Positions 1-64,000 of a stretch of 64,000 bases of DNA are shown here, piece by piece. The stretch is taken from the NCBI GenBank assembly GCA_016748015.1, contig JAAOMT010000303.1, positions 744,001 through 808,000 on the forward strand. Reading direction: 5' to 3'. The DNA is from Geosiphon pyriformis uo1 (taxonomy: Eukaryota > Fungi > Glomeromycota). Below the pieces are notes generated by a model that made no database searches, was not told where the DNA came from, and saw only the letters and a list, made by a program, of their open reading frames with translations. Positions within the stretch are counted from its first letter, which is position 1; every line of letters begins with the position of its first letter. A program made the translations under genes and the position numbers.

Positions 1-3000
1 CAAATTTTTTGAGTTTAAAGTCCAAATTAAAATAATAAAAAGTCCAAATTACTATTGTTGTTTTTAGTTTGATGACAAAATAATTTTTTTCTGCTGGTTT
101 TAGTGTTCTGTTAGTATAAACAATTATTTGTTTATTGTTATTATTGTCTAATTAAGATAAAATAGTACTAAAAGCAATATAAAAAATATTTGTGACTAGT
201 TAAAATCTTTTGCTAAATCTGAATAGATAAGAATTAAAACTATTATAAGCTTTTTTTTAAGAATTTTAAAAGCTTTTTGTTGTTTTTTTGTTTATTTATA
301 TTTAATATTTTTGTTGATTAAATAGTTAAATAGTTTTGTAATTTCTGAAAATTTTTTAATAATTTTTTAATAATAAGATGCTAATACTGTAAATTTTCTT
401 AATTTAGTAATATTTTAAGAGACTTTAAAGTTTTTAACAATATTGATTTTTTCTGGATCAAATTTAACTTCTTTTTTATTAACAATATAACTTAAAAAAA
501 CCAAGATAATTTTTCCAAAATAATATTTTTTAATGTTTAATTTTAATCTTGTTTTTTGTAATCATTAAAAAACTTCTTATAAGTAAATTAAATAAGTTTT
601 AAATAATAATAAATAAATATTAATATTATTTAAGTAAATAATTATTGATTTTTAAAGGAGCTTAGTATAAATAACATCCATAAATCTTTGAAATATTGCT
701 AATATATACATAATCTAAAGAATATTATATTAAATTTATAATTTTTTTTGAATAGTAAAGCTGTTTTTAAATGATCTTTGAAATTTATAGTAATTTATTA
801 GTATCTGCTTTTTAAATTTAATGTTAAAAAGTATTTTAATTTGCCAAAAACATCTAATATGTTTTCATTTTAGAATAAAAAATAAGTATTTTTAATATAA
901 TACTATTTAGTTAGCAATAGTCAACACAAAAATATTTTTTTCTATTTTTTTTTAACAAAAACTACTAATAAAATCTATAAATTTATTGATAATTAAATAA
1001 GTTTATTATTAAATATTTATTGTACTTTTTTTTAAATAAATTGGTGATTTTTTAGTAAAATTTAATAAGTTTATTGGCATTTGAATTTTGTATCTTCAGT
1101 ATAAATTTGGTATTAAACTAGATCAGTTTTTTCCAAATTATTGTTATTTTTGGCAAATATGCATTTTAGTAATTAACTCTTTAAATTGCTTTTGCTGTTA
1201 TAATTTTGATTGTTTTATATTGATTTAAAATAATTTTTCTATAATAACATAATAATTTTGGTAATAAAATTTGTCTTAGATTTTAAAAGTGAATGTTTAA
1301 TTATTTTTGTGAAATTTAAGACTATTTGTAATAAATCTTATTAAAAAATATTTCTGTAAATAATTTCAATTTTTAAATAATTATCTAATATAATAAAATA
1401 GTTGTTAAAATTGTAAAATATAATATTGAATTCTTTAATTTTTTTAGGTAAATAAATATTTAAAATTAAAATTCCATATTTTTTGCAAATTTATTTGTTT
1501 AATTCGAAATATTGTTGAATAGTAATAGGTATTAGATAGATGTATGCTTCATAAATTTCTCTAAAAGATAAGATAATAATTGTTCTTAGTAATTTAAAAA
1601 TCTAATAAGATTTATTTTATATGTTAAAAGCTATGTTTACTAGAATTATAAATTATTTAATTAATATAAAATTTTGGGGTTTTTTACTTTTGCCAAGTTT
1701 TTCTTGATTTTTAACTAATTATAAACCCAAAATATTAATTAAGAGTAAATAGATAACTTGAGCAATTTTTTCAATATGTTTAATTTTGAATAACTTTTTG
1801 GTTTTATTTTAGAGCATTATTGTAACGTTTTTAATATATTTAATATTTATAATTTCTTTTCTAATGTTGATTTTTTTGCTTGCCAATAATAATTAGAAAG
1901 CAATTTGTATTATTGCTTCTAATAAAATTTTAAGAGCAATTTGAAATTAATTTTTATAAGCACTTTTGGTTTTAAGATAAGAGTGTTTTTTTTTGAATAT
2001 TAAAGATTATATTTTGTATTAATTTTGTAAGCCTTTTTTAATTTAATCTCTTGTCTATTATTGTCAAAGTATTTAAATAGTAAAGCAGATTGGTTTTTAG
2101 TAAAGTAAATTGAAATTTTTGAAATTTTTGGTTGGGTTTTTTGTGTTTCAAATTCAATTTTTTTTTGTTTATTATTAATAAATAAAAGTATGCTAAAAGT
2201 ATAATATTTAGAACACTATATATCATTACAGAACATAATGTATTTTTTATAAAGTTGAATGATTATTTGTTCTAATTGTTAAATTTGGGTTTTCTTGAAA
2301 AAATAAACATAATTTAAAGTTAAATAGTAAAGTTTTATAGTTAAATTCAGTTAGTTCTATTATATATTTAATATATTCAACTTTTTTTATTTAATGAACA
2401 TCTTTTTTTGTTTTTCTATTAATTAAGACTATAGCTAGTTCATAAATTATCTTAATATTATGTGAATAATAATAAAGCCTGTTAAAAATACTATTATAAA
2501 CTGCTGTAAATAGTGTTTTGTATTTTACTTTTTCGAAAATAGAAAATACATATTAGTAAATTTAATTACAAACTTTTTCTCTTATTGCAATATTAATTTA
2601 ATTGTATTCTTTTAGTAATAATTATTCACATGTAAAACATAATATGTTGTCATATTTTTTATTTTGTTTGAGACTGCCAAATTGTTTTTTATAACAAATT
2701 TTACAATAATAGCAGATATGATTTTTATATTTTTTTTCTGGCAAAATACAAGCTTTTATAGATAAAAACTTTTTATGACAATTTTTGTATTTAAGTAAGA
2801 TATAAGCTAGTTGTTTTTTTGGTTTTGGTTTTAAGTATAGAACATATTAACTGTTAACAGTTTTATTTGTAAAAGTAGATTGTTGATTAATTTTTTCAGT
2901 CTATAATAGTATTGAATATGGTTCAAATATTTTAAATAGTTGTTATTCAGTTTTTTTAGTCTAATTGAACCAAAAATTAAGGACCATATAAGTTTTAGTA

Positions 3001-5793
3001 ATTGGTTTTTTTTTCTTTTTAAATTCGAAAACTGAAGCTTTTTTTGATTATTTGTTAAAAATACCACAAGTAATTAGTATTTTAATATATTGTTCTTAAT
3101 ATAAAATCTTCAATTCTTGAGTTTTTCAATCTAGATTTGTATTGGCTTTAAGAAACCAGTTGTTTTTAATAAAAGGTTAGTATTAGAATGTATTTATAAT
3201 AAGAATTTTAATTGAAATAGTAATTCTATTAACAATAAAAAAAAAGTTGTTAATTTTTCTTATAAATATTTTTTTCATATTATTAGCAGTTATAATTACT
3301 GTTTGGACAGATCTGTTGACATTTTTTTAATTGTTGTATTAACTGGCAAATAATAATATTTTTAACAGATTTATTATCTAAAATTAACCAAATTAATTTT
3401 TTTTAAATTTTAGTTTTAGTATATATTGCTATAATTGTCTTTTGTTCTGAAACTGCTGTATTATTAAATAGAAAAAGTTATTTATTTACTTCAAATTCGA
3501 ATGAAAATATGTTTGAAATATTGGCATTTTTGGCAATCTTTGTTAGTAAAATTATAATGTAATTGGAAAAAATTTTGCTGTTATGTTGTAGCTTTATTTT
3601 TTAAAAATGCAATATAATAAAAATCTTGGTTTTTTGGCATTATAAAATAATTAAGTTGAGTGTAAAAATCTTTGAATGGCTATTGGCTATTATTGTAAAA
3701 TATTAATTAATTATTGGAATTTAATCTATTATTGTTTGGTTAAAAATAGTTTTGTAATATGAATTGGTTAAGTTAAATTGAATTTTCTTACTGTTGATTA
3801 ATAATTTTAAACTGAAAGTAGTTAATAATACTATTGTTATAGTAAAACAAATTGATAATAATTAAGTTGAAATTTGGATAAATAATAATTAAATAATAGT
3901 GAATTGTATAATTGCTGTTATAGTAGAAAATAATATTGATTATTTTGTCTTTGTTGGTTTTTTTGCATTTTTTGCAATCTTGTTTCTAGTGTTCAGAAAT
4001 TCTACAATAATAATAGTTTAATTGTAGAGTTTGGTTGTTGTTAAGCAATAATAAATTTTTTTGGTTTTGTTATTAAAGTAGTTAATACTTTTGTTGTTAG
4101 TTGGCAAAATAGGTTTTAATTTTTTTAATAAGCTAATTAATTTTTTTAAGCTATTAATATGGTTTTTTTAATAGCAAAATTGATGAGTTTCATGTAGTTT
4201 GTTTTTTCTATAGTTATTTTTTAGTTTTTAACATGTTAAATAATAATGATTAAATCTATTAGAGAATTTAAGTAAACTTTTTTAATTAATTTATTCTTTA
4301 AACCAGTAATAAATTAATTCAAAATTTAAGTATTAGAATAGTAAACATTTGTTTTTAGTTAGTAAATTTTTTTAAAAAGTTTGTTGAACTTTCTAATATA
4401 AGTCATAACAAATTCAGATGATTTTTGTTTGATGTTTTAAAAGCAGTTTCAAAGTATAATTGAAATATTGTTGTTTATAAACTATTTAAAAAAAACAGTT
4501 TTGAAAACTGAACAATTTGCAAAAAAAGCAATCAAGTTTTTAAACTATTTATCTGTAGTTTTTTTGAGAAAATATAAAATTGTTCTTAATATTCTTAATG
4601 TATTTTATTTGTTTGTATTTTTTGCTTTAGTAATTTGGTCAAACCACTTTTGAGAACTGGTTTTAGTGTCTTTTTTAAAAAATTCAAGAATTTTTACAAT
4701 ATAAGTAATAATTATTTTTTTGTTTTTTTCAATATTTGTGATTTTTTTTTCTAATTGGTTTAGAATTATTTTTTTCATGAACTAGTATTTTTAAATATTT
4801 GTTTTGGTTTTTAGCTAAATAATTAAAAAATTAGTATTAGTATAAATTAATTTTGACTGTTAAATAAAACTTTTAGTAAAGTCTTTTGGTTTTAAAAATT
4901 AATTAAATAATAAATTGGTGTTTATGTTTGAGCAAATAAAACTGAAAAAAATATAATTGAAAATAATAGTTTAATATTTGTTTTTTGTTTAAATGTGTAT
5001 AATTTTTTGAACATTGTTTTTGGTGTATTAAAAATTATGTAAACAGGTTTGGTGTTTTTTATTTTGTTTTTACTGCTTGTTTTTGATTTTAATTTAAGTT
5101 TAAAAACAAATTAAGAATTAGCAATATATTTTTTTTACAAAACTTAATAATATTGTAGTTAAATTCTTCAAAATAAGTAGCATAAGCATTAGCATTAATA
5201 GTTTTTGAATTTCTATTTAAATAGTGAATTAAGTTTTTGAAAAGATTTTTTTTGACTTCTGTAATATTGTAGTTTCTAAAAAAAATAATTGTTGATTCAA
5301 TTTTTAATGTATTAAAAAAGTGTTTTTTTGAAAGCTGTAATTTCATCTCGGATTTTAAATTATTGTTTGCAATAAGTATAAATCAACTAATAGTATTTTA
5401 GAGTTGTTATGTTAAATATAGTTACTACTTTAATTTAATTATTGTTGTATTATTTTTAGAAGAACACTAAATATTATTAAAAGTTTTTCTACTTTTTTTT
5501 TAATGTTATTAATACTATTTTTCTGTTAATTTTACTGTTAATAGAAGTTAGTAAATTTCTAATAAGCTAATTTTTCTTTTAAATTATTTTTCTATATTTT
5601 GAATTGTATATATTGTTGAATTTATGATAGAATAGCCAATTTTGTATCAATTATTTTATATAGTTACTTTATAGTAAAAGTGAACTTTTTTACAAAAAAT
5701 TTTAACTATAAGGTTTTTAAAAATATGTGTAGTTACTTTGCTATAAAAATCAATTTTTTTACAAGAAATTTTAACTTTAGGCTATCCAATAAT
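1..5793 (-). mobile_element. Gypsy-A: heavily decayed (ghost) Ty3/Gypsy LTR retrotransposon with dUTPase; continues off the left edge
   Basis: Hand translation of the minus strand gives collinear relics. Gag ~4480-4710 (ITYIVKILEF..WFDQITKA..YFLKKTTDK*FKNL); protease ~3060-3540 (IAIYTK..LILDNKSVKNII..IITANN); Cys-rich domain ~2200-2810; dUTPase ~1680-2010 (INIRKEIINIKY..EKIAQVIYL); RT ~500-950 (FCVDYC, IFQRFMDVIY); RNase H 1-120 (YTNRTLKPAEKNY). AGAACACTAAATATTA at ~5461 looks like a decayed copy of the PBS/LTR junction GGAGCACCAAATGTTA at 26122. The right boundary is approximate. Confidence 0.85.
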
Positions 5794-6514
5794 ATAAAAA
5801 AAATAAAAAATAAAATAAAAAATAAAAAATTGAGTTAAAAAAATTATTTTAAATTCAGACTTGGAAGTTATTAACAGTTTACCAAAACTAATAACTAATT
5901 AATTTTAAAATATTAATATGGAATAGTTAATTTGAACAGAAATAATTAAAAATTTTATGTTATTTAAAGTAAGTTTTTATTAAGATTAATTTATACAAAA
6001 GATAATTCTAACTAAGATATTTAATAAAAATACTAGACTAAGATATATTTTCTTGAAAAAAAAGCTCTTCTTTTATATAATTTGTTATAATACTATTCTA
6101 TAATTTAATATTATTTTGTTTCTAATTTTTTGGCAAATTAAAAATATATTTTATTAAATTACAAGTTATTTCTGTAAACTATAAATTATTTTAGTAAACT
6201 ATTAAATATTTTATTGAATTATTAAATATTTTAATGAATTTTGAATGTTATATAATTCAATATATTACATAATTTTATTATTACAACTTAGTTATATTTG
6301 TGTTCTGTACAAATTAAATTATTAATTAAATAATAATATAAATAATTTAATATAATAATAAGTAATAAATTAAAATAATAATACAAATAATTTAATATGA
6401 TAATAAGTAATAAATTAAAATAATAATATATACTAATTAATAATAAAAATTATAAAATAATTTCATGCTAAATAATATTTCAAATTTCGGCTGGTAATAT
6501 TAAACAAAAAAAGC

Positions 6515-9010
6515 TAGCAGCCAAGCTGCTACTCAGCATATTCTCGATATTACCAGTGAGTTCTTTCAGCTCAATAACATTGCAATTAACAATGACAAGA
6601 CTGTGGCTATTCCTGTGAATTGTAGAGTTGGGCATCCTTTTTTGCTGATTAATGGTTGGCCTATTTCAATTGCTAAAAAAGAGGAGTCTCATTATTATCT
6701 GGGCATTTTCCTATCCACTGAGGACTTATCAAAACCTAGTTTGGCTAAAGCTCATGTGGATGTTTGACTTTTTGCCAATCTTGTTTCAAAGAAGGCTATT
6801 TTTAATAAACAGTTCTTCTATTTGGTGTTAGCAGTTCTTTTCCCAATTATCAGCTACAGAACTCAATTCAGTTTTGTTCCTGTTAGTATATGTAATAAGT
6901 GGGATACTTTGGTATGCAGAGGGTTGAAGTCCAAATCTGGTCTGCCACAAGATTTTCTCAATAATGTATTACACCATCCCTCATTGTATAGTTTGAAAAC
7001 TTTTGAACAGGTTTAGGCTGAGAGCAAGTCTGCTTCTGTTATTTGCTTCTTGAATGCTGTTGGTATTTTGGGCTGTCTCTTCATGCATCGGTCACATGAC
7101 CTACAGATTTGTAGCTGGAATCCTTGTCATCTTTTGGTTTTTCTTTCTCATATTAATGTCAATTTTTTAAGTAACTTCTTGGCTAGTGTGGTCCATATTT
7201 TTTTGGGGTATAATTTGTTTTTGGAAGGTTTTTTAACCAATACTTTTTGCTTTCAGAGTGGTACCTTCTTGTCTTTTGTTTTTAGTGGTCTTATTTATTT
7301 CAGGTGTGTTTCTTTACTTCGGAAGTATGGAGTTGCTTTCATTGAACAGCTTTGCAATTAAGCTGGAGCTGTTTTTGATTGAAAAACTTTCAAACAGTAA
7401 GAAAGACTGGACCCACAGGGCCTAATTTCTTTTTGGTTTAAGCATTCGGTTGAGTTTCTTAATGGTATCTCTTCTGCTTCTGTTTGTTTTTCTCCTTCCT
7501 TGGATGTTGGTTTTTTGGACATGCTCGAGTCTCAAGAGTTTGGTGTTATTTGTGACCATTTGTTGGGTATTGATGTCAACCAGTTTGCTGTATACACAGA
7601 TAACTCTCTTTGCAATCTAGGAACTTTTGACATAAAGGCTGATGCAGCAGTTTTTTTTGAAGATATTGGTTTGGGTTTGGGCATTGAGGTTTCTGGCTTG
7701 GTATCTTCTACTATGGCTGAGCTACAGACTGTTACACTGGCTCTTGAGTGTGTTCTTTTTTCTAGTTTGGTTAGCATTTTTATAGACAGTCAGTCAGCTT
7801 TCAATACTTGTAGGTTGGAATTGGATTTGTTGTATCCTGATTTCCAAAATTGTTGTTGGATTGAACAGCATCATATTATGGGTGTTATTCATAAGAAAAA
7901 TCTGGATGTCAGTTAGTACAAAGTAAAGGATCATTCTGGTGTTTCAGGCAATGAGCATGCTGATGTTCTCACTAAGACTGCTTTTTTTTCAGTTCGACAT
8001 CTTTCCCATCAGATAAAAGAGTGTTATGTTAAGACTGATGATAGCACTATCTCAGCAAATATTAGACACTTTGTTCATGATATTTTTTGTTCGGTCTACC
8101 ACATGTGCTGGGAGGTGGGCTCTGGTTCTAAAGTGGTGGCATCCAATTTGTAAAATGATATTAATTGGTTTCGATCATCTCTTGTGTGGCATCCTAACTC
8201 CCATTTAGTGACTGGTTTCACTAGTAAATTTACTGCTGGCACCTGTACGTATTTTATGAAGGCATTACATCATCACCTTCCTGTTGCTGTTCGCAAGTGC
8301 TTGTATAGCAGGCATTATCCTGAAGTGGTGTGTTTATTCTGCAGTAATGTCGAGGTTTCTGATCATGTTTTTTGTTGTTTGTTTGATTCTGCTGCTTGTG
8401 CATAATTGCTGGATACTTTTGCAGTTGATTGGATGGAGCTTTTTGGTCTTCTGCTTTTATCTTCTTGTGTATTGCAGCTACTGTCGTCATGTGTATTTAA
8501 CTTAGATGTATGTATGGCTTTGTGCAAAGGTTTTGTCTTCAATAGTTGGCTTCAGAAGTCTCTGTTAGTTTTCAAGGATTCTAAGATCATGACCCAAACA
8601 ATTGTGAATTTTTTGCATGGTTTTTGTTTTGCTTTCCGGAATAAAATTTGGTTGGTTCATGTTAGACACTGGGCATTTATGGAGAAAAATAGTCTGATCT
8701 CTTTAGATGAGTCTATTTTAGCTTTGATTGTTGGGCTTTCTTCGACACTTTCTGCTGGTGTGGTCAATTTGATGGGTATTGCTGATGCTTTAGGAGTTGG
8801 TTTTGGGTTATGTAAACCTTTCAGTTTTTTTTCAGGTTTGAAGAACATGGTAGCGATACATTTAGGTGCATAGTGTTGTCCTGACTAGCCTGAGTGGCTG
8901 GTCACATATAGGAAGTACATGATTTATGCTTAGTTTAAATCACTTATTAATATATTTTACTAGGTTGTGTTTGAACCTCACTTATTAAATGAATAAAATA
9001 AAAAATAAAA
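6515..9010 (+). mobile_element. LINE copy 1, 5'-truncated (RT C-terminus, RNase H, Cys/His knuckle, 3'UTR, poly-A)
   Basis: In-frame fragments: RNase H (YTDNSL, ELQTVTLAL, IDSQSA) and CLFCSNVEVSDHVFC. Stop at 8873, then the conserved 3'UTR and an A-rich tail. Probable TSD AAAAAAAGC at 6506-6514 and 9011-9019. Confidence 0.92.
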
Positions 9011-10440
9011 AAAAAAAGCAAAATCTTGAAAAAACATCAAAAAATTATAAAATATGACTCATTTAATTACTTATTTTTTTTTGATTTAATATCTAAAATT
9101 ACATAAATATATTTACAAATATATTAAGTTTAAAACTATAAACAAAAAAGAAAAAAAAATTATAAAACTTAGAACTATTAATTATTTTTGTAAAGCTTTA
9201 AATTTAAAATATAATGAATATTTTTTTTGTACTACTCTAAATAATTATTTATTGTTATATTAATTAATTACAATATTAGCAAAAGTTTATCATTATCTAG
9301 CCAATATTGCAATTTTTTCTGTTTTATAAAATAAATAAAAAACATTCTAATAAACACTATTGTTTTGTTTTAATAAAAAAAGCTAAACAATTTGCAATCT
9401 TATTTTTTATTCAATTTGTAATTATTTTACAAAATAACAAAGCCAAAATTTCTCTTGGTATTTTTACAGTTAAAAAAACTTTTTAAACTATGTAAAGTTT
9501 TCAAAAACTAGTTATACTACCAGATTATAATTTTTTAATTGACATGTAACAAAAGTTAATTTTGTTAATTTATTTATTAATAACTTTAAGTAATATAAAT
9601 AATACTTTTTATAATAATTAAATATTAATTTTTATTTATTCATAATATAAAGTTGGTAAAAGCTTTATTACTTATATAAATAACTTAAATTCATTAATAC
9701 AAAATGCTTATTTTAATAAAATATTGAAAATTAATAATTAAATCAAATTCATCTAGATTTTTTTAATTAATAAAAGCCCAGATAAAAATTTCTGTCATAT
9801 AAAAAACATTTTTGAATATTGTAAAATATTTTGTGTATTTAATCTTAATTATTTTTTAGTTAAAATAGTATATAATTTAATTGAGTATAATATAATAATA
9901 TGTTCTTAAAAACTTATTAAAATAACATTACTAATTAATAAATATAATTATTATCTTAATTTTTAAAACTAAGTAATTAATTCAAAGCTTGCAATAAAAA
10001 AACTTTTGTTATATTAAAAAAATTTTGAAAAAGAGATTTTATCTGAATAATATAAAAAAGCAAATATTTTTTTGTAAAAAATAATGGGTTTTTTCTATTT
10101 GTAATAATAATAAAAAATGATCATTATTTAAATCTATTTTATATATTAAAGTATTATAATAAAATAAAAATACTTGAATATAATATCTATTGTTTTTTAA
10201 CTATAAACAATTATATTTATCTTTATTATTCTAATTATAATATATATTTTCCAATACTTTTATTGGTTGTACTATACAAGAAAAATCAATATATAAAATA
10301 ATAAAAATAACTAACTAAACAAAAGCAACTTACTAATTTATTTAATAATTTTTCTGTTAATTTTAGATAAATGTTAATTTTATAAAGTTGTAAAATATTC
10401 TTAAAAAATGAATAAAAAAACAATTAAATTTTTTATAATA
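9011..10440 (+). pseudogene. Zator-like (TP36/ISAzo13-related) DDE transposase relic, copy 1
   Basis: The frame from 9421 reads ILQNNKAKISLG..VILPDYNF..INKSPDKNFCHIKNI..YNLIE. These are transition-decayed forms of SQDDKAK.LG / LPDHDF / VDGGPDENPRH / YNPVE. A C-terminal zinc-finger-like region lies at ~10200-10300. Reverse-complement homologues are at 53000-54200 and 35600-36200. The family assignment rests on recalled motifs. Confidence 0.75.
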
Positions 10441-11084
10441 ATGTAATATATATTTGTTTTTTAATAATATACTTTAAAAATATAGATTAAATTAGTATTT
10501 ATATGAAAATATAATTGTAATTATAAGATTACAAATATTTTAAAAAATATAGCTGTTATATTTAAAGATCTATAGTTTTTTTAAACTTATTAACTTAATT
10601 AAAAATAAACAAAATTATTTATTTTGTTAATTATTTCTAAATATTCAATTTTATTAATTTTTAATTACTTTTTAATATTTATATAATTAATTAACAATTA
10701 ATATATAAGTATAAAAATTTAAATTTTTTATTATATAATAGATCTATTATATAATAAGTTAATAAGTTTATCTGTTTTTGTATTTACAAAGTTTAAAGAT
10801 TAAGAATTAAATAAAAAATATGTATAATAATTTTATGTAATTGGCAATATAATAAGTAGAATAAATTTTTTAGTTTAAAAGCTAATTATTTTAAAAGTAT
10901 ATATTAGATTAGTATTTGTATAAAAATATAATTGTAATTATAAAATTATAAATATTTAAAAAAATATAGTTTTTTTAAACATATTAATTTAATTAAAAAT
11001 ATATAAAACTATTTATTCTGTTAATTAAACCAAATTAATTTTTATTAATATAATTTTTATTTTATTTTACAAAATAAATATAAA

Positions 11085-14004
11085 GTTTGGTGATTGAGAA
11101 TGCCCTTGAGAAAAATAGGAAGTTGTGGTTGGTCTTGCAAGATATGCAGAAAGCTTATGATTCAGTTGGTTGGCATCATTTGAGGGCTAGTTTGCAGCGT
11201 GTCAAGATGTGTAAGAGATTCATAAAGTTTTTTGGTGGTATTCATGAGGATAGAGTTAACAGGGTGATGACTGACTTTGGTTTGTCTGATGGTTATAAAG
11301 TGCATAATGGGCTGGATCAGGGTGAGGTCTTTTCACCACTTCTGTGGAAAATTTTTTATGATCCACTTTTGTGTAAGGTCAAGAGGCATGAACATTTGTG
11401 TGAATACCGGATTAATACTAAGTTTGTTTTGAAAACTGGCAGGATTGAGAGTGATGGTGGTTTGACTTCATATTTTTCAGCTGGTGCATTTGTTGATGAT
11501 ACGATCTGGGTTGGGAATTGTCAGGCTTCCACTCAATATGCTTTGAACATTGCCAGTGAATTTTTTGTGATCAATAATATTTCTATCAACAGCGAGAAAA
11601 CAGTTGCTATTCCTATCAATCAGGGTATTAAAATGGCTTCATTAAGCATTTGCGGTCAGCCAATTTCTATTGCTAGGAAAGGTGAAACACATTGGTATTT
11701 GGATATCTTTTTGTCAACTGAAAGGCTCTCCAAGCTGAGTGTTGCCAAGACTCATGCGGATGTATGTTTCTTCGTCAATGTTGTGTTCAGGAAGGTTATC
11801 ACAGATAAACAATTCTCCTATCTGGTTTTGGCTGTTTTGCAGCCTATTGTCAGCTATCGTATTCAGTTCAGTTTTGTCTTTTTTAATGTCTGTCACAAGT
11901 GGGATGTCTTGGTTAAAAAAGGTCTCAGATCTAAGGCTTGTCTTTCCCATGATTTTCCTGATGCTGCTTTGCATTATCCCTCATTATATGGCCTAAAGTC
12001 TTTTAAGCAGATGCAGTCAAAAGGGAAGATTGCTGCTTTGATAATGTTCTCTAATACCCCTGGTATTCTTGGACGTTTGTTTTGTCATAGGTTTTTAGAT
12101 CTACAGGTTCTTGGTTGGACTTTTTTGAATCTGTTGCAGTTTCTGGTTAAGTTGCATGTTAATCCAGTGAACAATTTTTTGGCTGGGATGGTGAAGATTT
12201 TTTTGGGCAATGAGCTGTCTTTGGTAAACAACCTCCCTACTGTATTTTGTAGTCCTGGTCATTTTCCGTTGTTCTCTATTCTTGGAAAGTCTCTGTATTT
12301 TGATTCAGTCAAATCTCTTAAACGCTTTGGTGTTACTTTTGGTGATCGGCTTTTTGATAAGAAAGATGTCTTGTTGGATTGGAAAACTTTTCGTCGTTGG
12401 AAGAGATTGGATCCACATGGTCCTGTGCCTCTTTGGTTCATGGTTTTTTCTGAATTTTTGAAGGATTAGAGTTATCCATTTTCTGGTCCTGTTAGCTCTA
12501 CAGAGAAGCTTGGTTTGGACATTTTGGGGTCTGGAGAATTTTCTGCAGTGAAAGATGGTTTGCATAACATTTGGTCGGGCTCTTTTGAAGTTTTTACAGA
12601 TGGGTCTTTAAGGAATGCAGGCTCTGCTAAGGTTACCTGTAGTACTGCTGCATACTTCCTGGTCTTGGATAAAAGCATTGGTGTCACTGTTCATGGTCTT
12701 TTGTCATCTACTATAGCCGAATTACAGGCTGTTGCTTTGTCTCTGAAGTGTGTTTCTTCTTCAAGTACTGTGGTGTTGTATCTTGACAGTCAAGTTGCTA
12801 TTGATGCATGTGTGTCTGAGATGTCTTTGGCTACCCCCGATTTCCATAACCAATGCTGGCTGGAGAGGCGGCATATTTTTAATTTGGTCAGGGATAAAGA
12901 TTTTAGTGTGAGTTGGGTTAAGGTGAAGGGTCACTCTGGAATTCCTGGAAATGTGGAAGCTGACTTGGCAGCTGGGGCTGCCTCTGGATCCCTCTTTTTT
13001 CTTTTTGCCAATGTGCATGAACATTTTTTGGTTGCTAAGGGTGTCACTGTTTCTGGCAATGTCTGTTATTTTGTCAGGGATATTTTTTGGTCTGTTTGTT
13101 GTGCTTGTTGAGAAGCTGGTCCTAGTTGTGATGTGGTTCCGGACGCGATAATTGGTTGCATAGACTGGGTTGTCACTGCAAAAGTGTGGCATCCTGATTC
13201 TCATATGCTTGCTGGGTTCACTAGTCATAAGTTTTCAATGCTCCACACTTATCTTATAAAGACTGTACACAAGAGATTGCTGGTGGTAGTGCAAAAAAGA
13301 TTGTATGATAAGTGCTACCCTAGTGTGTTGTGTTTATTGTGTAGTGGGGTGGAGTTCTCTGACCATGCTTTTACTTGTGTTCATAAGACTGGCATTTGTG
13401 GTGAGATCTTGGCTGAGGCTTCTGCCCATTAGTCAGCTTTGGCTGGTGGTTCCCTTACTTCCGCTGTGTTGCGAGTTTTGTTTCAATGTTCCATTAATGT
13501 CGAGTTGTATTCTTTAGTTTGCAAAGAGTTTGTGCTAAGAGAATGGTTTGAGGAGGCTTGCAGTGTTTTCGAGGATAGAAAAGTGGCTGCTGCTCAAATT
13601 GTTGATTATGTCAGGTTTGTTGTTGGGTTATATTGTACTAAGGTGTAGTTGGTTAAGTCTAGTCTCCAGGTGGTTATGAAAAAGACTGGTCTGGTTTGTG
13701 ATAGTGGTGTTGTTTTTGGACTCTCTCGTGAAGTGCTTTCAGTTTTGTTTGATGGTATTGTAAGATTGCTTGGTGTGGCCAATTTTTTTGCTGTTAGCTT
13801 TGGTCATCGGAAGCCATTTTGTTTTTTTTCTGATCTGGGTGGCAGTATATGAGTTAATATAAATGTGTAGTGTAGTCTTATCTGGTCTGAGTGGTTAGCC
13901 ATATGTAGAGAGTGTGTGAGTCGCATTTAGTTTGAGCCTCTTAATTTGGCTCTATGTACTAGATAGTGATTGGGCTACACTTGTTAAATGCATTAATAAA
14001 AAAA
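11085..14004 (+). mobile_element. LINE copy 2, 5'-truncated (RT, RNase H, knuckle, 3'UTR, poly-A)
   Basis: ORF 11087-12469 has the RT motifs LQDMQKAYDSV, GLDQGEVFSP and AFVDD. ORF 12515-13111 has RNase H (FTDGSL, LDSQ, KVKGHSGIPGNVEADLAA). Conserved 3'UTR and A tail at ~14000. Confidence 0.95.
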
Positions 14005-14154
14005 TATATATATAAATCTTATATATAATATATAATTAATATAATTATAATATTTTTAATTATATATTTTATATTATACTTGAATTTAATACTAATATAG
14101 TTTACAGATTTATAAAAGATTATAAAACATAGTAATAATAAAAATTTATTGTTA

Positions 14155-16085
14155 TTTTTTTTATTTATTAATTCATTTAATGAGTTTAATTTAATTAGTA
14201 TTTAATATTAAAAAACAAATTAAATATTTTTAATAAAGTATAATTTACATATTTACTATATATAAAAAGTTATTTAAACTAGTTAAAATTATATTATATA
14301 TCTATAAATTTTGTAATATTATTATTTAAACTTGAAAAAAATAAATACATATGTTTATATTTAAATTAATTACAAAAGCTATATTAATTTTAAGCAAATA
14401 TATTATTTTATCAAAAAACTTATTTAACAGATTACATAAATTATAAAAAATTAACTTATTATTTATAATTAAATTATTATTTTTTATTATAATTTTATAT
14501 TTAAATATATATAACCAAATTCTGTTCTTAAATATAATATTAACTATTTTATAAAAGCAATTAATTTTGTAATAGTTATCTTAATATTATTAAATATCAA
14601 AGCTGTTTTTATTAACTAGTCTTTAAAAACAAAATTTTTATAAAAAACAATATATAAATTATTATTTAAAATATATAATAATACTATTTATAAAATTAAT
14701 AATAATAATAGCAATATACTCTTTACAGAAATTTAAAAGTTAGCAAGTTTTGTTAATATACTATATTTAATTTATATATAAACATATAATCTAAAAATTC
14801 AAGTTTCTTATAATATAAACAATAAACTTTAAGATGTTTTTTATTATAAAAATGCTTTTTAACTATAATAAACAACTGTTTATAAATTGTTTTTATTAAG
14901 TACATATATAAGACTACTAAAATTCTATTAATAAATTTAATAAACATATAAAAATTAAAATATTATACCAAAAAAATACAATTTTAATTAATAATTTTAA
15001 TTCTAAAACTAAAATACAATATACAACTTTGTAAATATTTTAAATAAAATATTGTAAATTTTTAAAAACAGCAACATTATTTATTAATAGAAATTTTTTT
15101 TAAATAAAAACCAAAAGAAAAATAAATAATAATATTAATTAAAACATTAATAATTTTATTGTTTAATATATTAATATAACTTTTAACTTTAAACCAAATA
15201 ATAATAATATTTTATTATAAATATAATTAACAATTTGTTTTTTTCTAATTTAATAGCAATTACAATTAAATAAAACTTAAAATATCTTAACAATACAAAA
15301 ATTAAAAATAATTTAATTATTAAAATAGATTACTATATTATTATAGACAAAAATATATTTAAAAAGCACAAAAATTGCTTATAGCTTAGCCAAAATTAAT
15401 AAAACTAGACCAAAAATCCAAATACTAATATTTATCTTTAAATTTTTAAAAAAAACCAAGGTATTATAAATAATATTATGTAAATTTAAATTTTTTAAAA
15501 AATTATCTATATAAATATTAATTATTTTTAACTTGGCTTTTGGTAAATACTTTTAAATTACTGAAAAACAACTTAATTTATGAATATTTTAACAATTAAA
15601 AATTTAATTAATAGTAAATAAAATCTTATACAAACTATTTTTACAAAAGTAATTAATAATAAATTCAAAACAAAAAAACACATAGCTTTAAAAATCTAAT
15701 TTTTTTTAGTAATAAAAAGTTTTTTAGTCAAAAATTCAATTATATTTATCAAAAAATTAATTATTAATATAAGACCAAATTTTTTTAACAACATTATAAT
15801 ATAAATCATACAAAATATTTAACATAAATATATTAATTAAGCAAAATACAAATATTAAATTATTTGTAAAAAATATGTTACAATCTAATAAAATTTTAAC
15901 TATTTTTATTAAGAAATTATTGATTAAACTAATATATAACTTAATAAAAAACCATAAAAATTCTTAAAAAATTAACTTAATACTTATAAATCTAAAAACC
16001 AATAATTAAATAAATAATTAACAATTTTTAAAACATTTAAAAAAACCAGAAATAATGTAATTTTATTTTTAAATTATATTTGTTT
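14155..16085 (-). mobile_element. Ghost LINE, piece 1 (3' end: tail, 3'UTR, C-terminus, RNase H)
   Basis: ORF 14753-14947 (LYMYLIKTIYKQLFIIVKKHFYNKKHLKVYCLYYKKLEFLDY) aligns with LHTYLIKTVHKRLLVVVQKRLYDKCYPSVLCLLCSGVEFSDH of LINE copy 2. Decayed stop and 3'UTR at ~14270-14300; tail at ~14155. Confidence 0.8.
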
Positions 16086-16782
16086 TTTTTGTTTTTTTTA
16101 ATAAGTGAGATTCAAATACTATCTAATACAATACATCAACTAAGTGATCTAAACTAGGCATAAATCATGTATTTTCTACATGTGACTAGCCACTTAGGCT
16201 AATTAGAACAACACTATATATCTATACAAATTGAAATCACACTATCTAAACCCGAAAAAAACTGACAAGAATTATGAAAACCAAAACTAATACTAAAAGC
16301 ATCAGCAATACTCAACAATTTAACTACACCAGCAGAAAACACCAAAGAAAGTCCAGACACCAAGACTGAAATAGATCCATCATGTGGAATTAATTCATTC
16401 TTCTCCATAAATGCCCAGTGTTTAACATAAGCCAACCAAACCTCCTCTTTGAATATAAGACCAAATCTGTGCACAAAGTTCACAACTGTCCAATCTGCAA
16501 TTTTAGAATCTTTAAAAATAGAAAGAGACTCCTGATATTAATTATTGAAGACAAAACTCTTGCTTAAAGTCACATATATGGCAACATTAGAAAAACAAAA
16601 ACTCAAACATTGTAATACACATGAGACCAAGTAAGACAAACCAAAAATCACTTTCTATTTAACTATATAGATGTTCAGCTACTGAACACAAACATCAGAA
16701 TTAAACAAACAGGAGAAAGTATGGTCTAAGACCTTAATATTTTCACAAAATAAACAAACCACACTTGAATAACTCTTGGCAT

Positions 16783-17652
16783 TGTTACAAGTGACTATTT
16801 CTGGTGTTGGATTAAATAACAAACTCATAACTTGATGCTCAAATCTAGTTGCAGTTGATAGTAATCTGAAGGTTTGTGTCTGAAAGGTCTGTATTCAAAA
16901 GGTTTGGTTGAGTTCTTTGTATAATGGACAGAGATTCAATGGTAATAGTTTTATCTATAGCTTCCTGAAATCGCAGTTTTATCAATTTTTTTCTCAGCTT
17001 AATGGCCGGTATTTCTTCTGGTAAGCTATCCTCAATCGAGTGTTCTACCCTTATTTCTGAGTCTTTTACCAGTCACATTTATTCTGATGTCAGTACCCTG
17101 CATGTTAATCCTCAATAGAGTTAGTAAACAACAATAAAATCAAAGCAAGAAATAAAAAAAAAAAAGAAAATAAAGAAAGAAAAGAAATAAGCCAAGGTGA
17201 TTTGCAAGTTAATATTTCATCAATAACCATAATCAAGAGCTATTGTTCCAATGTAGTTAAGTATCAATTACTATCAACATAAAGTGTTGATAGTGGCAGC
17301 AGGTTTGAGATAACAAACAGTTATTTATTTGTGGTTTGGAAAGTTGTCTAGATGAAATCTAAACTGAGAGGTCTGTCTTTTTAATTTCTAATCCTACTAT
17401 TATATATACATAATTAAGATTTCTCAATTTCTCAATTCTTCACAACAGGAATCCTGGGATTTTTGGAATCCTGCAATTCCTTTGAGAAGAATCCTGGAAT
17501 TTTGGAATCCTGCGATTTCTTGTAAGAATTCTGTAATTCCTGAAATTCTGCAATTCCTGAGAGGAATCCTAGAATTCCACATTTTACTATGTCTACTTTT
17601 GATTGGTTAATAACTATGCTAATATATATTCCCTATATTTCTATGAGTAACA
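16783..17652 (-). repeat. Gypsy-B 3' LTR
   Basis: Direct repeat of 26133-27008 with TG...CA termini; the differences are mostly transitions. Confidence 0.97.
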
Positions 17653-17667
17653 TTATTCCCTCTTTTT
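17653..17667 (-). promoter_or_regulatory. Gypsy-B polypurine tract
   Basis: Minus strand AAAAAGAGGGAATAA immediately before the 3' LTR. Confidence 0.9.
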
Positions 17668-18295
17668 AATATTGAGCTCTGTTGAAATCTAACTCTGTTA
17701 ATTCCCCTTCTTAAAGTATTTCCTGAATTTCATTTTCAAGAATTACTTGTGTTATTTGAGTCTGTAATTCTTCAAATTGAGTGTTGGTGATCTTTCTTAA
17801 TTAATTACTAGTAACTGTATCCATTGCTTTGTTGAGTAAGATTTCTGGTCGATCCTGAAATGCTATATGTATTCAGTATATGGCTTGGGCCTATGTAGAT
17901 AAGTTGTTCTTTTCCACAAAATATTCTAATTGTTGTAGTATTCTTGTGTCAAATAATCACTTTGTTTTATCTGTATATAGATTCTGGATATTCATGTGTT
18001 GTCCCAAGTAAAAATAACAATAGTTTCTTGGAAATTATTGTATCCACCAATTCCAAGTTTCTTTAGTCAACTCTTGGTATAGTGACTCTTTTGTCGACTC
18101 TTTTATTGCTAATTTTACTTTCGCAATGATTTTGTCAATGGTATTTTCTGTTTTCTTCTGTGTTCTATGTGGCAATGTCTTTTTAGTGTCTTGATATCAG
18201 ATGGTTTGTTGATTAATTGTAATTTCTATCTCTTGGTGTTGAATTAATTAAAAGAGTTGTTGTGCTAGTGAGTGGATGTTGTCTGTAATTTCCAT
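17666..18295 (-). pseudogene. Gypsy-B ORF3, ~209-aa protein of unknown function in the env position
   Basis: Single frame from ATG 18295 (or 18325) to TAA 17666, with internal stops of the C>T type. Reads MEITDNIHSLAQQL..FPRNYCYFYLGQHMNIQNLY..DFNRAQY*. Homologous to Gypsy-C ORF3. Confidence 0.8.
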
Positions 18296-18349
18296 TTTTC
18301 TGATATTTTTTGTCACATCTACCATGTCTTTATATATTCTTTTGATGAA

Positions 18350-19732
18350 TTAATTTAACGTGTTGTTGTCAATGATGATGATTGGTTCCAGATCTTGTGG
18401 AATCTCCTCTGGTTGGACTAGTATCTTCTGTACTCCTAATTGTGGAATATTACTGGTGAATGGTAGTGTGATGTTGTGGTATAGTTTCAGTCAATTTCTA
18501 TGTGCTGCTTTGATTAAGATTTTGTTATCCAGTCTTAATTTGTAAGCCCCATTCCCTAGAATTTCTTCTATGTGAAATGGTCCATTCCATTTGGGGTCAA
18601 ATTTTCCACTCCATTGTTTTTCCACTTTGGTATGATGTAAGAGTACTTTGTCTCTAATCTTGAATTCAACTGGTTTGTCTGGTAGTTGATTATTATGTCT
18701 TTTTTTCTGTTTCTCTTGTGACTTTTGTATATTATCAACTGCTCTTCTTTGTTTGTTTTCCAATGTTTCTATTAAGTCATATGTTCTTTTTAACAATGTC
18801 TTTTAGAAATTTTCTTCTGTTATTGGTTCAATTGGATATGTGTTAATCTCTATCTCAACTGGTAATGTTGCTATTCTACCGTATATCAATTCAAATAGTG
18901 TTACTTGTGTGGTGTCTTGCTTCATTGTCCGATAAGCAAATAATACTGATGGTTTAAACAAATTCCATTCGTCCTGGTTTTTTTGGTTGAGTTTTGCTAT
19001 TGCTTTACATAATGTTCTATTAAATCTTTCAACTAATCCATTGGTTTGTGGATGGTATGGTAATGATAGTGGTCTCTTAATTCCGAATCTTTGGCTTAGT
19101 TCTGCTAATGTTCTATTTACAAAATGGGTTTCTTGGTCTGATAATAGTTCTTTTGGACATTCATGTCGACAAATCAGATCTTGATGGACAAATTCGGCAA
19201 TGGATTCTGCATCCGCTCTTTGAATTGCTTTGGCTTCTGGCCATTTAGTAAGATAGTCCATGGCTACTGCGATATATTTGTTGCCTCTGCTAGTAATTGT
19301 CAATGGTCCAACTAAATTGATTCCAATACAGTCAAATGGTCATCTCATTTTAATTGGTCTCAATGGTTTGCTGGGTCTTGTTTCTTCTTTTCTTTAACAA
19401 GCATCACAATTTTGCACATATTGGATGATGTCTGGATATATTAATGGCCAATAGTATTTTTTTCTGGTTTTTTTCATGGTTGCTTCTCTATGAAAATATC
19501 CTGCAGTTGGATCTGAGTGCATGTTGAACAGTATTGTCTCTTTTTCTGGTTTTGTAATTACTCTGGTTGGTTGATCTAAATCTTTTCTATTTTTCCAATA
19601 AAGTATATTTTGGTGAGTAATAAAATATTTGGATTGTTGTTTGATTCTCTTTTGTTCTGGTTGAAATAATTTCTCCTTGAACTGTTGAGTATATATATAA
19701 TGTTGAAGTTGTTAATATTTTTGTGTATTCAT
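18350..19732 (-). pseudogene. Gypsy-B integrase, separate ORF
   Basis: ATG 19732 (MNTQKY) is in frame with the HHCC region, the DDE core (LLSDQETHF, YHPQTNGLVERFN) and the GPF motif (KWNGPFHI). Stop at 18350. Confidence 0.88.
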
Positions 19733-19793
19733 CTTTTGTTATATTTTTATGAGTATTGTTTTGGTTTTGTTATATTTTTGGGTTGAAATGTTC

Positions 19794-22700
19794 TTAGATT
19801 TGTCTCATTCGCAACAAATCATCAGCATTTCCATTGTCTTTTCCTTTTTTATAATGTATGATATAAGTATATGTCGAAAGAGCCATTTTCTATCTTGACT
19901 GTCTTTTGTCTCCAAATTTTTGTTTTTGGAGTGATGTCAATCCTTTGTGATCTGTGTACACCTCAAACTTTTGGCTCAAGTATTCTTTCCATTTCATAAC
20001 TGCCCAATAGATTGCTAGATGTTCTAATTCTGGTGTTCCATAGTTCTTTTTGGCTGGAGTCAAACCTCGGCTGGCATATGTGATTAGATGTTCTCTTCCA
20101 TTCAATCCTCTCTGAGATAGTACTACTCCCAATGCTTGACTTGATCCATCAGTGGTAATAATGAATGGTTTACTATGATCTGGATAGATCAATACTGGGA
20201 CTTGAATAAGCTTTTTTTTCAAGATGTCAAATGCTTCTTGCTGGGTTTCAGTCTATTTGTACTTTGTATTTTTGGTTTGAAGATTATTGAGTGGTTGTGC
20301 TATTTTTGAAAAGTTCTTTATAAAGTATCTATAATAGTTCATGAATCCCAAGAATGATTTCAGCTCAGTTATGTTGGTTGGTATTGGAAAGTTTTTTACT
20401 ATTTCTATTTTTTTCAGATCTGTTTTTATGCCGTCTTTGCTAACTATGTGTTCAAAGAATTTTAGTTTTGTTTTGCCAAAAAAATACTTTGTTGCATTCA
20501 ATTTTAATCCTGCTTGTCATAGTCTTTTGAACACTTGTTGGAGATGACATAGATGATCATCAAATGTTTTTGAGAACACATTGGTGTCATCCAAGTATAC
20601 AACTACTGATTTCCATAATAAGCTGGTATACACAATTTCTATTAGCCATTGAAATGTAGCTGGAGCATTAGTTAAGCCAAATGGCATAACTTCAAACTCA
20701 AAGTTTCCCTCTCTTGTGGTGAACACCATTTTTTCTTTGTTGGCTGGATCCATAGCTACTTGCCAATAACTACTATCCAAGTCTAATGTTGAGAACCATT
20801 TGTTTCTACCGAAAGTGTCAAATAATTTTTGTATCCGTGGAGTTGAATAGCTGTCTTCACGAATTACATCATTGAGTTTCCTGTAGTCTACACAAAATCG
20901 GATTTTTCCATTCTTCTTACAGACAAGTACTACTGGTAACAACCATGGGCTCATTGATGGCTAAATTAATCCATTGTCAAGCATTCAGTTGATCTCTTAA
21001 TGAATGATTTCATGGCTGGCTAGTGGTACCTTATATGCTTGCTGTTTAATTGGCATTGCATCTCCAGTTTTGATCTGATGCTGGATAATATCAGTTCTGC
21101 CAAATTCGTTTTCACTGGTGAAGATGTCATTGAAATTATTGAGTAACATCTTTAGTTGCATCTGTTGAAGTGAGTCTAGATTTCCCATGTTCATCTGTTC
21201 CAATTGTTCTGGCTGTAACAGATAACATTTGTTTTGTCCATAGATGGTTTGTGATGTAATGTCCACATATCTACAAAGCTGTAGAAAATCTGGAATGTTG
21301 CTTGGTGCTTGATCTTCAATTTCTATGGTTAAATATCCGAGAGTGGTTCCTTCTGGTATCTCTACAACATTTCCAGTGTTGTTGTAGATGGAAATTTTGA
21401 TATGGTTATGGCTCTTGGCTGGTATGTGTAGATTGATAAGTCCAATTTCTTCTGATTCACAAAGAGTTGCTTCTGCTTCAAAAATCTGTTCTTTGCTCCT
21501 TCTCTCTCCTTTCTATTGCTAACATGTATTGGCTATATGATGGAATGGAAATTGTTTGACTAGTTGAGATAATTTCTCCTTGGCCAATAATTTCTTCCTC
21601 TACCATATTGACTAGTACATCTATTCTATCCATTGATCCAAATCCCTGTATCTCTCTTGTTGTTATCCTTAATTCTTTTCTATTTTCCACTGAAATTAAT
21701 TAAGCTATTTTCACCAGAGGCAAAAATATTGCCTGTGTTATTCTTTCATTTGGCTCTATAACATAGGCCTTTTCTAAGTCATTTTGTAGCATAGCAATGA
21801 TATTTTCTACATATTCTGCATCAATTATTCCTCCTCTGATGTTTATTCTCTTTTTCACTAAACTACTCCTAGATGCTAATTGAACTATTGTTGTTGCTGA
21901 AATTTCCAGTGCTATTTTCAGATCAATGCAAGTGCACAAATGGGGTTCCAATTTGATGGCATTTTTTTCTGGATATCTTAGATCAAATCCTGCATCAGTA
22001 TTATGTGCACGTTCTGGTATGATATCTTTATCATTATCACTGAACCATTTCAGTTCTTGCTTCTTGGTAAGATTAGAGAGTGCAATATATTGTTCATAGT
22101 TTGAATCAGAGTTTGAATCAGAGTTGGAATCATTGTTATAGCCATTTTGAACAGAGCTGGAATCATTATTTTTGTTATTGTTGTTGTCAGAGTTTGAATT
22201 GGGATTGGAACTCGATTCCAATTCTGATGTGCAGCTGTTGATTGGTTTTTCTTCTTCAGATATTATGTAGATCATGTATGGTGGTGGATTGTAGATAAGA
22301 TCACAATCATCACAGAATTAAAAGTCACATGGAATTAAACAGTGGTTACATAATTGGATGTTGATTTCTTTCAAGCGTTGCTTTTGTTTTTTTCTCGTGG
22401 GTGCTAGATTCTGATAATGTTTATGGAATTCTTCTGGGCTGTTTTTTAAGTCAATAAAGGCATCTGGGTTAAGAACCAAAACAATGTCTATTGGTTCTAG
22501 AGGGTTATTCTTGATCTCCAAAATTTTATTAGGCAAAGTGTCTTCTACTTTGGCATTGGCCATTCGCCAGATCTCATCTTTGTCATGTGGATAGTCATCT
22601 AGATAGGATATAGCTCAGTGCCATACTGTTGTAATGGGCATACCACGACTCATCTAGTTACTAATGAGGATTGTGTATTGGCACAAAGCATCACACATTC

Positions 22701-25700
22701 CTCTTTAACCAGGAATGTTATTCCACATTCCTTCATCGAGTAATTGTTCGTCACAAGTGAGACATGGTTTGTTGTTCTACTTGTCTTGTCTTTTTGGGTA
22801 GCCATATTGTTCCCTATGATAGGGCTTGCAATAGTAATGAGTTCATGTCCAGTAGTCTTTGTCTGGTGCTATTCAAGCTCCCATTAAAGACAGTTTTTTC
22901 CTACAGTCCTTGCATTTGAGAGATATATATGGCAGCTTTTTTATTGGTTCACATGAGTATTCCCTTTCCCAGCTACTAGTTATTTCTTCTGTAGTGATGG
23001 TTTCTTCAGATATGTTTTTTTTCCTTCTTTTCCCTTTTTTCTTGTTCTTTTTTTCCCAATCTAGAATTGGTAGCATCTCACTTTAATTGTTGTCAGTCCA
23101 AACATTGATGGTGGCTTTCCAAGTAGATTTTTCTCTTTGTTTTTTCTTTCTGTTGTCGTTGTTGTCCCAGGCAAGTATTGGCAGCAGTTTGTTGTGGTTA
23201 ATGTCAATTCACGAGACTTGGTATGCTTCCCAAGTGGGTTTCACTTTTTCTTCCTCAAATTCAATAAGTGGTGTTGATAGTGTGGTGATGGGCTTGAAGT
23301 GGCCACACATGGCTGGTACTTAGGTGTGTTGACTGTTCTGGCTAAGCTGGAGCTCTTGGGTGTTCCAATCTAGGGTCACATTGGTTTTGGACAGTCAATT
23401 ATTCCCAACAAGTGCTTAATATTGAGTGACTTTCATAATGAGTACTTTGATTGGTACTATGATGCCATTGACTTCTATGGGGAAATCATTAATCTCTCCA
23501 ATGGGTGTTTTGGTCGCTCCATTGGCTGTAATAATCCTGGTGCTGGCAGTGCAATCAACTTGGCGACCTAATTGATCCATAAATTGTCTTGTGATGATGC
23601 TACCAGCTGATCCACTATTTAGAATCAGTTTGATGGAGTAACTATTAACTTTCACATCAGTGTACATTGTGGTGATGGGTTTCTCTTCGAGTGCTGCTTC
23701 ACTAAACAAAGGTGGGTTGATGGTTTCCTCCAATTCGAAAGAAAAAATGGCTGCAAGAGATTTGTTTTCAGTAACTGTTGCTGGTGGAATATTGTTGGTG
23801 AGTGTTGTTTGGGGTGGGTTGAATTCTGAGTTGTTGGTGGTGGCATCTTCTGGGGTAACCAGGAAACTTAAATAGTTCTAGGAATTTGAGTTTTGGGTAG
23901 AACCAGTATCTGGATTCCACTGTTGAGAACCTGATGGTTGGTAAGAGGAGCTGGAGATCAGTTGATAAACAACTATCGCTGATCTCCAGTTTTGAGTGAT
24001 TCTAGGTCTTGGGTTTTCTGATGTCATTTGAGTGGGGTTTTGGAGTGGTGTTTGAATTGGTTGTTGGGGCTGATAAATTATTTGGGCTGTGGCTAATAAA
24101 TTACCAGTGGCTGCAGTTGATAAATTGGAGGTTGATATACTGGTGGTTGATAGATTAGTTGCTGCATTATTGGCAGGTAAGTGGTTTAATATTGGTCTTG
24201 ATTTGGGTAGTAATTCTGAGTCTGAAATTTGCGATCAGAATTTCGATATTGATTTCCCGATCATGGATTATTGCTATAAAATTGACAGTTGGCTCTAATG
24301 TGATCTTGTTTACTACAGTTGTGGCAAACATGCATTTCTGGCTGTCATGGCTAATTGGGTAATGATGATGATGATGATGTTGATGGACATGGCTGATTTT
24401 GGAAATGATTTGTGTTTCCTGAATTATTGCGTTGTTGTGGTGGTTGATAGATTGCACAATTGTTAGCTAAGTATCCCTTTAGTTTTTGATTGATTGTATC
24501 ACTGAATTGTTTTAGTTTGGAATCCAAATCAGATGATCCATTCATCACTAAATTTACAGCTTGAGTGTGGTTGGCTTCTAGCTTGGCTGCTTCAAAATCT
24601 CTGGCATGGGTAATGGCAGTTGGAAGGTCAACTAGATGCATTGGACATACTTGCTGGAGGATGCTACTGTACAATCCTCTAATAAACTGGTTCAAGATCT
24701 GTGGCGCTGTAAAGTAATTAACTTGGATTGCCTAAATTTGGTGCAGATTTCTATGGAAGTGTCCCAAGTAAGTAGTGACTGCTTTTGTGTCTTCTTGTTT
24801 GATGGTGGTAAATGTGTTGGTCAAGCAATTAATATTATTGTTATCACTAAAGTATCTCAAGAATTCTGTTTTGAACTCATTGAAGATTTGTGGTTTGGCA
24901 GCTAGACTCTGATACCATGAGTCGGTGGTATCTTTGAGAAAATAGGAAATTGCTTGAAAAGCTCTACTATTGTTCCATCTATTGGCCACTATGGCTTTTT
25001 CAATGTTATTGAGCCATATTTGGGTGTTATTCTTTTCACCAGTAAAATTGTCAAGTTTTGCGATTGGTATATAGGCCATTGAATCTAAGTTGGGTTGTTG
25101 TAGTAGTAGTTGAAGTGGTTGTTATTGCATGGATTGTTGGAGTGGTAGTTGAAGTGGTGGTTGTAGGGGTTCGGCTATTGAATTAATTGGTGGTTGATTG
25201 ATAATAATTACTGGAGGTAAGTTTTATTGATTTATTAAATTGGGGTTTCAATTATCCTGAGTTGGCGGTATCTGAATATTCGAAGTTTCGATTTCTGGAT
25301 TTTCTGGGTTTAAATTTTGCTGGGTTTGAAGATTCAGGGTTTCAAATTCAGGGTTTTCAGCAATTGGGTTTTGGTAAGTGAATTCTTGATCTTCAGCTTC
25401 TTTTTCTTTCTTTTTTTCTGATTCCGTTACTTCTCACAGATCAGAAATTCTGAAATCTGGGGGAGACAGTGGCAATCGGAGTCCTAATGACATTGATGAT
25501 CATGAGTTAAATCCTTCAAAAATATGTGCTGTATAGTCCTAATAACTCTGTTTTCCTTTGTTTACTTTGAAATGGGAATTGTCCAAATGCTAATGTCATG
25601 TTTAATGTGGTCACACCAGTAGATGTAATATTAATGGTGCTTCCAGGTGTATAGTGATATGATGGATTAGTTGGGGACTCAACTTTTGTTTTCTTCCAAG

Positions 25701-26073
25701 TAGGTGGTTGTATTCTTTTGGATGTTACTGCTGGTGTTTGCAGTTTTTCTTTGCCTTTGCTCACATAAGTAATGGGGTATCTTTGCTGTGTGTGGTATTC
25801 AATTTTTTTGTTGATTTCCATGATGATGAAGGCAAAATTGTGATTTGTTGGCAGGTTGGTATTTTGAATTAATTCACTGTAAAAGGCTTCTCTTGCTGAT
25901 TTGATATTTACTGGTGTTTCTAACAAATAGGTAATTCTTTTGTTGACATAGAAATTGAAAGCTGATTCTACTAATATGTGGTTGTAATTTAATCCCAAAT
26001 GTTGACAGTAGTGTTGAAATAAAGATTTTGTAAATCCTAGATAGTTTGCTTCTATGTTTTCTGATTCTGCCAC
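19794..26073 (-). pseudogene. Gypsy-B Gag-PR-dUTPase-RT-RNase H polyprotein (stops and frameshifts)
   Basis: Capsid-like Gag 24351-25079; protease LILNSGSAGS (decayed DSG); dUTPase DAGFDL/SRSSL/GGIIDAEY; RT FCVDYRKLN, MPFGLTNAPATFQ, YLDD; RH TDGS..YASRGL..ELEHLA..YTDHK. Ends RMRQI* at 19794. Confidence 0.93.
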
Positions 26074-26113
26074 TTTTAGATTTGTGTTGGTGCTGGTTCT
26101 CTGTAAGATTATA

Positions 26114-26130
26114 CCTCACAGGGAGCACCA
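26114..26130 (-). promoter_or_regulatory. Gypsy-B primer binding site
   Basis: Minus strand TGGTGCTCCCTGTGAGG, 2 nt after the 5' LTR. Complementary to a tRNA 3' end ...CCUCACAGGGAGCACCA, which resembles elongator Met or Ile(UAU). Confidence 0.88.
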
Positions 26131-26132
26131 AA

Positions 26133-27008
26133 TGTTACAGGTGACTATTTCCGGTGTTGGATTAAATAACAAACCTGTAACTTGGTGCTCAAATCTAGTT
26201 GCAGTTGATAGTAATCTGAAGGTTTGTGTCTAAAAGGTCTGTATCCAAAGAGTTTGGTTGAATTTTTTGTATAATGGACAGAGATTCAATAGTAATAGTT
26301 TTATTTGTAGCTTCCCAAAACCACAGTTTTGTTAATTTTTTTCTTAGCTTGATGGTCAGTATTCCTCCTGGTAAGCTATTCTCAATCAAATATTCTACTC
26401 TTATTTCTGGGTTTTTTACCAGTCACGTTTATCTTGATGTCAGTACCCTGTGCATTAATCCTCAATAGAATTAGTAAACAACAATAAAATCAAAGCAAGA
26501 AATAAAGAAAAGAAAATAAAATAAAATAAAAAAAGAAAAAAAATAAGCCAAGACAATTTGCAAGTTAGTATTCCATCAATAGCTGTGATCAAGAGCTATT
26601 GTTCCAGTATGGTTAAGTATCAATTACTATCAACATAAAGTGTTAATAGTGGCAGCAGATTTGAGATAACAAACAGTTATTTATTTATGGTTTGGAAAGT
26701 TGTCTAGATGAAATCTAAACTGAAAGGTCTGTCTTTTTAGCTTCTAATCCTACTGCTATATATACATAATTGAGATTTCTCAATTCCTCAATTCTTCACA
26801 ACAGGAATTCTGGGATTCCTAGAATCTTGCAATTCCTTTAAGAAGAATCCTGGAATTCTGGAATCCTGTGATTTCTTGTGAGAATCCTGGGATTCTTGGA
26901 ATCCTGCAATTCTTGAGAGGAATCCTGGAATTCCACATTTTACTATGTCTACTTCTGATTGGTTAATAACTATGCTAATATATATTCCCTATATTTCTAT
27001 GAGTAACA
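26133..27008 (-). repeat. Gypsy-B 5' LTR
   Basis: Direct repeat of 16783-17652. Confidence 0.97.
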
Positions 27009-27459
27009 GCATACAAATATTTATGAACAGTAACAAGAAGCTGGTAATGCAAAGCCTTCATAAAATAAGTATGAGTGCCAGTAGTACTTCTACTAATAAA
27101 GCCAAAGACCAAATGCAAATCAGGATGCCACACCAAGGATGACCTAAACCAATTAATGTCTGCATGCAAAAAATCCACCATAATTCAAGAACCAAAGCCA
27201 ACTTCCCAGTATGTCCAATGAACAAACCAAAATATATCACAAACAAAATGTCTAAAATTAGCAAAAACAATGCCACCACCAGTTCTAATATAACACTTAA
27301 CAATATGATAAAGGAAATACCAATTAGAGGAACAAATAGTCTTTGTGAAAATATTAGCACACTTATTGTCTAAAACATCCAAATGACTCTTAATCTTATG
27401 ACAACTGACCTCCAAACACTTTTTACAAATAACACTTATAATATGATGATGCTTAACTC

Positions 27460-27555
27460 ATATTTGTTTAAAAAACTTTAAATTATATAATAAAAATAAT
27501 ATAAAATCTTAGTAAAAAATTTTTTTAGCAAATTGGTTTTAGATCTTAAATTATT
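27460..27555 (-). mobile_element. Ghost LINE, piece 2
   Basis: Minus strand LRSKTNLLKKFFTKILYYFYIYNLKFFKQI matches LRSKACL..DFPDAALH.PSLYGLKSF.Q and continues into piece 1 at 16085. Confidence 0.75.
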
Positions 27556-27702
27556 TTATTTTTTTTTATTATTTTTTTTTATTTGTTTAATGAGTGAGAT
27601 CCAAACACTATCTAGTACAATACATCATACAAGTGATCTAAACCAGACGTGAATCATGCTCTTTCTACACGTGACCAGCCACTCAGACTAGTCAGAACAA
27701 CA

Positions 27703-30700
27703 CTAGGCACCTATATGTACCGAGACCAAGTTACCTATACCTGAAAAGAATAAACTAGATCTACGAAACCCAAAACCAATACCATTTGCATCAGCAATAC
27801 CCAATAATCTAACCATATTGGACGAGAGTACCAAAGAAAGACCAGAAACCGAGACAGGAATAGAGCCATCATGTGAAATCAAGCCACCCTTCTTCATAAC
27901 AGCTCTGTGTTTCACACAAACCAGCCAAATATCATCACGGAATGCAAGACAAAAATCACGCACAAATGCCACAATATTCTGAGCCGCTGTTTTAGAGTCC
28001 TTAAAAACAGAAAAAGATTCATGATACCACTCATTGAAAACAAAGCCCTTACATATAGCCACACCAACAACAGCATTGGAAATGCAAGCAAAAAGAGACT
28101 GCGAAACACATGAAGTCGAGTGAGATAAATCTGAGCGCATTTCCCAAACAGATGCATGAGCATTCATCAATCGGGCACAATCACCAGCATCAAATGGGCA
28201 CAAAAACACATGATCTGAAATTTCAACATCGCCACAGAACAAACACATCACACTGGGGTACCCTTTATCATAAAGATGCTTTCGCACAGCAACAGGAAGA
28301 CGATGATGTAACGCCTTCATAAAATACGTTCGATAACCAGCAGCCAAATGAGAGTCTGGATGCCACACCAAACATGACCTCACCCAATCAACATCAGCAC
28401 GTAGGCTGTCCACCAATACCCGAGAACCAGAACTGACCTCCCAATGTGCACGGTGAATAGAGTGGAAAACATTACAAACAAAATGCCTAGAATTACAAGA
28501 AACCACAGTACTACCAGCCTTGAAAAAATGTTCATCGATCCTGTAAGGAAGATGCACACTAGAAGACGCAGCAGCCCTAGCCAAAGTGTCAGCATGCTCA
28601 TTGCCCAAGACTTCAGAGTGACCTCTAACTTTAATCCAATCAACATCCAAATTTTTGCGACAAATGACATTAGAAATATGGCAGCATTCAACCCAACACT
28701 GATTCCTGAAATCTGGACACCCCAACATTAACTCTGACCTGCATGCATCTAAAGTGGCCTGGCTGTCCAAAAACAGATTAACCGAATGAGAAGGAGGGAC
28801 ACACTTGAGAGCCAAAGCAATGGTCTGCAGCTCCGTCATGGTAGAAGAAACCAAACCAGAAACTTCCACACCTAAACCCAAATCAATGTCCTCAAAAAAA
28901 ACAGCAGCACCAGCCTTCATACCAAAAGTACCCAGCCCACACAAAGAACCATCTGTAAACACAGAAAGGTGATTGGAATCAACCTTCAACAAGCGATTGC
29001 AAACAACATTAAACTCGCAAGACTCAAGTACATTAGACGAGTCAACATTCAGTGACAAAAGAGAACAAACGGGAGATGACCCAGAATCAGACAAAAAGCG
29101 AACAGCAGCATTGAACCAATCAGAAATCGGGCCCCAAGAGTCCAGTCTCTTCCACCGCTTGAAAGTTCTCTATTCAAAAACAGAACCAGTTCAATCACGA
29201 AGCTGCTCAACAAAGACAATTCCATATTGCCAAAGTGAAGAGACACATTTATAAAAAGCTAACTTGCCAAGAACAATAGACATTGGGGTCCCCTTTTGAA
29301 AACGAAAAACATTGGTCACGAGACCACCCAGAGAGAGGTCGCAACCCAAAAAAATCCGGACAACACCAGTCAAAAAATTATTCAAAGGACTAATATTAAT
29401 ATGAAAAGGGAAAAACAGGGGGTGATGAGAGTGCCAGCTGAGAATCTGTAAATCATGAGACTTATGCACGAACAGGCAGCCCAAAATACCCACAGAATTG
29501 ACAAAACAAACAACAGCAGTTGACTTGCTCTCGGCCTGGACCTGTTTAAAAGATTTCAACTCGTACAGAGAAGAATAATGAATAGCATCATTGGGAAAGT
29601 CAAGTGGCAAGCCAGATTTGGACTTCAAACCTTTACGAATAATAGCGTCCCATTTTGCATATACACTAATAGGAACAAAACTAAACTGAGTCCTGTAGGC
29701 AATTATGGGGTGAAGAACCACTGACACTAAATACAAAAACTGCTTATCAGAGATAGTCTTTCTCAAAACAAGGTTGGTGAAAAATCGGACATCCAAGCGT
29801 GCCTTAGCCAAGCTAGGCTTCGACAAACCCTCAGTAGACAGAAAGATACCCAAATACTGATGAGACTCTCCCCTTTTGGCTATCAAAATAGGCAAACCAC
29901 TGATCAACAAATGAGGGCTGGAAACTCTGCAATTAATGAGAATAGCCACCATTTTGTCATTATTGATCAAAATGTTATTGACTCAAAAAAACTCACTAGC
30001 AACATTGAGAATATGTTGGGTGGCAGCCTGGCTGCTACCAATTCAAATTGTATTGTCAACAAAAGTACCAGCAGTGAGGAAAGAAGTCAAACCAGCCTAA
30101 GATTCAATGTGACCAGTGTTGGCAACAAAATGAGAGTCTAACCTGTATCCACATATACTTTTTTGTCTCTTGATTTCACACAAAAGAGGATCATAAAATA
30201 TGCACCAGAGAAGAAAAGAAAACACTTCCTCTTGATCCAAACCATCATGTACCCGATATCTATCAGTCAACCCAAAATCCGTCATAACTCTGTTGACCCG
30301 ATCATTGTGGATGCTACCAAAAAACCGAATGAATTTGTTACACATTTTTATTCTGACCAAGCTCTTCCTTAGATGCTCCCAGCCAACCGAATCATAAGCC
30401 TTTTGCATGTCCTGTAAGACCAGCCACAGCTTTCGGTTCTTCTCCAAAGCATCCTCAATGACCGATCTAATAGCGAAAATAGGAGACTGTGTGGTCGTGC
30501 TTTTTAAAACAGAAAAATTATCCCCCCTCAGAATGTTAAAAACACTACAAGCCGATGAAATTCTGTCCAAAAGCACTTTAGAAAGGATTTTGCGAGCCGT
30601 CTCAACCAAAACAATAGAATGGGTATTCATGAGAACACTCTTCCACTCATATGGTTTGGGGATCATTGACACCCAAGCCTTTTTCCAAGGCCCAGGAACA

Positions 30701-32367
30701 GATTCACACTCCAAGCAAACATTCAAAAGCACTAAAAGCATATCCAAAACTGATTTGTTGCAATGTTTCCATAACTCATTCGAAATACCAGAGAGACCAG
30801 CTGCTTTCCCATCAGGCAGGTTTAAAATGACATTAGACATCTTATCAAAATTAATTAGGCTCATTACACCAGAAAAAGCATCATCAAAAACATACTTTAA
30901 AGGCTGATATTGGCGATTTCAGACACCAGTAACATCAGAAACTACATTGCGCTTCCTAGTCCATTCCTCCATAACTGCATCTATTTTGGCCTTTACCAGA
31001 GCGGGCTCCAAAACCAACTCATCATCAACAACCAGATGATCCAAAGTTACTTTGCGAAAAGGACGTTCCAACACACTCCTAATAGTGTGACCTTTGTCCA
31101 ATTCGAAACTCTCCATCCTTTTATCTATCGCCAATCTGATTTGAGATTCCCTAACTCGCACCGCTTCCGACATTTTGGATGTGCGATAAGACTTTTTGAC
31201 CACAGACAAAACTGACCAAATAGCATTGAAGTGGGAACCTGATAGGAAGAAAGACTTCACTGTAGAAGCATTGACTGAATCCAGCCCTTCCCACCTGTCG
31301 AGCAAGGATGCAAACTCCACAGCAGAATCCATATAAGATGCTCTAACTAACTTAGACACCAAGAGTTCAAGCTTGTGAAATTTGGATGAATCCTTGCTAA
31401 AAATTTTATCATATCCCTTGAACCATTTTTTCTTGAAAACCGCCTTAGCAGACAGACACATCACTTTACAGAGAGCAACTCACATCGAATCCAAGTCCGA
31501 GCAGATCCTGGCTGCAAGAAAATTGCCATGAAACATAGCAGCATTTGCTGCTGTATCTTCCTTAAATTTGGCCCATTTACCATCATCTGCATCTTTGCAA
31601 TCGTACTTCCAGCGATCTCTATTTGCTTGCTTACGAGCAGAATTCAACTGAACATCGAGCAGACCACCCAAACCCACTAGCACTGAGACAGCCTGATAAT
31701 CAGTATCAAAGTATTTCCCAACGCCAAACACGTTGCGACCTATTACTGCATTGACCAGATTTGAAGAAACGAACATAAAATCAATTGTCTTAGCAATGCC
31801 CCGAGAATTGGACCAAGTCGGCGATTTTCCACAGGAGCTCCCACCCAAGGCATTAACCAGACCCAAATCCAGACACTTTTTAAAACTTGCACACTTGTGA
31901 GAACCGTCTTCATTGAAATCACCACTGAGAACAACAAAAGAAGATTCATTAACAGCTTTTGCAATGAGAGAGTTGACTTCACCAGCCTGAGAGAACCAGA
32001 CTGCTGAGGAGGCACCAGCGTACAGACCCAGAATAGACACCAAAAGTTTATTTTTGAAAAGTAACTTAATGGACAAGAGCTGACCAGACACCTCTGATAC
32101 TTTGCACACATGTCTTACTAAAGAAGAGTTTATGACGACTGCAACACCAGCACCCAGATATCCAGATTCCAAACCAGAGGTAAACATCCGCACACTATCA
32201 TATTTATTGACAATCCATGGGCAAATTTTCTCTTTTAACTTTGATTCCGTAAAAATAGAAACTAAATTGTTCTTCTCCATATGCCAATGAATGACATTGT
32301 CCTGTTTCGCAATATTGTTCATACCTCTGACATTGCAAGTAACAATATTCCAAACCAGACTGTCCAT
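27703..32367 (-). pseudogene. LINE copy 5 ORF2 (AP endonuclease, RT, RNase H, Cys/His knuckle)
   Basis: All fragments share one frame and are broken only by stops. APE: TCNVRGMN, FTESKL, GDFNE, TIDFMF. RT: LQDMQKAYDSV. RH: FTDGSL, KVRGHS. Knuckle: CLFCGDVEISDHVFLC. Confidence 0.95.
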
Positions 32368-34154
32368 TAAGAAGAAAAAGAATTTGAACCCACCCCAAAA
32401 CTGTCCACTTTGGCTAAAAGTCCCAAAACTGTTTCCATCAGACACTTCATGCTGTCTTCCAACTTGGACACCAAAGATATATCAAAAGACACTGCTTCCG
32501 CAACAATTTCACCACTAGTGGCTGCACCTGAACCCTCACTCATCACTATATCTGCCCCTTAATTCTGTGATGAAGGGGTCACCAACGGCTGACATCCAGG
32601 GCTTGGCTGGGAAACCATTGGCCCAAGTGCATCCAACCTCTTAGCCAGCTTACCCACCTGCTCTGCGAGGCTGGTGAGACTGCACTCAAGAGCAGCAAAC
32701 CTATCATTGACTTCCATCAAAACCGGCAGGGATGGCACCAACTCCGAAGAGGAACCAGATTTTACTGAAGCATTTCGTCCAGAGAGAGGAGGAAAAGAAG
32801 ACCCACTAGCAACCTTTGCCCAAGAGAAACCACCAAAAGAGACTGAATGAGCAACTGGAGCTGATCGCTTGGCATAGATGGCTGCCAATCTGCTTTTATC
32901 TGTGTCTGACAGGACTCTACGCGAAGACAAACCTAAAGAAACTCTCCCACCAATCGCACAGTCCAATGACGTATGGCCTGATTTCCCACACTTGGCACAC
33001 TTGGCTGAAACAAAACAAGACCAGCGTAGATTGGCGCCCCTCAACACTGGCATAGTTCCTATGATGGCCTTCAATGATTCAGCAGAATCAAAACAGACAA
33101 CAGCACACCTAGCCCTAGCATACGTAACCGAATGACAATCAATAACACATGTCTTCTCACCCACAGAACCAATAAAATCCCAGATGTTATGAGTAATCAT
33201 ACCCATTGGCAGAGTATAAAGCAGCGCTCTATGCTGGTCCCTCGCATCTCATGATTCTTTGTCCAAATCTGATCTAGCCATCCGCACAGCATCCTTCTTG
33301 ATTAAGATTGACCACTCTGTCACGACCAAATCGGCGTGTTCTGATTGCTCAAATTCTACTACAGCCTTCTGCCACAGCCCCACCAATTGCATCTTGATCG
33401 ACTTAATTATCCCAAACTCAGAGAGTGCAGCACGCACAGTCTCAGCTGATGTTTCAACTGGAATTTTTTTTAACACCACAGCCCGATCTGAGCGACCAGC
33501 TGATCTCTTAAGATTGGTGTTTACTATGACATTCACACCAGTAGCCTTTTCAGTGGCTTTCATTAGACCTGATTCGGAAGTGAATGTTGCTCTGATGATC
33601 CCTGAGAATTTTGAGGGGGTAGATGCCCCCCCAAAACCATTAATACCAGAAAATAATTTCCTCACCACTACAAGCTTTTCCTGAGAAGATTTGCCGGCCA
33701 CTTTATCCAAGCCAATATCCAACACGAATGACTTCCTGACTGGAACATTGACCAAATTTTTCATAGGAGGAGGGAGCTCAAGAGGAGCATCCGAGAGAAT
33801 ACCATCATCACTACCATCTTTTGAGAAGTCAATCTTTCCCAATGGCTTGTCCAACGCCTTTTTGGTTTTAACCTTCGAATTCGTGGACGTCTGATCATAA
33901 TCTCCACCAGCCAGAGCTCCACCTTCACCATAATCAAAGCTGGTTTTCTCCACCAGACACTCCTCTTCTATATCAACACTTTCAGACTCAGTAGTGTCCT
34001 CAGTCTCCGAATTCCATGAACAACCGCCAGGAACTTTAGCAGCAACCCCTCTATTACCAACACTCTCTGCCAATGCACCTCCCTTCCTCTTTTTTCTTGA
34101 TACAACTATCTTAAAACCACTCTCAGAACCAGAAACTTTAGCAGTTTTTTTCAT
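32367..34154 (-). pseudogene. LINE copy 5 ORF1 (RRM-like domains and CCHC knuckle)
   Basis: One frame with two internal stops. RRM-like VVLKKIP..ALSEFGII..KAVVEF; knuckle CAKCGKSGHTSLDC. The stop overlaps the ORF2 start (TAATG). Confidence 0.9.
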
Positions 34155-34295
34155 AACAGCAATAACAGAGCCAACAGTGGTCTCGTAATTGAAGAACAGT
34201 TTTGATTTATCATACTGAATGATAAAAAACTTCTTTCGAAAAAACTTTTAATTCTTTTTCGGGAATTTTGGATGAAAGAGAGAAAGAAGTTTTCT

Positions 34296-35535
34296 TATTT
34301 ATTTTTAATACATATTTTTAAACACAAAACTGAATTGAAATTTATAATTAATAATTAACTACAAAATTATAAAAACCAAATATAAAAATTGGTTATTTGA
34401 AATTATTTTTTTCAAAATTATATTAATAAAAAACTTTATATTAAAATAAATTTTAGTTATATTAAGTTTTAAAAAACTATTTGTAAATAAAAATATGTTT
34501 AAATAGCTGTGCAATTTTTTTTAACAATAAAAATTAGTGATCTATTAATAATAAAAAAATTATCAATTTACTAATTAATAAAAATAATCATATTGATAAA
34601 AACATTATTAATTTTAAAAAATTTGCTTATTATTTTAAAAATATACTAAATATTAGTTTAAATAATATTATTAATAAAAACATAAACAGTCAAATAAAAA
34701 TAAAACTAATTATTTATATATTTTATTTTGGTTATAAAATAAATATTAATATAATAATTATATAATTATTTATTTTTCTTAATTTTACATAAAAAAAGAT
34801 TGTAAAAATAAAAAAACTTTACTTTAATTCAATCTATTATGTATTTTGTAGTTATTTATAAAATTAAAATCTGTTATTATATGATTGATTTTGTTTTCAT
34901 AAATACCACTAAAAAATTTAATATATTTATCATATATCTTAATTTTTAATAAGCTGTTTTTAGAATAAACTAATTAACTAAATTATATATTTTATATATA
35001 TTTTGCAAAACCAATTATAATTTACAATTTTTTTTTAAAATATTTTTTATAATTAAATTTATAGTAAAAACTGGCAAAAAAATAAATATGTTTTTTAATA
35101 CTAAAAAATTATTATTATAAAAAATAACAAATTTATTATATACAACAAAAATATAATTAAACAAAATCTTAAACAAGATTTTTTAAATATTTCAATTAAA
35201 ATAATTATAAATACTTTTTTTTAGTTATAAATTTTAGAATTATTAATACTTAAATACTTTTTTATTAAATTAAAATAGATTTTAAATCAGACAAAAATTC
35301 AACCAATCTAAAAACAAATAATAATATATTTATTGCAATTTTTTCAAAGTTTATTTAAAATACTAAATAATTTAACAGCTTTGTTATTTGAATAATATTT
35401 AATAATAGTTAAAAGTTTATTATAATTAATTTTATATAACATGTAATTTTGAATTTTTATTAACCAATTAGAATATAAAAATGTTAAAATCTTACAATTT
35501 TAAATGGCACATAATTTATTTATTTAATTAAAATA
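34296..35535 (-). mobile_element. Ghost LINE, piece 3 (RT domain)
   Basis: Minus strand relics LVLQNIYKIYNLVN* (=LVLQDMRKAYDSVGW), IKFFSGIYENKINHIITDF (=IKFFGGIHEDRVNRVMTDF) and QFLYLV..KFQFSFV. Confidence 0.85.
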
Positions 35536-35599
35536 TAGAAATGCAATTTAATTTATATATTAAACTATAGTTTTTTTTTTATTTCTTAATTATAAAACT

Positions 35600-36201
35600 T
35601 TTTAAAACTTTAGATTATAAAAAATTTAGTTGTCTTTTTATTCTTTTTTTGAAAATATTTTATGACTTTATAAGGCTAATACTTATTTAAAATTAACAGA
35701 AAAATTATTAATTGAATTAATAAATTATTTTTGGTTAATTAGTTATTCTTATTATCTTAGATGTTGGTTTTTTTTGTATAATACAACCAATAAAAGTATT
35801 AAAAAATATGTATTACAAATAAAACAACAATAATAAATATAATTGCTTATAGTTAAAAAACAGTAAATATTATATTCAGATATTTTTACTTTGTTATAAT
35901 ATTTTAATATATAAAGTAAATTCAAGTAATAACTATCTTTTCTTTTTATTACAAGTAAAAAAAATTCATTATTTTCTATAAGAAGAATAGCTGTTTTTTT
36001 ATATTATTTAAATAAACAACAAAAAATGTTTTTACAATTTTTAATGTTAAAAAAATAATAATATATTTTAATATAATTTTCTAACTATTGTTAAAACACA
36101 AATTTATTGGTATTTTTTTATCATATTCTGAAAATATAATATTGGCAAAAAAAGAGTTTTTTTATTAGTATATTGTGTTATAACTGCTTTTTTAAAGATA
36201 A
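35600..36201 (-). pseudogene. Zator-like relic copy 2, C-terminal half
   Basis: 35614-36020 is the reverse complement of ~10040-10440. It joins 52997 onward across the LINE TSD. Confidence 0.75.
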
Positions 36202-36347
36202 TTATTATATTGAAAAAAAAAATTTTTTTTCTTGTCAATCCCCTGCCTATGACAAGAGCATAGTTTTTGCTGATAGAATAGCTTTTCCTTTTCCTTTTCC
36301 CTTTTTTTACTTCAGTTATTTCTCTTAATACGCCCCTCTTTGTTACC

Positions 36348-38300
36348 ATAGAACCAGCAAGTTTGTCTGCTGGTGGTTCTGGTTCTGGATTGACTGGGTT
36401 GGGGACCTGGTCTGGCACCAAAAAAAAGATGCGAGTTGAAAGTGTCTACTCTCGTGGTCTGTCGTATAAGAAACCTAGGAAACCTGAGGTTGCTGATGGA
36501 GTTGTAGATTTGTCTGTTGGCTCTCTGCCTGCTGCTTTGTTACATTTGGGCAATGAAAAATGTAAAGTATCTTGGGGAAGTGAAGTTGAAAACAACAAGT
36601 CAAGTGTGAGTGGGGTGTTGGATGTAGAGAATATGGCAAACACTATTGCCAAAGAAACAAGCTACGCAGAATCTGATGATAATAACAAAATGAACGAGAC
36701 TTCACCGAGAAAAACCCGGACCCATATTTACGTGCTAGGCAAACCTCCGAAGGCTCCAACATTTGACTCCATGAGCGATGATAAGAATGCACTTAGTCTT
36801 CCATCTCCAAAAATGTTTAATGGCTCCAATCAGATGCCGTCTGTCAAGTCACGTATTATGGAAAAGCGAAGCTTCAAGCCAGTAAAATCTTTTGCATTAG
36901 ATATTGAGGTTTCGGCAGTACCTGGGAAGACAAATGTTGATAAGTTAATGGCAATTAAAAAAATTTTTTATCGAATTGATGGATTTGGGAGAGCTTCGAC
37001 TCCCTCAAAATTTCCTGGCATAATAAGATCTATATTTACTTCTGAATTAAGTTTGGGTAGGGCAAAAGATATGGCGATCAGTGAGAAAATCATAATAAAT
37101 AATGATCTTAGAAGAGTAAACAGTCATTCAGATTGGGAGGTGATAATCAAGGAGATCTCTGTCAATCTTCCCAAATCTGCGGTTGAGGTGGTGTTTTCTA
37201 AATTTGGAAAAATTGCGTCAATCAAGATGCAGCTTATTGGTTTTTGGCAAAAGGCCTTGGTGAAATTTGAATCATCAAAGGTAGCTGATTTGGTCGCAGC
37301 TAGATGGTCTGTTCTTGTGGGAAAAGATTTTGTTCATGTGGCAAAGGCTGTCAATGATAAACAATCATGGGTATCAAGGGATAGGTTTCGGGCTTTGTTG
37401 TATACTCTTTCAATTGGCACGACTGCTTATAATTTGTCTGAATTAGTGGAGGCTTATAGTGAGAAAACTTGTTTTATAGGCCATAATCCAACTTCATATG
37501 TTCATGATCAGTGTACTGTAATTTGTTTTAAAAGTGAGGCTTCTAAGTTGGCTGCTATTGGTTCGGTTCCGGCCTTTAAGGGTGTGGGCTTGCATTGAGC
37601 TGGTCTTTCTTTGGCCAGTTGTGCTTATTGCAAACTGTTTAGTCATACTGCTATTAATTGTTCTGTGAGTAGGGAGTCTGGTGGTCATGGGAAACATGCG
37701 GTGACTTCTCAGGATAGGGTGCAGTTGGCCAATATTTATAGGAAGAAGCAGGCACCAATTGTTTGCCCAGTTTCTTTTTGTGGAAAGACATGAGCCCAAG
37801 TAGCAGGCAGCTCTCCTCCTCATATTGTCTCTTTAGATGCTTCTGGTGTTGGTTTGATTTCGGGTTTGAACACTTTCTCAATGGATTTATTCTTGTTTAA
37901 TGCCGTTGATTTGGGTGGTCAACTAGCTGTACTGGAACGCTCCATGGAAATTCTCTCGGATCAGGTCTCACTTATTTTAAAGAAATTGAGTTTTGTTGAC
38001 TTGGTGTCTTTGGCGCCCCTCCCCTCAGCTCTTCCTTTAGTGTCTCCAACTGCTGTTGTTTCAGATATGGACTTAGGTTTGGCTTTGGATAGTACATTGT
38101 CATTATCTGCTTCCTCTCTCCTCAACGTTGGTGAGTTGTTTGTTGACTTCAGTCTGAGCAGTTCCAAGGTTCTGACTGCCAAGATTGGCAGTTTGGAGTC
38201 AAATATAATGACTCTGGAGGCTTTAATTCGCTCAGTTTTGGGTAGATTGGATTATTTGCGTTCTGGATCGGGTTTGTCGGCTCTTCCTTTGCCTCAATGA
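36348..38300 (+). pseudogene. LINE copy 6 ORF1
   Basis: One frame; the probable start is decayed to ATA at 36348. RRM-like region and knuckle CAYCKLFSHTAINC. ATGA overlap with ORF2. Confidence 0.88.
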
Positions 38301-41300
38301 GTAGTTTGGTTTGGAAATATGCTACGTGCAACATTTGGGGTATCAATGTTTCTATGAAGCAAGCTGATGTTGTTTGTTGGCATGTGAACTCAGGAAACAT
38401 GGTTTCTTTTATTACTGAGACAAAGTTGAGGTTCTCTTCTGGGCCATGGGTAAAAGATAAATTTAATGGAGTGCAAATTTTTTCTTCGGGATTGGATAAA
38501 AGTTTTATGGGTGCTGGAGTTGTAATTATTATAAACATTTCTTTGGCTCGTCATGTATCTAAGGTGGAGAAAATTCCTGGTCGGGTTGTTTCTGTTCGGC
38601 TCTTGTTTAAAGGCAAGCTCTCAGTTACTGTTTTGGGGTTGTATGCTGGTGCCTCTTCTGGGGCTAGATTTGATCAGGCTTCTGAAGTTAACTCTCTCAT
38701 TGCAAAGGCTGTCAACTCCAGCAATTTTGTTATCTTGGGTGGGGACTTTAATGAGAATGGATCTGGTAAAAGTATTAGTTTCAAGTTTTGTTTGAGTTTG
38801 GGTTTGGTCAATTTATTTGTTGGTCATTATTTGGCTAATTCTCATATGTGGAGCAATTCGAGAGAGGTTGGGAAAACGATTGATTACATTTTTGTTAGTG
38901 GTAATTTGTCTTCTGCTGTTGCTGGTCATTAAGTTGTCTCTGTTTCAGATTTCTTTAACACTGATCACAGGGCAGTTGTGATTTCGGTCAGTTTGGGTGG
39001 GCTTCTGAATGTACAATTGAATAGTTTGCGCAAGCAGGCAAATAAAGATTGTTGGAAGTTTAAAATCAAGAATGCTGACTGTGCTGGATGGGCTAAGTTT
39101 AAGGATCTCTCTTCGGCAAAACTCTTGTCTTTGGATGAGGTGTTCTTTGGTGTTAAAATGCATGGTGATGTAGATGCTATGTGGGCAGTTTTGGTGGGGG
39201 CTGTGGTAGATTCTGCTAATGCGACATTTTTGAGGCATTGGTTTAGTGAATTCAAGTGTTCAAGAAACAAACATTCTTCTAGGTTTTTTGGTCTGGAATT
39301 GTTGGTGGCCAAGATTATTAAGAAATTTTGTTCGGGTGACTTGCTGGGTACTGATCGTCTTGTGAATAAATGGTCAACTCTGGATGATGCAAAGACTCGT
39401 GCTTTCAAGGACTTGGTTGGCTCGGGTGTTAAATCTGATGTTGTTGTTAGGCATTTGTTATTGGTTCACAGAGATTACAGGAGGTCGAAGATGTTTGAGT
39501 TGAGATTGGCTAAGGAAGCTTTGGTTAGGAAGGCGATTGAGAAGCGCATGGATAATTTCTGTTCAGATAAAGATAGTATGATCAGAAGTGTGTTGGAAAA
39601 GCTTTTTCACAAGGTGGTGTTGGATTACTTGATAGTTGATGATGATCTGGTTTTATTGCCTGAAAAGATGAAGTCAAGCATGGATAAGATAATGGAGGGG
39701 TGGACAAGGAAACGCTCTGTGCAGTTAGTGCTTCCTAATCTTTGGGCTCATCAGTACACGCCTTTGGACCATGTTTGGGATGATGCCTTTTTGGGTGTTA
39801 TGAATGCAATCAGTATGGGCAAGTTACTTTCTGTTGTTGGTGGTCTGCCTGATGGCAAGACTGCTGGTTTGTCTGGTGTTCCTAATGAGTTGTAGAAACA
39901 TGGTGGTAAGGTGGTTTTGGGGTGTCTGTTGGCACTGTTTAATAAATGTTTGTCTGTTGGTGTGGTGTCTGTTTTGTGGAAGAGGGCTTGGGTGTCAATG
40001 ATTCCTAAGCCTTACGACTGGGATGGGGTTCTTATAAACACTTGGCCCATTGCTTTGATTGAGACTGCCAGGAAGATTCTTTTCAAGATTCTGTCTGATC
40101 ATATTTTAATGACTTGTAGCAAGTTCAATATTCTTTGAGGTGATAATTTTTCGGTGCTGAAGGGTACGTCCACACAATCTCCAGTGTTTGCTGTTGGTTC
40201 AGTGATTGAGAATGCCATTGAAAAGGATAGAGAGTTATGGTTGGTCTTGCAGGATATGCGGAAAGCTTATGATTTGGTTGGGTAGCATCATTTAAGGGCT
40301 AGTTTGCAGTGTGTCAAGATGTGTGAAAGGTTTATAAGGTTTTTTGGTGGTATTTATGAGGATAGAGTTAATAGAGTAATAACTGACTTTGGTTTGTCTG
40401 GTGGTTATAAGGTGCATGATGGGCTGGATCAAAGTGAGATCTTTTTGCCGCTTCTATGGAGAATTTTTTACGATCTACTTTTGTGTGAGGTTAAGAGGCA
40501 TGAACAATTATGTGAGTACTGGATTATTACTAAGTTTGTTTCAAAGTCTGGCAAAATTGAGAGCAGTAGTGGTTTGACATTGTATTTTTTGGCTGGTGCA
40601 TTTGTTGATGATATAATCTGAATTGGGAATTGTCAGGCTTCTATTCAATATGCTCTGAACATTGCCAGTGAATTTTTTGTGATTAATGATATTTCTATCA
40701 ACAATGAGAAGACAGTAGCTATTCTTATCAATCAGGGTGTTAAAGTTACTTTACTGAGCATTTGCGGTCAGCCAATTTCTATTGCCAAAAAAGAGGAAGC
40801 ACATCGGTATCTAGGTATTTTTTTGTCAACTGAGAGGCTCTCCAAGCCAAGTGTTGCTAAGGCTTATGTGGACGTGCATTTCTTCGTCAATATTGTGCTT
40901 AGGAAAGCTATTACAGACAAACAGTTCTCCTATCTGGTGTTGGCTGTTTTGCAGCCTATTGTTAGCTATTGTATTCAGTTCAGTTTTGTCCCTTCTAATG
41001 TTTGTCACAAGTGGGATGTCTTGATTAGAAAGAGTCTTAGGTATAAGACTTGTCTCCCCCGTGATTTTCTTGATGCTGCTTTGCATCATCCCTCTTTGTA
41101 TGGCCTGAAGTCTTTTGAGCAAATGCAATCAGAAGGGAAGGTTGCTGCTCTGATAATGTTCTCTAATGCCTTTGGTATTCTTGGGCATTTGTTTAGACAT
41201 AGGTTTTTGGATCTGCAGGTTCTTGGTTGGGCTTCTTTGGATCTTTTGCAGTTTCCGGTCAGGTTGTGTATTAGTTCAGTGAACAATTTTTTGGCTGGGA

Positions 41301-41983
41301 TGGTGAAAATTTTGTTGGGCAATGAGCTTTCTTTAGTGAACAACCTCCCCACTGTATTTCATAGTCCTGGTCATTTTCCGTTGTCTTCTATTCTTGGAAA
41401 GTCTCTGTATTTTGACTCAGTCAAATCTCTTAGATGCTTTGATGTTGCTTTTGGTGATTGGCTTTTTGATAAAAAAGGTGTTTTGTTGGATTGAAAAACT
41501 TTTTGTCATTGGAAGAGACTGGATCCACATGGCCCTGTGCCTTATTGGTTCTTGGTTTCTTCTGAGTTTTTGAGGAGTCAAGGTTGTTCATTTTCTGGTT
41601 CTATTGGCTCTGCAAAAAAGCTTGGTTTGGACATTTTGGAGTCTGGGAAATTTTTTGCAGTAAAAGATGGATTGCATGACATTTAGTCCAGCTTTTTTGA
41701 AGTTTTTACAGATGGGTCTTTGAGGAATGCAGGCTCTGCTGAGGTCATTTGTGGTGCTGCTGCATACTTTCCAGTCTTGGATAAGAGCATTGGTATCGCT
41801 GTTAGTGGTCTTTTGTCATCTACTATAGCCAAATTGCAGGCTGTTACTTTGGCTTTGGAGTGTGTTTCTTCTTCAAGTACTGTGGTGTTACGTCTTGACA
41901 GCCAGGCTGCTATTGACGCATGTGTGTTTGAGATGTCTTTGGTTGCCCCTGATTTCTGTAATCAATGCTGGCTGGAGAGGTGT

Positions 41984-43022
41984 TGTTACGGTTTAAGAAT
42001 TTAGCAAAAAGAATCATAAAAATAATACAAACTATTCAATCATAATATAGCACAGTAATAATCTTAGAAAGGTAATGATTAACATAGTAGCAAACACCAT
42101 CTCGCGATAGTGGCAAGCACCAGTTCACAATAGCAGCCAACACCAACTGGTGATAGCAGCAAACACCAGGTTGAAATATCAAAAANNNNNNNNNNNNNNN
42201 NNNNNAAATCACAGTTAATAGCTCCAAAATAACATACATAAAAAGAACAATAGAAAATCCAAAAACAAGAAAAGAACATAATTTCGAACCATATAATATT
42301 AGCAAAGTTATTGAAAAATTAGAGATAGCATTGGGCAATACATTAATAATGGAAGAAATAGAAATAAGTGAATTAACACCAGACACATTTAGCAACTTGA
42401 AAACGAAATTTCCAATTAATTACTGTTATTATCAACTAGAAAAGCACTTGAACATACAAACATTATACTCAAAAGACTCAACTAGAGTGTTTAACAAAAC
42501 AACTATCCAACTATTAGAACCTTTCATTGGAAAAACCAACACTACATTCCATTCAAAAACAGTTTACAGAATTTTCAAAGCATTTGAAAACTGTCACAAA
42601 TTNNNNNNNNNNNNNNNNNNNNATCATTCATCAACTGAATCCCTTGGAAGAATAATCCTTGATCAAGATTATTCACGTTGTTACTAATTGATAAAAGCTT
42701 TATTGTGAGAATTAGAAAAGCGCTAAAGACCATTAACATTCTGTGTTTCTAGATTAGAGAAACACATCAGGCAATTGCAAGAATAGTCTCAGAGAAGACC
42801 CCAGACAGTGGGTAGATTTCAGTTCAGCCTCTGAGAAGGAGTACATAAACACACACAACAATTAAGAATTAAAGAATAACTTACATCACAACAGTAAAAA
42901 GAAAGCCTTCAGTGTAACAGTGACATTATTACACAAATAGAATTGAGGAACTCATGAAAGATTGATTGCAATTAAAGCGGGATATCAGCAATTAAATATA
43001 ACAAAAAAACCATCCCATAACA
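41984..43022 (+). repeat. Gypsy-C 5' LTR (two N gaps and a misplaced internal segment)
   Basis: Both ends match 50486 onward and ..51856. Confidence 0.88.
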
Positions 43023-43024
43023 TT

Positions 43025-43038
43025 TGGTGAACCCTACG
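43025..43038 (+). promoter_or_regulatory. Gypsy-C primer binding site (tRNA-Trp-like)
   Basis: TGGTGAACCCTACG, 2 nt after the LTR; resembles the complement of eukaryotic tRNA-Trp 3' ends. Confidence 0.8.
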
Positions 43039-43104
43039 AAGAAAGAAAATCAAAAAGGAAATAATAATTAGCAATAATTCATTCCTAAAAAGGAAAAGAC
43101 AAAA

Positions 43105-46100
43105 GTGGTGACAAAAACCCCTAATCTTATTGTTCTTGAATTCTGCCATGCTATTTACACACAAAATCAAAGTAATCTTGGATTACCAGAAGGGTGTTGT
43201 CCAGCAGAATCTGCCTTTACTTATTATATCAACGCCAAAATAAATTATCATATAGGAAAGGAAGAAGAACCACACGACGCAAAACTTGGATTGTATAGAG
43301 AATTATCACAATACACTACAAAAGAAGTAGCAGTAATAGCCGCAACTATTGTCAAAATCCATCGAAAAATTGAGCAATACGCCAACGAAAATTTTCTAAT
43401 ATCCACAGGAAACACTAAAGAACGCGCCAACAAAACCAAAGAAAATTTAGAAACTAATCAGAAAAGTAACCAGCAAAAACTAGGAATACCAGCTCAAACG
43501 CCAAAGAAAACTGTCACTCAATCAATAAAGAAACAATGTATTTATTCACCAGAAGATAAATCATACCATTTTTCACCAGAAAATAAGATACAAATTCCAT
43601 TAGGAGCTGCATTATCATCAACATCAACTCCACAAACGCCAAAAACTCCTAGTTATACTGATAAAATTAAACAATGTAACTGGGGAGACATACCAATTAC
43701 AGGAGGATATTCATCACTATTCCAAAACCCTCTTTTTCAGCCAAAATTTAGAATGGGGTTTGAAAACTGTGAAGAGGAGTCTGAATCAGAATCCGAAAAA
43801 GAGACCAGCAAAAAAACAATCACAAGACCAGTCACTGGAACAAGCAGCCAGTCCAGAAACCAAGAAACTTATGATCAAGAGGAAGAACCAGATATAAGGG
43901 AAGCCATCTTTAGGAATGCTCAAGGAAATATCATCCCACCTCCTCTTAGACCAATAAACCCACCAGCAGAAAATGGCAACAAAATGACCACACCATACAT
44001 TGCAAGACTAACAGATTTCTCAGGAGAGGAAGAAGAAACGGACATGCACACATGACTCAGAGAAGCACAAAAAGCCATCCAGGCAAATAACTGGAATGAC
44101 CAAAGAGCAATTCAAACATTACCTTTCTTCCTGAAAGGCACAGCTGACTCATGGTATCAAAGCCTGGAAACAAAACCCATGAGCTTCACCAAATTTAAAA
44201 ATGCACTTCTAGAGTATTTTAGTGACCCAAACACCATAATCCAACTACAGAACGAATTCAATACTATCAAGCAAAATACTGGTGAAACTGTCACCCAATA
44301 CCTTGCTTGATTCAATCGAATTCACCGTCAGATTGAAGCAATTGAACAAGGATACTATACTGATCCTCAGGTTTTAAATCAGTTTATTAGAGAATTAAAA
44401 AGCAGCATTTTAGGAAAAGTATGCCCTGTCCACCCTAATTCCTTACCAGAAGCCGTTACGCTCACCAGAGCCCTTGAATTGGCTGAGAAAAAAGCTAACC
44501 ATAGTCAAATAGTTAACATGGTAATGGAAGAAAATAAGACAGAAACATTAGAGAAAAGAGTAACGTGATTAGGGGAGGAACTCTCTAAGAAAATAGAAAG
44601 TTACCTCATCCCGGATCCGAGAAAAAATACATACCAACCACCCCAAAGATGCAGTCAGGAAGTCAGCAACAGTCAAAATAATTGCTCATTGTGCCAGGAA
44701 TTCAGAACAGAAACGCACGCCTGCTATTTTTGCAAATGTGTAGGACATTTGATTAATCAATGTCAAACGCGAATGATGCAAGAAGCACATGAAAATAATT
44801 ACTACGCACCACCCCAAATGCCCAGAAACCAGTACATGCCAATACCACGCCAATATCCCACCACGTATCAAAATCAAGGAGCTTACTAGCAATAATCCAT
44901 GATAGCCAACCTGAATTGACGTCCCGAGGCCCGAAATCAGCCCATGTAAAACCAAAATGCGTTGGTCCAGAGGAATCCAAACCGCGCCAGAACCAATTAG
45001 CAAACCAATCCAAACTACCAAAATTATTAACAAACTTACCTTAATATACTGGAAAACCTGATCATCAGAAACAATAATAGTAGAAACATAAACAGAACCA
45101 AAAATTCCTCCAAATTGAGCCAGACAATACCACCAGCAGTTGTCACCAAAGATAGCAGCCTTGCAGCTATTTTTCCTTTTGAATTAGAGAAAAATGAGGC
45201 TATGTTCAGTGGAGCAGCATTGGACGAAAAATGCCCAATCACTGCTATGTATACGGAAGCCACTGTAAACAATACCCCAATCAAACTTATCTTAGACAGC
45301 GGATCCGCTGGAAGCATTGTAACGCTTCAACTAGTAAACCAACTGGGTTTCAAAGTTGATCGTGCCGCGACGTCCCAAATCATAACAGCCGATGGAAGTA
45401 CAAAGCTGCCTCATGGCGAAATCGACTCATTCCCTTTTGAAATTAACGGCATAGTAATACCTACAAAAGTATTAGTAATGGACGCTACACAATATTAAGC
45501 GTTAGTAGGGAATGACTGACTAACAAAAGCCAATGCCACCCTAGACTGGACCACCCAAGAGCTTCTGATCAATTATAATGGCCACCAGGCCAAAATTTCA
45601 GCCACCTGTGGCCACTTCCAAAAACCCAGTGTCAACCAAAGATCTACCTTTGAATTTGAGGAAAATCCAGCACTACCAGCCATCGAAACCTATCAGCTCT
45701 CTTGGGCTGATGACCAAAGAACAGGACTACCAGCCGTACCAACGTGGACTAGTGAAGAAAGATCCGAATGGAACCAGGTAAGTTCACGAAGAAACCACCA
45801 GCAATGCAGACCAAAGATAGAATGCTCGGTTTGCAAGAAGAAACTCTCGTCTATGACTGCGTGCAGCGCACCGGACAAAGACCCAAAAAACCCCACCCAC
45901 TACTATTGTAACTGTTATAACAAAGAAAAATACAGTTACCCAGAAAGACACGGAAAATGGGATGAGAAACCGTGACTCGCTTGTGGAAAACCATTACCAA
46001 GAGGGTGCGACTGGAATGACTTACCAGGCAGAGAAGAAATGTGTGACACAACTTGCCAATACATGATCCTCATCTGTGACTGGGTAAGAGGAGGAACACC

Positions 46101-48813
46101 ATTCAAAGCAGCATTCAACAGAGCATTAAAAAGACTACAATACTACCCACACGACGAGGACGAGTTGTACAACACCACACAAGCCAAAGTAAGAGGAGGA
46201 ACCACCGAAGAAATACAATGTTGGAAAGAGTCAGCCAAAATAGCTGACAAAGTTGCCAGCTACAACATGTTTGACCCAGTGGATGAATTCCAGGATTACT
46301 ACCAACAACTATGCCCCACTCGACAAGAACAAGAACAATACCTCGCCCAAATCAACACTTACCTCTGTGAAAACTGTCTCATCTCGTGCCAAAATCAGTG
46401 CTGTGAAAAGTGTCAAGACAAAAGAAACTTAGAAAAAAAAATGGAAATTGAGAATCAGCAGTCTCAAAATCAATCAATAAATCAACAAGACTCACCTGAC
46501 GGTCCCAAGTCAGAAAAATTTGTAGCCTATACTGACCTAGAACAGGTGACCGACATCCAATATTTTGACAACAGGCACTTAGGAATAATATCCAAAAGAG
46601 CCCATCCAACCGATGCCGAATTTAATCTATGTTATCCAGAAGACCAATCCACAACGTTACCACCCAGGAGCATCACCAAAATCGACCTAAAAATAGTGGT
46701 TGAAATTCTGCCAGGAATAATGGTTCAAATGGCGTCGCAATCAAGCCTTGCGAAAAAAAAAATAAGCATTCAAGGAGGAGTAATTGACTCTGGATACACT
46801 GGAAATTTGATGGTTTTGCTACAGAACAATTCAGAAAAGCCTTATACCATTGAATCTAAGGAAAAGATTGCACAAGCAATTTTCTTACCATTGGTAAAAA
46901 TTGGGAAATTCGTGCCAGTGGAAAATCGTGAGGAATTATCACAAACAACGAGAGGAACTTTTGGTTTCGGATCGACAGAAAAAAGAATTGAAGCAAATTT
47001 CACTGAAACAATAAAGGAAAAAGACGAAGTAATTAAAAATGAGCAGTCCATCACACTCCTACCATATGGAAAATCAGAAATAAGAATAAAAAGGACAATT
47101 AAAGAAAAAGACCTAATATTTGAGCCCTACCCAGAAACTTGCCAACAGTTTCTCATAGGACTTACTAATCTTTTTATTCCAGCTGATAAAGCTCAATGGA
47201 TAAAAATTCCTATCGCAAACACCACAGAAGAACCCGTCTACATTCCAGAAGATACCATCATTGGATACCTCGGAACAGAGCTAGAAAACGCATCAACACC
47301 ACAAAAAATTCTAAATTTCCCAGAAATCGCTCTCTACTGTGAACTCACTTCAATAAATTGGCAACAACCATTAGAATGCTATCAATTTATGCCAGAAGAA
47401 TTGGCCAAATTAAACATTGGAACAATGGATCCTAACCAACAGTGACAATTAAAAGCATTAATTTTAAAATACTCTGATATATTTTCAAGAAATGGCGAAT
47501 TTGGAAGAACCAACTTGGTTCAACACCAAATTTCCACTGGAGACACCAGATCTGAAAAACAACGCGCTTACCGTGTTCCACCAATAGAGCATAATTTTAT
47601 CAGAGAAGAAGTCCAAAGCATGTTGGAAAAAGGAATAATACAACCATCAATGAGCCCATGATCTTCACCAGTTGTTTTAGTAAGGAAAAAGAACGGAAAA
47701 ATTAAATTTTGCATCGACTATTGCAAACTAAACAGCAAAACAACCAAAGACTCATACCCAATACCATTAATTGACGAAATCTTCGACGTTTTTGGAAGAG
47801 CAAAATGGTTTTCTATACTGGACTTGACCAGTGGATACTGGCAAGTGGAAATGGACCCAAAGGACAGGCATAAAACAGCATTCACAACACAAAATGGCAA
47901 TTATGAGTTTAATGTAATGCCATTTGGATTAACAAATGCTCCCGCAACATTCCAAAGACTAATGGACATAATTTACTCTGGAATCCTGTGGCAATCCGTT
48001 GTTGTCTACTTAGATGATACAAATGTTTTCTTGTCAAAATTCACGGATCATCTCCAACATTTACAACAAGTTTTTGAGAGATTGAGACATGCTGGACTTA
48101 AACTAAATCTAGAAAAATGTTTCTTTGGGAAAAATGAGCTAGCATTTTTAGGACACATAGTTGGAAAAGATGGAATAAAACCAGATCCATTAAAAATAGA
48201 CAAAGTGAAAAATTTTCCAGTATCTCAAAACGTTTCAGAAGTTAAAAGCTTTTTAGGACTCACATCTTACTACTGCCGCTTTGTAGAAAACTTTTCAAAC
48301 ATCGCCAAACCCCTTAATTACCTACTATCTAAAAATGTGAAGTTTGAATGGACTGAAGCACAACAAAAAGCTTTTGAGTACCTTAGACAAAAGCTCATTG
48401 AATTACCAATAATAATCTATCCGAATTTCAACAAGAAATTCAGTTTGGCCACAGATGCCTTTGGAACTGGACTTGGAGCCATTCTGTCACAAAAAGATGA
48501 TAATAGAAGAGAATGTGTAATCGCTTATGCCAGCAGAAGTCTCAGTACGGCAGAACAAAACTACACAGCATATAAACTTGAATGCTTAGCAGTAGTCTGG
48601 AGTTGTGTTCACTTTGACACATATTTATGGTACCAATCCTTTGAGATTATGATAGATCATAAAGGTCTGGTCTGGTTAAATAACAAGAAAGTGCTAAAAG
48701 GAAAATATGCCAGATGGTCACAAACGTTAACACCATACGATTATATTATCAAATACAAAGAAGGTACCAAAAATGCTAATGCCGACTGTTTGTCAAGAAT
48801 GAGACATACATAA
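43105..48813 (+). pseudogene. Gypsy-C Gag-PR-dUTPase-RT-RNase H polyprotein (~1900 codons, one frame, internal stops)
   Basis: Knuckle CYFCKCVGHLINQC; protease LILDSGSAGS; dUTPase GGVIDSGYTG, KIAQ, RGTFGFGST; RT YLDD; RH TDAF..YASRSL..DHK..NANADCLSR. Ends RMRHT*. Confidence 0.95.
46597..46977 (+). other. dUTPase domain within Gypsy-C pol
   Basis: All five trimeric dUTPase motifs: DAEFNL (decayed DAGFDL), SQSSL (decayed SRSSL), GVIDSGYTG, EKIAQ and RGTFGFGST. Confidence 0.93.
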
Positions 48814-48842
48814 AAATCACCAACCCACCCGCCACAACAACA

Positions 48843-50222
48843 ATGAACAACCACCTTTACAAAAACCTCAGCCAATACTTGGAAACACTACAAATAGACA
48901 AAGAAATGCCAGTAAAAAAGCTAATTAAGCTCCAAAAATTAACAAAACACTATTTTATCCAAAATCACATACTTTATTACCAGAATTGACAAAATCTAGA
49001 TAATTCATTAAGAGTTATAACCATGGATGAAAAAGAAACTATCTTATTTAACATGTACTCAGATATTTATTCAGGCCACTTTGGAAAAACAGCAACCATC
49101 CAACATGCAACTAGCCATTATTATTGGCCAAAAATGAGTTCAGACATAATCCAATACATAAGAAATTGTAACTCATGCTAACAAAGAGAAGGAGCAAAAA
49201 CAATGGAATTATTAAGACCAATAAAAGTTAGACAGCCATTTGACAGAATCGGAATTGATTTAGTTGGACCCTTACCAATAACAATAAGAAACAACCGTTA
49301 TATTGCAGTAGCCATAGACTATCTCACCAAATAGCCAGAAGCTAAAGCTATTAAAACAGCTGATGCTATTTCCGTAGCTCAATTTGTACATGAAGACTTA
49401 ATTTGCCGACATGGATGTCCACAAGAATTGCTATCAGATCAAGGCACACACTTCGTAAACAGCACCTTAAAAGAACTTAGCCAAAAATTTGGAATCAAGC
49501 AACCACTGTCATCACCATACCACCCTCAAACAAATGGATTAGTTGAAAGATTTAATCGCACATTATGCAAATCACTGGCGAAAATTAGTAACGAACATGA
49601 AAAAGAATGGGATTTGTTCATATTAGCAGCACTACTAGCATATAGAACAGTAAAACAAGATACTACACAATTCACACCATTTGAACTAGTTTATGGAAGA
49701 AAAGCCACATTACCAGTTGAACTTACTATTCCAACTTATTCAAGTGACACTATCACGGAAGCAACATTTCAGGAAACACTACTTAGAAGAACATACAAAT
49801 TAATGAAAACTTTAGAAAACAAAAGAAGAAAAGCAGCACAAAATATTGAACAATCACAAGAACAACAAAAAGTGAGACATGATAACCAATTACCAGATAA
49901 TATAATTAGCTACAAAATTGAAGATAAAGTATTGTTGCATCGTACAAAAATGGAAAAACAGTGAAATGGAAAATTTGATCACAAGTGGAATGGACCATTT
50001 TATATTCACGAAATACTTGGAAATGGAGCATACAAGCTAAGACTAGATGATAAAATATTAAGAAAAGCAGCACATGGTAACTGGCTGAAATTCTATTACA
50101 GTAAACCAGTAATAACAACAAAAACACCCAGAATTGGAACACAATTACCTTTAATTCTACCAGAACAAATTCCACAAAATTTAGAACCAATAGTTTTAAT
50201 TGAACATTATTCGAAAAGATAA
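48843..50222 (+). pseudogene. Gypsy-C integrase, separate ORF
   Basis: ATG 48843 (MNNHLY) is in frame with GHFG..YYWP..C..C, IGIDLVGPLP, SDQGTHF, YHPQTNGLVERFN and KWNGPFYI. Stop at 50222. Confidence 0.9.
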
Positions 50223-50306
50223 TTAATCTTAGATCACAGCAAAAATAATTTAACAACCATAAAAACACATGCAAAAGATTCCAAAATAACAGTCAAAATT
50301 AAAACA

Positions 50307-50472
50307 ATGATACTTATTTCAAAAAACATCAACAATATAACTCAACAATTAGTTGAAAGCTTANNNNNNNNNNNNNNNNNNNNAACAAATTAATAACACA
50401 GTATTGAACCACTATAGTAACTTAGAATTTAATGAAGAAATTAACTTCGATTTCGACGGAGCTCAATCTTGA
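50307..50472 (+). pseudogene. Gypsy-C ORF3 (middle collapsed into a gap; missing parts visible at 51141-51406 and 42206-42602)
   Basis: MILISKNINNITQQL.. / ..FPINYCYYQLEKHLNIQTLY.. / ..FDFDGAQS*. Homologous to Gypsy-B ORF3. Confidence 0.75.
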
Positions 50473-50485
50473 AAGGAGGTGATAA
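50471..50485 (+). promoter_or_regulatory. Gypsy-C polypurine tract
   Basis: GAAAGGAGGTGATAA directly before the 3' LTR. Confidence 0.85.
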
Positions 50486-51856
50486 TGTTACGGTTTAAGA
50501 ATTTAGCAAAAAGAATCATAAAAATAATACAAACTATTCAATCATAATATAGCACAGTAATAATCTTAGAAAGGTAATGATTAACATAGTAGCAAACACC
50601 ATCTCGCAATAGTGGCAAGCACCAGTTCACAATAGCAGTCAACACCAACTGGTAATAGCAGCAAACACCAGGTTGAATATCAAAAAGAAAGTATTTTCTC
50701 ATAGAACTACAAACATATATATATACAGTAGTTTTAATATTGGGAAATAATCAATCAAGTAATAAAAATCATAACTTATCAAGCAACAGATCCAATTTTA
50801 TCCAACAAACTCCACTTTAAATCATACTTTCAANNNNNNNNNNNNNNNNNNNNGAAATGGAGCATACAAGCTAAGACTAGATGATAAAATATTAAGAAAA
50901 GCAGCACATGGTAACTGGCTGAAATTCTATTACAGTAAACCAGTAATAACAACAAAAACACCCAGAATTGGAACACAATTACCTTTAATTCTACCAGAAC
51001 AAATTCCACAAGATTTAGAACCAATAGTTTTAATTGAACATTATTTGAAAAAATAATTAATCTTAGATCACAGCAAAAATGATTTAACAACCATAAAAAC
51101 GCATGCAAAAGATTCCAAAATAACAGTCAAAATTAAAACAATGATACTTATTTCAAAAAACATCAACAATATAACTCAACAATTAGTTGAAAGCTTACAA
51201 CAATTAAAATCTGATCTAGAAATCACAGTTAATAGCTCCAAAATAACATACATAAAAAGAACAATAGAAAATCCAAAAACAAGAAAAGAACATAATTTCG
51301 AACCATATAATATTAGCAAAGTTATTGAAAAATTAGAGATAGCATTGGGCAATACATTAATAATGGAAGAAATAGAAATAAGTGAATTAACACCAGACAC
51401 ATTTAGNNNNNNNNNNNNNNNNNNNNACTTACTTGTATTATTTATTGAATGAAACTATTATTCATCAACTGAATCCCTTGGAAGAATAATCCTTGATCAA
51501 GATTATTCACGTTGTTACTAATTGATAAAAGCTTTATTGTGAGAATTAGAAAAGCACTAAAGACCATTAACATTCTGTGTTTCTAGATTAGAGAAACACA
51601 TCAGGCAATTGCAAGGATAGCCTCAGAGAAGACCCCAGACAGTGGGTAGATTTCAGTTCAGCCTCTGAGAAGGAGTACATAAACACACACAACAATCAAG
51701 AATTAAAGAATAACTTACATCGCAACAGTAAAAAAAAAGCCTTCAGTGTAACAGTGACATTATCACACAAATAAAATTGAGGAACTCATGAAAGACTGAT
51801 TGCAATTAAAGCGGGATATCAGCAATTAAATATAACAAGAAAACCATCCCGTAACA
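50486..51856 (+). repeat. Gypsy-C 3' LTR (N gaps, misplaced internal segment)
   Basis: Matches the ends of 41984-43022. Confidence 0.88.
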
Positions 51857-52996
51857 GCATTATATTTTCAATTTGGTCAGGGATAAGGATCTTAGTGTGA
51901 GTTGGATTAAAGTAAAAGGCCACTCTGGGATTCATGGTAATATGGAAGCTAACTTGGCTGCTGGGGCTGCCTCTGGATCTCCCTTTTCCCTTTGTGCCAA
52001 TGTGTATGAACATTTTTTGGTTGCTGAGGGTGTCGCTATTTCTGGTAATGCCTGTCATTTTGTCAGGAATATTTTTTGGTCTGTTTGTTGTGCTCATTGG
52101 GAAGCTGGGTCTGGTTGTAACGTGGTTCTGGACGCAATGATTGGTTGCATAGACTGGGTTGTCATGACTAAGGTGTGGCATCTTGATTCTCATATGCTTA
52201 CTGGGTTCACTAGCCAGATATCCTCAACACTTCACACTTATATTATGAAGGCTGTGCACAGAAAATTGCCAGTGGTGGTAAGGAAAAGTTTGTATGATAA
52301 GTGCTATCCTAGTGTATTATGTTTGTTTTGCGGTGGGGTGGAGTTCTCTGACCACGCTTTTACTTGTGTTCATGAGTTTGGCATTTGTGGTGAGATTTTG
52401 GCTGAGGCTTCTGCCCATTGGTCAGCTTTGGCTGGTGGTTCCCTTGCTTCTGCCATGTTGCAAGTTTTGTCTCAATGTTCCTTTGATGTTAGGTTGTACA
52501 CTTTGGTTTGCAAAGGGTTTGTGCTGGGGGAGTGATATGAGGAAGCTTGCAGTATTTTTGAGGATAAGAAGGTGGCAACTACTCAGATTGTTGATTATGT
52601 CAGATTCGTGATTGAGTTACATCATGCTAAAGCGTGATTGGCTAGGGCCAGCCACCAGGTGGTGATGGAGAAGGCTGGTCTGGTTTGTGATAGTGGTGTT
52701 GTTTCTGGGCTCTCTTGCAGTGTGTCTTCAGTTTTGTCTGATGATGTTGTGAGATTGCTTGGTATGGCCAATTTTTTTGCTGTTAGCTTTGGTTATCAGA
52801 AGTCTTATTGTTTCTTTTCTGGTCTGGGTGGCAGTGTGCAGGTTATTATAGGTGTGTAATGTTGCCTTATCTGGCCTGAGTGGCTAGCCACATGTAGAAA
52901 GTGCATGAGTCACGTTTAGTTTGAGCCTCTTAGTTTGGCTCTATGTATTAGATAGCAATTGGGCTATATTTGTTAAATGTGTTAAATAAAAAAAAA

Positions 52997-54200
52997 TTAA
53001 AGATAAAATTTTGTTTTTAAAAAAGTAAACAAAGTTTTTTTATTACAAGCTTTAAATCAATTACTTGGCCTTAAAAATTAAGATAAAAATCATTTTTATT
53101 AACTAAAAAAATTCAGATAAGTTTAATTTGACTATTAATTTTTAATATTTTATTAAAATAGACATCTTGTATTAATGAATTTAAATCATTCATATAAGTA
53201 GTAAAGCTTGTACCAACTTTATATTATGAATAAATAAAAATTAATAGTTAACTATTACAAAAAATATTATTTGTATTACTTGGATTTATTATTAAATAGA
53301 CTAATAGAATCAATTTTTGCTATATATTAATTGAAAAATCATAATTTGGTAGTATAACTGGCTTTTAAAAACTTTGCATAATTTGAAAAGTTTTTTCAAA
53401 TATAAGAATATTAAAAAAAAATTTGGCTTTGTTATTTTGTAAAATAACTACAATTGAATAGAAAATAAGACTGTAAATTGTTTAGTTTTTTTTATTAAAG
53501 CAAAACAATAGTGTTTATTAGAGTGTTTTTTTTATTTTATTTTATAAAACAGAAGCAATTACAATATTGGCTGAATAGTAATAGGCTTTTGCTAATATTA
53601 TAGTTGATTAATATAATAATAAATAATTATTTAGAGTAATACAAAAAAGATATTTAATATATTTTAAATTTAGTATTTTATAGAGATAATTAATAGTTCT
53701 AACTTTTATAATTTTTTTTTTTTTTTTNNNNNNNNNNNNNNNNNNNNAAAAAAAATTTGGCTTTGTTATTTTGTAAAATAACTACAATTGAATAGAAAAT
53801 AAGACTGTAAATTGTTTAGTTTTTTTTATTAAAGCAAAACAATAGTGTTTATTAGAGTGTTTTTTTTATTTTATTTTATAAAACAGAAGCAATTACAATA
53901 TTGGCTGAATAGTAATAGGCTTTTGCTAATATTATAGTTGATTAATATAATAATAAATAATTATTTAGAGTAATACAAAAAAGATATTTAATATATTTTA
54001 AATTTAGTATTTTATAGAGATAATTAATAGTTCTAACTTTTATAATTTTTTTTTTTTTTTTGTCTGCAGCTTTAAACTCAATTTATTTTTAATATATATT
54101 TATATAATTTTAAATATTAAATCAAAAAAATAAGTGATTAGATAAGTTATATTTTATAATTTTTTGATGTTTTTTCAAGATTTTTGTTTTTTTTGTCTGA
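52997..54200 (-). pseudogene. Zator-like relic copy 2, N-terminal and catalytic half
   Basis: Reverse complement of ~9010-10040 with an internal deletion; reads LQNNKAK..PVILPNYDF..YKVGTSFTTYMNDLN. Confidence 0.78.
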
Positions 54201-55089
54201 TTTTATTTTAGTATTTTGTATAATGTTTTAATTTTTTTATTTTTTTAGTTTTATTATGCAAAATTTTTTTAAGATTTGTAATATAAATCAAAAAATTATA
54301 CTGAATTTTTAAGTTAATAATAAAATTATAAATTTATTAAAGCTTAGTAAACTTCTTATTATTTGTATTAATGCTTTTTATAGCTTTTTTCTATATTAAA
54401 ACATTAAAAAAAATTATATTATCTACAATAATTTCTTTAATTGTCTTTAAAATAATTGAAGTTAAGGTAGTTTGAATGGTTTTAAAGTTTTAAAATAATA
54501 GTTGGTTATAAAAAATACAAAAATTTTTGAATTGAAATTAGAATTGCCAAATATTTTTTAATTTTTTGTAAAAATTTATGCCAAATTTTTTTTATGCATT
54601 AATATACTTAGTACATAAATTGAACTTTTAATATGCTGAATTTTCTGTGTTTATTATATAACTATATTTAAATATATTGCAAAATTTTTGGTATTAATTT
54701 GTAAAAGTTTTATAAATATAAAACTTGTTGTATTGTAATATAGTTAAAAAACTTGTATATTAAGAGAGTTTAATAATAAATAAAATCAAAAATACAATAT
54801 TAAAGATATAACAAATTAAAAAATATAAAACATAAATAAAAGATATATTAGATCAGAAAATAAAAAATATATTAGATTAAAAAATAAAAAACATATTAGA
54901 TTAAACACAAATTCGTAATTATTTTTATATAAATAAAACAATATAATAAGTTAAAATAATTATATTATGTTATAATTATATATTATAAATAGCATATTAT
55001 TATAATATAAGATAATATTATTATAAAATATTTAATTATTTTATTAAAGAGAAAAAAAAATAATCCTATAATAATTGATAATGATATAA

Positions 55090-55750
55090 TATATGTTTGT
55101 CTTCTAAATATAATATGTTTTTTAATCAAATCTTTTATAATTAAGTTTATAAATAATTTAATATTATTAAAATCTAAAACCAACTTATTATCTATATTCA
55201 TATAATTTAAAACTATTTTTTAAAACACTACAAATTATATAGCTTTTATTATTAACAAATTTTTTATATATATTTTAATTGTTTTATTAATTTTATTTGA
55301 TTTAATCTTATAAATTCATTATATTTTTAAAGATAGTAATTTTAAATAAAACAAATTTAATAACATTAAAATTAAAATTATTGTATATTAAAACTTAAAT
55401 TATAAATACTTTTAAAGAATTCAAAATTAATTATTTACATATTAAATAATTAAACTTAAAGCTAAAACAAACAACAAAAAACTTAATAATTCTAAAAATT
55501 AAAAGCTTTAAACCAAAAAATATAAATTAAAATTAAAATTAGCAATAAACTAAAGTTAAATATAATATTAATAATAAATTTTTATAATAATTTGGCTGTT
55601 AATAAAACTTTTAATAATATAATAACTCTTTAAGAATTATAGTTTTTTAATATTAAAAATAATATAAATAATATTGTTAAATAATTAAGCAAAATAGTTT
55701 GTAATAATAATATTTTGTTAATAAATATATATAAAATAATTTTTTAAAAT
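55090..55750 (-). mobile_element. Ghost LINE, piece 4 (linker upstream of RT; may extend to ~56150)
   Basis: FFGLKLLIFRIIK (=FFGLELLVAKIIK), FVNNKSYIICSV (=FELDKGHTIRSV), NIDNKLVL..LIIKDLIKKH (=VVDDELVL..AVMEEWTRKR). Confidence 0.72.
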
Positions 55751-56622
55751 TGATTTTTTTTAAGTTGAATTTATATCTGATTATATATAAAAAACATTTA
55801 AGTTTTAAATTACTTAATATATTATATTAAATAGTTAAATTTATATACTAAATAATAAAAATATAAATATAAATATAAATATTTTTAATTTAATATTAAA
55901 AAATAAAAAACTATATTTATATAAATGTTTATATAAGAAAAAAATATTTTCTATTTAAAAAATTTTAAATACAATAGTTTAACAGATTATACTATTATTT
56001 TTTTCAAAATTTTTTTTAATGTTATAATAAAATAAAAAATACATATTATTTTTTAAAAAGAACAACAAAAATAAAAAAGATATTAATATACTAAGATCAT
56101 AAAAAAATAAATAAAGATCTTGTTTTTATTGTTTATTATAACATAAAATATTAAAAATATTGTTAAATAATATTTATTAAAAAAATTTAATTTATCCGTC
56201 AGGAGAAATCTATAAAAAAAGCTAAATTATTTATAAGTCAAAAAATTTTTGTGTGACTTAGATTTTAACTACTGATTATTAAAAGATTTGGATAATTTCA
56301 AATTGAAATCAAAAACTTTGACATTTAGATTCTCCAACCTTCTGGAATTTATATTTATGTATTAGTGAGTCTCATGACCTTCTAATAATCTAATTGATAT
56401 CACCATAATCAACTTGTTAATGTATCACTAGCGCCGATCAAACAGATTTCCAAGAATCGGTCCTTCTGTATAACAGATAATAGAAGTTATTTAAACCGGT
56501 GTTAAAGGAGTGTTAAACGACATACTTTGTCACATTTACGTCAACACCGACTTCCACCCAGATATCCTTATTTTCCCTGGTTTTTCAACTCAAAATCTGT
56601 TGACCTCTTTCTAATCAACGAA

Positions 56623-57973
56623 ATGAACCCTGAATAGTGAGTTTTGTTTTTCCTTTTAAAATTCTCCTAACTTGTTTATACTTGCATTTATAGCCATTGC
56701 GTTTTTGAGAAACCAAACTCACGATGGCGATTTAACAAGAAAGCTTAAGGTGTTTGGAGGCCTTCATGCATGAAAGCATGAGAAGTATCAATCTCAACAA
56801 ATGAACGGAAAATGTCTTCATATTCCCATTCTATGCTTTCGTGTCCCGATTGATACGTCGCTGCCAAGATAGACTTCCAATTTATGTGAATAATTAGACT
56901 TGAATTTAATCACGATGGATCTTATCTTTCCCTACTCAGCGATTACCTATTCAAGCTTCTTCTAATTGGGGATTCTGGTGTGGGTAAATCTTGCTTGCTT
57001 CTCCGATTTGCTGATGATACATACACAGAAAGCTATATTAGTACAATTGGTGTTGATTTCGTAAGTAATTACACATTCAAACAAATTTTTTCATATTTCC
57101 TTAAAATCTGCCCTGATTGATACTGATAGGTATTTTTGAACAGAAAATCCGAACAATTGAACTTGAAGGCAAAACTGTGAAATTGCAAATTTTAAGTATT
57201 TCCTTCAACACTTCAAAGCTACCAATTTTTTGTTTCTCATCCAATATTTCATCATTTCTTGATTCTCCTTTTTTAATCTTTTTATATTCTAATAGTGGGA
57301 TACTGCGGGTCAAGAAAGATTTCGTACAATCACCTCGTCTTATTATAGGGGTGCACACGGTATAATTGTCGTGTATGACGTGACTGATCAGGATACTTTT
57401 GCCAACGTTAAACAATGGCTTCAGGAAATTGATCGCTATGCTTGTGAAGGTGTTAACAAATTGTTAGTGGGAAATAAGAGTGACTTGACGAATAAGAAAG
57501 TAGTGGACTACACAGCTGCAAAGGTGAGTTTGGTTACAAGCGAGAAGTCCTGATTCAAATGTTTGATAATTTCTGGATAGGGTAACGCATCTAAGGTGTA
57601 GCTATGGGCAGAATATCAATTTTCTGGAACTAAATATTACTCATGATGCCTTGCTTTCAATATACTTATTTTTCACAGGAATTTGCTGATGGATTGAGTA
57701 TTCCTTTCTTGGAAACATCAGCCAAGAATGCGACAAATGTTGAATCAGCTTTCCTGACAATGGCTAAGCAAATAAAGGATAGGTGATATATTTTTTTTCA
57801 CGAAATTTTGAATCATTAAATCCAGTAAAATAAATTCATTAACTCACATATTTGTATCACGAACTCGTCACAGAATGGGTACACCACAAGTTGTTTCTGG
57901 TGCTCCAAAGCAGACTGTAAATTTTGGTACTGGAACAACGGTGCCTCAACAATCCAGCGGGGGATGCTGTTAA
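56623..57973 (+). CDS. YPT1: Rab1/Ypt1 small GTPase; exons 56623-56636, 56940-57060, 57144-57191, 57296-57523, 57679-57782, 57874-57973
   Basis: [48 protein letters not shown]. Confidence 0.97.
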
Positions 57974-58415
57974 ATATCTGAGTATTAAATCGCTTCTGCG
58001 TTGATCAGGTTGTTTGTCTTTAATTAGAATGATATTAGAAGTTTCGCACATGTGCCCATTGCACATGTTTTATCTTTTTTTTTCATGTAATTTGATTTAT
58101 TTGCTTATTTTGGCAGGATATATTTTTGATATCTTTAATTATTTTATACAGCCAATTTCCCTATTTTCGTTTGAGTATTGCTGGTGACAAGTGAATTTTA
58201 CTCGGTGGTTGACGAATTGTGACAAAATTATCAAATGTTGAATAAAGTCAATATCGTGATAGGGATACATTGTCATATTTTATTTTCCTCTAAAACTCAC
58301 ATTTAGATAAGATTTTGGGGTGAGAATTGGTTTTTAACATATAATTTCAAGTTGATCTTTTCAGTCGGGATTTTTTTTGAATATATATTCAGAATTTCTT
58401 ATACCCGAAAAAAAT

Positions 58416-59347
58416 CTATGGCTTTTTTTGTGTTAAAACCTCATTCTCGACTTCATTAATATCATCTTGATTAGACGAAATTACAGTACGAAAAGTTAGG
58501 CTAACCCTTCGATCTCTGACTATCTTTTCTTCACCATAAAACTCAACCAAATCTTTCGAAATAGAATGTTTATAATCAAAACGACATGATTCCGTCATCA
58601 TTAGTAAGGAACGTGGACCTTTTTACATAATGTTGGAAATGGAAACATTTATATTGAATATTCAAAAGCAGAAGGTAATAAAAGATCGCTTACGTAATAT
58701 TACGGAAAATTGGTTTGTTGGATCAATCACGTGAGTGAAAGTTATTAGACATGATGAGAGTAGAGAGAGACTGAGTATAATTGGACCAAACAGGGATGGG
58801 GCATCTGTGTGAGCCATTATTCCTTTAATTTTTCAAATCAAATTTTGTTAAAAATATGAAAATCTCCCAATTTCATTTAGAAATTCAAAAATAATTCACC
58901 TTGGCCTGGTTGATACTCATTGACGATACACATATTTGGAGGCATTTTTAGAATTCCTTGTTTGATACATTTTAAAATAATGAAATCCATAAATTTTGGG
59001 AGAGGGCCAAGGTATTTGGACACTTTTCTGTGTTATACGAAAAGTTAAAAATTAAAAACAGTAATTTTCTTATTAACAAAGATCAGGAATAATTTACCTA
59101 TAACGATAATTGAACTCATGACCATAATGTTGAGTTCTTCTTTTCATTTCGGGATTTGGCCTTTGAAATACAAAATATTCACATTCCTCGTTCTTGATTG
59201 AAGTTCAAATCAATAAAAAATTCCTTACTCTTTTCCATTTCCACCCCATGGGATCTTTTCAATATGATTAAGCAATACTTTTTCTTCGGATTTATTTATA
59301 AAATTCTCAATAACTATCAGACCTTGAATATTTTTATTTGTATACAT
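58416..59347 (-). CDS. AlkB-family 2OG-Fe(II) dioxygenase, multi-exon (start uncertain)
   Basis: GLIVIENFI, RRTQHYG, PNMCIVNEYQPGQ, IMAHTD (HxD), YKHSI and RRVSLTFR. Confidence 0.88.
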
Positions 59348-59803
59348 CTGATTTGAATAAATCTGGATTTCCAAGTTGAAAATCGTATGAATTTTGGCTT
59401 TCGCAATATATCATTACATCATCATCTTTATGTGCATCTTATTAAGGAATTAATCGCCGTTAAGAATTGAGCTAAGCAAAAAAAAACAAACAAGAAAGAA
59501 TGTTGATCAACTTATCAGTTATCAGTTATTTTCAGCGACAAGATGCATATTCTCAAAACCAATTTACACTATCAAAAATTAAAATCTAAAATTCGAGGCC
59601 TCCATCATTGAAAGACTAAAGTTTTTAATGTTTCAAAAATCACAAGGTTGGCTTTTTACCAAAGTTTCTCTTATTAATTTCTACGTGCCAACTCATAATT
59701 CATCCTGCGCGCTAACAATTCAACCTCCTTTTTTTACAGAGAATATAAACATCATTCTATACTGCTAAAGTTTGCTTTTTTATAACTCGGATCGCTTCTA
59801 ACA

Positions 59804-61794
59804 ATGGGGAACGCGAATGGGGGAATGGACGTTGATTTCGATGAAGAAGGCAAGTATACTTGGCTTTGGTTACCAAATATCAAATATGTTGGAAATCTTG
59901 GAATAAGTAATCTACTTCCCAAGCTGTTCCATAGAACTTTCTTGGCTTACTTGTTTCCTTATGAATTTCAGTTAACCTTTCACATTTTAAACTACTAAGG
60001 GTGGTTGGTCGAGGTGCTTTTGGAAAGGTATGTTTAAAATAGACACGCTCTTACTAAACTCTAAGAAGAAACTTTAACACGCATCCTTGAGCTCCGAAAT
60101 GTCAAATCCTCACATAAATTTGGCTATTTCTTATTTGAATAGGTACGTATTGTAGAACGACGAGACAACAAACGTCTATTCGCTTTGAAATACATCTCGA
60201 AAGAAGAATGCATAAAAATGGATGCATTAAGAAATGTATTACGGGAGCGTTACATGTTAGAAGAGCTGGATCATCCTTTGGTTTGTAATCTACGCTTTGC
60301 CTTTCAAGATGACGAATATATGTATATGGTTATGGATTTAATGTAATTTGTCTGTCAATTTTTATATGATCTTTTTGATCTGATTCAGAATTTACTTACA
60401 AGAGCTGCTTATTTAATTTCATAGGATGGGTGGAGATCTTAGGTTCCATTTGAATCGAAAAACCTTTACCGAGGATGCGATTCGATTTTGGATTGCTGAA
60501 CTGGCTTGCGCTATAAGATATCTTCATTCAAAAGGCGTAGTTCATAGGTCTGAATTTAGAGATTGTTAAAATACTCTAATTAAAAACCAGCTGAATTTCT
60601 TCTCAATCATTATAAATATGGTCCTCAAAGAGATATCAAACCAGACAATGTTCTTTTAAACGACCTAGGTCATGCTCACTTAACAGATTTCAATATAGCA
60701 AGCCATATGCGACCAGATAAACCTTTAACATCACATTCTGGGACATGTGCTTACATGGGTAGGATTTTATTTTCTAATTTCTTGTTGACCCCATTAAACA
60801 TGATTTCTAAATTCTCGTTTTATCAAACATATCAGCTCCGGAAGTTTTTAGGGGTGGAGGTTATGGAGTGACTGTAGATTGGTGGTCTTTGGGCATTATC
60901 TTTTATGAGTGCGTTTACGGAAAGGTAGATTTACTCGATGAATTCAATTGTGGAAAATTTCCTCTAATTTTGTAAATTGGATTTCCTTGAATGATTATTC
61001 ATATTAAGGATAAAATTTTATTAGCGTCCATTCGAATGCGAAAATCAGGAAGAGCTTAGGAAAATGATTGTCAAAGCACCAATAAAATATCCTGATATGG
61101 ATCCCCCAGTGAGTCCAGCTTGTGTTTCAGCAATACAAGGAGTAAGATAAATTTACTAAACCAATCATTATCAAATTTCTATTTTTATGATTTTTAACCA
61201 GTCTTTCTTTATCACATTTTATTACCCTCAATGAATCCCTAATATATCACGAATCATAATTTCTTGAGTTAGTTCTTAGAACGAGATATAACACGACGTT
61301 TAGGATGTGGACCTAATGGCTTCATCCTTATTCAAGCCCATCCTTTCTTTCGGAATATCAATTGGCCCGCTCTCGAAACAAAAGAATTAGAGCCAATTTT
61401 CCGTCCTTCATCTGATCGAATCAATTTTGATGCTACTTATGATTTGGAGGAGTTGCTTCTTGAAGAACAACCATTAGAGGCAAAACCTCGAAGGCGGAAA
61501 GCAAGAAGACGAAATGAGGGTGAAGGATCCGAAAGGGAAGCACAATTTTTATTAATCGAAGAAAAATTCAAACCGTTTGATTATACAGTGTTTGAAAGAT
61601 ATGAAGGTTGGGTAGATCCTATAACCAGATGTGTTGGGGATCCACCTGAATGGGTGAAACCCGCCGCTGTGGAAGTAGAAAACATAAAGGAACGTGAGAG
61701 CCAAGAAATTCAGCAAAATGGTAAAACTTCGAGACCAGATAGTATTGTAGGTGGTTTGCAAGGAATACTTACAGATAATGGTGTCCTAGTATAA
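59804..61794 (+). CDS. AGC Ser/Thr protein kinase, STK32/YANK-like, multi-exon
   Basis: [92 protein letters not shown]. Confidence 0.93.
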
Positions 61795-62011
61795 ACATTC
61801 ATTATTTTTCTATAAAACTTGAAATCGGCACGGATTTCACATAATATATATATGTGCAAGGTCATATGCTTTTTTTTTGTATTTTTAGAATAATATTGTT
61901 TTATATGTCCCGAGACGGCATATTTAATTAATGGGTAAAGTGTGGATTAAGGGCCGATCAGACTAGGCTATTTCAATTCATTAAATTGCTTATATGATAA
62001 TGGCGAGGCTT

Positions 62012-63156
62012 TTATTTCTTCTGAAATGCCGCCAATTCTGGCCCATTCCAATCATAAAACCCACCGCTTAAATTCAGCGTACTTGGATCACCAGTAGCTA
62101 AATTTGCGATCACATAAGAGGGTTCATGTACGGGCACTAATTTTTTTTCTGCAAAAAGTGAAGTAAAATATTTGTAATCTTTTTCTGACATGAGTTTAGA
62201 GCCTGAAAATCAATTGTGTTAATAAATAATCGGGAAGAAATTTTTAGGACAATCAATATGAAAAACATACCTTTCTCCCGAATTAGAGCTTGCATCGCAG
62301 TGTCTACTACTCCTGGACGAATTGCAATAAATGTTATATCTGGTTCTTCGGTCGCCAAACACTTGGTCAACATATTCAGCCCAGCTTTGGATCTAATGGA
62401 TTTCAAAGTCAATCTGTATTTTCTTGAAAGTTCAAAGATAATTTCATTGCATCCTACGTGCAATAAGCCCCCCATCCGTAATACGTATGATTCGCAGCCC
62501 CTGAAGATACATTAATGACTCTACCTTTGGCTATGCGCAGATGAGGGATGGACTTTTGAACAAGTGAAAGCACGGAAAAGAAATTTATGTCAAAATGACT
62601 AATTTGTCAGAGAATTCCAGAATTGGGATTATTACAAATGAAATCTTGTAAAAAGCGAAATAACTTTTTGACTTACCGTTTCCATTCTTTGGGTTGAGCC
62701 TCAGAAATAGGGCCAATTGGTTCAATGGCACTAGAAAAATTCATATTAAAGTCAAACTTTAAATGAATAACATCAAATGATCAAATTAATTTTGAATTCA
62801 CCCTGCACTTGCTACAATGCCATCTAAGCGTCCCCATGTAACAAGACTTTTTTGGACAGCCGCTTCAAGGACAGAGTCATTAGTTACATCACCAACAATG
62901 ATTTCCAACCTTCCGTCCAAACCAAGTTCTTTTTGAATGTGTGTTTTAAGTAGGTTTAGATCATTCTCGGAACGCGCAATAGCTACGACGTTGCTATTGA
63001 ATTTTTGAATAGAAAGGAGAGTGACTGCATGACCGATACCCTATGAATGAATTATAGCTGGAGGCATCAGCAAGGTTAAAATTTCTTTCTGTTTAAGTTG
63101 AAAACACCACTGACTCGGGAGGCTCCAGTAACGATTATGCTCTGACGATCTGACAT
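62012..63156 (-). CDS. Short-chain dehydrogenase/reductase (sepiapterin/benzil reductase-like), multi-exon
   Basis: IIVTGASRGIG, VSSGAA, YCTSK (YxxxK) and RPGVVDTAMQ. Confidence 0.92.
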
Positions 63157-63302
63157 ATTTTTTATAGAAAATATTCTACTAGTGGTAGTCAAATACATCA
63201 ATTTAATTAATCTACGGCCATTAGCTCGTAATAGTCTTTTTTTCTTTTATAATAAATTTTCCCGATGTTATTGATTATGAGCCATCTCATTTGATCATTG
63301 AT

Positions 63303-63734
63303 TTAAAGCCTAGCCTTCAGAATACGAATGCCTTTTCTTTCCTTTTTGGGAACTTTGACCACCAACACTCCATTGCCAAATTCTGCTTTCACGTGTTCAA
63401 GATCCACAATACCCTTTGGAAACTTGAATTGACGCGAAATTTGACCTCGAATGCGTTCGACCTTAATCGGTTTTTCATTTTCATCTTCAATTTCTTTACG
63501 CTCAGCAGTGATAATTATTAAATTTTCATCTGGGGTAACATCAACATGGATGTTTTCAATGGGGATTCCAGGAAGTTCGGCACGTAAAATATATTGGTTT
63601 AGAGTGGCAGAAATGTCTAACGGAAAGCCAGGTGCTTGCAAAATGGGCCAAGAGAAAAAGGTCGCAGGGTTAGTTTGAAGCAAATAATGTGACTGCATGT
63701 CTCGTTCAAGAATGTCGTTAAGCAAGGAATACAT
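63303..63734 (-). CDS. Small heat shock protein (HSP20, alpha-crystallin domain), intronless
   Basis: PLDI..AELPG..ER..G..SRQFKFP..VKAEFGNGVLVVKVPK. Confidence 0.93.
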   Translation of the reverse strand: MYSLLNDILERDMQSHYLLQTNPATFFSWPILQAPGFPLDISATLNQYILRAELPGIPIENIHVDVTPDENLIIITAERKEIEDENEKPIKVERIRGQISRQFKFPKGIVDLEHVKAEFGNGVLVVKVPKKERKGIRILKARL

Positions 63735-64000
63735 TTTTAAAATAATTGAAGTCAGCCAAGTTGATATAGTTGATCCTGAAGTTTACGTCACTTTTGCGGT
63801 TACAAAATTTTAGAGAATACTTTTAATGTGACGCAGCGAAAAACATATCTCGAATGCCCCATCGAGCTCAAATATTTTGCACAATGCGAAGCTACTTTTC
63901 CTTTGCTGGCATTATTTTAATAAAAGAACAAATAGAAAGAGAACTTTGTGGAGAAGAGGAGCGTCAATAAAAACGAAAAGAAAATGCGAAGAGGAACAAT

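What the first reader, a model, noticed from the sequence alone, without database searches (positions are those of the whole stretch)
17666..18325. Conserved orphan ORF3 in the env position, ending at the polypurine tract
Seen: Gypsy-B has a ~209-codon frame without frameshifts between IN and the PPT; the ORF track misses it because of C>T-type stops. Gypsy-C has a clear homologue. B ELTKETWNWWIQ*FPRNYCYFYLGQHMNIQNLYTDKTK*LFDTRILQQLEYFVEKNN..IY*IHIAFQD aligns with C ELTPDTFSNLKTKFPINYCYYQLEKHLNIQTLYSKDSTRVFNKTTIQLLEPFIGKTN..VYRIFKAFEN. Both end DF(N/D)(R/G)AQ(Y/S)* with the stop overlapping the PPT. No signal peptide or transmembrane stretch is visible. Inference: protein-level conservation between families with unrelated LTRs and different PBS implies a functional accessory protein, for example anti-silencing, an IN adaptor or movement in coenocytic hyphae.
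Basis: partly seen in the sequence, partly recalled or inferred. Interest (0 to 1): 0.85.

Follow-up and report, generated by a model that had tools for sequence, protein, structure and literature searches.

The report
Accessory gene of mycorrhizal-fungus retrotransposons
A decayed fungal jumping gene carries a real third gene after its integrase; it shows protein-level selection, matches no protein of known function, is likely a distant relative of a small helical protein found at the same place in many related elements, and likely serves as an optional regulator of the element.

Summary
Confirmed. A 209-codon frame (18295-17666, minus strand, 8 stops) lies between integrase and PPT of a dUTPase-type Ty3/Gypsy element. 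Its named homologues are Geosiphon pyriformis proteins, including an open 209-aa copy. Families B and C share 35% identity over 218 columns, with pN well below pS. Related elements from metagenomes carry an intact ORF of about 145 aa in the same slot (28 of 46 long loci; dN/dS 0.03-0.20). It is remotely homologous (hhalign E about 1e-4) and has Rhizophagus members. It starts in all three frames relative to integrase, often overlapping the pol stop, so it is a separate gene, not a readthrough. Thirty loci lack it, so it is optional. It folds confidently (pLDDT 91) into eight helices with no PDB or viral match and no membrane segment, so it is not env. Function is untested; best guess is a nucleic-acid-binding regulator (about 40%). 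This scan noted similar small helical ORF3s in other fungal genomes before.

The parts
17666..18295 (-). ORF3 of element B, 209 codons plus stop, 8 internal stops; alternative in-frame ATG at 18325
   Evidence: open natural copy P0012 is 84% identical over the full length
18350..18352 (-). TAA stop of integrase, in frame with ORF3, at the same aligned position as in element C
18353..19612 (-). integrase of B (H2C2 zinc domain, rve core, Tf2-like SH3; no chromodomain hit)
   Evidence: Pfam
17672..17687 (-). conserved nucleotide motif just before the PPT, read as 'F-x-x-A-Q' by the end of ORF3
   Evidence: same kind of motif in ORF3-less relatives
17653..17665 (-). polypurine tract
   Evidence: sequence
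16783..17652 (-). 3' LTR of B (TG...CA), followed by the target-site copy ATGC
26133..27008 (-). 5' LTR of B, 89.5% identical to the 3' LTR, preceded by ATGC
26114..26130 (-). primer binding site of B
   Evidence: sequence
19800..21500 (-). RT and RNase H region of B
   Evidence: 52% identical to the C region that Pfam assigns to RVT_1 and RT_RNaseH
51141..51406 (+). ORF3 of element C, N-terminal piece; starts 87 nt after the first base of the integrase stop (51054-51056; duplicate piece with stop at 50220-50222)
42206..42602 (+). ORF3 of element C, middle piece, lying between two N gaps inside the 5' LTR (likely an assembly misplacement)
50384..50472 (+). ORF3 of element C, last piece with stop; PPT follows, LTR starts at 50486
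   Evidence: continuity shown by natural copy P0123
46588..46977 (+). dUTPase domain in the pol region of C, between protease and RT
   Evidence: Pfam PF00692 E 1.5e-20

Best explanation
This is a decayed copy of a separate, optional third gene of a fungal Ty3/Gypsy retrotransposon, kept under protein-level selection, whose soluble, predicted-helical product is likely made by ribosomes restarting after the pol stop and likely binds the element's own RNA or LTR DNA to regulate its expression. Shown (about 0.9): coding, selected, no membrane segment, located between integrase and PPT. Shown for relatives: own ATG in any frame, often overlapping the pol stop, and absent from a sister group of elements. 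Inferred: homology of the 209-aa Geosiphon type to the 145-aa type (about 0.8); stop-restart translation (about 0.5, against a spliced or internal-promoter RNA); nucleic-acid-binding regulator (about 0.4).
For: Coding and selected: B against C, 117 codons, pN 0.38, pS 0.74, identity at codon positions 1/2/3 = 0.56/0.63/0.46, position 2 against 3 p = 0.012. Natural copies share 35% over 218 columns, E 2e-36. dN/dS is 0.03-0.20 in 7 of 8 pairs of intact relatives, the eighth saturated. Separate gene: frames relative to integrase 9/20/15 among 44 hits; ATG offsets in 40 loci run from -86 to +260 nt, 18 overlap the integrase end, 5 as ATGA, and 34 lie within -86 to +55. Optional: 30 of 120 loci go from integrase stop straight to PPT and LTR. 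Same family: hhalign E 1.4e-4 and 1.9e-4; 7 of 19 Geosiphon-type proteins outscore all 969 controls; B and C integrases sit in a 7-row clade of ORF3 carriers, support 100/99. Regulator: conserved basic residues (R46 95%, R53 96%, K/R77 89%, K/R119 82%) and a net positive core with acidic ends; in L064 and L077 the same slot holds an unrelated ORF with helix-turn-helix-like Pfam hits.
Against: No RNA or protein evidence of expression was obtained. The homology to the 145-aa type is weak: hhalign probability 48-53%, E 0.06 when only B and C sequences are used, and the B-type proteins themselves did not outscore the controls. The Geosiphon protein did not fold (pLDDT 46), so the structure is that of a Rhizophagus relative. 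The helix-turn-helix hits in L064 are below Pfam cut-offs and concern a different protein. ORF3 carriers do not have more CpG (0.74 against 0.68, p 0.15) or more LTR repeats (2.3 against 5.0 per 100 nt). Full-length pI ranges from 5.4 to 9.3. Six of 40 spacers are 97-260 nt, long for a restart. The nearest look-alikes by structure and by language-model features are TPR- or HEAT-like, which leans toward protein binding.
Confidence: 0.42

Rival explanations
1. ORF3 is a helical adaptor that binds integrase, Gag or a host protein, for example for nuclear import or target-site choice, and is made in step with Pol.
For: Position and stop-start overlaps would tie its level to Pol. These integrases show no chromodomain (element B). 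The top structure rows are HEAT- or TPR-like hairpins, Z at most 5.2, and Atlas clusters with 11-30% TPR_12 members score 0.91-0.92.
Against: Those Z values are at background level by the tool's own note. ORF3 identity does not track integrase identity over 45 pairs from 10 loci (rho 0.09, p 0.57), though these pairs are mostly deep and carry little signal.
Confidence: 0.27
2. ORF3 is an env-like, fusogenic or movement protein for spread between nuclei or hyphae.
For: It sits in the env position. Hosts of this group are coenocytic (own knowledge).
Against: No hydrophobic segment: best 19-residue mean hydropathy 0.27 for the open B copy, at most 1.29 in 7 proteins and 1.38 in 80 relatives; 0-3 cysteines. 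The model is a compact helical domain.
Confidence: 0.05
3. ORF3 is a C-terminal extension of Pol made by stop-codon readthrough.
For: In B and C it is in frame with integrase behind one aligned TAA, with stop-free spacers of 54 and 84 nt.
Against: 35 of 44 relatives have it out of frame. Both B and C have their own ATG with A at -3. Two loose-end groups (agreement only 0.65-0.68) suggest B subfamilies whose integrase stop sits two codons earlier, one with two in-frame stops.
Confidence: 0.05
4. ORF3 is a small enzyme or ligand-binding domain of an undescribed fold that acts on nucleotides, RNA or chromatin.
For: Near-invariant polar residues R46, R53, N59, Y88, E100 and H/Y87. Enzymatic ORF3s exist in other LTR elements (PMC5408684, passages).
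Against: No Pfam, NCBIfam, PHROG or PDB family recurs (at most 3 of 80 members); the motif is only partly kept in the Geosiphon type.
Confidence: 0.15
5. The frame is a non-functional relic kept only by descent.
For: This copy is broken, and most annotated copies are partial gene models.
Against: pN well below pS, no frameshift between families whose LTRs are unalignable, and intact selected relatives.
Confidence: 0.02

Closest known systems
Sense additional ORFs between pol and the 3' LTR of plant LTR retrotransposons (aORF-3S; PMC7264820, first third of the text read)
   Same: Same position and orientation, present in many copies, function unknown.
   Different: Fungal host; no transmembrane segment; no family match; often overlaps the pol stop.
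ORF3s of dUTPase-carrying LTR retrotransposons of bdelloid rotifers (PMC5408684, passages)
   Same: dUTPase in pol, optional ORF3 gained and lost between families, different ORFs in the same slot.
   Different: Those ORF3s are env-like, transmembrane, coiled-coil, GDSL or DEDDy; none of these was found here. They are described as typically spliced.
CERV of C. elegans Cer1 (PMC10309623, abstract)
   Same: Model for what it may work like: a retrotransposon-encoded regulator of its own RNA.
   Different: CERV comes from a spliced mRNA; no sequence link was tested or seen.
sORF2 of Drosophila MDG1-group elements (bioRxiv 2025.03.14.642691, abstract)
   Same: Small non-env accessory ORF in a Gypsy element.
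   Different: sORF2 is a short transmembrane fusogen; ORF3 has no membrane segment.
Stop-restart translation in victoriviruses, hypoviruses, SART1 and LINE-1 (review PMC5972666, passages)
   Same: Overlapping or close stop and start codons between two ORFs of one RNA, including fungal viruses.
   Different: Here it would follow a long pol ORF of an LTR element; no upstream signal was identified and nothing was measured.

Membership tests
Ty3/Gypsy LTR retrotransposon (host element) | gag, protease, RT, RNase H, integrase in this order | tested here: met
   Pfam on C and on B integrase; B-C similarity
Ty3/Gypsy LTR retrotransposon (host element) | TG...CA LTRs, primer site, PPT, target-site duplication | tested here: met
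Chromovirus | chromodomain at the integrase C-terminus | tested here: not met
   Pfam on B integrase at E up to 1 gave no chromo family
Sense additional ORF between pol and 3' LTR (aORF-3S) | sense ORF in that slot, conserved in many copies and families | tested here: met
Env or env-like protein | signal peptide and transmembrane segment | tested here: not met
   hydropathy scan, maximum 0.27-1.38; no dedicated signal-peptide predictor was available
Env or env-like protein | fusion-protein fold | tested here: inconclusive
   no match in PDB or BFVD for the relative's model; Geosiphon model unusable
sORF2/FAST-like fusogen | short protein with a transmembrane helix | tested here: not met
pol-ORF3 readthrough fusion (SIRE1 type, recalled) | ORF always in frame behind one leaky stop | tested here: not met
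   in frame in B and C and in 9 of 44 relatives only
Enzymatic ORF3 (GDSL, DEDDy, 2OG-Fe oxygenase) | profile match to the enzyme family | tested here: not met
Helix-turn-helix regulator | HTH profile or fold match | tested here: inconclusive
   not among top rows; one weak AsnC_trans_reg2 hit in 2 of 80 members
Stop-restart (termination-reinitiation) ORF | start codon overlapping or near the upstream stop | tested here: met
   34 of 40 loci within -86 to +55 nt; B +27 or +57, C +87
Stop-restart (termination-reinitiation) ORF | translation depends on termination of the upstream ORF | not testable with these tools
   needs a reporter assay

The most novel reading that the evidence does not exclude
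A lineage of Gypsy retrotransposons of arbuscular-mycorrhizal-type fungi encodes its own regulator: a protein of a new helical fold, made by stop-restart translation after pol, that binds the element's RNA or LTR and helps it evade host silencing. This would be a first self-encoded anti-silencing or transactivating factor of a fungal LTR element and a candidate cause of the LTR expansion that covers 41% of the Geosiphon genome.
Probability: 0.2. Interest if true: 0.8.

Novelty: new variant of a known kind. Interest (0 to 1): 0.52.

Why it matters
It defines an unnamed protein family with a confident model and no structural match, carried as an optional module by a large fungal Gypsy lineage. 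Natural ORF3-plus and ORF3-less sister elements, and an apparent replacement by an HTH-like ORF, make its function testable. It also explains more than a hundred 'hypothetical' Geosiphon gene models as transposon pieces (110 hits), which matters for orphan-gene counts in these fungi. LTR elements cover 41.2% of the G. pyriformis genome (PMC11952901, passage).

Tried and rejected
No whole genome was held, so copy-by-copy dN/dS inside Geosiphon could not be run. No RNA holder was listed. Direct scans with the B/C alignment found no relative in metagenome or viral contigs, nor with the integrase pair in viral contigs; relatives were reached through an integrase DNA pattern instead. AlphaFold of the Geosiphon protein gave pLDDT 46 and its Foldseek search was uninformative. 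The confident model had no Foldseek match at E 0.001 in PDB or BFVD and best Z 5.2 among 48,161 chains and 4.7 in the second look; this does not prove a new fold. An RGS hit (Pfam E 0.037; PDB E 0.3) occurred in 1 of 19 members and was rejected. A recalled likeness to DUF1016_N, DUF3102 or ParB helices did not appear among the 25 listed of 37 Pfam families for 80 members, and a profile test could not be set up. No phage match. No Rfam match in the window or 13 loci. The pre-PPT stem-loop folds in single sequences but RNAalifold found no consensus structure on 7 poorly registered sequences, so covariation is not shown. The integrase-ORF3 complex prediction gave no verdict. The exon shared by C-type gene models after the middle of ORF3 comes from the LTR and was treated as a prediction artefact. 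Tree labels: 8 of the 18 rows labelled 'noORF3' are short contigs of unknown state, so the change counts printed there were not used.

Full report
Observation. Element B lies on the minus strand between LTRs at 27008-26133 and 17652-16783, which are 89.5% identical and flanked by the 4-base duplication ATGC. After the integrase stop (18352-18350) a frame runs from ATG 18295, or 18325, to TAA 17668-17666, directly before the PPT. It has 209 codons, 8 internal stops and no frameshift. Element C holds a homologue, split by assembly gaps into three pieces. The match is 33% over 130 residues, E 6e-16, and scores 183 against at most 67 in 2000 shuffles.

Host and copies. All 110 hits to the B protein and all 5 hits to the C piece are named Geosiphon pyriformis hypothetical proteins, so the host is most likely that fungus. 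P0012 is an open 209-aa B copy. The first 219 residues of P0123 are an open C copy, and the two share 35% identity over 218 columns, E 2e-36. One DNA run laid 5,469 contigs on the 711-base stretch. At 5 of the 8 stops, 88-94% of summed depth reads a sense base; the three TGA stops gave no row at the 50% threshold. Open protein copies carry mostly R, Q or W at those three places, as decayed CpG codons would give (inference). The integrase stop and final stop also gave no row, but they lie near the ends of the stretch, so that is weak.

Selection. Over 117 aligned codons B and C differ by pN 0.38 and pS 0.74; dS is near saturation. Identity at codon positions 1, 2 and 3 is 0.56, 0.63 and 0.46 (position 2 against 3, 39 to 19, p 0.012). 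Protein identity is 37%, against 49% for the capsid region and 65% for integrase. The LTRs are unalignable (all). So the frame was coding and selected, and it evolves faster than gag.

Wider family. A profile of 11 B and C sequences found 96 proteins among 1.84 billion representatives. These include at least two more Geosiphon families and two full-length unnamed environmental proteins, P0164 and P0177 (names checked for 10 of the 96, 8 were Geosiphon). One hit, P0197, is a repeat protein and was ignored. Most have integrases 35-50% identical to B; a few look like a different lineage. Of 46 loci with at least 600 bases downstream, 28 carry an ORF of about 145 residues right after integrase (22 loci were in the profile's training set). 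A search with this family gave 77 proteins, three named Rhizophagus irregularis; I did not see their genomic context. Seven of 8 pairs of intact ORFs give dN/dS 0.03-0.20, the eighth is saturated.

Link between the two types. Profile comparison aligns the C-terminal two thirds of the Geosiphon type with the 145-aa type at E 1.9e-4 and 1.4e-4, probability 48-53%. With B and C alone the E-value is 0.06. The 145-aa profile ranks 7 of 19 Geosiphon-type proteins, including both full C copies, above all 969 shuffled or reversed controls; the B-type proteins were not among them. In the reverse test 23 of 80 exceed the 99th percentile of controls. In a 41-row integrase tree B and C fall in a 7-row clade of ORF3 carriers with support 100/99. 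Same slot, same clade and weak profile similarity make homology likely, about 0.8, but not proven.

Separate and optional gene. In B and C the ORF is in frame with integrase behind one aligned TAA, which first suggested readthrough. Across relatives the frames are 9, 20 and 15 of 44. In 40 loci the ATG lies -86 to +260 bases from the integrase stop; 18 overlap, 5 as ATGA and 3 at -5, and 6 are beyond +55 (several loci are near-copies). That pattern resembles the stop-restart junctions of fungal viruses and of SART1 (PMC5972666, passages). A spliced or internally started RNA remains open, above all for the long spacers. Thirty of 120 loci go from the integrase stop to PPT and LTR within 110 bases. 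Nine such rows form one clade, 100/99, and L040 lies apart. The tree is only midpoint-rooted, so loss rather than gain is an inference.

Correction on the C-terminal motif. The shared end 'F-x-x-A-Q' reads a nucleotide motif just before the PPT. A strict pattern for it matches B, C, 18 of 22 ORF3 carriers and 18 of 30 ORF3-less loci. It lies after the ORF3 stop in L009 and is read by the end of integrase itself in L026. Single sequences fold it into a stem with a purine loop, most clearly in ORF3-less elements; an alignment-level fold did not confirm this. It is therefore likely a cis element and no evidence for protein conservation.

Structure. The Geosiphon protein did not fold (pLDDT 46). 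The Rhizophagus relative P0216, with 80 aligned sequences, gave pLDDT 91 and pTM 0.85: eight helices over residues 3-137. Foldseek found nothing at E 0.001 in PDB or BFVD, and the best of 48,161 chains scored Z 5.2, rmsd 4.7 over 83 residues, below the usual background. No Pfam, PHROG or NCBIfam family recurs in more than 3 of 80 members. The Atlas returned unnamed clusters (26 of 30 hits, up to 0.94) and clusters with a minority of TPR members. No segment is hydrophobic enough for a membrane (the usual threshold of about 1.6 is recalled).

Mechanism. Conserved positions are rich in arginine, the core is net positive and the ends acidic. In L064 and L077 the same slot, ending at the same motif, holds an unrelated 121-aa ORF with sub-threshold HTH hits, E 9e-4 and 1.5e-3. 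From this I infer a regulator that binds the element's own nucleic acid, about 0.4, working like CERV of Cer1 (PMC10309623, abstract) without being shown to be related. Two indirect tests of anti-silencing or LTR binding were negative: CpG content (34 against 28 loci, p 0.15) and LTR repeat content (18 against 12 loci). Both are confounded by unknown hosts. An adaptor role is the main rival and stays untested.

Literature. Extra ORFs in this slot are a known kind (PMC7264820, first third read; PMC5408684, passages; PMC9289625, search listing only). Seven searches aimed at a fungal or Glomeromycotina case listed no title or abstract describing this family. Passages read in PMC11952901, PMC3248453, PMC13524379 and bioRxiv 2021.03.30.436303 did not mention it. 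The Geosiphon genome paper was not held, and Repbase and supplements were not seen, so prior annotation cannot be excluded. Earlier notes of this scan describe similar small helical ORF3s in other fungal genomes; look-ups by sequence and place found no look-alike, so I cannot say whether they are the same family.

Verdict. A real, selected, optional accessory gene, and likely the Geosiphon branch of an unnamed family with a candidate new helical fold. New variant of a known kind; interest 0.52.

Noticed in passing
L064:1524-1886 (+) and L077:689-1051 (+): A different 121-aa ORF with a helix-turn-helix-like end fills the ORF3 slot; the LTR behind it carries tandem GATGTCAA-type repeats, and a further 116-aa ORF precedes gag.
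   Followed up: partly
window 17672-17687 (-), 50450-50466 (+), and most loci with a visible PPT: Conserved motif just before the PPT, predicted as a stem with a purine loop and differing stems between families; no Rfam match.
   Followed up: partly
window 46588-46977 (+) and about 21650-22050 (-): Both elements carry a dUTPase-like domain between protease and RT, behind a cysteine-rich insert of unknown kind.
   Followed up: partly
window 41984-51856: Element C is scrambled by 20-N gaps and duplicated pieces; ORF3 pieces sit inside the 5' LTR and after the start of the 3' LTR, which can mimic an ORF within the LTR.
   Followed up: yes
window 17470-17580 and 26830-26935: The LTR of B contains about five copies of a short repeat (AGGATTC core) near its 5' end.
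   Followed up: no
window 6500-9000, 11000-14000, 27000-34200, 36300-41980, 51860-53000: Several non-LTR retrotransposon copies with RT and RNase H-like frames; both Gypsy elements appear inserted into such copies.
   Followed up: no
L012, L035, L036, L064, L072, L077 (downstream gag): Gag in this clade starts with a His...His...Cys-x2-Cys motif followed by an F-W-x-W-like motif, without a Pfam match in the one case scanned.
   Followed up: no
window 57100-57550, 60500-61800, 62200-63100, 63300-63800: Host gene exons: a Rab-type GTPase, a protein kinase, a short-chain dehydrogenase-like and a small heat-shock-like frame, named from recalled motifs.
   Followed up: no
first 100 bases of LTRs in L010, L012, L014, L020, L025, L028, L067, L072: A CTGCG(C/T)C motif recurs, in either orientation, in ORF3-plus and ORF3-less elements, a possible host factor site.
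   Followed up: no
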